NCBI GenBank assembly: GCA_963822045.1
Contig: CAWGGE010000001.1
Location: 5,385,231 to 5,417,230 of the forward strand
DNA length: 32,000 nt
Direction: 5' to 3'
Origin: an uncultured delta proteobacterium
GTDB taxonomy: Bacteria > Desulfobacterota > Syntrophobacteria > Syntrophobacterales > Syntrophobacteraceae
Every line of letters begins with the position of its first letter. Within the stretch, counting starts at the first letter, position 1. The notes beneath the pieces are model-generated. The model had not been told where the DNA came from and made no database searches. It worked only from the letters and a program-made list of their open reading frames with translations. Shown here one piece after another: positions 1 to 32,000 of the stretch. Made by a program: the position numbers and the translations under genes.

Positions 1-3000
1 CATTGGCGGGAGGAAGCGCTCCTGTAGCATTGATTGTTGTTCGGTTGCCGTTATTGTCGAGAGTATAGGTGTAGCCAGTTATAACGGAACTTCCCGCGTA
101 ATTGTTAAGAGAAGTGAGCCTGTTCGCATTATCGTATCCGGGGGTAACGATTGTCCCGTTGAACTGGCTTATGCCCGTGAGCCGTCCCGCGTTATCGTAG
201 AAGTACGTTGCAGTCTCGGACAGCCAGTCAATGGAAACCGTCTGCAACCGGTTCGAGGGATCATAAGAGTAAGTAACTGTTTTTCCATCAGGATATGTAA
301 TCTTCTTCAGGTTGGAAGCCGAATCATACGAATTGCCAACTGTAGACCCCTGAGCGTCCTTTACGGAGTTAAGCCGGTTATACCCATCGTAGCCATAGGT
401 CGTGCTGCCCATGGAATCGCTCAAGTTTGTCAATTTGTCATCGAGGTCGTATGTAAACCCAACATTCAGGCTACCGGGGTAGGCAATGGTCTGAACCTTG
501 CCGCTCGGAGTATAGCCGAAAGTAGTGGTCGTGCCGTTCCTGTCAACTGTGTGGTCGAGCCTTCCGTCAGCCCTGTAGAAACTGCTCGCGGTTTTGTTAA
601 AGGGGTCGGTTGCACTCGTTACCAAGTCTCGATTATTGTATCCGAGTTTGTATGTAGAGCCTTTCTGGTCCACAAGTTGAGTCATCCTTCCCACTTGGTC
701 CATGGTCTTCTGCACTGCCGGGTGGCTCCCGGTCGTCGAACTTATGCCCGATATCCAACTGCCCGACAGAGTGTAGCCGAGGCTCGTGGTGGCGTTGCGC
801 CCATCTACGGTCGAACTCACAAGCCCTTTGGGTCCGCTGTAGGCTGCATAATTGGTTATGGAAAGAGTATTCGAAGGATTCGTCGTGGTTTGGGTCACTG
901 AATAGGGATGCGCCGAATCAGTATAGCCGTAACCTACTGAGTGGCTGAGCGGGTCTGTGACCCCGGTGAGCCTGAAAAGGCTTGTGTCGTAGGAATTGAC
1001 TGTAGTGTTGTTTAAAGGGTCGGTGATTTTCCACAGATTATTGTTGCCGTCGAAAATATAATTCGTGGTGTTATTGTCCGGGTCGGTCGCCTGCGTCGTG
1101 TGGTCCTGACCGTCGTAGACCATCGTGGTCCGGTTGTCCACGTTTGTTGAGCCGGAAAGGCTCCTGCCTGTCATCACAGTCCTGCCCTTGCGGTCGTAAA
1201 AATAGTCTGCGGCGTCTGCGTAGGGACCGATTTCTTCTGACCTGTAATCGTTTACAAGAACGTTATAAGTAGCGCTCTGGTTATTTTGCCGAAGGGCAAC
1301 CTGTTTATAGGCTTTGCGTTGGCTGTCGTAAGAATTGGTGATGTAGGTCTGGCTCAAGGGGTCGGTCAGGGTTGTAAGAAGTCCCAAACCCGCCCCGTAG
1401 CCGTATTGCCAAAGATTGCTGTCGGCGTCGGTATAGCCGGTGAGGTTGCCTGAGCCGTCATAGCCGTATTTTACGGTTCGACCATTGGAGTCCAGAACCG
1501 ATGTCACAAGGTTTCCGCTGTATGTGAACGTCAGAGTGCGTGCAAAAGCGTCGGTAACCTTTGAAAGCAAGTTGCCATTATAGGTAAACGACATCACGTT
1601 GCCATTCGCATCGGTCAAACTGGATGCCCGATAATCGTTTGTGCCAACGCTGGTGAAAGCGAGAGTCGAGCCGTCTCGGTTTTGGAGTTTGTAAACCCCA
1701 CCCGAATAGACAAGTGTTGAAGTTATGCCGGGAGGGGAAATATAGGCTCCATTGGGAAGTTGAGTGAAGTTCATGACCTTCTCACCGTAATAGATTGAAA
1801 CGGAATGGTTAAGAAGGTTATCGGTAAGCCATTTGGCGGTGAGCGCCCCTGCAAGCCACTTTTGAGCGGTCGCCGGGTCGGTCCCTGAAATGTCCTGCAT
1901 GAGGTCCGCTATCACAAGCGCTGAAACTATTGCCGGGGCAGCGTCCACATGTCTTCGAAGCCCAAGCGGGGTGGCTCCGTCGCTATAGGTGGAAAGGCTT
2001 ATATCGAAACTGTGCCGCCATCCGTTCCCGATTGCGGTTTGCTGGCTTGAATTTTGGCTTGTGTAGGAGCGACCGAGCGCAAGCCCAAGAGGTGCTGCCG
2101 AGCCAAGTTTTAAATCAGCGTGGTCAAGCGTGTATGCCCCTGTCACCAAATCGATAGGCTCATGGGTACCGGGGTCGGAAAAATTCGTGGTGGGAGCCGT
2201 GATTGATGGGGTCGATTGCGTATTTATGACTGGCGGACTCGGTGGAGTATTATTTTCAGTTATGAACCCGCCGTTATATCCTCCACCGATTGCCATCATG
2301 ATGCTCGAATAATTGCCGCTGTCGTAATATGCGATATAGCCTTCGCCTTTCCATTGATTTATCAGGTTGCTTCCGTTTTGCGGCAGGAAAAGGACGTATC
2401 CGTTGCCGATATCGGCTGAAAAAGTGCTGAGGTCATTGCTGCTGTAGCCGGTGAGTTGCGGCTGCACCGTGGACCAATTGCTTGAGTTGGTCATGAATAC
2501 TTTCTGTGCGCCGGTATTTGCCAACTCAAGTATCTTGACCGTTGAAACCGCCGTCGTGCCAAATTGGAGTTGTTCCAAGACCCCGTGTTCAAGTGAACTT
2601 GGAACAAGTCCGCAGATTTTTGTCATGAGTCCCGAACCCACGCTTCCGTTGTAGCCGGTAACGCTTCCCGTCTGGTTCCTGATGTCCACGTAAAAACTGG
2701 TGTTAACTCCTGCAAGACCTATCCGGTGATGAACAGTATACCGGGTGTTGGTCGCCCATGCGCCAAGGGCGGTATTTAGCGTGGTTTGCCGAAGCCACGT
2801 CTGCCCTATTACGTTCAGCGTCTCGATGGTTTCATCCTGCGTCAATGGTGTCGATACAGTGCCCGCAAGAATGCCTGCAAGCCTTTTCTGTGTGCGGGCA
2901 AGGGCCTGTCCGCTTTGCGACCCGCCGAATTCAGACGCAAAAACATATACTCCACCACGCACTACCGGGTAGGAGAGCGGATTGGTGTCGTCGAAATTCG

Positions 3001-4270
3001 TTGTTACATAAGGGTGTTTTACCTGCACCTTTATCGTGCTGTCGGCGCTGCCCGAAGTCTCCGCAGCTAAGGTAGAGTCGTCGAGAAGAAGGGTCGCCTT
3101 GGCCATGGGTGCAACCGTCGATTCAAGAGGATATTGCTTCGTTGCGAATCCAGGGGCAGAGATCTGCAAATTGGCGGTCATGTTGGTGCCTACCGTGGTT
3201 CCGCTGCCGGAGCCGAGGACTTCTAGGCTAAATGAACACGAGCCATTGTTGGCAGCGGCGACGCAAGTATGCGTCCCGGTAGTGCCGTCCGAGAATTTGA
3301 ACACACCGTTTGAGTTGTTCAGAAGCTGGGCCGTGAAGGTGACAGACGAGCCGGTCGGATTGGTAAAGCCCATCCCCACCCCTTCCGTGCTTGGCGGGCA
3401 GACTGTTCCGAAGTTCCAGCCGCCAGTTCCGTATGAAGAGCCGCCGGTGTCAGTACAGACTGGTTGGTCGTAGATCATGGCGAGTCTTCTTGCGGCAACG
3501 GTTGGAAGTGTCAGGATCTGATTGACGATGCCCCCGTGATTGATGGTCACGGTATGATAATAGTTAACCGTCGTATCGGCAGGTAAGACGGAGAAAAAGC
3601 GAATGGCCGTGGTGAGCTGAGGCGTGTCTTCCCACATTATCGTGCGGCCTGTAACGATGTCGCTCATGGAGCTATTCGGGTAATTTGTATTCAGATAATT
3701 GGTCAGGTTTGTGACATAACCATTGAGTTTCCCGTCGATTCCGGACTCGTTCATGTTTTGGGCCGTAGTCGGGTCGGTCCCTCCGCCGGCCGTCGTCATG
3801 ATGTCGCTTCTTGTGTAGCCTGCCGCTGTGGTGATAGACGAGGGCGAAACACCCATGTCTGTATTGTAGCGCTTGAAAGCGGGGTCGAGTTGATAAGTGG
3901 TCCCGTTAATTGTGACCTGCACCCATATCCTGTCAAGAGTGAGCGTATGGTTTGAATACCACTTGCCGCTGACATTATATCCTGCATTGGACAAGATGTT
4001 GACGATAGCGCTTTCCGTTGTTGAACTCTGGTCAGTGGTGCCGCCAAGCCAATGCTGCACGTCATAATTGTTTGTGCCGTTGAAAATCGGATAGTTGACC
4101 TGTCCTGAGTTGTAGGTCGCCGTCGTATATCCCGCAGCCTGAAGCAAGGCAATGAGAAGGGATGCTTGATCGTAGTCGTTTCCGCTGCGGTCCAAATAGG
4201 TCAGAGTCGCCCCTTTCAATGAACCGAGATACGGGACGTAGTCTACATTATTGAGGACATATTCATACAT
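1..4270 (-). CDS. RHS/YD-repeat protein, N-terminal part (at least 1423 codons); the ORF runs off the left window edge
   Basis: Manual minus-strand translation from ATG 4270-4268 is uninterrupted down to position 1. It is missing from the track because no stop lies in the window. It has many YD repeats (YFYDNAGRLTGIS, YGYDGYNRLNSV, YSYDPSNRLQTV, FYRADGRLDHTV, MVYDGQDHTTQATDPDNNTT). It has an RHS-shell entry motif (EPIDLVTGAYTLDHADLKLG...GNGWRHSF). The N-terminus has a transglutaminase-like segment (GNDYDQASLLIALLQAAGY...RIWVQV...YQLDP). The true 5' end is uncertain. Confidence 0.9.
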   Translation of the reverse strand, partial: MYEYVLNNVDYVPYLGSLKGATLTYLDRSGNDYDQASLLIALLQAAGYTTATYNSGQVNYPIFNGTNNYDVQHWLGGTTDQSSTTESAIVNILSNAGYNVSGKWYSNHTLTLDRIWVQVTINGTTYQLDPAFKRYNTDMGVSPSSITTAAGYTRSDIMTTAGGGTDPTTAQNMNESGIDGKLNGYVTNLTNYLNTNYPNSSMSDIVTGRTIMWEDTPQLTTAIRFFSVLPADTTVNYYHTVTINHGGIVNQILTLPTVAARRLAMIYDQPVCTDTGGSSYGTGGWNFGTVCPPSTEGVGMGFTNPTGSSVTFTAQLLNNSNGVFKFSDGTTGTHTCVAAANNGSCSFSLEVLGSGSGTTVGTNMTANLQISAPGFATKQYPLESTVAPMAKATLLLDDSTLAAETSGSADSTIKVQVKHPYVTTNFDDTNPLSYPVVRGGVYVFASEFGGSQSGQALARTQKRLAGILAGTVSTPLTQDETIETLNVIGQTWLRQTTLNTALGAWATNTRYTVHHRIGLAGVNTSFYVDIRNQTGSVTGYNGSVGSGLMTKICGLVPSSLEHGVLEQLQFGTTAVSTVKILELANTGAQKVFMTNSSNWSTVQPQLTGYSSNDLSTFSADIGNGYVLFLPQNGSNLINQWKGEGYIAYYDSGNYSSIMMAIGGGYNGGFITENNTPPSPPVINTQSTPSITAPTTNFSDPGTHEPIDLVTGAYTLDHADLKLGSAAPLGLALGRSYTSQNSSQQTAIGNGWRHSFDISLSTYSDGATPLGLRRHVDAAPAIVSALVIADLMQDISGTDPATAQKWLAGALTAKWLTDNLLNHSVSIYYGEKVMNFTQLPNGAYISPPGITSTLVYSGGVYKLQNRDGSTLAFTSVGTNDYRASSLTDANGNVMSFTYNGNLLSKVTDAFARTLTFTYSGNLVTSVLDSNGRTVKYGYDGSGNLTGYTDADSNLWQYGYGAGLGLLTTLTDPLSQTYITNSYDSQRKAYKQVALRQNNQSATYNVLVNDYRSEEIGPYADAADYFYDRKGRTVMTGRSLSGSTNVDNRTTMVYDGQDHTTQATDPDNNTTNYIFDGNNNLWKITDPLNNTTVNSYDTSLFRLTGVTDPLSHSVGYGYTDSAHPYSVTQTTTNPSNTLSITNYAAYSGPKGLVSSTVDGRNATTSLGYTLSGSWISGISSTTGSHPAVQKTMDQVGRMTQLVDQKGSTYKLGYNNRDLVTSATDPFNKTASSFYRADGRLDHTVDRNGTTTTFGYTPSGKVQTIAYPGSLNVGFTYDLDDKLTNLSDSMGSTTYGYDGYNRLNSVKDAQGSTVGNSYDSASNLKKITYPDGKTVTYSYDPSNRLQTVSIDWLSETATYFYDNAGRLTGISQFNGTIVTPGYDNANRLTSLNNYAGSSVITGYTYTLDNNGNRTTINATGALPPAN

Positions 4271-4469
4271 CAATCTTGACTCTTTTTTTACCCTCTTTCC
4301 GTGAGAATTCTGAGGCGTACATGCCAAGTGTAATATCCAGCCTCCTTCCATGTCGTGCGCCTTTGCAATCACGTAGATGAACACCATTTTTATCAGCCCA
4401 CTCGATGATGGTATAAAATATCTTTTTATTTCGATCTTCCTCATAGTATACTGGTAAACGTTCTTTCAT
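4263..4469 (-). CDS. small hypothetical protein (68 aa from ATG 4469; the track ORF extends to 4490)
   Basis: ORF is in the track. ATG 4469-4467 overlaps the TGA of the Rep frame (ATGA). Its own TGA (4265-4263) overlaps the ATG of the RHS frame (ATGTATGA). No recognisable domain. Confidence 0.4.
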   Translation of the reverse strand: MKERLPVYYEEDRNKKIFYTIIEWADKNGVHLRDCKGARHGRRLDITLGMYASEFSRKEGKKRVKIDV

Positions 4470-5665
4470 TTTGTGTCTCCTGATGTCCATAAATGTTTAT
4501 AATACTTTCCAATATGTATACGATCCATATCGATTCTCCGTCCGATCTCCGCAGCGGTAATCTTTTTCCCAGTTGCTGTGATTTCATTGATAGCTGAAAT
4601 TATTTTGGTTTCAGTCGCATCTTTTTGTAATTTCCTTGCGAATTTACCACCTATACTTTCTCTTCTTTTTATTTCCGCTTTAAATTCATTCATATCATCA
4701 AACCATGGCATAGGTTCAAGATTCATGGTTCCCTCGTGTGGTCTGATTTTTTTGAAGCTTTTTCTTCGTTCCCACGTCCATTGGGAAATATACCGTGACA
4801 GTGATGGAAGGTAGCTGTCTTCAACAGGAGGATCACATCGATTTGAATTAACCGATTGGAGATATTCAATTAACGATTCATATAACTCATCATATGATCG
4901 TGATTTAGCCACCATCCGATATGCCCAGTTCCTTCCCAGTTCAAAAAGATCATTGTGCCTTTGACCATCGGGAATGATCTCGCCTGTGTCTATAAAATCG
5001 TCCTTTTGGTTTTTCCTTCTCCGATTTTGAATTGTCTCACCAACGGCTCCATCGGAATATGTGAACTGAATATATTTGGCTTTCGGGTAATGATACGGGT
5101 TCAATGATACAGCATTAGCCAGTTGATTCAGATCATATACTGCATCCTCGCTTACTTTAACAATCTAATCTGGATGCAAAGGATTCTTACAAATATATCT
5201 GGTATACTTAACATCAGCCCGAAGAATCTCCCTCATCGCATCATAAACACGTTTATAGTATTCCATTGGCTTTTGACGTGCATCACCAAGACCCGTTTTG
5301 TTATTGCGAAAAGAAACCGCTTCTTTTAGCCCGTAAAATAGATGGGCATGTGTATTTTCAGGATTGACGCAGATAATGGTAGGAGAAGGAAGACCAACCT
5401 CGTGCCATTTGGATTCAGCATTTGAAAAATCAAGATCAAATACCAGATACTTTTTCAACATGATGTTTAGAGCTATAAGCCTGTGCTTAAGAGCTTCGGG
5501 TTTGAATTGCTTTAATAGAGGCGTGCCGTTTTTGTCATTACAATGCGGCTCCTTCACCAAGTGGGCGACAAATCGTGCCAGCGCATTTTTTATTGTTGTT
5601 GCGTTTTTCATTTCCATCCTCAAGTTCGATCTCAAGTTATTCGGAGATATGTGTGCATCTTTCAA
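4466..5665 (-). pseudogene. replication initiator of the primase-polymerase / plasmid 'Replicase'-family type, interrupted by a single in-frame TAG
   Basis: Track ORFs 5165..5665 and 4466..5104 are in the same frame (5665-5104 = 561 nt). The only interruption is TAG at 5167-5165: ...CKNPLHPD*IVKVSEDAVYDLNQLANAVSLNPYHYPK... The N-terminal part has AEP/prim-pol-like motifs (YLVFDLDFS; NTHAHLFYGL). Read through, it would be about 399 codons. Confidence 0.6.
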
Positions 5666-5874
5666 AATTAGAATATATTTTAAAGCGAGAAGATGTTATT
5701 TTTATGGATTCAGGAGGACTTTCGCAGATGCTAGGACTTCGATCTGAAACGTGTACTTCGTCAGAAGCGTGTATCTCGATAGCGGCGGTAACGAGATCAC
5801 CCGTGGCGCTACGTTAAAAAGACTATTTTTCAGAATCAATGACCAACCAATGCCCAATCAATCTTTCTTTTTTT

Positions 5875-5970
5875 GGTTTACTATCTCAAAACGTCTTCTT
5901 ATCTTGTTGGTTTCCATAATGTGGTTCACTATCTTACAATCTCATCTTATCTTGTTAGTTTTCAAAATGT
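5875..5970. repeat. two tandem 48-bp direct repeats (iteron-like), upstream of the Rep gene
   Basis: Repeat 1 (5875-5922) is ggtttactatctcaaaacgtcttcttatcttgttggtttccataatgt. Repeat 2 (5923-5970) is ggttcactatcttacaatctcatcttatcttgttagttttcaaaatgt. They match at 39 of 48 positions and share the core tcttatcttgtt. The surrounding sequence is AT-rich. Confidence 0.7.
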
Positions 5971-6591
5971 AGAGCTAAACTAGAAACATCATTTCCTAAC
6001 CATTCCAGAATACCTCTATAACTTCTTTTTTTCTTTATGGGCATGATGACAACATTGTATTTGGTTGTCGTGAACGAGAAGAAAGAACATATCATATTGA
6101 TCTGATTATGGAATATGGGTTTTAGGGCTTTTAGAACTATCGGCTGCGCCGTGCTGCGCCACCGTCACTCGCTCTCAAAAAGTGTAACATTCAGTTGAAA
6201 GTTATATGCAGAGCCATTCTACTCTCAGTTCACTGATTAGAATCGATAGCCAATCCTATCAGAAGCTGGTACGTGGTCTCGAAATGAGGTATCCAAACCA
6301 TATCACCTCCAACCCTTAACCACCGAATGACCCAGTTCCTCCATCGATACCAGAGTATCGCAGCCACTATTCCCCATCATTGGTAACGCACTGATTTGAT
6401 AACAACTGTATCCAGCATCACCGCAGACACTTTCCGTCGCCGGGACCGGTCTCAACCTCCAAGATCTTAATCTTCATCGGTGGGAGCCACTCAGATCAAT
6501 TCGGAAGCGTCTGGATGACCTTCTGAGCCATCATCTCGGAAAAAACGATGTGGAGTATGGGTGAATTTGGGAGCCATCATTTTGAGCTTCG

Positions 6592-6675
6592 TTGACAATG
6601 TCAATCAACGTTAATTAACGGCACTATACATTATACTCTCGTTAATTAACGTTAGCCGCTTGACAATGTCAATCA
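6592..6675. promoter_or_regulatory. nested palindrome array (operator-like): P1-P2-19 nt-P2-8 nt-P1
   Basis: P1 is ttgacaAtgtcaa, a perfect palindrome, at 6592-6604 and 6660-6672. Each copy extends to the 16-nt direct repeat ttgacaatgtcaatca. P2 is cgttaattaacg, a perfect palindrome, at 6609-6620 and 6640-6651. The central spacer contains tatact. P1 contains a consensus -35 hexamer, TTGACA, on both strands. Confidence 0.6.
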
Positions 6676-7733
6676 CTGGAGCCGCCATCGGGTTTGCTTG
6701 CGCTGGAAGCGGTATTGCCGGTGATGAATTGCCACATCCCTGTTGGTTTGCGTGGTTTGGATTTGGCTGGTTGCACCAGCCGCACAGCGGGTTTAAGTGA
6801 TGCTTCGCTTGGGGATGCTTCACTACCATCGGCTTTATACCGTCCTTTGTTTATCTGAATCCTGATTTGCCGAACCCTTGACTCACTGTAACCAAACTTA
6901 TCGGCAACGTACACGGATGTGTATTGGTCGTTTTCAGGATTTAATAAGAATTCCATCATCTTATCAAGTAGCTTCTTGCCCGCCCGCTTGTACGCCTTTT
7001 CTTCGATGTCTGTGGGAGAATCCTCCACCCGCCAGACACCGTTATTTAAGCGCCAGTCAGAATTTGGTGGAAGAGGTCCGTCCCAATTCTTTTCAAACTG
7101 GAGCCGAAATGCACATTCAGAAGCCGGGAGCTTTTCAAGCCGAACGCACATATCAGTCAGTTGGCGCTTGACGAGCGTATCACGGACTTGCCCGTTAACG
7201 TTGACGTGTGCAAGCATGATCGTGGCTACACCCATCCGCTTCATGTCGTTTTGCCAAGAATCGATTGGTTCCCATTCTTTCTTGGTACCTGTTCCGCCAA
7301 GCGTAAGAGATGTGATGGAATCGAATATGACTACTTCGATATGATGCTGCGTACAGTGGGACTTTATGGCGTATCGCCAAACGGGATCAAGCAGGTTCGG
7401 GACCGGGTGATTGAGTTCTAATGCGGTCTGCCGGTCGTAGACACGAAATTCATCCGTCAAACCGAGTATTTCACCACGGTCTTTGATGAGTTTGGCTGAA
7501 GTTTCGCTCCAGACATACATCACACGGACAGCCCTCGATGCTACCCATGGACCCAGTGAATGTCCGGTAGTCAGAGCTTTTCCAATAGACATGAACAACC
7601 ACGTCTTCCCTGTCCCATCGGCTCCAAACGCCAAAACCTTCATCCCCGCACTAAGCCTCGGGTTTAACAGTGTTTCACGTTGCGCTCCCAGTAGTGATGC
7701 AAATTCTTTAAAGCCATACGATACAATGTCCAT
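6669..7733 (-). CDS. RecA-like P-loop ATPase (RepA / AAA_25-like) with a C-terminal HTH-like segment
   Basis: Walker A is FGADGTGKTW and Walker B-like is HIEVVIFDSITS. A later segment, YVADKFGYSESRVRQIR, looks like an HTH. An RBS (GGGAGG) lies upstream of ATG 7733. The C-terminal 60 aa are low-complexity and overlap the palindrome array. Confidence 0.8.
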   Translation of the reverse strand: MDIVSYGFKEFASLLGAQRETLLNPRLSAGMKVLAFGADGTGKTWLFMSIGKALTTGHSLGPWVASRAVRVMYVWSETSAKLIKDRGEILGLTDEFRVYDRQTALELNHPVPNLLDPVWRYAIKSHCTQHHIEVVIFDSITSLTLGGTGTKKEWEPIDSWQNDMKRMGVATIMLAHVNVNGQVRDTLVKRQLTDMCVRLEKLPASECAFRLQFEKNWDGPLPPNSDWRLNNGVWRVEDSPTDIEEKAYKRAGKKLLDKMMEFLLNPENDQYTSVYVADKFGYSESRVRQIRIQINKGRYKADGSEASPSEASLKPAVRLVQPAKSKPRKPTGMWQFITGNTASSASKPDGGSSD

Positions 7734-7769
7734 TACATAATACCTCCCTCTCTATTACTGATCGGTATC

Positions 7770-7798
7770 AACTTAACAGACTGCTATAGCCATGTCAA
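7770..7798 (-). promoter_or_regulatory. sigma70-like promoter for the ATPase gene
   Basis: On the minus strand: TTGACA (7798-7793), a 17-nt spacer, then TAAGTT (7775-7770). It lies about 35 nt upstream of the RBS and ATG at 7733. Confidence 0.4.
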
Positions 7799-8415
7799 GA
7801 AATAATTTCCATTCTTCTTAATGAACCGAAATGTTCGCCAATTACGAAAAGTGGCATAACAATGTATACGCTCCTTCAGGATCGTACTCTCAATATATGC
7901 AAAAGATTATTAATCACGATTTAATGGTTTTGCCATGGAAATAATCTTTGTACCACTTACGAAAGGCGCTGCGCACGTAGATATCTATCCTATGGTAAGG
8001 ACTTTGCATTTCGGTTAGTGTCTGAAACTTGGATGAACCTATCTTCCTCCAAACCCACAATATTTTGTATAATTAAATATTAAATACACCAGCCACTACC
8101 TAATGCGACTGAATGTGACAGTTTTTTCCTGCGACCTGCATGTTCGCAAAGTCACCGCCTAAGAAAAATAAAGAAAAGTAAATAATTCTTTTCACAAAGT
8201 CCATGTTCAATTCAGTCCCCTTACCGTCGTAATTCGTTTTAATCATCATTTCAGTCGCTTATCGTGTTTCCTCGCATCCGAAATCCAATCGGACCTCAAA
8301 ATATATACACAATATGAAACAACAGAGAACGACCGGGAGCGCAAGGTATGAAAATTAGGTAACCGGTCGGAATTTACCCTAAAATTTTTCCCCTCTCTCT
8401 GAGAAAGGAAAGCGA

Positions 8416-8757
8416 ATGAACGAGGAATATCTGACAACTCCACAACTGAGCGACCGGATCAAGCACGCTCCACAAACCATCTACAACAATGTTAGTAAAG
8501 GGACATGGAAGCTCGGTCAACACTACGTTAAACCGAGCAGTAGAAAAATCTTATTCAAGTGGTCAGCTATTCACGCATGGCTCGAAGGATCATGCGGAGA
8601 CGGGCAGCGTGAACATGATCTGACCATTGAAGCCTGCGGATCACGTGATGAAGGATCATGTGGATCAGAACCCATCGGAGCCAATGTGGATGATGGAGAG
8701 AAGGGTCGGAATATCAAAAAGGCTTCCGTAAAGCCAAAGTGTAGGATCAACATCTAA
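8416..8757 (+). CDS. AlpA/excisionase-like HTH DNA-binding protein
   Basis: The N-terminus, LTTPQLSDRIKHAPQTIYNNVSKGTWKLGQHYVKPSSRKILFKWSAIHAWL, fits the AlpA / MerR-type excisionase pattern. It sits directly upstream of the integrase. An RBS (AAAGGAAAG) precedes the ATG. The C-terminal tail is odd and overlaps GGATCA repeats. Confidence 0.65.
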   Translation: MNEEYLTTPQLSDRIKHAPQTIYNNVSKGTWKLGQHYVKPSSRKILFKWSAIHAWLEGSCGDGQREHDLTIEACGSRDEGSCGSEPIGANVDDGEKGRNIKKASVKPKCRINI

Positions 8758-8790
8758 CTCGTCCCTGCTTCTGCACATTTTGAGGATGGT

Positions 8791-10218
8791 GTGTTATATC
8801 GTAAGAGTGAAAAGTCAGCCGAAGGAGGTGTCATATGGAAGGGTCATAGTATGAGTAATGCCGAAGAAACAACGGCAAAGGTGCTGGAATTTACCGGATC
8901 GAAGAAGCAGCCTAAGAACAAGCGGAAATCAGGCATAAATCGCAACAGATTCGGTTCCGTTCGGAATGTGAACGGGAAAGTGTATGTTAATTTCAGTTAT
9001 TTGAAGGAACCTGTCAGGGAACCATCTGGCTTGGTTTGGACTAACGAGAACATGCGTGCTGTCAGAGAACAACTTGATCGGATCGGTGTTCAAATCAAAT
9101 CTGGCACATTCAGGTATGCTGAGGTATTTCCCGAAAGCAAGCATCGGGAATTCTTTACCACCAAAGAGCGAGAATTGTTCGGGTTCAAAAAGAGTCCCAA
9201 GGATGTAGTATTCGGGGAATACATTTGGAAATGGTTTGATCTCAAAAAGGGCAACGGAACAGCGGGTGGAAGAACTCTTTACGCCTATAAAGGCTACATA
9301 AGGGGCTACCTCGAACCCTATTTCGGCAAACTGGACTTCAAGTCTATCAACGCCAACGTCATGGAGAAGTTCATTGCTTGGGCACGGGAACAGAATACAA
9401 AAGGAAAACCGGTCAAAATTGAGTCCGTCAAGAAGTACTTCGTTGTTCTTAGGATGGCTTTAACGGAGGCTACGATTGAGTTTGAATGGAAAGACTTTAA
9501 CCCATTCTTTGGCTTTAAGGGCTTCAAGAACCGCACCGATGTGCCTGTAACCTGTGTTGAAGTGGAAGAGGGCGACCTCGAAGACATTTTGGATGACGAG
9601 GGTGAACCAATTCTCCCATTCAGTATCGATGAAGTCAGAGTAATTATTCTGGTTCTCCCCGATCACTGGAAGCCGTTTTTTTGTTTTGCCGTATGCGCAG
9701 GTTTGCGACCGGGAGAATTAATCTGCTTGATGCCACATGATATCGACTGGGAGCAGGATACCGTCACGGTCAGAAGAGCATTGACCTTGGATATCAATGG
9801 GCGACCGATGGTTGGGAGAACCAAGAATAAATACAGCAGAAGAACAATCCGCCTCACCAAATCGATGAAGGAAGCTCTTCTTGCGCAGAAGAAGGTTTAT
9901 GACCAATTCGGCGGCAAATATTTTTTCTGTTCGCCTACCGGGTGCAGAGTTGATCTCAGCAATTTCAGGAACCAAGTGTGGATAAAGACTTTAAAGGAAG
10001 CGAAGGTCGGCTACCGTTCGATCAAACAGACACGTCATACCTTTGCGACCTTGGCAATCAGCCGTGGGGAGGATTTGTTGTGGATCTCCAAAGTCATGGG
10101 GCATGCGAACACCCAAATGGTTCATACACATTATGCTCGGTTCATTGAAAATGCCAGTGGGACACTGAATGGGTCGAAACTCGACACTCTGTTCGAGACT
10201 AACAGTAACGGCAGGTAA
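8791..10218 (+). CDS. int: tyrosine recombinase / phage-type integrase with an N-terminal arm-binding domain
   Basis: Catalytic-domain motifs are present: AGLRPGEL (Arg), TRHTFAT (His-x-x-Arg), MGHAN and HYARF (Tyr). The N-terminus has GSVRNVNGKVYVNFSY, an arm-type DNA-binding domain pattern. The start is ambiguous (GTG 8791 or ATG 8851). Confidence 0.9.
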   Translation: MLYRKSEKSAEGGVIWKGHSMSNAEETTAKVLEFTGSKKQPKNKRKSGINRNRFGSVRNVNGKVYVNFSYLKEPVREPSGLVWTNENMRAVREQLDRIGVQIKSGTFRYAEVFPESKHREFFTTKERELFGFKKSPKDVVFGEYIWKWFDLKKGNGTAGGRTLYAYKGYIRGYLEPYFGKLDFKSINANVMEKFIAWAREQNTKGKPVKIESVKKYFVVLRMALTEATIEFEWKDFNPFFGFKGFKNRTDVPVTCVEVEEGDLEDILDDEGEPILPFSIDEVRVIILVLPDHWKPFFCFAVCAGLRPGELICLMPHDIDWEQDTVTVRRALTLDINGRPMVGRTKNKYSRRTIRLTKSMKEALLAQKKVYDQFGGKYFFCSPTGCRVDLSNFRNQVWIKTLKEAKVGYRSIKQTRHTFATLAISRGEDLLWISKVMGHANTQMVHTHYARFIENASGTLNGSKLDTLFETNSNGR

Positions 10219-10261
10219 AGAGAGGGAAACATGATTTTGGCAAAATTTTGGCAAAATCAGC

Positions 10262-10312
10262 GCAAAAAACACGACAGGTTAGCCCATTTTGAGGCTAACC
10301 TGTTGATTTTCC
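10262..10312. terminator. bidirectional intrinsic terminator between the integrase and the tRNA
   Basis: A perfect 11-bp stem, acaggttagcc (10275-10285) pairing with ggctaacctgt (10294-10304), closes an 8-nt loop. An A-run (10265-10270) lies on the left and a T-run (10307-10311) on the right. It can therefore terminate both int (plus strand) and the tRNA (minus strand). Confidence 0.7.
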
Positions 10313-10316
10313 TGAA

Positions 10317-10388
10317 GCTGGCGATAGGAGTCGAACCTACAACCTGCTGATTACAAATCAGCTGCTCTGCCATTGAGCTACGCCAGCC
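10317..10388 (-). tRNA. tRNA-Thr (anticodon UGU); CCA not encoded
   Basis: The reverse complement folds as a cloverleaf. Acceptor stem: GCTGGCG/CGCCAGC. D arm: GCTC-AATGGCA-GAGC. Anticodon arm: GCTGA-TTTGTAA-TCAGC. Variable loop: AGGTT. T arm: GTAGG-TTCGACT-CCTAT. Discriminator: T. Total 72 nt. Confidence 0.85.
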
Positions 10389-10656
10389 CATTTTTGCGAA
10401 TCCTTATATCACAAGGGTTTGCGGGAAACAAGAATTAAGGGACAATTGAGAGGAGCGTAGCGGGGTGGATGAGCACGGATGAACCGGATAAAGACTGAAG
10501 TGTTGAATTAGATGAACGCTCCCCGTTCGAGTCCACTACGCTCCTCTTGTATTTTCAGGAATTTTCTACCAGAAAAGCACGAATTTCGGAAATGAGATAC
10601 TGAATGCCTCCGGAAGTCCATTATGAATGACAGCTTCCCCTGTGCCCTCATCCAAA

Positions 10657-11886
10657 CTACTGCGGAATAATCACAGTAATCGTCATCTTTTTTTTATCGC
10701 GCTCAATGAGGATTTTGCAATCGGGACCGCTCTGAGCCAGCGTCTGCTGAACTTCCTCTACGGTTTGCACGGGCGAACCGTTGACCGAGAGGATAATGTC
10801 TCCTTTGCGCAAACCGCTTTCTGCTGCGGGGGAACCGGGCAAAGTGCCGAGGATTTGAACCCCCCGACCCGATGCCGCCGGCTGGATCATGACTCCGAGC
10901 TTGGGCCGTTGGACCTGTTCGGGTTTGTCTGTCAGCACGACGTAGTCGGCCAGGTTCCGGTCGAGTGTGCTGAATGGATAATCTATCGGGACCGGGGCTA
11001 TGGTCCTGTACTCGTTCGGCTTTCGAAGGCGGGTGAGATATGGGACCCCGAGGCGGTCGTTTATATGGCCTTGTCCGATAGCGACGACGATTTTGCACTT
11101 CCCTGCCGTCTGCTCCAGGCGCTCCGCAAGGGTTTGAGCCATTGTCTCTTCCCAGGCCAACTGTGCCTCGAAAAACGATTCGAAATCTTTGATCGCCCCC
11201 TTTTCATGCACAGTGTACTCTTTGCGGATCCGGAGCCGGTTGGCGGGATCGTCGAGATGAAATTCGCGGGCCACCCGGGAGCGTTCGTCGGGCGTGAGCG
11301 AATCGAGGCCGTTACGGCCTATCTTTCTAACCACCTCAATCGGGGCGTTCAGGCCGAGAACAGGCATGTGCTTTTCTTTCTGCCAGTCGATAAGGCCGCG
11401 ATAGAGAGGGTAGGGGAATCCCCAGACCTCCTCCCATCGGACCTCTTTAAGAAAGTCCTCCTCGGTCATTTGCCCACGAAGATAAAGGTCCAGAACCGGT
11501 TGCGCCTCTGCTGGAAACATCTCCATTGCCAGTTCAACGCATCGTCCCACCTGAGAGAGTTTCTGCATGACCGTGAGCTGAACTTTGTGATCTTCCTGGC
11601 TCGTGTGCATTTCGCCAACGTAAACGACGGATACATCGGAAAGTTTAGCTATAAGCTCGTCGAAGCTGATCACGTTGCCCGTGGCAGTCTCGACCACGTC
11701 GCCGACATGAAACTCCTCCGGATTGGGTCGTGCAGAGGGAGGCTGAAGTAGTCCACCTGCCGTGGAACAGGCCGCTAACAAAAGCGCAACGCAGATGGGG
11801 CACAGGGCGGCTACCGAGCGGTGAGCGAGATTTGCCCATTTGGGGAACTGAGCGCATAAGCGCCATGGAATTCCAGCCATAATCAA
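10657..11886 (-). CDS. ChaN-like (haem-binding-uptake / Tiki-superfamily) lipoprotein with a C-terminal PDZ domain
   Basis: A lipobox, LLLAAC, follows an ATG at 11880 (the track starts at TTG 11886). The ChaN-type core includes VVYVGEMHTSQEDH...ELAMEMF...IVVAIGQGHI. The C-terminal PDZ-like segment is LGVMIQPAASGRGVQILGTLPGSPAAESGLRKGDIILSVNG. Confidence 0.75.
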   Translation of the reverse strand: MIMAGIPWRLCAQFPKWANLAHRSVAALCPICVALLLAACSTAGGLLQPPSARPNPEEFHVGDVVETATGNVISFDELIAKLSDVSVVYVGEMHTSQEDHKVQLTVMQKLSQVGRCVELAMEMFPAEAQPVLDLYLRGQMTEEDFLKEVRWEEVWGFPYPLYRGLIDWQKEKHMPVLGLNAPIEVVRKIGRNGLDSLTPDERSRVAREFHLDDPANRLRIRKEYTVHEKGAIKDFESFFEAQLAWEETMAQTLAERLEQTAGKCKIVVAIGQGHINDRLGVPYLTRLRKPNEYRTIAPVPIDYPFSTLDRNLADYVVLTDKPEQVQRPKLGVMIQPAASGRGVQILGTLPGSPAAESGLRKGDIILSVNGSPVQTVEEVQQTLAQSGPDCKILIERDKKKMTITVIIPQ

Positions 11887-12302
11887 TCCTTGGAATTTAC
11901 AGGTGCGTTTCTTTCGTGCCGGTTTGTAATCGGTGCTTCGGAATCGATTCTGAGAGGGGAAACTCGCAAGCGATTCCAGCTTTGCAATTGTAGGACAAAC
12001 ACCTACTCTATATAAGGAGGAAATCCTATAAAAAAATCAGACTCACCCTGACAGAGTTTAAGAGCCGCTTATGTAATTGTATTTTCGGGCGAAAGCAACA
12101 GAGGGGCGGCCGCATTTGTTCTTGCCTTCCTTTCAGCGGTTAAGTATAAAAAATGAATAATCAATTGTGGGAAATAGTGTTTATGGGATAAGTTTTAATC
12201 GCAAGCTCTTCGAAGCGGAGGTGATGAGGGGAAAATAGTGGCCGGAGACAGAGGGTTGGCAGGTGGAATTCTTGTAACATATCAAGGCTGAAAGGAGCAT
12301 TC

Positions 12303-13091
12303 GTGAGAGCAAATACCCGCAAAACCAGTTTAGGCGTTTTGGCAGTTGCCCTTTTCATGTCGATTGCTTTTGCCGGATCTTTGGCGTTGGCAGAAGGGCC
12401 CAGCAAGGATTGGACTGAACAACAGCTTCAGGAATTCGCAAAGAAACCGTGGACCCAGGCAGAGCTTAATGCCATGGGCAGAGCGCCCCGTTACGTTATC
12501 GAGAAAAAACTCGACCCGCGCTTTGAAGGCGAAAATCTGACCCAGGAGCAGCTTTTCCGCAACGGCCAACGCGAATTCAGAGCTATTTTCCTGCAGTACG
12601 GGATCGGAATTTCGTCCAACGATTTCTACAAGATATGGATGGAGCAAGAAGGTTTTAAAAACCCCAAAATAAAGCTTCTGGATGTTCGTTCAGAAGCAGA
12701 ATATGACCAGGGGCGCGTGCCCGGCGCCATTCGCGTTGACGCCGGTCTTGCCTATTGGGTCCTGGCGGGCAAGGCCCCTGACCCAACGGCCGATTACTAC
12801 CTTATGTGCAAAGGCGGAAGCCCCGAAAATGGCGGGAATCGCGGCGCCTATGTAAAGAAGATCATGTTGGACCTGGGCTACAGCGGCAAGATCACGAACA
12901 TTACCGACGGCTTCAGAGGCTGGGCTGAAAATGGGTTCCCGGTAGTCAACAATCACGGCCTGTTTATGTTGTTGCCCGGGACCTTCCAGGTTCCCGAGAA
13001 GGATTCTTTTGTGAAGGTAAAATCTATCGGTAACGATTCCTCCACTGCGTCCATGGGCCTGGCACAGAAGTGGGGACTCAAAGATTGGTAG
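12303..13091 (+). CDS. secreted rhodanese-domain sulfurtransferase
   Basis: A signal peptide (LAVALFMSIAFAGSLALA) is present. The rhodanese domain reads LLDVRSEAEYDQGRVPGAIRV...YYLMCKGGSPENGGNRGAY...GFRGWAENGFPV, with the active-site Cys loop. The start is GTG, preceded by the RBS AAAGGAG. Confidence 0.8.
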   Translation: MRANTRKTSLGVLAVALFMSIAFAGSLALAEGPSKDWTEQQLQEFAKKPWTQAELNAMGRAPRYVIEKKLDPRFEGENLTQEQLFRNGQREFRAIFLQYGIGISSNDFYKIWMEQEGFKNPKIKLLDVRSEAEYDQGRVPGAIRVDAGLAYWVLAGKAPDPTADYYLMCKGGSPENGGNRGAYVKKIMLDLGYSGKITNITDGFRGWAENGFPVVNNHGLFMLLPGTFQVPEKDSFVKVKSIGNDSSTASMGLAQKWGLKDW

Positions 13092-13206
13092 AAGGCGGAT
13101 ACCCCCAAGGCGGCATACTGGTTTGACAGGGCGGGATGATCTGTGCCGGCGGGGGGAAATCGGCGGCGCCAACTCAACGGGACGGAGTACAGCGCATCGC
13201 CATGTG

Positions 13207-13296
13207 CAAAAGAATCCCCGTGCATGGCCCTGGTTTTTCCAATTGTGGAAAGCTCCGGCTGGAAAGCAACAGGGTCTTGGCGGGGATTCCTTTTTT
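13207..13296 (+). terminator. long compound stem-loop followed by a T6 run (terminator or leader element)
   Basis: The outer stem is gaatccccg (13212-13220) pairing with cggggattc (13281-13289). Inner helices include ggccctg/cagggtc and tttcca/tggaaa. An A4 run lies upstream and tttttt lies at 13291-13296. It sits between the rhodanese stop (13091) and the methyltransferase start (13416). Confidence 0.4.
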
Positions 13297-13415
13297 CTGA
13301 AAACGTGGAAAGTGTTTTAACGTCGGCAATGAATGTGGGCGCCGGAAGCCGGCTTCTTCCGGCATTAAACGGGATTCATCCTCACGCTGCAAGCCAATGA
13401 GGAAAGCGAGGAACG

Positions 13416-14294
13416 GTGATGTCGAATAACCTGACTACAGTGGTAAAATCTTCAAAAAAAGAGGTGCGTATTTCTCGCGACACCGGTGTTGCAATCATTG
13501 GAGAGCGCATCAATCCGACCGGCCGAAAAGTGCTTCAGGCTGAACTGAAGGAAGAGAAATTCGACATGGTGCGCAGGGATGCCGCTGCACAGGTGGCCGC
13601 AGGCGCCGCCTTGTTGGATGTCAATGCTGGTTTGCCCGGCGCCGACGAGCCAGCCCTGATGATCCGGATAATCGATGAAGTAAGGGCAGCGACCGATGAT
13701 TTCCCGTTGTGCATCGATTCCCCAAAGACTGCAACACTCGATGCTGCGCTGAGGCATTACTGTAAAGACGGCGCCCGGCCGATGGTTAATTCGGTCAGCG
13801 CTGAAACTAAACGCCTCAAGGAAGTGCTTCCGCTGATAAAAGAGTACGGATGTTCCGTAATAGGACTTTGCAGCGGCGACGCCGGGATTCCAAAGACTGC
13901 CGAACAAAGATTCCAGTATGCTGCAACGATTATTGAAGAAGCCGATAAGTTGGGCATACCGGTCGAAGACATAGTCATCGATCCTTTGGTTCTAACTCTT
14001 GGGACGGAATGGCGGGCGGGGAAAATAGTTTTGGACGCAATCCGCATGATCGTTGAAAAATTCGGTGTAAATATCACCATGGGAGCCAGCAACATTTCAT
14101 TCGGCATGCCGGATCGTGAAAACCTGACGGCCTTCTTCATGGCCATGTCGGTTGAAGCCGGATTGAGCTGTCCGATCTGCAATCCTTTGAAAACGCATGA
14201 AGCCGTGGCATTGCGAGCTGCCGACCTGGTTATGGGAAGAGACCGCAGCGGGATGAAATGGATAAAAGGCTTTAGGGCTATGAAGAATTCCTAG
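13416..14294 (+). CDS. pterin-binding methyltransferase (methyl-tetrahydrofolate:corrinoid type, MtrH/AcsE/MtgA-like)
   Basis: The pterin-binding TIM-barrel pattern is present: IIGERINPTGRK, LDVNAG, SIDS (in CIDSP), VNSVS, IDPLV and GASNISFGMP. The likely start is ATG 13419. Confidence 0.8.
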   Translation: MMSNNLTTVVKSSKKEVRISRDTGVAIIGERINPTGRKVLQAELKEEKFDMVRRDAAAQVAAGAALLDVNAGLPGADEPALMIRIIDEVRAATDDFPLCIDSPKTATLDAALRHYCKDGARPMVNSVSAETKRLKEVLPLIKEYGCSVIGLCSGDAGIPKTAEQRFQYAATIIEEADKLGIPVEDIVIDPLVLTLGTEWRAGKIVLDAIRMIVEKFGVNITMGASNISFGMPDRENLTAFFMAMSVEAGLSCPICNPLKTHEAVALRAADLVMGRDRSGMKWIKGFRAMKNS

Positions 14295-14353
14295 AATTGG
14301 GGCGCAAAAGATTAAAATCGTCGACCTTGGAGAGCGCATAGAAAGGCAAGATG

Positions 14354-14947
14354 TTAAAGGGCATCGGACGTGGAATCGTGGTCAGCGCAATTGAACCCGA
14401 TTAGAATGGTTCCGAGTGCGGAATCCTTGGTATCCCATCCGAATTTATTTTTCAAATACAGATCAGCCATGCCGATAGGAGAAGCGGACAGGACATCCCG
14501 AACACCATGAACGCCCTCTATTTCAGGGAAGGCAAGGGCTCGGCAAATAAAGACCGGCGGCTGCCCCGAAGCTGCTTTTATTCTATCGTAATAGATGACG
14601 AAATTTTTGCCGATGGCCTTTATTTTTCCTGACGTTTTGAGGAATTCCAGATGGTCTTTGTCAGTAATTTCTTCGCCGATAACGGCGTCACCCATCATCC
14701 AGGACAGGCAAGGCTTGTCCGCATGCCTGAATTCGTTGTTGTTGAGAACGACACAGATAAGCCGCCTCGATATGACGTCAAAGACCCCCTGGTTGCAATA
14801 TTTCCCGAGGCCACCAAGTCCTTTCTCCTGAAGGTCTTTTTCGAACCGGCAAATTGCATTTACGTCTTCTTCTCCGATCCACCCGACATCAAGTATCCCC
14901 CTTGTAGTTCGCAGGGCTTCTTCGACCTTCTCTATAAGAGCTTCCAT
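14354..14947 (-). CDS. hypothetical protein, 197 aa, no recognisable domain
   Basis: Clean ORF with ordinary soluble-protein composition, convergent with the methyltransferase gene and divergent from the transporter gene. No B12-binding DxHxxG motif was found. Confidence 0.55.
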   Translation of the reverse strand: MEALIEKVEEALRTTRGILDVGWIGEEDVNAICRFEKDLQEKGLGGLGKYCNQGVFDVISRRLICVVLNNNEFRHADKPCLSWMMGDAVIGEEITDKDHLEFLKTSGKIKAIGKNFVIYYDRIKAASGQPPVFICRALAFPEIEGVHGVRDVLSASPIGMADLYLKNKFGWDTKDSALGTILIGFNCADHDSTSDAL

Positions 14948-15021
14948 AGTTTACGCCCAACCGTGAGTATTCACAGGCATTTCAAGTGTATGTATGATGT
15001 GTTCAACGGGATGATCGTAGC

Positions 15022-16623
15022 ATGTCAGCACATGTGATTCAAATAACTTTTCTTGTTTTTGGAATAGTTCTGCTGGCCTGCGTGGGAATACTGGCACAAC
15101 GGAGGGTAAAGAAGCACGAAGACATGTCCGTTGGCGGAAGGTCGTTTAACTGCTGGAGCATTTTTTTTTCCCTCTACGCTTTTTGGGGAGGCAACACCAT
15201 AGCTGGGACCGTGGAACTGGCTCACAGGGACGGCATCGCTTCCGTCTGGTTCGGTATAGTGAGAACGGTGGAGCTTATTATAATCGTCCTGGTAACGGGC
15301 AGCGCGTTTAGAAAGCTCGCGATGATCACGCTGCCGGATTTCATTGCGCAACGCTTCGGTTCTCCGGTTCTTAAACTCCTGGGCGGAATCATTACAGCGC
15401 TGAATTTCACTATATTCACGGTGAGCTCCGTTGTCGGCGCTGCGGCGTTCTTTTCGGCAATACTTGGCTGGCCTCTTTGGGCAAGCGCCACTTTTACGGT
15501 AGGATCCTTTGTGGTTTATACCCTGCTGGGAGGAATGCATGCTATTTCTTATAACGGCAAGATCCTGGTAACGGTACAGATGCTGGCTCTTGTCATAGCC
15601 GCAGTTGTTGGTGTTAAAATGGCGGGATGGCATAATATAATGAATCTCGAACCCAAATACTTCGATATTATGCCGCCATCCTATCCCGCCACCATAACGG
15701 CGTGGTTTTATGCTTTTGCCATCAACGCTTTCGTTGCACAAGCCGCGCTGCAGATTGTCATGTCGTGTGAAACGATCAATGCCGGCAGAAAGGGACTCTT
15801 TTATGTTTTACTGGGTTATATTCCCATTGTAATACTTGCCCCGATTGCCGGAATGGCTGCAAAGGTCCTCTTTCCGACGATAAAATCCGTGCAGGCGATG
15901 CCGATGTTAGCCTCAAGCATGCCTTCCGTCGCGCTGTCCACAATAGTTGTGACGGGACTGTATTTTACTACCCTGGGATGGGCCTCCTCGTGCATCCTTT
16001 CCGGCGGAACGGTGGCCGCAAATGACATATACGGTTACTTTGTTCCAAATGCCTCATCGACTGAACTAATGAGGGTTGGAAGGGTTGCCATTATTATCCT
16101 GTCAGCACTGACAGTCGGTTTGGCCATACTCATTCCCAGCGGTGTCGCGTTCTGGACTGTAGCCGGTTTCGTGGTGAGGGATACGGCCCTTTTCCCGCTT
16201 ATTGTGATCGGCCTTTTCTGGAATGCAATCTCACGAAGAGCCGCTCTTGCCGCCGCGATTGCCGGACCGTGTATCGGTATCGCCTGGTATGTCGCAAAGT
16301 ACCCCGATATGCTTCTCGACGCCCACCCCATGTTCGTCGGTATGATAGCCTCCATTGTAGTTATTACGGTCTCAACATTATTAGAAAACCGCAGCCGGAT
16401 GAGGTTTAATCGATCCCGGAAGGGTGTTGTTTTTGCCTTGGTCGCGATGGCCGGCGTTGTGATGATAGCCGTCCGGGAACCGGAACTGTTAAAAGCGAAG
16501 CTGCTTCCTGCTGTGATCGGTTATACTATATCTTTTCTTTTTATTTCTGTTCTTTTCCTTATTCAGCGCACTGATGAAAAGGGATCTGCGCTGGAGGTCC
16601 CTTTAAGTATCGAAGAGTGTTGA
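15022..16623 (+). CDS. sodium:solute symporter (SSS) family transporter
   Basis: A 533-aa polytopic hydrophobic protein with SSS-like N-terminal patterning (GGRSFNCWSIFFSLYAFWGGNTIAGTVE...). The substrate is unknown. Confidence 0.75.
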   Translation: MSAHVIQITFLVFGIVLLACVGILAQRRVKKHEDMSVGGRSFNCWSIFFSLYAFWGGNTIAGTVELAHRDGIASVWFGIVRTVELIIIVLVTGSAFRKLAMITLPDFIAQRFGSPVLKLLGGIITALNFTIFTVSSVVGAAAFFSAILGWPLWASATFTVGSFVVYTLLGGMHAISYNGKILVTVQMLALVIAAVVGVKMAGWHNIMNLEPKYFDIMPPSYPATITAWFYAFAINAFVAQAALQIVMSCETINAGRKGLFYVLLGYIPIVILAPIAGMAAKVLFPTIKSVQAMPMLASSMPSVALSTIVVTGLYFTTLGWASSCILSGGTVAANDIYGYFVPNASSTELMRVGRVAIIILSALTVGLAILIPSGVAFWTVAGFVVRDTALFPLIVIGLFWNAISRRAALAAAIAGPCIGIAWYVAKYPDMLLDAHPMFVGMIASIVVITVSTLLENRSRMRFNRSRKGVVFALVAMAGVVMIAVREPELLKAKLLPAVIGYTISFLFISVLFLIQRTDEKGSALEVPLSIEEC

Positions 16624-16735
16624 AGAACGGCTGTGTCGCCAGTTTTTGTTTTTGTCTTGATAATACGACGTTTACCAATTAATGGCCCGCGAGCAGTGAT
16701 TTGTCACCGCGCAGCTTGCGGATGCGGATGGAGCT

Positions 16736-18928
16736 GTGGTGGGAGAAAGGCAGAATCGGCATGTGCTGGGGACAGTACTCTTCCCGATACTCGGCCTTGC
16801 CCTGATCGTACTCATTTGCATTGCCATATCGCGAGATGAGCATCAGCAGTGGAAGGTCTACCAGAGGGCGTACCTGGAAAATCGTGCAAAAATCCCGGAA
16901 TCCTCGTTAAAGGGCGCTCTCTCCGAAGCGGAGCTGCGAAACTGGGTGGAAGCCGCTCGACAGTTGCCGCTTCAAATAAAGGAAATGAGACCGGCTTTAA
17001 CCGGAAAGATAGAGCGTTGTCTGACCTGCCACGAAGGAATAGAGGAAATCAGTCCGTCGCACCCGGTGGATTCGTTCGGATGCGTGATCTGCCATGGCGG
17101 TGACGGACTTGGGGTTACTGAGGATATCGCACATAGGGGACTCATCGGCGGTCGAAATCCATCCGACCTGGCTGTCATTGATCAGACTTGCGCAAGGCCC
17201 GGGGGGCAATGTCATGCCGGGCGGAAGTTGGAGTCTCAGAACTCCGTTGACAGGGTCCGAAGGGGCGTTATGGCTACGATGAGCGGAGTCATAGCGAGTC
17301 TGAGGTATTCATGGAATGCCCAACCTGCGCCGGAAGCCGGTTACGCATCAGTTGGAGTGAAAGGCCCCGTTAGGAACGGAGGCGAGGAGACCTCGCTGTT
17401 GCCGGTTCCTCTGATGGACCATGTGCGGGGCGCGACACTCAAGGACCAGATGAACCAGTCCCTCACGATCTCAGGGCAGCCCGCCGACGATCAGTGGAGG
17501 AAGTTCTGTGCAAGGTGCCATATTTGGAGCGCGCGCGAGGACGGGCCATCCGCTCACTCGTCGGGTTGCGCCGCCTGCCATGCCTTATACAACCCCAAGG
17601 CCACTTATGAAGGACTTGACCCTACTCTGCCGAAAAACAAGCCGGGTTATGCCCTGCGGCATCAATTGACCACAGCGATACCAGTCGAGCAGTGCTTGCG
17701 CTGTCACAATCGTTCGGGGCGCATAGGACTCTCCTTTACTGGTCTTCAGGAGGCTGACGGCTATGGGACTCCATATCGCGGCGGCCTGGCCAATCTCCGG
17801 CAGCTTTCGGGCGAGAGGGATGTGCGCCACTTAGTTGCGGACATACATTTCGAGAAAGGCCTGGCCTGCACGGATTGCCATACGGGAAACGAAATTATGG
17901 GGGATGGCCATATATGCGGGCACATGCGCGAACAAGTCGAAATCCGTTGCATCGATTGTCATGGCGAACCCGGGCAGCCGCCCAGGACAAAAGTTTTGAC
18001 GCCCCGGGATGAGGAAGCGCTCTGGAAGGCAAGGGCGTTGAGAATGCCTGATATGGTATCCACCGAGGTGGGAATGACGCAACGAGGGACGCCTGTTTTG
18101 AATCTGCGGATGGAGGGCGGCAAGACTATTCTCAGGAGTAAGCTGGATCAAAAGGACCACCTGTGTCCGGTTATCAGCGATGACAAGTATCACCGTATTC
18201 CCGGACATGGACCATCTCGCATGGAATGCTCTACCTGTCACAGCCGCTGGGCCCCCCAGTGCTACGGCTGTCATGACTACCGGCGGCGTGGAGAGAGCAT
18301 GACGGATTCAATGCTCGGGAAGACAACCGATGGAGCGTGGCAGGAGACGAGGGATTTTTACCGTTATGAAAAACCGGCTCTGGGTATCAACTCACGGCAT
18401 CGAGTATCGGTAATTGTGCCTGGCTGTCAGGTCGTCTATACCGAGCTGGACGCTAATGGGAATGCTCTGCCCGGGCTTGAAGACAAAATCTTTACAGGCC
18501 CGGGTTTTACGCATGGCATCGTCTCTACGCCTATTTCGCCCCACACTACACGCACAGAAGTGAGATCATGCGAGGAGTGCCATTCGGATCCAAAGGCGAT
18601 GGGGATAGGGCAGGGGCTTTTTCAGGCCGGAAGGACCTGGGATGAGAATACGTTTACGCCACTGCTGAAGCCCGGGATCAATCCTATGGGATTTGCGTGG
18701 GAAAGCCTTTCAGACTCGCGGGGACTTCCCCTGGCCTCAACGACTCATTCCGGTGCGCGCCCCTTCAACGGAGAGGAGTTGAAACGGATACTCAGGGTGG
18801 CGCCGTGCCTGCCATGCCACGGCCGATATGACGATCCCATATGGACGGATCCAGCAGATCCCTTTGTTCGTGCGAAACTTCCTGCCCACCAGGAGAAGGT
18901 TGCCCGTTTTCTGGAAGGCCCCAAATGA
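16736..18928 (+). CDS. membrane-anchored multiheme cytochrome c (11 CXXCH plus 1 CX6CH)
   Basis: An N-terminal TM helix (LGTVLFPILGLALIVLICIAI) is present. The CXXCH motifs are CLTCH, CVICH, CARCH, CAACH, CLRCH, CTDCH, CIDCH, CSTCH, CYGCH, CEECH and CLPCH, plus CARPGGQCH. It is a paralog of the next gene. The start codon is ambiguous (GTG). Confidence 0.9.
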   Translation: MVGERQNRHVLGTVLFPILGLALIVLICIAISRDEHQQWKVYQRAYLENRAKIPESSLKGALSEAELRNWVEAARQLPLQIKEMRPALTGKIERCLTCHEGIEEISPSHPVDSFGCVICHGGDGLGVTEDIAHRGLIGGRNPSDLAVIDQTCARPGGQCHAGRKLESQNSVDRVRRGVMATMSGVIASLRYSWNAQPAPEAGYASVGVKGPVRNGGEETSLLPVPLMDHVRGATLKDQMNQSLTISGQPADDQWRKFCARCHIWSAREDGPSAHSSGCAACHALYNPKATYEGLDPTLPKNKPGYALRHQLTTAIPVEQCLRCHNRSGRIGLSFTGLQEADGYGTPYRGGLANLRQLSGERDVRHLVADIHFEKGLACTDCHTGNEIMGDGHICGHMREQVEIRCIDCHGEPGQPPRTKVLTPRDEEALWKARALRMPDMVSTEVGMTQRGTPVLNLRMEGGKTILRSKLDQKDHLCPVISDDKYHRIPGHGPSRMECSTCHSRWAPQCYGCHDYRRRGESMTDSMLGKTTDGAWQETRDFYRYEKPALGINSRHRVSVIVPGCQVVYTELDANGNALPGLEDKIFTGPGFTHGIVSTPISPHTTRTEVRSCEECHSDPKAMGIGQGLFQAGRTWDENTFTPLLKPGINPMGFAWESLSDSRGLPLASTTHSGARPFNGEELKRILRVAPCLPCHGRYDDPIWTDPADPFVRAKLPAHQEKVARFLEGPK

Positions 18929-20868
18929 AGCGGCTTTCATTCACTATCCTCACGATTGCTTCTATCCTGTTGCCTGGAGGGGAGTTGGGCTGGGCATCCT
19001 CTTGTTTGAAATGTCATCCTCAAGTCCAGGTGATGTTTCATGCCGCCTCATGTATCGATTGCCATCTTGGCCATGACGATAAGCCCGACAAACCCTCGGC
19101 GCATGAGGGAATGATTGCCAATCCATCCGACTTCACGAATCCTGGTTTTGCTTGCGGCCGTTGTCATGAAGAAGAGACCCGACAGGTAAATCGAACTCTT
19201 ATGGCTACCGCGGCCGGTATTATCAACCAGACGCGGTTTCTGTGGGGAGCGCAGCAGGACGTGCTGGCCCGATATGGGGCCAGAGAGGTCGATGGACTCA
19301 AGGCATTGCCCAGGGGAGATGAATCCGGGTCCCTGGCCGATGATTTGCTGCGCCGCCGATGCCTTCGATGTCATTTGGGGTCGAACGGCGTCATCGGTTC
19401 TGCGGACAACCAGAATGATGATACACCTGCCGGCGCCGGTTGCGCCGCGTGCCACGTCCTGAACCGGACAAACGGGATTTCGCCCAACGAGCAGCTTATC
19501 GGCCCGGGTACACAAGGGTCCACTCAAGCCCACCGGGTGTCCACAGCCATACCGACGTCCCAGTGCCTGAGGTGCCACAATGGAAACCGTGCAGGTGCGG
19601 ACTATGCCGGGCTGTTCGAGCGGGACCACTCTCTTGCCTACAACTTCGAGGCCGTAGATCCTGACGTTGCTCCGCACCTTATGAAGCACGCTTACCATTA
19701 TCTCCTTCCCGATATTCATTATGAACGGGGGATGCATTGCATCGATTGCCATCCGGTAGAAGAACTCATGGGGGAAGGCAAAATCCACTCCCAGTCACAG
19801 GACCAGGTCGGAGTGCGATGCGCGGATTGCCATGGTCTTCCGGGAAAACCGCCAAGGACGCGAGAGGTTCCGGCCTCCGATATTCGGGCTCTAAGGGCCG
19901 CACAGGCTAATGGCCACTACGATCTCCAAGCCGGCCGCAGGGTTATCGAAACCTCCGGGGGACATCTGTTGACGAACACGGCGCAAGAGGACGGCGCTTT
20001 TTTTCTCACATCGAAAGTCGATGGTAAAGTGCACCGGATACCTGTTTTAGGGAGTGAACCCTCCGGGACGGAACCTCTCAATCATCGCATCCCCGGGCAC
20101 CTTGACAGGATGGAATGCAGCGCCTGTCACGCGGCGTGGACCTTCCAGGACTTGGGTCTACATCTGGTGCGGCTGGACTATCCAGATTACGGGCCTTGGG
20201 GTTGGCTGACAACCCAGGGAGATCCTCAAGCCCGGGAGGTGCTGGAAAGTAATTTTCTAAAGCCTCGCGAACAGTGGGTTGCGCCGAGATCACGGGATTG
20301 GCTGACAGGCCGTTCCGAAATTGGAGTCTGGCTTGGGGGCTATTCGATGCGCCGTTGGGAGGGCCGGATTCTGGGAATGGATTCCCGGGGCCTTGTCAGC
20401 GCCATTAGACCTCAATACCAGTACTGGCTCAGTTGGGTTGATGCGCAGGGGAAGACGCTTCTGGATTCAACCATTCCTCGATTGAGCGACGGTCGCGCGG
20501 CGCTGGCATGGAACCCCTATGCTCCTCACACGATAAGGACCCAAACTGTAGATTGCTGGGATTGTCATGGAAATCCACGGGCTATGGGCTTAGGGCCGAC
20601 GGTCGTCCGGGCGAAAGACGGGCGGCGTGCCGGGTTGGGCAGATCACAAGCTGACGGTCTTGGAATCGATTTTGACCTGGATCGGGTAATCGACGACATG
20701 GGGCAGCCTGTTCAGACGTCTTCAGTGGTTGGAGCCGGTTTTTTGAACGCGGCACAACTTGAGAGAATGTCGGCCCATAATCCCATCTATATAAGATACC
20801 TCCTTGAGTTTTTCGAAGGCAAGGAGGCCTATGGAGATCCCGCTGGATTTACAGGCCCCAAAAAGTGA
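18925..20868 (+). CDS. periplasmic multiheme cytochrome c (10 CXXCH), paralog of the upstream gene
   Basis: The likely start is ATG 18925, overlapping the upstream TGA (ATGA); the track ORF starts at 18841. The signal peptide is MKRLSFTILTIASILLPGGELGWASS. The motifs are CLKCH, CIDCH, CGRCH, CLRCH, CAACH, CLRCH, CIDCH, CADCH, CSACH and CWDCH. It shares the blocks AIPxxQCLRCHN and HRIPGHxxxRMECSxCH with the upstream protein. Confidence 0.9.
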   Translation: MKRLSFTILTIASILLPGGELGWASSCLKCHPQVQVMFHAASCIDCHLGHDDKPDKPSAHEGMIANPSDFTNPGFACGRCHEEETRQVNRTLMATAAGIINQTRFLWGAQQDVLARYGAREVDGLKALPRGDESGSLADDLLRRRCLRCHLGSNGVIGSADNQNDDTPAGAGCAACHVLNRTNGISPNEQLIGPGTQGSTQAHRVSTAIPTSQCLRCHNGNRAGADYAGLFERDHSLAYNFEAVDPDVAPHLMKHAYHYLLPDIHYERGMHCIDCHPVEELMGEGKIHSQSQDQVGVRCADCHGLPGKPPRTREVPASDIRALRAAQANGHYDLQAGRRVIETSGGHLLTNTAQEDGAFFLTSKVDGKVHRIPVLGSEPSGTEPLNHRIPGHLDRMECSACHAAWTFQDLGLHLVRLDYPDYGPWGWLTTQGDPQAREVLESNFLKPREQWVAPRSRDWLTGRSEIGVWLGGYSMRRWEGRILGMDSRGLVSAIRPQYQYWLSWVDAQGKTLLDSTIPRLSDGRAALAWNPYAPHTIRTQTVDCWDCHGNPRAMGLGPTVVRAKDGRRAGLGRSQADGLGIDFDLDRVIDDMGQPVQTSSVVGAGFLNAAQLERMSAHNPIYIRYLLEFFEGKEAYGDPAGFTGPKK

Positions 20869-21250
20869 GGAATACAAGGACCGATGCCATGGCGATGAAG
20901 ATTATCTGATGAAAACCGAACTGGTACTGCTTCAAAGGGGCGTGCCCGCCGAAATGCGGAATCCAAGGCAGGCAGGCCACGAATATGAGCGCAGCCACAG
21001 GAAATGCGAACCCGGCGATCAGGGGTGGGAAATGGCGGAGGAGAACCTGGAGCCAAATGATGAGCCAGGGAGCTTTGATCTCGGCGGGTGCCGGGCTACC
21101 CGGCTCCACTGCATTATAACCTGCCGGCATGGCCAGCGCGAGGCCGATGAGTATGAGTGTCAGGATCATAACCGTGAGGAACTCCCTTGCAAGGAGTTCA
21201 CGGCGCACAATGAGCCTGTGATTGTTTTGGGGTTCGGTCATTTGCGTCAA
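20849..21250 (-). CDS. cytochrome b C-terminal / b6f subunit-IV-like membrane protein
   Basis: It has three hydrophobic helices and the motif KAPWLIIWLQVLLRHFPPLIAG. This resembles the PEWYF/KAPWYFLGLQELL signature of the cytochrome b C-terminal domain and PetD. ATG 21241 is an alternative start to TTG 21250. Its 3' end overlaps the cytochrome gene by 20 nt (convergent). Confidence 0.7.
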   Translation of the reverse strand: MTQMTEPQNNHRLIVRRELLAREFLTVMILTLILIGLALAMPAGYNAVEPGSPAPAEIKAPWLIIWLQVLLRHFPPLIAGFAFPVAALIFVACLPWIPHFGGHAPLKQYQFGFHQIIFIAMASVLVFLTFWGL

Positions 21251-21293
21251 GACAATCCTCTGAATTTATATTCCTAACCGGTTGCAGGAGCAT

Positions 21294-21770
21294 ATGTCAA
21301 GGAACCAGGAAGACATGCTTTTCAATTCAACTGTGGGGCGCCGCAGGTTCTTTTCTTATTTTGGATGGGCTCTGGCGGGGCTGGCCTCGGCATCTATGAG
21401 TTGGATCACGTGCAGGTTTCTTGCGGGGGACCAGACACATTCAGGGTTGGAACCGTGCACTTTCGGGCCCCCGGGGGCTTATCCCGTTGGCACGGCCGCA
21501 AAAAAGGGCAGGGTGGTACTCTTTCGGGACAAGGATGGGTTTTGGGCTGTCTCTGATGTTTGTACTCATCTTGGTTGCCGGCCGGCTTTTCTTCAGGAGC
21601 AGAATATTTTCGTATGCCCATGTCATGGCAGCCGGTTTGACAGCGAAGGCCGCCTGCAGGCCGGACCGGCAACTCATGGCATGGCTTTGGCCGCGCTGCG
21701 TCTTGATGCTCAGGGGGCTCTTGTGGCATACCCCAAAGAAAAAGTCCTGCCCGGATACAGGTTTGTGTGA
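21294..21770 (+). CDS. Rieske [2Fe-2S] protein with a twin-arginine signal
   Basis: A TAT motif (GRRRFFSY) is followed by a TM helix. The cluster ligands are CTHLGC and CPCHGS. The RBS AGGAG lies 5 nt before ATG 21294; the track starts at TTG 21282. Confidence 0.9.
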   Translation: MSRNQEDMLFNSTVGRRRFFSYFGWALAGLASASMSWITCRFLAGDQTHSGLEPCTFGPPGAYPVGTAAKKGRVVLFRDKDGFWAVSDVCTHLGCRPAFLQEQNIFVCPCHGSRFDSEGRLQAGPATHGMALAALRLDAQGALVAYPKEKVLPGYRFV

Positions 21771-22396
21771 TGAAGCTGGATAATTTCATAGGGCATATCC
21801 ACCCTGTAAAGATCTCGGAAGAACGAGTCCGCATAGGAACCACGTTTTGCCTTGGCGGGGCAGCCTTTTTCCTGTTCATTGTTTTGGGGATAAGCGGGCT
21901 TCTTCTCGCCGTCTATTATCTTCCAACGGCAGAGGGGGCACGAGCGGGAATTCATGACCTCGACCACGTAATTCCTTTCGGTTGGCTAATGAGGTCTATC
22001 CACTTCTGGGCCGGCCAACTCATGGTTGCCGCATTGGTGCTTCATACCGCCAGGGTTGTTGTTGCTGGCGCGTATATGCCCCCGAAACATCTTAACTGGC
22101 TTGTCGGAATAATCCTGTTCATCCTGACTGCCGGGCTTGATTTTTCGGGTTATGTTTTAAGATGGGATGCGCAGACCTTCTGGGCGGCCCAAGTTGTGTG
22201 TCAACTGCTGGGACAGGTACCCGTTATTGGAGGCGGGCTGCAGCGGGTTTTTGCAGGTGGTTCCGAAATGTCTGAAGTTGGCTTGTTGCGGTTTTATGTG
22301 ATTCACTGCCTGATAGGACCAAGTCTGGCATTGGCTTTCATTATGTATCACTTCTGGCGAGTGAGAAGGGATGGAAGACTTGGCCAACTGCTTTGA
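21770..22396 (+). CDS. cytochrome b6-type (four-helix, N-terminal half) cytochrome b
   Basis: The start overlaps the Rieske stop (TGATG). His pairs lie in helix B (SIHFWAGQLMVAALVLH, 14 apart) and helix D (VIHCLIGPSLALAFIMYH, 15 apart, b6-like). A GYVLRWD motif is present. The protein is 208-209 aa, so the C-terminal domain is encoded separately. Confidence 0.9.
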   Translation: MKLDNFIGHIHPVKISEERVRIGTTFCLGGAAFFLFIVLGISGLLLAVYYLPTAEGARAGIHDLDHVIPFGWLMRSIHFWAGQLMVAALVLHTARVVVAGAYMPPKHLNWLVGIILFILTAGLDFSGYVLRWDAQTFWAAQVVCQLLGQVPVIGGGLQRVFAGGSEMSEVGLLRFYVIHCLIGPSLALAFIMYHFWRVRRDGRLGQLL

Positions 22397-22525
22397 CCGG
22401 GAATTCCATGCCGGGGTTGAGATAGCAAATCTGAGTGAGCGAAGGAATGAGATTTCGATAGAGCGGGAAAGCGGGCAGGTGGGTCGGAAACTGTATGGAA
22501 CGGCCTCCAGCCTTTTGATTCCGGA

Positions 22526-22554
22526 TTGACATCGATCTCTTTGTAAACTAACAT
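22526..22554 (+). promoter_or_regulatory. sigma70-like promoter upstream of the small secreted protein gene
   Basis: TTGACA (22526-22531), a 17-nt spacer, then TAACAT (22549-22554). The RBS AAGGAGAG precedes ATG 22617. Confidence 0.4.
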
Positions 22555-22616
22555 CCATAATTGGCTTTTCCGCAATTGCATTTCTGGTTTACCAACCGTT
22601 TGTCAAGGAGAGACGA

Positions 22617-22865
22617 ATGAATTGCAAGCAGATCGTTCTTATAGGCGTGTGCCTGTTGTTCCTCGTTGGAGTGTCGATGGTTCGCACCGGTGAATGCCAG
22701 GAGACTAAAGGAAATGAAACCACAGCCACGGCCCCTGCTCCGCAGGGTACCGCGCCGGCTAATCCCGCAGCTCCTTCTGATGATAAGGCAAAAGAAAAGG
22801 AAAAAGCCCAGACAGATACATCCGCAAAACCCGCTGAAAAAAAGAGAAGCTACGAGGGGTGCTGA
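22617..22865 (+). CDS. small secreted low-complexity (Ala/Pro/Lys/Thr-rich) protein, 82 aa
   Basis: The signal peptide is MNCKQIVLIGVCLLFLVGVSMV. The mature part is TGECQETKGNETTATAPAPQGTAPANPAAPSDDKAKEKEKAQTDTSAKPAEKKRSYEGC, with Cys near both ends. It has its own promoter-like and terminator elements. Confidence 0.5.
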   Translation: MNCKQIVLIGVCLLFLVGVSMVRTGECQETKGNETTATAPAPQGTAPANPAAPSDDKAKEKEKAQTDTSAKPAEKKRSYEGC

Positions 22866-22940
22866 CATCGTGATTTTGTTTGCCAGCGGATTCTGTGGCC
22901 GAAGAGTATCTTAACAAAGATCCAAAATGCTGCATTGATA

Positions 22941-22971
22941 AGCCTGCCATGTTTCTGTGGCGGGCTTTTTG
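22941..22971 (+). terminator. intrinsic terminator
   Basis: The stem is agcctgcca (22941-22949) pairing with tggcgggct (22958-22966). It has an 8-nt loop and is followed by ttttt. Confidence 0.6.
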
Positions 22972-23250
22972 CTGATTGACAAGATGAATCAACTCTTTTG
23001 ACGCGTTCTCGCCTTTTATCTGACGGGCAATCCCTTCTTTTGCCCATCTCTGCGATCATTTTGACTCTACCTTTGTTTAGAACGGAACTGCCGCCGCTGC
23101 ACCTCGGAGGAGCCGCCAGACATTTGTAGGACTTGACCGGACAGAAAAATAGGAGTCTTACCGACAGATATCGCGGCTTCTCTGACTATACTGACTAAGG
23201 GTAAAATGAGTCCTTCGCCGGCTTTGGGAAAGCGTCCAAAAGGACAAAGA

Positions 23251-23278
23251 TTGACGTCGGATCATGGAATGTTATGAT
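23251..23278 (+). promoter_or_regulatory. sigma70-like promoter upstream of the YedE-TusA-DsrE operon
   Basis: TTGACG (23251-23256), a 16-nt spacer, then TATGAT (23273-23278). It lies about 65 nt upstream of ATG 23342. Confidence 0.4.
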
Positions 23279-23341
23279 TTGCCAAGTCTCTTACCAGGCT
23301 TGTGTTTATGCGGTATTTGAGTTGTATTATACGGGGGTTGT

Positions 23342-24526
23342 ATGAGCAATAATTTTCTGTCGATAAAGCTTAAAGAGGGCTATCGCTTTCTTTTCCACCA
23401 GCAATGGCCGGATATGGTGGGAGGGGTCTTGTTGGGTCTGCTGTCCATTATGATCGTAATGTGGTCCCGCCCCTGGGGCATTGTTGGAGGGATGCGCAAC
23501 TGGGCAGACTGGATTTTCTACGGCGTTGGCATTATTTCGAAAGCCCCGGAGCATCCTCTCTTTTTCTCGTCATCAATCATGGATATCGGCCTCCTGCTGG
23601 GCGCCTTCGCCGCAGCACTGATGGCGAAGGAATTTGCTCTGCGCACCTCTCCCAAGCTCGAGATCATGAAGGGCTTTTGCGGGGGGATACTAATGGGAGT
23701 CGGTTCTTCCCTGGCCATGGGGTGCAACGTCGGGGCCTTCTATAGTACACTGATAAATCTTTCAGCGAACGGCTTTACCATGATGGCGGGATTGATCGTT
23801 GGTGCGTACATCGGACTACGTTATCTTCTCTGGGAACTGGAAAATTTCCCGGCGCCTCCGGCTGCGACGGTCAAGCCTAAGCAGAATGTTAACGCGTTCG
23901 ACTTAAAAGCGGTCCAGCCATATGCGGGAGGCGCAGTACTCCTGGGCATGCTGATTGCTGCCTATATTTACAACCGGTATGATTACACGGAAATTGGTGG
24001 CCTGCTTCTTTTCGGAATGTTTTTCGGGATCGTTCTCCAGCGTTGCCGTTTCTGTTTTGTACGTGCCTTTCGCGACCCCTTCATGACGGGCGACGCTGCA
24101 GTAGTGAAGGCGGTTGTGGTCAGCGTCCTGATCGGAACCGCCGGCGTTGCCATAATGAAGTGGAACGGATTCAGGCCGGCATCTCTTTACGTGGTCCCAA
24201 CCTTCGGATGGGGTTCCCTGCTTGGCGGTATGATTTTTGGAATCGGCATGGTGATAGCGGGCGGATGTGGAAGCGGGACACTCTGGAGGGTAGCCGAGGG
24301 ACACCTCAAACTATGGGTGGCGCTTATTTCATTTGCCTTAACCAACTCGTTGATGAACATATTTTTAGTGGGCACGGGGTTGAAGGCCAAGCTCGGCTTG
24401 GCAGTTTTCCTGCCGGACGTCTTCGGCTGGCAGGGAGCTCTTGGAGTCATCGCTTTGGTTCTATTCCTCTGGTATTTCGTTTTGTCCTGGAATGAGGAAA
24501 CGAACAAATTTACCGTTGGCGTATAA
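23342..24526 (+). CDS. yeeE: YeeE/YedE-family sulfur-compound (thiosulfate-type) transporter
   Basis: A polytopic membrane protein with the family's conserved Cys-containing loops: SLAMGCNVGAF, LQRCRFCFV and IAGGCGSGTLW. Confidence 0.9.
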   Translation: MSNNFLSIKLKEGYRFLFHQQWPDMVGGVLLGLLSIMIVMWSRPWGIVGGMRNWADWIFYGVGIISKAPEHPLFFSSSIMDIGLLLGAFAAALMAKEFALRTSPKLEIMKGFCGGILMGVGSSLAMGCNVGAFYSTLINLSANGFTMMAGLIVGAYIGLRYLLWELENFPAPPAATVKPKQNVNAFDLKAVQPYAGGAVLLGMLIAAYIYNRYDYTEIGGLLLFGMFFGIVLQRCRFCFVRAFRDPFMTGDAAVVKAVVVSVLIGTAGVAIMKWNGFRPASLYVVPTFGWGSLLGGMIFGIGMVIAGGCGSGTLWRVAEGHLKLWVALISFALTNSLMNIFLVGTGLKAKLGLAVFLPDVFGWQGALGVIALVLFLWYFVLSWNEETNKFTVGV

Positions 24527-24587
24527 GTGAAATGAGATCCAGGTTCTTTCAGGCACACTATCCGTCTTATTTTACAGGAGAATTTGC

Positions 24588-24824
24588 ATGGACGATATTA
24601 AACCCAATGAAACCTTGGATGCACGCGGTCTCAGTTGCCCCATGCCTCTTTTGAAGACCAAAAAAGCCATTGAAAAACTTGCTTCCGGTCAAATTCTGGA
24701 GATCTTGGGAACGGACCCCGGGACCGCCAACGACCTTCCGAAATGGGCGAAGCGATCCGGTCACGACTTTCTCGGCGAAAAGGAAGACGAAGGATTCAAC
24801 CGGTACTTTTTACGGAAAAAGTAG
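24588..24824 (+). CDS. tusA: TusA/SirA-family sulfur carrier protein
   Basis: The signature LDARGLSCPMPLLKTKKAI (the CPxP active-site Cys motif) is present in a 78-aa protein. The RBS CAGGAG precedes the start. Confidence 0.9.
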   Translation: MDDIKPNETLDARGLSCPMPLLKTKKAIEKLASGQILEILGTDPGTANDLPKWAKRSGHDFLGEKEDEGFNRYFLRKK

Positions 24825-24873
24825 CTCTGTTGAGGCTTAACCCCTTGGATATCTCTTTAAGCGGGGAGTTATT

Positions 24874-25182
24874 ATGGCTGAAAAACTTGGCATTTTCGTG
24901 TCCTCCGACAAGAGTTTACGCCATGTCATTGAAACGGCGAAAGCTGCCGAAAGAGCCGGCAAAGAGGTAATTGTCTTCTTCACACATAAGGGGATTTTTC
25001 TCACCCAGGAGCCCGAGTTTGAGGAATTGACCGGCCATGCAGAGTACTCCGTGTGCAATGTCGGCTGGGAGGCCAATGGATTGAAAGGGAAAACAGTCCC
25101 CGGAATGGATTCAAAGGGATTTGGCACACAAGCCCGGCACGGAGAGATAATTGAAGACTGTGACAAATATCTGGTCCTTTAA
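24874..25182 (+). CDS. DsrE-like small sulfur-relay protein
   Basis: A 102-aa protein with a DsrE-fold pattern: LGIFVSSDK, EVIVFFTHKGIF, and a conserved-position Cys in YSVCNVGWEANGL. Confidence 0.65.
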   Translation: MAEKLGIFVSSDKSLRHVIETAKAAERAGKEVIVFFTHKGIFLTQEPEFEELTGHAEYSVCNVGWEANGLKGKTVPGMDSKGFGTQARHGEIIEDCDKYLVL

Positions 25183-25253
25183 CAGGTTCAAGAGCTGAAT
25201 TGTTTTGGCGGCTGATGATTTTTTCGGCGGGTTAAAGTTATCGGGGGAGAGAC

Positions 25254-25535
25254 ATGAATAAAGTTGCGTTTCTCGTTCATTCAAAAGAGGAGTTGTGGGA
25301 GGGGCTTCGCTCGAGCCTCGGTCTGATCGTTGAGAACAATGATGTGATCATGGCTGTCCTGGACCAGGAAGTGGAGATGACTCCTGAGTTTAGAGAAAAT
25401 CTAGACTGGTTTCTCGAAATGGAGGGAAAGATCTACTCGAATCGCGCGGCCAATCAGGAACACGGGTTTGAGCTGATAACCATCGAAGGGCTGGGCGAAA
25501 AACTCAAGGGAATGGATTTTATCGTTCCCTTTTAA
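25254..25535 (+). CDS. DsrE/DsrF-fold-like conserved hypothetical protein (no Cys)
   Basis: A 93-aa protein with an alpha/beta pattern (KVAFLVHS...DVIMAVLDQ...GKIYSN...DFIVPF). By position it is the fourth gene of the YedE-TusA-DsrE operon. Confidence 0.5.
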   Translation: MNKVAFLVHSKEELWEGLRSSLGLIVENNDVIMAVLDQEVEMTPEFRENLDWFLEMEGKIYSNRAANQEHGFELITIEGLGEKLKGMDFIVPF

Positions 25536-25584
25536 GGTGCTCCAATATACTCGGGAGCAATCCAAAACAGGCCAGGAGTAGGTA

Positions 25585-25758
25585 ATGAAACTCTTACAGG
25601 TGTTCCGTTCCGAACCAAGTCCGGATGTGCTCAAATTGGCGGATATCATCTCTGAGGGTAATGAGACCATCCGCATCGACCTATTCCAAGGGGATGTCGA
25701 TTATGATCGACTGGTGGAGTTGATATTCACTTGCGATAAGACCGTAAGTTGGTGGTAA
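25585..25758 (+). CDS. 57-aa DsrH/TusB-like mini-protein (below the ORF-track length cutoff)
   Basis: The RBS AGGAG (25574-25578) precedes the ATG at 25585. The sequence is MKLLQVFRSEPSPDVLKLADIISEGNETIRIDLFQGDVDYDRLVELIFTCDKTVSWW. Its ends resemble TusB/DsrH (MLHTLHRSP... and ...IDYTDFVRLTVKHPSQMAW, recalled from E. coli TusB), but the middle is missing. Confidence 0.5.
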   Translation: MKLLQVFRSEPSPDVLKLADIISEGNETIRIDLFQGDVDYDRLVELIFTCDKTVSWW

Positions 25759-25859
25759 GGGCCACGACGAAATTGCACGACCTGCACTTTTTGATATGTG
25801 ATGAGTGCTTGAATTTCAGTTCAGAAGAAACTCAAGCGGCTGTTTAACGAGCTTTTTCG

Positions 25860-25888
25860 GATCCCGCTTCTGCGGGATCTTTAATTTT
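25860..25888 (+). terminator. intrinsic terminator after the sulfur-relay operon
   Basis: The stem is gatcccgc (25860-25867) pairing with gcgggatc (25872-25879). The loop is ttct, followed by tttaatttt. Confidence 0.6.
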
Positions 25889-25920
25889 GAGATCTTCATT
25901 TTTTGGAAGGAGAACAATAA

Positions 25921-26349
25921 ATGGTTTTCTGCCGAGGTGGAGAAGATGCTTTCTGTAGTTTTGTAACGGATGGTACTCACGAGTTGCTTTGCGATATTCC
26001 AGTTGACCGTGGAGGAAGAGACACCGGTTTTAGGCCGTCTACGCTCATCGAGGGGGCATTGGCAGCCTGTGTCAACATCACATTGAGACATTACGCCCAG
26101 ACCAGGGGAACCAAGCTGTCGGATGTCGTGGTTAGAGTTTCGATGAACAATCAAGATCCGAAAAAGATCTTAATGGAGCAGCAAGTCCAGCTTATCGGAG
26201 ACCTGAGCGAAAAGGAAAGAGAGGATCTTCTCCAAGTTGCCGAACGATGCCCTGTCAATAAGATCCTGTCCGGCGAATTCGCGTTTGTCCTGGAGGAATC
26301 GCGCTCGGATATCAAATTGGAACCGGCGCCAAAGAAGATTTTTGAATAG
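25921..26349 (+). CDS. OsmC/Ohr-family peroxiredoxin-like protein
   Basis: The pattern is RPSTLIEGALAACVNITL...VAERCPVNKIL, the two conserved Cys contexts of the OsmC family. The RBS GGAAGGAG precedes the start. Confidence 0.75.
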   Translation: MVFCRGGEDAFCSFVTDGTHELLCDIPVDRGGRDTGFRPSTLIEGALAACVNITLRHYAQTRGTKLSDVVVRVSMNNQDPKKILMEQQVQLIGDLSEKEREDLLQVAERCPVNKILSGEFAFVLEESRSDIKLEPAPKKIFE

Positions 26350-26504
26350 TGGGTAGTGGGTGGTGAATCGTGAATGACGGTTTAAAAAGGAAAAGTAATG
26401 CGGGCCTAGTCTGTTTAGCTGGTTCATGGTAACATCATCTGCACCTTGTCAAATTGACGTTCTTTAAATCTTGACCTCTCAGGGCGAGAAGGATCGACGG
26501 GTCT

Positions 26505-28658
26505 ATGAGTTATTTCTCGCGCTTAAGGCTACGTGGCCGCTTGATATGTCTTGTGCTCCTTGCCGCTCTTCCACTGCTTGGAATGACACTGTTCACCGCC
26601 AGTGAAGATCATCGCATGGAAAAGCTCCAGGTGGAAGCGGACACTCTTCGCGCCACAAGGCTTGCCGCGGGGGATATCGCCCAAGTTATCGAGGGGGCTC
26701 GTCAACTTCTGATCGGTCTTGCTGAAATGCCCGAAGTGCAACGAGGAAACTCAGTCGCCTGCAGTGAGCTTTTTACTAATCTTTTGAACCAATATCCTTA
26801 CTACGTCAATCTTGGCACCATTGACTCCGATGGAAACATCATCTGCAGCGGACTGCAGCCCGAAGAGCGTGTCAATCTGTCGCAACATGCTTATATTCGA
26901 CGCGCTTTCGCAACGCGTAGATTTGTCATCAGCGGTTATCAGATTGAAGCGATAACCGGCATTCCCGTAATGACCTTTGTCCACCCCGTTCAAAATGGTT
27001 CAGGCCCTGTGAAATCTGCCGTCTTTGCCTCATTGGACCTGGGCTGGTTCAGGAAGCTCGAACTCGAGACCCAATTGCCTCTGGGAGCTGAACTTCTTGT
27101 TCTTGACTATAACGGAGCGGTGCTTGCCCGTTATCCGTTCGCAAGAAAATGGGTAGGAGAGTTGATGCCGGCAGAACTTGTCGTACTTGCCGGCATGGGC
27201 GAAGGCCAGCATTCACTCGTGAGTTTAGCCGGCTTGGATTCTACCCAGCGGTTATATGGAATCACCACGATACGTGCAGCTTATGAAACGGACCTGTATG
27301 TCAGCCTTGGAGTTTCCGAGGAAGCCGTCTTAAGCCGGCTGAGCTGGCTGTATTTTAGAAACATCGCCGGAGTTGGTGTGGTAACTGTGCTTGCGCTGCT
27401 CGCAGCCTGGTTCGGTGGAGAGGTATTCATCTTGCGCAGGGTGAAACAGCTCGTGAATGCAACTAGACAGTTGGCTTCGGGAGATCTTGGTGTTCGCATA
27501 GGGCCGCTTAAAGAAAAGGATGAACTCAGCATGCTGGCCGGCTCTTTTGACGATATGGCTGAATCGCTCGAACAGAGAACCCGGCAGGCACAAAGGGCGG
27601 AGACCTGGTATCGGACCCTGGTCGAACAAATTCCGATGATCACCTATATAGCCCCTCTGGACAGGGCCAAGGGCCTTCTTTACGTAAGCCCTCAAATCGA
27701 AATGATTCTTGGATTTTCGCCCGAAGAATGGATACAGGACCCCGAACTCTGGCTGAAACAGCTCCATCACGGAGATTGCGAGCGTGTGCTGGCAAAAGTT
27801 TATGGGAATTACCCCGAGATTGTGGATGCCGGATTTGTATGCGAATATAGAATTCGGGCCAAAGATGGGCGTATTGTTTGGTTTCGTGATGAGGCCATTT
27901 TGGTGTCGGACGAGCTCGACCAACCGTTTCTGCAGGGTATTATGCTGGATATAACGCAGAGCAAACATGCCGAGGAGCAACTGAAGAATTCTCACGAACA
28001 ACTGCGTGGGTTTGCTGAACACGTTGAGTCTGTGCGTGAAGAGGAACGTGCCTGGATTGCCCGTGAGATTCACGATGAACTCGGGCAGATTCTTACCGGT
28101 TTGAAAATAGACATCTCATGGCTGGATAAAAAGTTGACCAGTATCTGCAGCGGGGATCCGAATCATGTTCTTTCAATGAAGACGAGGTCAATGAAGGAAC
28201 TGATTGATACAACCATTCAAAGCGTAAGAAAAATCAGTACGAGATTGAGGCCCGGAATACTCGACGATTTGGGTCTGCTGGCGGCCGTTGAATGGCAGGC
28301 ATCTGAATATCAGACCAGGATGGGAATTAAATTCGAGGTTATATCCAATATAGATGGGATGGAGTTGGATGAAAGGCGATCTTCCGCTGTCTTTCGGATT
28401 TTTCAAGAACTCCTGACAAATATTGCCCGGCATGCGAACGCAACGAAGGTCTCCATAAGCTTGAAAGAAAGGGGTGCAACCCTGATACTCAAGGTAAGAG
28501 ACAATGGCAGGGGCATTACGGAAAAAGAGAGTGATAATGTGAAATCGCTCGGAATATTGGGTATGCGCGAGCGTGCTTTGCTATTGGGCGGCAAGTTCAG
28601 CATCAAAGGCATGCCGGGCGATGGCACAAGGGCTACCGTTAAAATCCCCATAGCTTGA
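26505..28658 (+). CDS. sensor histidine kinase: periplasmic Cache-like domain, TM, HAMP, PAS, HisKA_3, HATPase_c
   Basis: It has an N-terminal TM helix and a periplasmic domain of about 260 aa (YYVNLGTIDSDGNIICSG, Cache-like). A second TM helix is followed by HAMP (LASGDLGVRIGPLKEKDELSMLAGSFDDMAESL). Then come a PAS domain (YRTLVEQIPMITYI...) and an H-box, REIHDELGQILTGLK (NarX/DesK type). The ATP-binding motifs are LLTNIARHANA and DNGRGI...GILGMRERA. Confidence 0.9.
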   Translation: MSYFSRLRLRGRLICLVLLAALPLLGMTLFTASEDHRMEKLQVEADTLRATRLAAGDIAQVIEGARQLLIGLAEMPEVQRGNSVACSELFTNLLNQYPYYVNLGTIDSDGNIICSGLQPEERVNLSQHAYIRRAFATRRFVISGYQIEAITGIPVMTFVHPVQNGSGPVKSAVFASLDLGWFRKLELETQLPLGAELLVLDYNGAVLARYPFARKWVGELMPAELVVLAGMGEGQHSLVSLAGLDSTQRLYGITTIRAAYETDLYVSLGVSEEAVLSRLSWLYFRNIAGVGVVTVLALLAAWFGGEVFILRRVKQLVNATRQLASGDLGVRIGPLKEKDELSMLAGSFDDMAESLEQRTRQAQRAETWYRTLVEQIPMITYIAPLDRAKGLLYVSPQIEMILGFSPEEWIQDPELWLKQLHHGDCERVLAKVYGNYPEIVDAGFVCEYRIRAKDGRIVWFRDEAILVSDELDQPFLQGIMLDITQSKHAEEQLKNSHEQLRGFAEHVESVREEERAWIAREIHDELGQILTGLKIDISWLDKKLTSICSGDPNHVLSMKTRSMKELIDTTIQSVRKISTRLRPGILDDLGLLAAVEWQASEYQTRMGIKFEVISNIDGMELDERRSSAVFRIFQELLTNIARHANATKVSISLKERGATLILKVRDNGRGITEKESDNVKSLGILGMRERALLLGGKFSIKGMPGDGTRATVKIPIA

Positions 28659-28785
28659 TTGAGGGCATGCAACGGGATTCATGCAGGGGATGTGATGCGG
28701 CGCAGTTCCGGCCCCGGATGTTTTAATCGATAGAGTGTCATGCGTTTTTTCGATTAAGAGAGCGAAGCTTGGGAGAAGCGCGATT

Positions 28786-29424
28786 ATGAAAGTTCTCATT
28801 GCCGACGATCATGCCATTGTACGACGTGGTTTGAAACTCATCCTTTCAGAAGAATTCGACAGGATTATCTTCGGCGAAGCCCGCACCGGTCAGGAGGTGC
28901 TCGACCTGGTCTGGAAGCAGGATTGGGATATCGTGGTGCTGGATATCACAATGCCGGGCAGAAGCGGGCTTGAGGTATTAAAAGAGTTGAAACAGTTGCG
29001 CCCGAAGCTGCCGGTTCTCATCTTGAGCATGCATTCGGAAGATCAGTTCGGAATGCGCGTGCTCAAAGCCGGCGCCGCCGGGTACATGACCAAGGAGAAT
29101 GTTCCGGAGGAACTCGTTAAGGCCATTAAGAAAGTACTTGCGGGTGGAAAATATATCAGCCCCGGCCTTGCTGAACAGTTGGCATTCAATTTGGAGGAAG
29201 ACACCGGAAGACCGCCGCACGAGAAACTCTCAGATCGCGAGTACCAGGTGATGTGTATGATTGCGTCCGGACGAACGGTAAAGGAGATAGCCGATGAGCT
29301 GGCCCTCAGCATTAAGACCATCAGCACCTATCGGACCCGGATTTTGGAAAAACTGAAAATGAAAAGCAGTGCGGAACTCACGTACTATGCGGTAAAGAAT
29401 AAGCTGGTTGATTGTGAAGTGTAA
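28786..29424 (+). CDS. NarL/FixJ-type response regulator (REC plus LuxR-type HTH)
   Basis: The sequence begins MKVLIADDH and includes IVVLDITMPGRSG (phospho-acceptor Asp) and LSMHS. The C-terminal HTH is LSDREYQVMCMIASGRTVKEIADELALSIKTISTYRTRILEKL. The track ORF begins upstream at 28735. Confidence 0.9.
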   Translation: MKVLIADDHAIVRRGLKLILSEEFDRIIFGEARTGQEVLDLVWKQDWDIVVLDITMPGRSGLEVLKELKQLRPKLPVLILSMHSEDQFGMRVLKAGAAGYMTKENVPEELVKAIKKVLAGGKYISPGLAEQLAFNLEEDTGRPPHEKLSDREYQVMCMIASGRTVKEIADELALSIKTISTYRTRILEKLKMKSSAELTYYAVKNKLVDCEV

Positions 29425-29774
29425 TACTTCACAGGTCAAGACTGACTCGCAAACTCTTCTCTCAAATTGCTCCTTTGTGGGAAGCGACGTAGGTCGAACT
29501 TGACGGATACTGGCATGAGCCATTTATGAGCCATTTTCCAATCAGCCATCGGTGGGCTGGGCGTTTCCCGATATGGCCGAACGCTACGGCTTGCGTATTT
29601 TCCTGCTTTAAACTTGGTTCTCGCGACAGGCTCGATGCTGCATGCGAAGCAAATTCTATTTGAAAAAGCCTCGGCTCTAAAATAAGATATCGAAACGCAT
29701 GAAGGGTTCCATCCTAATAAGCCACACTGGCTGTGATATTTCTAATGACCTGTTGTCCTTTTTTGGAGGCAATA

Positions 29775-30252
29775 GTGATCATCGGTGTCGACCTGGGTTC
29801 AACCAAATCGGTGGTGGGAGCTTATCAACAGAGTAGATCCTTTATAATTCCTGATTTAGCCGAGCGAACCAGCGTCCCTTCTCTCGTACTTTTAACTCCT
29901 TCAGAACAGATTTTTGTAGGCCATTCTGCTATTAATCATCCTGATTTTTTTCATAGAAAAAGCATTATCATCGGTTCGGTCAAACGACTGCTGGGCAAAC
30001 AAGGGGAAACTGGCTGGGGCTTCTCCTTCCGACATACTCTATCAGTTCAAGGACCGATGATGAAGTCGTACTAGGCTATTGGCTAACAGGGGGCGTCCAT
30101 ATTTCGGTCAAGTCATTCAAGAGACTGGACCAATAATGAGCTGGATGGGTGAAGGCCATCTCAAGGAGGTAGTCGAGGCAGCGGGGTTCGAAGTCAGGGA
30201 GCCCTCTTCGTTTGATAATCAGTTGACTAAGTTCCCGGAAGCCAGAAAATAG
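29775..30252 (+). pseudogene. eroded Hsp70/DnaK-like gene (two out-of-frame fragments)
   Basis: Fragment 1 starts at GTG 29775, after the RBS GGAGG. It reads VIIGVDLGSTKSVVGAYQQ...SVPSLVLLTPSEQIFVGHSAINHP...GSVKRLLGK, matching an Hsp70 N-terminus, and stops at 30074. Fragment 2 (frame open 30064-30252) reads ...RPYFGQVIQE...LKEVVEAAGFEVREPSS..., resembling VPAYFND...AGLEVxRxINEP. The rest of the NBD and the whole SBD are absent. Confidence 0.5.
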
Positions 30253-30696
30253 CAAGGGCGAGGCTGCAGAATGTCAAACTCACGTCTTCCAATTACCAGG
30301 GCGCCCGAAGCTGGAATCATTTTTCAATGAACACATCATTGAGATCATCCAGAATCGGGAGCGATATCATACCCTTGGGATTGGCTTTCCTCCCGCGGTC
30401 GTGTTGCACGGCCCTACTGGGTGCGGAAAAACCTTCCAACAGAAGAGGAAGTAAAGTCGCTCTTGGAGAAGATATTATTTGATTTGCCCAAGGACGAGGG
30501 GATTGATCTTGGCCCTATTTCGAAGAGACTCGCTGGCCGTCCACTCTCCGACGTCTCTTTCGTTGTCAGGGAAGGTGCGCGCTTAGCAGCTCGCTCCGGG
30601 AATGATCGGCTTGATCCGGAAAGCTTATTTACGGCATTAGCTTCTACACCCTCGCGCGCTCGTGAGGGATCATCACGTCGAATCGGGTTCAGTTGA
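30227..30696 (+). pseudogene. eroded AAA+ ATPase (Walker A fragment fused out of frame to the lid-domain fragment)
   Basis: The frame open over 30227-30454 reads ...FFNEHIIEIIQNRERYHTLGIGFPPAVVLHGPTGCGKTF and then stops. A different frame (30421-30696) reads NLPTEEEVKSLLEKILFDLPKDEGIDLGPISKRLAGRPLSDVSFVVREGARLAARSG, an AAA lid/C-domain pattern. Walker B and sensor-1 are missing, which implies an internal deletion. Confidence 0.55.
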
Positions 30697-30707
30697 GGTG
30701 TAAGGAA

Positions 30708-31967
30708 ATGGGAGTAGAAGAAGAGAACGATGGGGGAGCCACGAGAGGGTTTGCAGGACTTTCGGCTCTTATTTCCGATGTCGATGCTGAAATTGCAAAG
30801 GCAAAAGAAGCTGTCGAACACCGACCCGCCTCACCGATAACTTCCGATATTCGATCTGACTCTGGTTCACTTTATCAATCATCTGGCGGGAAGATTTCGC
30901 ACGAACCGAATCAGCAACCCCCATCCGAACCCAACTTCGTGCTCGTTGACAAGCCGTATTTCGGCGGTAGCTCACGAGGTAAGAGCGAGGGGCCGGAGAC
31001 GGGAAGCGAAAAAGCCGAATCACCGATCAGGGAACTGTGGAAAGGGATGTTGGCGATCGGTGCTACAGTCAGTATTATATGGGTCCTTGTTTATGTATCG
31101 GTAAATAAATACACCCCGGTGTCAGTGAGAACGTCTACCCCTTCCAATGTTCCCGCCAGACAGCCACAGCGGGCCGAGCCTACACAGGATACATCAGTGC
31201 CAAAACCGGAAAAGTCTGTATATGATAGTCCATTTGCGAAAAAGCTTAGAAATGCTGAGCTTAACCTAGGATTGGCATTAGAACTGAGACCACCAGTAGG
31301 CACGGACAACAAACTAAACGAGGCTCAGATTCGATATTGTCTTTCGGAAAAAATCAGGATCGATGGAGCAAAATCCTCAGTGAACCTATACATTCCTGCA
31401 GAAGTTGATCGGTTTAATGCGACGGTTGCTGACTTCAACAGCCGATGTGCTGAATTCAGTTGCCAACGAAGCACGATGGAAAGCATACAATTGGAGGTGG
31501 ATAGTAAGAGATCCACGCTGCTGGCCGATGGAGCAGGTCGATTCCAGAACATCCAAGGATCGGAACCACCATCAGAACCCACTTTAAATTATCCGAACGA
31601 TCGACAACATGCTGGACAGTCCAGCACTGCCCCTGAATCGGAATCAGTCAAAAGAAGCATTTATAATTATTACGAACTGATTCAGAGAAAAGATGTCGAT
31701 GGAGCAATGAAATGCTATTCTGCCGATAAGCTGCCACTAATAAAGAAATCCCGTATCGCTGCAATCGCAAAGGATACCGAGTATTACAAAATAGAAAATA
31801 TAAATGTTCTTTTCACAGAAGAAGCGAATAAGGCTAAGGCAATAACCTCGCTTGTTCATAAAAAATATGGGTTACAACCAGAATTATGGGAAATAACCCT
31901 GGAACTCATTAAAGAAGCCGGTGAATGGAAAATATGCGCTACGCCTGGGCATAAAATGAATCAGTAA
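30708..31967 (+). CDS. single-pass membrane protein with a disordered linker and a C-terminal NTF2/SnoaL-like domain
   Basis: ATG 30708 follows the RBS AAGGAA; the track starts at TTG 30693. The N-terminal motif is RGFAGLSALISDVD and the TM helix is MLAIGATVSIIWVLVYVSV. The C-terminus reads VKRSIYNYYELIQRKDVDGAMKCYS...AKAITSLVHKKY...WEITLELIKEAGEWKI, an NTF2-like pattern. Confidence 0.6.
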   Translation: MGVEEENDGGATRGFAGLSALISDVDAEIAKAKEAVEHRPASPITSDIRSDSGSLYQSSGGKISHEPNQQPPSEPNFVLVDKPYFGGSSRGKSEGPETGSEKAESPIRELWKGMLAIGATVSIIWVLVYVSVNKYTPVSVRTSTPSNVPARQPQRAEPTQDTSVPKPEKSVYDSPFAKKLRNAELNLGLALELRPPVGTDNKLNEAQIRYCLSEKIRIDGAKSSVNLYIPAEVDRFNATVADFNSRCAEFSCQRSTMESIQLEVDSKRSTLLADGAGRFQNIQGSEPPSEPTLNYPNDRQHAGQSSTAPESESVKRSIYNYYELIQRKDVDGAMKCYSADKLPLIKKSRIAAIAKDTEYYKIENINVLFTEEANKAKAITSLVHKKYGLQPELWEITLELIKEAGEWKICATPGHKMNQ

Positions 31968-32000
31968 CATTCGAATTTAGTAATAATTGTAAATACAATA

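Follow-up and report, generated by a model that had tools for sequence, protein, structure and literature searches.

Which protein receives electrons from a Rieske/cytochrome b complex when neither cytochrome c1 nor cytochrome f is encoded beside it? Rieske/cytochrome b complexes are central energy converters, and to our knowledge, versions without c1 that have very large multihaem partners are known from genomes only. We addressed this question for a five-gene module in a 32,000-nucleotide stretch of DNA from an uncultured member of the Syntrophobacteraceae (hereafter, the window).

Composition of the five-gene module

All five ORFs were confirmed at the coordinates in Table 1 and the gene family of each was checked, which establishes their identities. 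The composition proposed in an earlier note, made from the sequence without database searches, thus stands: a Rieske protein, a split b6-type cytochrome b with a subunit IV, and two large paralogous multihaem cytochromes (MHC1 and MHC2) that replace c1/f. Outside MHC1 and MHC2, CXXCH motifs are absent from the ORFs of the 32-kb window, which thus contains no mono- or dihaem c1/f-type gene; the note had also stated this for a monohaem gene. The 22 haem motifs in these two adjoining genes are far above chance expectation. In the nomenclature of the Geobacter Ext proteins (see below), the gene order is M, N, Q (inverted), O, P. The note was silent on the strand of the subunit-IV gene, which is the minus strand, opposite to the other four genes. 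This means that the five genes cannot be a single operon. The 3' end of the subunit-IV gene overlaps that of MHC2 tail to tail by 20 nt (20849-20868).

Table 1. Positions of the module genes, of selected motifs and of neighbouring genes in the window.
Feature	Position	Strand	Remarks
Secreted rhodanese-like protein	12303..13091	+	Pfam Rhodanese 1.6e-10
MHC1, membrane-anchored 12-haem ExtM-type cytochrome c	16736..18928	+	730 aa
CX6CH (CARPGGQCH), non-canonical third haem site of MHC1	17189..17215	+	
Haem-10 motif CYGCH, specific to ExtM/MHC1-type proteins	18260..18274	+	
PGCQ with invariant lone Cys564	18419..18430	+	role presumed
MHC2, secreted 10-haem MHC1 paralogue	18925..20868	+	647 aa
Subunit-IV-like/ExtQ-like 3-TM protein	20849..21250	-	130-133 aa; likely start ATG at 21241
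APWL in place of Qo-site PEWY	21062..21073	-	aligned to IKPEWYFLF of mitochondrial cytochrome b
Rieske 2Fe-2S protein, Tat-exported	21282..21770	+	likely start ATG at 21294
Cytochrome b6-type, ExtP-like, 4 TM	21767..22396	+	
YedE-like transporter, TusA, DsrE-like gene, two small genes	23342..25758	+	YTD/yedE-tusA-dsrEFH type II-like cluster

MHC1 is indeed anchored in the membrane by a single N-terminal TM helix (residues 13-31) and has the 730 aa reported before. The 12 haem motifs ascribed to it are correct as a number of haem sites, but only 11 of these are canonical CXXCH motifs, the twelfth being a CX6CH (C152-x6-C159-H160). Both cysteines and the histidine of this site are 100% conserved in 104 homologues, and at the aligned position, other ExtM proteins and MHC2 (CGRCH) have a canonical CXXCH. 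As the CX6CH is invariant and aligned with the canonical motif of its relatives, the count of 12 haem sites holds. Across the family, this third haem site has the form CXnCH, with n = 2, 4, 6 or 9-12.

MHC2 is translationally coupled to MHC1, its ATG overlapping the MHC1 stop codon as ATGA. With 10 CXXCH motifs, a signal-peptide-like N-terminus and 37% identity to MHC1, it is the secreted 10-haem paralogue described in the note, except that it counts 647 rather than 648 aa. The haem sites (12 in MHC1 and 10 in MHC2) are conserved in homologues. Haem density is low, at one per 61-65 residues, and the AlphaFold2 model (MHC1, pLDDT 89) contains beta-rich non-haem parts, consistent with the sizeable non-haem regions that had been expected. 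A motif scan of both cytochromes found neither CXXCK nor CX15CH, confirming that the Nrf and MccA signatures are absent.

The subunit-IV-like protein has three TM segments. Its score against Pfam Cytochrom_B_C (PF00032) is 19.5 bits, just under the cut-off of 20.7, whereas 9 of its 15 homologues match this family. A profile of the homologues, searched against the PDB, matches only residues ~227-339 of cytochrome b (E 3.6e-4). The note's assignment is thereby supported, and these sequence matches suggest a separate 3-TM subunit IV that is homologous to helices E-G of cytochrome b. JGI names such homologues 'quinol-cytochrome oxidoreductase complex cytochrome b subunit'. The Qo-site motif PEWY (or PDWY/PVWY) is absent from the protein, and with it the usual glutamate; at this position, the family follows the consensus APW[IYFL] and the Geobacter type reads SAWF/AAWF.

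The Rieske gene (Pfam Rieske 2e-13) encodes the expected Tat motif (RRRFF) and the cluster-binding motifs CTHLGC-x12-CPCHGS at 21561-21632. Its stop codon overlaps the start of the cytochrome b gene (GTGATG), as had been noted. This cytochrome b is of the b6 type, as its alignment with spinach cytochrome b6 (6rqf_I) is free of gaps and its four haem-b ligands have the b6 spacing: H79, H93, H180 and H195 correspond to H86, H100, H187 and H202 and are conserved in 22 relatives. C28 (TFCLGG) aligns to b6 Cys35 (FYCLGG). All split-type relatives retain a cysteine equivalent to Cys35, which the fused type lacks, and C28 probably binds haem ci/cn covalently.

Relationship to Geobacter ExtMNOPQ and other complexes

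The module matches Geobacter ExtM, ExtN, ExtO, ExtP and ExtQ gene for gene, and its best NCBIfam matches are ExtM, ExtN, ExtP and ExtQ. This homology is established, and we consider it reasonably likely that the module is a distant variant of Geobacter ExtMNOPQ/Cbc6 (CbcMNOPQR). The placement by HMM and BLAST searches that the earlier note had suggested puts both cytochromes in the ExtM/ExtN family. ExtM is the top NCBIfam match of MHC1 (4.7e-124), with 34% identity to Geobacteraceae ExtM over 617 aa (blastp, 1e-109). The N-terminal part of MHC2 matches ExtM (1.4e-76) and its C-terminal part ExtN (5.8e-36), and MHC2 is the reciprocal best match of ExtN within the window. The Rieske protein has 42% identity to ExtO, the cytochrome b 39% to Geobacteraceae ExtP, and the subunit-IV-like protein 32% to ExtQ of L077, a Geobacteraceae MAG (blastp). 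The cytochrome b matches ExtP (1.2e-65, 221 bits) and cytochrome b6 (162 bits).

All scores remain under the NCBIfam equivalog cut-offs. MHC1 reaches 415 bits where ExtM (NF040943) requires 800 and Geobacteraceae ExtM has 987; MHC2 reaches 124 of 200 bits for ExtN (NF040967), in its C-terminal part only; and the subunit-IV-like protein reaches 24.7 of 150 bits (E 2e-5) for ExtQ (NF040970). For ExtP (NF040969, cut-off 290 bits), the 221 bits of the window cytochrome b compare with 220 bits for the ExtP in the genuine cluster of L077.

In G. sulfurreducens, ExtMNOPQS corresponds to Cbc6/CbcMNOPQR and to GSU2935-GSU2930. The same set, comprising a 12-haem cytochrome, a 10-haem cytochrome, a Rieske protein, a cytochrome b and a membrane protein, occurs in all Geobacter species (Butler 2010, PMC2825233; Jahan 2018, PMC5877670). 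It is conserved and named but has stayed unexplained since 2010, and a 2026 review (PMC13591261) describes the role of Cbc6 as unknown. We found no biochemical study of such a complex in the literature. The earlier note had mentioned Geobacter Cbc complexes without making the link to Cbc6/ExtMNOPQ. It had also not recognised the module as a characterised system, and indeed no characterised complex matches, although the gene set already had names (NCBIfam Ext; PMC2825233, PMC5877670).

Like Cbc6, the module combines a 12-haem cytochrome and its 10-haem paralogue with a Rieske protein, a b6-type cytochrome b and a 3-TM subunit-IV-like protein; it lacks c1, the top family match of each protein is its Ext counterpart, and its neighbours are related to sulfur or selenium. 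It differs in the N-terminal membrane anchor of MHC1 (ExtM has a signal peptide), in the CX6CH at the third haem site, in the full length of MHC2 (647 aa, compared to ~400 aa in ExtN) and in the inverted subunit-IV gene between MHC2 and Rieske, as the Cbc6 genes are co-directional in the order M-N-O-P-Q. We found no ExtS homologue in the window. As for a linkage to ExtHIJKL, the window lacks a third cytochrome ORF as a candidate for ExtKL, and no porin is found among the annotated ORFs.

The module shares with b6f and Firmicute-type b6c complexes a cytochrome b split into 4-TM and 3-TM parts, the His spacings H-x13-H and H-x14-H, the Cys35 equivalent (haem cn) and the Rieske motifs CTHLGC/CPCHGS. 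Unlike these complexes, it has two large multihaem cytochromes instead of cytochrome f or c, and APWL for PEWY, and its quinone is presumably menaquinone. Anammox Rieske/cytochrome b complexes follow the same concept, with multihaem c-type subunits that replace c1, whereas the module has no match to HAO-like or other known multihaem enzymes and no NAD(P)-linked subunit, and phylum and neighbouring genes differ. Cable bacteria and other Desulfobulbia encode a 'partial complex III' (PetAB), consisting of Rieske and cytochrome b without c1, which has been proposed to transfer electrons from quinol to multihaem cytochromes of the periplasm when sulfur is oxidised. Cable bacteria also have ExtM/ExtN homologues, though these were reported elsewhere in the genome. 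Two Desulfobulbia loci (L016, L021) link Rieske, cytochrome b and subunit IV with both cytochromes; they differ from the module by an additional 8-haem membrane-anchored cytochrome with class-I domains and by the usual orientation of the subunit-IV gene.

Co-conservation and sulfur-related neighbours

The arrangement recurs in Syntrophobacteraceae, Desulfobaccales and Desulfarculales, so that a rearranged, membrane-anchored variant of the module is widespread in these groups. The exact arrangement was found in loci L001-L007, L011, L028 and L082, the last belonging to the cultured Desulfoferula mesophila, and the inverted position of the subunit-IV gene in L001-L009, L011, L028 and L082. In Desulfomonile-type loci, a subunit-IV-like gene is translationally linked to the TM-anchored MHC1. 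The pair of MHC1-type and MHC2-type genes (M1+M2) has Rieske and/or cytochrome b nearby in 23 of 25 informative loci, while gene orders vary (Geobacter type; Rieske-cytb-IV-M1-M2; M2-Rieske-cytb-M1). The pair thus tracks Rieske/cytochrome b through changes in gene order, and this co-conservation is established. Loci with ExtM alone have no Rieske/cytochrome b nearby, as in Shewanella (L083), in Thermosulfurimonas (L081, beside NrfC/NrfD-type genes) and for a solitary copy (L085). As family members occur without Rieske/cytochrome b in many genomes, the ExtM-type cytochrome is not tied to this quinol module. The earlier note had named a lack of co-conservation as a refutation; co-conservation holds for the M1+M2 pair, not for the ExtM family as a whole.

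These solitary genes could also mean that the cytochromes and Rieske/cytochrome b are neighbours rather than one complex, with MHC1 and MHC2 serving as periplasmic stores or wires of other quinol oxidases, or with MHC1 itself oxidising quinol in a NapC/NirT/ImcH-like way. The divergent orientation of the subunit-IV gene fits this explanation, as does one NCBI record that calls a homologue 'NapC/NirT family'. We consider it improbable, as the M1+M2 pair adjoins Rieske/cytochrome b despite the reshuffled order and the window encodes no alternative Rieske acceptor. Nor does MHC1 resemble a NapC/NirT protein of the CymA, NrfH or ImcH type: it has no match to PF03264 or to NapC/NirT in NCBIfam, and its first haem motif, at residue 95, lies ~60 residues past the TM helix and not directly behind it.

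The module repeatedly adjoins sulfur-handling genes, namely YedE-TusA-DsrE-like genes, rhodanese genes and genes for Psr/Phs-like molybdoenzymes. YedE/TusA/DsrE-like genes are adjacent in eight loci, in at least four different arrangements; homologues of those in the window adjoin ExtM-type modules in L011, L028, L082, L048, L061, L069 and L074. In the closest relative (L001), the YedE cluster does not adjoin the module, and synteny stops at the cytochrome b stop codon. Psr/PhsA-like Tat molybdoenzymes adjoin the module in L005, L009, L053, L072 and L077. In Geobacter, extM is directly preceded by the gene for the polysulfide reductase MccSep (ExtKL), an enzyme that reduces polysulfide at a Cys-ligated haem. 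Synteny between the rhodanese-like gene and the module is kept in L001-L005 and L008. The rhodanese-like protein of the window is encoded 3.6 kb upstream and is unrelated in length to the Ext rhodanese.

Possible electron routes through the module

The module most likely functions as a menaquinol:multihaem-cytochrome oxidoreductase that feeds a periplasmic chain tied to sulfur metabolism. We infer the physical assembly of the proteins, the direction of electron flow and the substrate from the features described above. In the proposed menaquinol-oxidising Rieske/cytochrome b6-type complex, the membrane-anchored 12-haem MHC1, paired with the soluble 10-haem MHC2, would take the role of c1/f. Cytochrome b and the 3-TM subunit-IV-like protein would form the Qo site at which menaquinol is oxidised. 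One electron would pass from the Tat-exported Rieske cluster to the membrane-proximal haems of MHC1, and the 22 haems of the periplasmic chain would carry it on to an acceptor whose potential is moderately positive. The second electron would return to the quinone pool via haem bL, haem bH and probably a covalent haem ci, and this Q-cycle would conserve energy. Two observations count against such a complex: the glutamate usual in the Qo motif is missing, as APWL replaces PEWY, and with the subunit-IV gene on the other strand, the set is not one transcript.

The recurrent neighbours would place the point at which electrons leave the complex in the redox metabolism of sulfur or selenium. For example, the complex may re-oxidise quinol formed in the oxidation of sulfur compounds, or may supply electrons to periplasmic sulfur-compound reductases. 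Given standard redox potentials, menaquinol oxidation via a Rieske centre cannot drive low-potential polysulfide or sulfur reduction, so the sulfur link cannot be a simple quinol-to-polysulfide path. Taken together, the spread of the module, its co-conservation and its neighbours lead to a concrete hypothesis on the way in which the quinone pool is emptied in sulfate reducers and syntrophs that have 'sulfur-oxidation' gene sets.

In principle, Rieske/cytochrome b complexes can work in both directions. A periplasmic donor could thus feed electrons through MHC2, MHC1 and Rieske/cytochrome b to menaquinone, with the pmf as the driving force, as in the uphill branch of Acidithiobacillus. The adjoining YedE-TusA-DsrE-like cluster, which the literature ties to sulfur oxidation in sulfate reducers, is consistent with this direction. 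We nevertheless regard it as very unlikely, as redox-potential reasoning indicates that reduced sulfur donors are low enough in potential to reduce menaquinone directly, which makes an energy-consuming route unneeded. No sequence feature indicates the direction.

The differences between MHC1 and MHC2 allow for a further explanation, in which MHC1/ExtM is itself an enzyme. The haem-10 motif is present in all ExtM-type homologues and in no MHC2-type homologue, and it co-occurs with Cys564 and the haem-12 motif. Cys564 occurs in 100% of 104 ExtM-type sequences, and the MHC2 type has lost it along with haems 10 and 12 (240 homologues). Beyond the motifs, Tyr291 (99%) and Lys620 (84%) are conserved, and only eight well-conserved non-motif histidines are available for the 12 haems of the ExtM type. 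Haems 10 and 12 with Cys564 may therefore form a site for sulfur or selenium compounds, comparable to that of haem enzymes with a His/Cys-ligated haem, and the five proteins may be a self-contained quinone-linked oxidoreductase. The low haem density, the beta-rich domain around haem 10 and Cys564 in the AlphaFold2 model, the solitary homologues in Shewanella and other bacteria (as for a soluble enzyme) and the adjoining sulfur-handling genes point in the same direction. So does Geobacter MccSep, whose Cys-ligated haem has a possible parallel in the conserved non-motif Cys of MHC1.

Like NrfA, MccA, OTR, HAO and MccSep, the cytochromes carry many haems in a large periplasmic protein. However, they have no family-level sequence match to NrfA, MccA, OTR or HAO; the match to NrfA is weak and local, limited to haem-packing motifs (E 1.7e-5 over ~80 residues). 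The Foldseek comparison that the earlier note had suggested retrieved nothing from the PDB at E <= 0.001, and thus no known multihaem enzyme fold. In addition, the shortage of conserved histidines may be an alignment artefact in loop regions, and the lone cysteine could be structural. We therefore hold the enzyme explanation to be possible but unlikely. It is with the same caution that we suggest that the ExtM type may be an unrecognised multihaem enzyme class and the module a Rieske/cytochrome b-dependent polysulfide, thiosulfate/tetrathionate or selenite oxidoreductase. If true, this would be a new coupling of the quinone pool to sulfur chemistry, covering sulfate reducers, syntrophs, sulfur disproportionators and Geobacter. 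For the menaquinol-oxidising complex that we favour, Desulfoferula mesophila, as a cultured organism that carries the module, is suited to testing the hypothesis.

Kinship to the Geobacter Ext/Cbc6 cluster

In Geobacter sulfurreducens, extHIJKLMNOPQS encodes ExtM with 12 haems, ExtN with 10 haems, the Rieske protein ExtO, the cytochrome b ExtP, the membrane protein ExtQ and the lipoprotein cytochrome ExtS (PMC5877670). In Butler et al. 2010 it appears as a conserved 'bc complex' cluster (PMC2825233), and its physiological role, under the alternative name Cbc6/CbcMNOPQR, was still stated to be unknown in September 2026 (PMC13591261). The best NCBIfam match of MHC1 was ExtM (4.7e-124), MHC2 matched ExtM plus ExtN, the subunit-IV-like protein matched ExtQ, and cytochrome b matched ExtP (1.2e-65), which outscored generic cytochrome b6 (162 bits); every window protein scored below the equivalog cut-offs. 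As a reference we used a Geobacteraceae MAG (L077) with a genuine ExtMNOPQS scoring above cut-off. MHC1 matched its ExtM at 34% over 617 aa, the Rieske protein its ExtO at 42%, cytochrome b its ExtP at 39% and the subunit-IV-like protein its ExtQ at 32%, and MHC2 was the reciprocal best match of its ExtN in the window. Comparison with the L077 cluster found no ExtS homologue in the window, and no ExtHIJKL genes were recognised there. Given these absences and the scores below cut-off, the module is, by sequence comparison, a distant variant of the ExtMNOPQ/Cbc6 kind that stands outside strict membership.

The five genes described in the earlier note are confirmed, with corrections, and its interpretation is supported in part. 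The system is uncharacterised, as that note claimed, but it is not unrecognised, as it matches the named ExtMNOPQ/Cbc6 cluster. Unlike the Geobacter cluster, it has a membrane-anchored ExtM-type protein (MHC1) with a CX6CH haem site, a full-length ExtN paralogue (MHC2) and an inverted, overlapping subunit-IV gene. Literature searches on Syntrophobacter or Desulfobacterota turned up nothing specific to the arrangement.

Two NCBIfam labels were disregarded. 'Selenite/tellurite reduction operon' was set aside as functional evidence, as it derives from an ExtI porin mutant only, and 'FeS_ExtO' (NF040968) was ignored for the Rieske assignment, as it matches ExtN-type cytochromes instead. NF040968 has the same length and matches as NF040967, scores 574 bits on Geobacteraceae ExtN and matches neither Rieske protein; it acts as an ExtN cytochrome model and is probably mislabelled.

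Features of the module and of the rest of the window
Feature	Coordinates	Strand	Remarks
RHS-repeat ORF	2-4399	-	at least 1466 aa; extends past window start
Integrative element	4400-10400		GC 0.39-0.47, vs about 0.50-0.58 for most of remaining window
Tyrosine integrase	8791-10218		within the element
tRNA-Thr(TGT)	10314-10388	-	abutted by the element
Rhodanese-like gene region	12303-14947		rhodanese-like protein has an unusual long active-site loop (CKGGSPENGGNR)
MHC1	16736-18928	+	730 aa; single N-terminal transmembrane helix, residues 13-31
MHC2	18925-20868	+	647 aa; 10 CXXCH; N-terminus signal-peptide-like
Rejected ORF	20804-21277	+	157 aa; antisense to subunit-IV gene
Subunit-IV-like gene	20849-21250	-	three hydrophobic segments
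Rieske	21282-21770	+	RRRFF; CTHLGC-x12-CPCHGS
Cytochrome b	21767-22396	+	start overlaps Rieske stop codon (GTGATG)
82-aa protein	22617-22865		just 3' of cytochrome b; small, secreted, low-complexity; C-terminal EGC
YedE-TusA cluster	23342-25758		downstream of module

Cytochrome b and the subunit-IV-like gene

Spinach cytochrome b6 (6rqf_I) gave a gap-free alignment with cytochrome b (E 2e-38). H79, H93, H180 and H195 coincide with the four b-haem ligands, and C28 (TFCLGG) aligns with Cys35, known from b6f as the residue to which haem cn is covalently bound. All split-type relatives keep the four histidines and C28.

The earlier note gave no minus-strand placement for the subunit-IV-like gene, which diverges from the Rieske start across a gap of just 30-45 nt. 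NCBI and JGI records call a gene on the same strand, in JGI under the name 'quinol-cytochrome oxidoreductase complex cytochrome b subunit'. As its alignment held just 15 sequences, the AlphaFold2 model was poor (pLDDT 62) and Foldseek on it meaningless; a profile search against the PDB and a Pfam count were used in place of a structure search. Pfam Cytochrom_B_C was matched by 9 of 15 homologues, and the sole PDB match of the homologue profile was to cytochrome b residues ~227-339 (E 3.6e-4). The PEWY position is occupied by APWL (family consensus APW[IYFL]).

The subunit-IV-like and MHC2 genes run toward each other on opposite strands, and their 3' ends coincide over 20 nt, 20849-20868 (FWGL* antisense to TGPKK*); a tail-to-tail overlap of 20-26 nt is also found in other genera (L002, L004, L005, L011, L028, L082). 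Such an overlap entails antisense transcripts over one of the two genes. At the divergent subunit-IV/Rieske junction, a promoter and terminator scan gave weak consensus matches that were not clearly above shuffles. The 157-aa ORF on the strand opposite the subunit-IV gene had no family match and a non-protein-like composition, and we did not accept it as a gene.

Haem sites of the two cytochromes

The start ATG of MHC2 overlaps the MHC1 stop codon (ATGA), and the two proteins, 37% identical, together hold twenty-two c-haem sites. MHC1 contains eleven CXXCH motifs and one CARPGGQCH (CX6CH); all of 104 homologues (100%) keep both cysteines and the histidine of the latter. Other family members have CXXCH or CXnCH (n = 4 or 9-12) at this site, and MHC2 has CGRCH. 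As the CX6CH is invariant and aligned with CXXCH elsewhere, twelve is the correct count, and the earlier note had counted accordingly. As that note also stated, neither CXXCK nor CX15CH was present in the module cytochromes. No other ORF across the whole window contains CXXCH, which leaves the window without a c1/f-type gene.

Among 240 homologues, the haem-10 motif (QCYGCH), a lone PGCQ cysteine (Cys564) and the haem-12 motif are all present in the ExtM/MHC1 type and all absent from the MHC2 type. Just eight non-motif histidines are at least 80% conserved in the ExtM family, against twelve haems, and Cys564 (100%), Tyr291 (99%) and Lys620 (84%) are conserved. This pattern would be compatible with one or more haems without bis-His ligation. 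A rival, less likely reading is that MHC1 itself is a sulfur- or selenium-converting enzyme.

The AlphaFold2 model of MHC1 was confident (pLDDT 89.4, pTM 0.88). It has a long helix at the N-terminus, haem-binding stretches that are helical, and regions rich in beta structure at about residues 418-477 and 506-600. Foldseek of this model against the PDB gave no match at E <= 0.001, which may reflect either a fold without a solved relative or bad handling of haem-poor models by Foldseek. A profile of the ExtM family searched against the PDB gave local haem-motif matches to NrfA/octahaem nitrite reductase only, and these were not taken as a sign of the enzyme family.

Distribution, sulfur-related neighbours and proposed electron flow

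The ExtM family is moderately large: it falls into 300 clusters (50% identity, E <= 1e-30), and species-representative genomes contain at least 565 loci. The closest relative, a Syntrophobacteraceae MAG (L001, 92% protein identity), is syntenic from 10297, just beyond the integrative element, to the cytochrome b stop codon. The order MHC1, MHC2, inverted subunit IV, Rieske, cytochrome b occurs in L001-L007, L011 and L028 (Syntrophobacteraceae, Desulfobaccales, Desulfarculaceae) and identically in the cultured Desulfoferula mesophila (complete genome, L082), whose annotators also place the small gene on the opposite strand. Other orders are ExtM-ExtN-Rieske-cytb-ExtQ in Geobacteraceae, Rieske-cytb(fused)-M1-M2 in L048, M2-Rieske-cytb-M1 in L061 and L069, and Rieske-cytb-IV-8-haem cytochrome-M1-M2 in Desulfobulbia (L016, L021).

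In a locus set from a genome scan seeded from ExtM only, the fetched flanks contained Rieske, cytochrome b or both in 23 of 25 informative loci with both paralogues. Where the paralogue is lacking, ExtM-type genes generally have neither nearby, as in Shewanella (L083) and a solitary anchored copy (L085); in Thermosulfurimonas marina (L081), ExtM without paralogue lies downstream of NrfC/NrfD-type genes, and a Desulfomonile-type locus (L084) has a two-gene unit of subunit-IV-like gene and anchored MHC1. Loci of this second kind speak for the rival reading that the cytochromes function independently of Rieske/cytochrome b, and the 23 loci speak against it.

In Desulfomonile-type loci (L084 9645-12151; L024-L027, L030, L031), the subunit-IV-like gene overlaps the start of the membrane-anchored ExtM-type gene; Rieske, the N-terminal part of cytochrome b and MHC2 are all absent within 8-10 kb, and a cytochrome b C-terminal fragment is paired with a 12-haem cytochrome alone. 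In a Desulfobacterales MAG (L074 4208-7207), ExtM- and ExtN-type genes apparently form one 999-aa ORF with 19 CXXCH, and Rieske, cytochrome b and subunit IV come after it. Unless it is a sequencing artefact, this fusion supports physical association of the paralogues.

Downstream of the module lie genes for a YedE/FdhT-like transporter, TusA, a weakly DsrE-like protein (102 aa) and proteins of 93 and 57 aa, with HMM support limited to TusA and YedE. The layout fits the sulfur-relay cluster known as YTD or yedE-tusA-dsrEFH type II; a 2026 study tied this cluster to sulfur oxidation capacity in sulfate reducers. YedE-TusA-DsrE-like homologues adjoin ExtM-type modules in L011, L028, L082, L048, L061, L069 and L074, in at least four distinct arrangements, and do not adjoin the module in the closest relative. 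Upstream of the module, the window, L001-L005 and L008 share a syntenic gene for a secreted rhodanese-like protein. Psr/PhsA-like Tat-exported molybdoenzymes adjoin the module in a second Syntrophobacteraceae MAG (L005), L009 and three Geobacteraceae loci. Geobacter encodes MccSep (ExtKL) immediately upstream of extM; this pentahaem selenoprotein is a polysulfide reductase with one haem ligated by Cys, and the enzyme is essential for sulfur respiration (bioRxiv 10.1101/2025.11.18.688581).

The module has the cofactor-binding residues of a Rieske/b6-type quinol oxidase, one membrane anchor (on MHC1), secretion signals, gene-level coupling (ATGA, GTGATG) and co-conservation. We infer that the five proteins would form one complex with MHC1 in place of c1/f, oxidising menaquinol in a Q-cycle, with electrons leaving via an MHC1/MHC2 chain. 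A Rieske centre that oxidises menaquinol is expected to lie well above the polysulfide/sulfur potential. This makes positive-potential acceptors more plausible for the chain and, reasoning from standard potentials, a direct quinol-to-polysulfide path less plausible. The chain could drain quinol produced by sulfur-compound oxidation; reversed electron flow is the rival to this direction.

Five related genomes (L001-L005) also keep, as a set upstream of the module, the rhodanese-like gene, a methyltetrahydrofolate:corrinoid methyltransferase-like gene and a gene for a 197-aa protein that had no family match. The integrative element also carries replicase and primase-C-terminal genes and an AAA_25 ATPase. 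The ORF at the window start combines RHS repeats with a DUF6531 domain and, at the N-terminus, a weak transglutaminase-like match, and on these features it probably encodes an RHS-type toxin or wall-associated protein. In L001, L002 and L004, weak homologues (34-41%) of the 82-aa protein lie at varying distances 3' of cytochrome b, about 0.2-1.4 kb.

Follow-up and report, generated by a model that had tools for sequence, protein, structure and literature searches.

The five genes at positions 23342 to 25758 of the window (the whole 32-kb stretch of DNA that was analysed) probably make up an operon for a sulfur relay of the yedE-tusA-dsrEFH type II kind, an arrangement formerly known as the YTD cluster. 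The assignment draws on gene content and order, on family membership by homology and synteny, and on invariant cysteines, all of which were observed at this locus. The locus is a typical, ordinary copy of an already known five-gene operon, with the following features:

23251 to 23278, + strand: promoter-like site, TTGACG-16 nt-TATGAT with an extended TG, 10/12 matches, 64 nt upstream of yedE; a consensus match only.
23342 to 24526, + strand: yedE/yeeE-like gene for a membrane sulfur transporter, 394 aa; Pfam Sulf_transp, 1.7e-48; three Cys loops; GGGGG ribosome-binding site.
24588 to 24824, + strand: tusA, sulfur carrier, 78 aa; Pfam TusA, 1.3e-26; Cys17 in CPMP; AGGAG ribosome-binding site.
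24874 to 25182, + strand: dsrE type II, 102 aa; predicted active Cys61 (SVCNVG); family HMM 153.9 bits.
25254 to 25535, + strand: dsrF type II (YTD Chp1), 93 aa, C-terminus VPF; assigned by synteny and family HMM, 110.9 bits.
25585 to 25758, + strand: dsrH type II (YTD Chp2), 57-aa mini-protein, C-terminus SWW; assigned by synteny and family HMM, 83.0 bits.
25859 to 25890, + strand: terminator-like hairpin and T tract, 9 bp stem with 6 GC pairs, hairpin at 25859-25880, 100 nt past the dsrH stop; a consensus match only.

The ORF listing of the window places five + strand ORFs exactly where the original prediction had put them, and on four public contigs encoding an identical DsrE-like protein, independent gene callers returned five genes of matching length and order. 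The predicted composition and coordinates were borne out, and the motifs quoted in the prediction (CPMP in TusA, SVCNVG in the third ORF and three Cys loops in YedE) are all present. Ribosome-binding sites of the AGGAG/GGGGAG type precede all five starts by 5-9 nt. The intergenic gaps are 49-71 nt in the window, whereas related loci have medians of 21 and 13 nt. The promoter-like element at 23251-23278 and the terminator had also been predicted, and both are there; however, such sites were no more numerous than in shuffled sequence (3 promoter-like sites against 3.4, and 4 terminator-like sites against 4.5), and phylogenetic footprinting of the region upstream of yedE revealed no conservation among relatives. 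Both sites thus fit an operon but are no evidence for one.

The YTD cluster described by Umezawa et al. (2020), in the definition quoted by PMC13293266 and PMC12998232, comprises a yedE-related gene, tusA, one dsrE-like gene plus a pair of genes for conserved hypothetical proteins. The window carries the same five genes in the order quoted there, and the original assignment to a YTD-type cluster stands. The accompanying statement that the biochemical role of the cluster is still unresolved is out of date, given that work of 2026 identified the product of the last three genes as the DsrEFH type II sulfur transferase (Plum-Jensen et al., PMC13293266). Recombinant DsrEFH type II of Electronema aureum is a 1:1:1 heterotrimer in which DsrE-Cys67 takes sulfur from TusA and passes it to DsrC in vitro (TusA<->DsrE->DsrC), in a cysteine-dependent manner; TusA also gives sulfur straight to DsrC in vitro (PMC13293266). 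This transfer points to the feeding of DsrAB in the oxidative direction, although reverse running of reductive-type DsrAB is still unproven at the enzyme level (PMC13293266). The oxidative type of dsrAB accompanies DsrEFH type I, and the reductive type accompanies DsrEFH type II. Roughly 1000 genomes carry type II, which co-occurs with dsrAB (73.9% of the reductive type), dsrC and dsrMK (PMC13293266).

Membership of DsrEFH type II is defined in PMC13293266 by a score of >80 bits for each subunit against the authors' three HMMs, together with gene order. Leave-clade-out HMMs were made here from distant loci alone, whose DsrE is no more than 63% identical to that of the window; the loci of Desulfobulbus rhabdoformis DSM 8777 (L063) and Desulfocarbo indianensis SCBM (L025) were among them. 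Against these distant-locus HMMs the window proteins scored 153.9 (E), 110.9 (F) and 83.0 bits (H), so that each subunit exceeds the published score as judged by proxy HMMs built here rather than by the authors' own. The three genes lie in order on one strand at 24874-25758. Table S5 of Plum-Jensen et al. (ISME J 2026; PMC13293266) names D. rhabdoformis and D. indianensis as carriers of DsrEFH type II, and both have homologues of all three window proteins in the same order. The identities are 44% (E), 26-34% (F) and 47% (H) to the D. rhabdoformis proteins, and 57%, 41% and 42%, respectively, to those of D. indianensis. The concatenated EFH proteins are only 37-47% identical to those of cultured carriers, and the closest representative genome is a MAG whose DsrE is 88% identical. 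Unlike the cultured carriers, the window host belongs to an uncultured lineage.

The trio is maintained well beyond these two isolates. E, F and H are all present in 63 of 65 related loci, the remaining two of which end at a contig edge just after E, and the genes are tightly colinear in 62 of the 63 complete loci. This conservation and colinearity argue that the arrangement is not due to chance. Upstream sequence of 2 kb or more is available at 56 loci: the full five-gene form occurs in 24 of them, tusA-EFH in 12 and EFH by itself in 20. The predicted five-gene synteny thus recurs in 24/56 loci.

General family models recover the two upstream proteins far better than the trio. Sulf_transp (PF04143) matched YedE at 166.2 bits (27-bit Pfam cut-off) and the TusA domain (PF01206) matched the second protein at 92.6 bits (28.6-bit cut-off). 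The DsrE match (PF02635) to the third ORF was sub-threshold (E 0.0054, 17.3 bits vs a 22.7-bit cut-off), and the fourth and fifth ORFs had no Pfam match at E<=1, DsrH (PF04077) included. The Pfam gathering thresholds of the canonical DsrEFH type I/TusBCD families were not reached by window E, F or H, and an NCBIfam search returned nothing for the three ORFs. Pfam DsrE nevertheless matches 19 of 24 members of the E family, the best at 1.3e-5. Profile HMMs of E, F and H found no DsrE, DsrF, DsrH or Tus match at useful E-values among all PDB sequences; the best matches of the E family were TyrRS (0.0067) and 3pnx, a ‘putative sulfurtransferase DsrE’ (0.19).

The features shared with the characterized DsrEFH type II proteins are a single conserved active cysteine on DsrE and a DsrH of about 57 aa (6.8 kDa). 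Cys61 of DsrE is invariant in two sets of homologues (24/24 and 65/65), and the active-site Cys67 of E. aureum DsrE is conserved in 99.3% of its family (PMC13293266). As the sole invariant cysteine, Cys61 is the likely counterpart of Cys67. The H homologues have a median length of 57 aa in 63 loci, and the family forms 227 clusters at 50% identity, nearly all of 55-61 aa. For the DsrH type II of E. aureum, the mass is 6814 Da (PMC13293266), and the match in size between this 6.8-kDa protein and the window protein of about 57 aa was counted in favor of its identity as DsrH. When the H profile was searched against 1.84 billion representatives, it returned the 55-61-aa members and a few longer proteins, with no canonical DsrH of about 100 aa aligned over two matched stretches.

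Fold comparison with canonical DsrEFH, run on models of F and H, gave weak results. The AF2 model of F (pLDDT 82.5) has alternating beta and alpha elements, and the top PDB match of the monomer in Foldseek was 2qs7, a DsrE/DsrF-like family protein (E=0.03); unrelated Rossmann-like folds score similarly, and no match reached E<=0.001. The TMq against 2pd2 was 0.67 (Foldseek). The AF2 model of H (pLDDT 84.7) has a beta-alpha-beta-alpha-beta topology, for which Foldseek returned generic half-Rossmann matches only and no DsrH or TusB. No paralogy was detectable by hhalign between E and F or between F and H. These weak fold and sequence matches agree with published reports that the type II subunits are <25% identical to those of type I. 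The original guess of a 93-aa DsrF-like and a 57-aa DsrH-like protein coincides with what two 2026 papers concluded for the family: PMC13293266, and PMC13047784, in which a DsrEFH-like nature was independently inferred from structure.

DsrEFH type I of Allochromatium vinosum (2HY5) is likewise a three-subunit TusA-DsrC relay with one active cysteine on DsrE, and the sub-threshold Pfam DsrE matches of the E family and the DsrE/DsrF-like best structural match of the F model are in keeping with that likeness. The window subunits are, however, much smaller than those of type I (102, 93 and 57 aa) and have no significant sequence similarity to them, and H lacks a detectable monomer fold match. A comparison with E. 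coli TusBCD, which has the same E/F/H-type architecture but a different acceptor and pathway, showed no significant similarity for E, F or H (hhalign; HMMER with 1000 shuffles). The expected pairings (H with TusB and F with TusC) scored 1-3 bits, inside the shuffle range, and were in register at both the N and the C terminus; residues 12-28 and 39-54 of H pair with 11-27 and 78-93 of TusB, H being without some 38 central residues of TusB. As the scores lie within the shuffle range, the notion of type II DsrH as a TusB/DsrH from which the middle was deleted is no more than an impression.

The membrane protein and the TusA-like protein could, taken by themselves, indicate quite different pathways. 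The cysteine loops of YedE (C128 in MGCNVG, C238 in RFCFV and C309 in GGCGSG) are well conserved, C128 being kept in 22 of 25 family members and the other two in all 25, and TusA Cys17, in its CPxP-type motif, is kept in 46/46. E. coli YeeE/YeeD (TsuA/TsuB) and YedE/YedF likewise pair a Sulf_transp protein with conserved cysteines and a TusA-family protein that follows it. On this resemblance the cluster might serve assimilatory thiosulfate uptake, with the small proteins as accessories of cysteine synthesis. However, the NCBIfam TsuA models gave window YedE only partial matches of 92-113 bits, their cut-offs being 400-645, and TsuB/YeeD reached 24.7 bits against 147.5. Thiosulfate also failed to persulfidate TusA, DsrEFH type II or DsrC of E. 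aureum in vitro, and the tight DsrEFH type II linkage and the spread of the family in Dsr-bearing lineages favor a dissimilatory use (PMC13293266). An assimilatory function was rejected on the NCBIfam cut-offs and the gene context, and we regard it as very improbable. A selenium-handling YedE/YedF (FdhT) pair would explain why YedE/FdhT is the best NCBIfam model for the membrane protein, with an alignment over its full length, and why YedF models match the TusA-like protein, albeit weakly; yet both scores fall far under their cut-offs (150 vs 350 bits and 46.6 vs 79 bits). Since YedE lies under both the YedE/FdhT and the TsuA equivalog cut-offs, it belongs to the superfamily and to neither characterised subfamily, and the TusA equivalog was likewise not reached (61.4 vs 78 bits). 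Unlike those two systems, the window cluster is under all NCBIfam equivalog cut-offs, and its linkage is with dsrEFH type II and not with assimilation or selenium genes. The selenium function was rejected on the same two grounds. A tRNA 2-thiouridine relay would draw on TusBCD being the other known E/F/H-type heterotrimer and on H and F aligning best with TusB and TusC at the termini, although those similarities are not significant against shuffles and the distribution of the family tracks dsrAB and not tRNA modification (PMC13293266). There is no selD, selenoprotein gene, tusE or mnmA nearby, and a selenium or tRNA role appears scarcely credible.

A closer competitor is the idea on which the YTD cluster was first proposed as a marker, namely that it is a dedicated module acting on S0 or thiosulfate during sulfur disproportionation and not a general feeder of DsrC. 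The complete cluster occurs in every S0 disproportionator surveyed (PMC12998232), and TusA is elevated in Dissulfuribacter thermophilus, as is YedE in Desulfurivibrio dismutans (PMC12998232, PMC13490349). Against this, dsrEFH type II is found in only 25 of 63 cultured disproportionators, many sulfate reducers carry it (35 of the 46 isolates that have it are described as reducers of sulfate or sulfite) and its carriage is uncorrelated with the sulfur species disproportionated (PMC13293266); the YTD cluster is also present in strains that test negative for disproportionation (PMC12998232). The use of the cluster as a marker, to which the original prediction referred, is thus contested: it still ranks among the best candidates for disproportionation but is not usable as a marker alone (PMC12998232). 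A dedicated module is, on balance, unlikely, and it overlaps with the DsrC-feeding relay, since the oxidative branch of disproportionation would draw on that relay too.

If the DsrC-feeding relay operates in the window organism, the YedE/YeeE-like protein would import sulfane sulfur to the cytoplasm via its three conserved cysteines, the substrate most likely being polysulfide or S0-derived sulfur and possibly thiosulfate. TusA Cys17 would take up this sulfur as a persulfide and pass it to Cys61 of the 102-aa DsrE, which would form a small heterotrimer together with the DsrF-like (93 aa) and DsrH-like (57 aa) subunits. DsrE would in turn deliver the sulfur to DsrC, and persulfidated DsrC could proceed to a DsrC trisulfide that is oxidised to sulfite by reductive-type DsrAB in reverse; the relay may thus serve sulfide or S0 oxidation, or the oxidative half of sulfur disproportionation. 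The 1:1:1 complex and the cysteine-dependent transfer, demonstrated for the E. aureum orthologues only, would apply to the window proteins by analogy, and we infer which substrate is transported, in which direction the relay runs in vivo and that it connects to DsrAB in the window organism. The 32-kb window, part of a contig of roughly 6.2 Mb, contains no dsrAB, bona fide dsrC, aprAB or sat. A tandem DsrC-domain protein without a C-terminal CysA is encoded about 9 kb downstream of the cluster, just outside the window (L069).

On the current reading, carriage of DsrEFH type II marks the host as a candidate sulfur oxidiser, or as one that may run the oxidative branch of disproportionation, and not as a sulfate reducer alone. 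With this locus, the approximately 1000 carriers gain a further uncultured Desulfobacterota-type genome. The sole element that goes beyond the published DsrEFH type II literature considered is a recurrent neighbor. A module of Rieske/cytochrome b and two multihaem (10-11-haem) cytochromes c adjoins the cluster at 16736-22396 of the window, and 6 of the 65 related loci have a homologous module no more than 6 kb from dsrEFH type II, in varied arrangements (L007, L053/L054, L064 and L048/L056); in L064 the module is on the same strand, directly after dsrH. For a single-copy module, recurrence by chance seems unlikely. It is conceivable, though doubtful, that the sulfur relay is functionally coupled to the module, which would then act as a quinol:multihaem-cytochrome electron outlet for reverse-Dsr sulfur oxidation fed by DsrEFH type II. 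Were the link functional, a cytoplasmic sulfur relay would be tied to a specific electron outlet, and an uncultured Desulfobacterota lineage would have a cable-bacteria-like or MISO-like capacity, in which the oxidation of sulfide is coupled to acceptors in the periplasm or outside the cell, for instance Fe(III) oxides.

Public pipelines name these genes ‘peroxiredoxin family protein’ or ‘hypothetical’, labels which indicate that sequence-only annotation passes over the DsrEFH type II system.

The cluster comprises five + strand genes, found exactly where the original prediction had placed them. Gene callers on four public contigs with an identical DsrE-like protein returned the same five gene lengths and order, and an AGGAG/GGGGAG-type ribosome-binding site precedes every start codon.

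Genes and flanking sites of the cluster
23251-23278: sigma-70-like site upstream of the cluster, TTGACG-16-TATGAT with TG (consensus match only)
23342-24526, + strand: ORF1, yedE/yeeE-like, 394 aa (Pfam Sulf_transp, 1.7e-48)
24588-24824, + strand: ORF2, tusA, 78 aa (Pfam TusA, 1.3e-26)
24874-25182, + strand: ORF3 (E), DsrE-like, 102 aa (Pfam DsrE, sub-threshold only)
25254-25535, + strand: ORF4 (F), DsrF-like, 93 aa (no Pfam match)
25585-25758, + strand: ORF5 (H), DsrH-like, 57 aa (no Pfam match)
25859-25890: terminator-like hairpin and T tract downstream of the cluster (consensus match only)

HMM family searches bore out the transporter and TusA assignments, but ORF3 matched DsrE below threshold (E 0.0054, 17.3 bits vs a cut-off of 22.7), ORF4 and ORF5 matched nothing in Pfam, and ORF3-5 matched nothing in NCBIfam. 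The promoter-like and terminator-like elements proposed to flank the operon are present, but such sites were no more numerous than in shuffled sequence and the upstream region was not conserved when compared with relatives. The gaps among the five genes (24527-25584) measure 49-71 nt and contained no terminator-like site when scanned; in related loci the E-F and F-H gaps have medians of 21 and 13 nt.

For ORF3, ORF4 and ORF5, database searches returned 72, 25 and 10 close relatives, which, where named at all, are called ‘hypothetical’ or ‘peroxiredoxin family protein’; the DsrE type II family appears to be systematically misannotated under these names in public sources. Scanning the ORF3 family alignment against one genome per species yielded 65 true loci, nearly all from Desulfobacterota MAGs, with one archaeal locus and two from cultured strains. 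Homologues of ORF3, ORF4 and ORF5 were all present in 63 of these, the remaining two ending at a contig edge just past ORF3, and the E-F-H genes were tightly colinear in 62/63. Upstream sequence reached at least 2 kb in 56 loci: of these, 24 showed the full yedE-tusA-E-F-H form, 12 tusA-E-F-H and 20 E-F-H alone. The H homologues, with a median of 57 aa, end in (S/T/C)WW, and the F homologues typically end in VPF; grouped at 50% identity, the ORF5 family forms 227 clusters, almost all of 55-61 aa. HMMs built solely from distant loci (≤63% identity to ORF3 of the window) scored the window proteins at 153.9 (ORF3), 110.9 (ORF4) and 83.0 bits (ORF5). C61 of the DsrE-like protein was invariant (65/65 family members), as was C17 of TusA (46/46); in YedE, C238 and C309 were kept in 25/25 members and C128 in 22/25.

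These five genes make up the ‘YTD cluster’ described by Umezawa et al. 2020 (PMC13293266, PMC12998232), as originally proposed, and homology, synteny and the invariant cysteines support its interpretation as a sulfur-trafficking cluster. Its sequence-based assignment, by direct homology and synteny, to the DsrEFH type II family published by Plum-Jensen et al. 2026 (PMC13293266) is firm. Desulfobulbus rhabdoformis DSM 8777 and Desulfocarbo indianensis SCBM, listed in Table S5 of PMC13293266 as YeeE-TusA-DsrEFH type II and DsrEFH type II, respectively, encode homologues of all three window proteins at the loci retrieved here (L063 and L025), and the published mass of Electronema aureum DsrH type II (6814 Da; PMC13293266) fits the 57-aa ORF5. 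A second 2026 paper independently came to the same structural conclusion as PMC13293266 and noted that canonical DsrF and DsrH give no proper alignment with the F-like and H-like sequences (PMC13047784). The ends of E. coli TusB (a 21-residue segment and IDYTDFVRLTVKHPSQMAW; locus L068, 1679-1966, − strand) resemble the N-terminal segment RSEPSPDVLKLADIISEGNET and C-terminal segment VDYDRLVELIFTCDKTVSWW of H, a similarity that is not statistically significant; type II DsrH (25585-25758) looks like TusB/DsrH minus ~38 central residues. The locus is a typical further case, in an uncultured host, of a known and recently characterised system.

The earlier statement that the role of the cluster was unresolved has been superseded by work on E. 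aureum (PMC13293266). There, DsrEFH type II forms a 1:1:1, mostly heterotrimeric complex; sulfur passes reversibly from TusA to DsrE-Cys67 and one-way, with no return, from the complex to DsrC, a step for which Cys67 was not strictly needed in vitro. Thiosulfate loaded none of the proteins. The most likely working of the cluster is a sulfur relay, YedE to TusA to DsrEFH to DsrC to DsrAB, as put forward in PMC13293266. The YedE-like channel, with its three conserved cysteines, would import sulfane sulfur, TusA-Cys17 would take it as a persulfide, and DsrE-Cys61 within the EFH complex would receive it and pass it on to DsrC, whose trisulfide DsrAB would oxidise to sulfite. Its role would lie in the oxidation of sulfide/S0 or in the oxidative branch of disproportionation. 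The gene content and conserved residues of the relay are established for the window; the sulfur transfers were demonstrated solely for the E. aureum proteins. We infer which substrate the relay carries, which way it runs in vivo and that the host organism has dsrAB and dsrC; besides the type II genes, no dsr, apr or sat gene was found in the 32-kb window.

A role specific to disproportionation, of which the cluster had been proposed as a marker, draws on proteomics in three strains (PMC12998232, PMC13490349). This reading is weakened, and the marker status now contested, by the finding that only 25/63 disproportionators carry the genes and that many carriers are sulfate reducers (PMC13293266). 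In the same survey, 985 genomes carried dsrEFH type II, most of them from Desulfobacterota and Nitrospirota; 73.9% of the 985 also have reductive-type dsrAB. Assimilatory thiosulfate uptake, selenium handling and tRNA thiolation were each rejected on NCBIfam cut-offs and gene context.

Directly upstream of the cluster lie an SSF transporter and a Rieske/cytochrome b-multihaem module.

16736-22396, + strand: module immediately 5' of yedE, with multihaem cytochromes c of 11 and 10 CxxCH motifs, a 157-aa ORF, a Rieske protein and a short, 209-aa cytochrome b

Modules homologous to it were found ≤6 kb from dsrEFH type II in 6/65 related loci (L007 355-1457; L053 284-2524; L054; L064 6822-11869; L048 6806-11656; L056), in differing orientations: that of L064 lies on the same strand immediately 3' of dsrH, and those of L048 and L056 are convergent with dsrEFH type II. 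DsrE of the module-bearing lineages is 44-51% identical to that of the window, except in L007 (76%). By this phylogenetically uncorrected count, chance adjacency of a single-copy module seems unlikely. In published models, quinol electrons of sulfur oxidation reach periplasmic cytochromes via a Rieske/cytochrome b complex (PMC13047784), and in Desulfurivibrio alkaliphilus oxidising sulfide with Fe(III) oxide, YeeE, TusA and multihaem cytochromes were transcribed and/or upregulated (PMC12545173). The adjacency fits both and provides a lead: the module could be a quinol:cytochrome electron outlet tied to sulfur oxidation.

Other neighbouring features
2-4444, − strand: RHS/YD-repeat protein, at least 1481 aa, cut by the left window edge (RHS repeats 2e-34; DUF6531)
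4466-10387: low-GC block (0.39-0.46) with a PriCT_1 primase C-terminal domain protein, PF03090 replicase, AAA_25 ATPase and tyrosine integrase
12303-13091, + strand: rhodanese-domain protein, 262 aa, ~10 kb upstream of the cluster
22617-22865, + strand: 82-aa ORF between cytochrome b and yedE, with an N terminus resembling a signal peptide and a tail rich in Pro/Ala/Lys
25921-29424, + strand: OsmC-like protein, then a Cache-HAMP-PAS-HisKA_3 sensor kinase and a LuxR-type response regulator
L069 (locus extending past the right end of the window) 19467-20174, − strand: 235-aa protein with two tandem DsrC-like domains, ~9 kb downstream of dsrE, just past the window

The 82-aa ORF had no family match and was also called as a gene on public contigs. 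The OsmC-like gene begins ~40 nt past the terminator-like site, and only the closest relatives share this OsmC-kinase-regulator neighbourhood, which may regulate the sulfur cluster. The rhodanese protein may be an extra sulfurtransferase partner; weak rhodanese homologues lie just 3' of dsrH in four related loci (L003, L007, L012 and L051). The 235-aa protein carries a CysB-like ‘GACKLAGL’ motif in its first DsrC-like domain; a C-terminal CysA tail is found in neither domain, and it is therefore no bona fide DsrC. The low-GC block, adjoined by a tRNA gene (10316-10387, − strand), is probably a mobile element integrated at the tRNA site. Besides its RHS repeats and DUF6531, the ORF at the left end gave a weak transglutaminase-core match.
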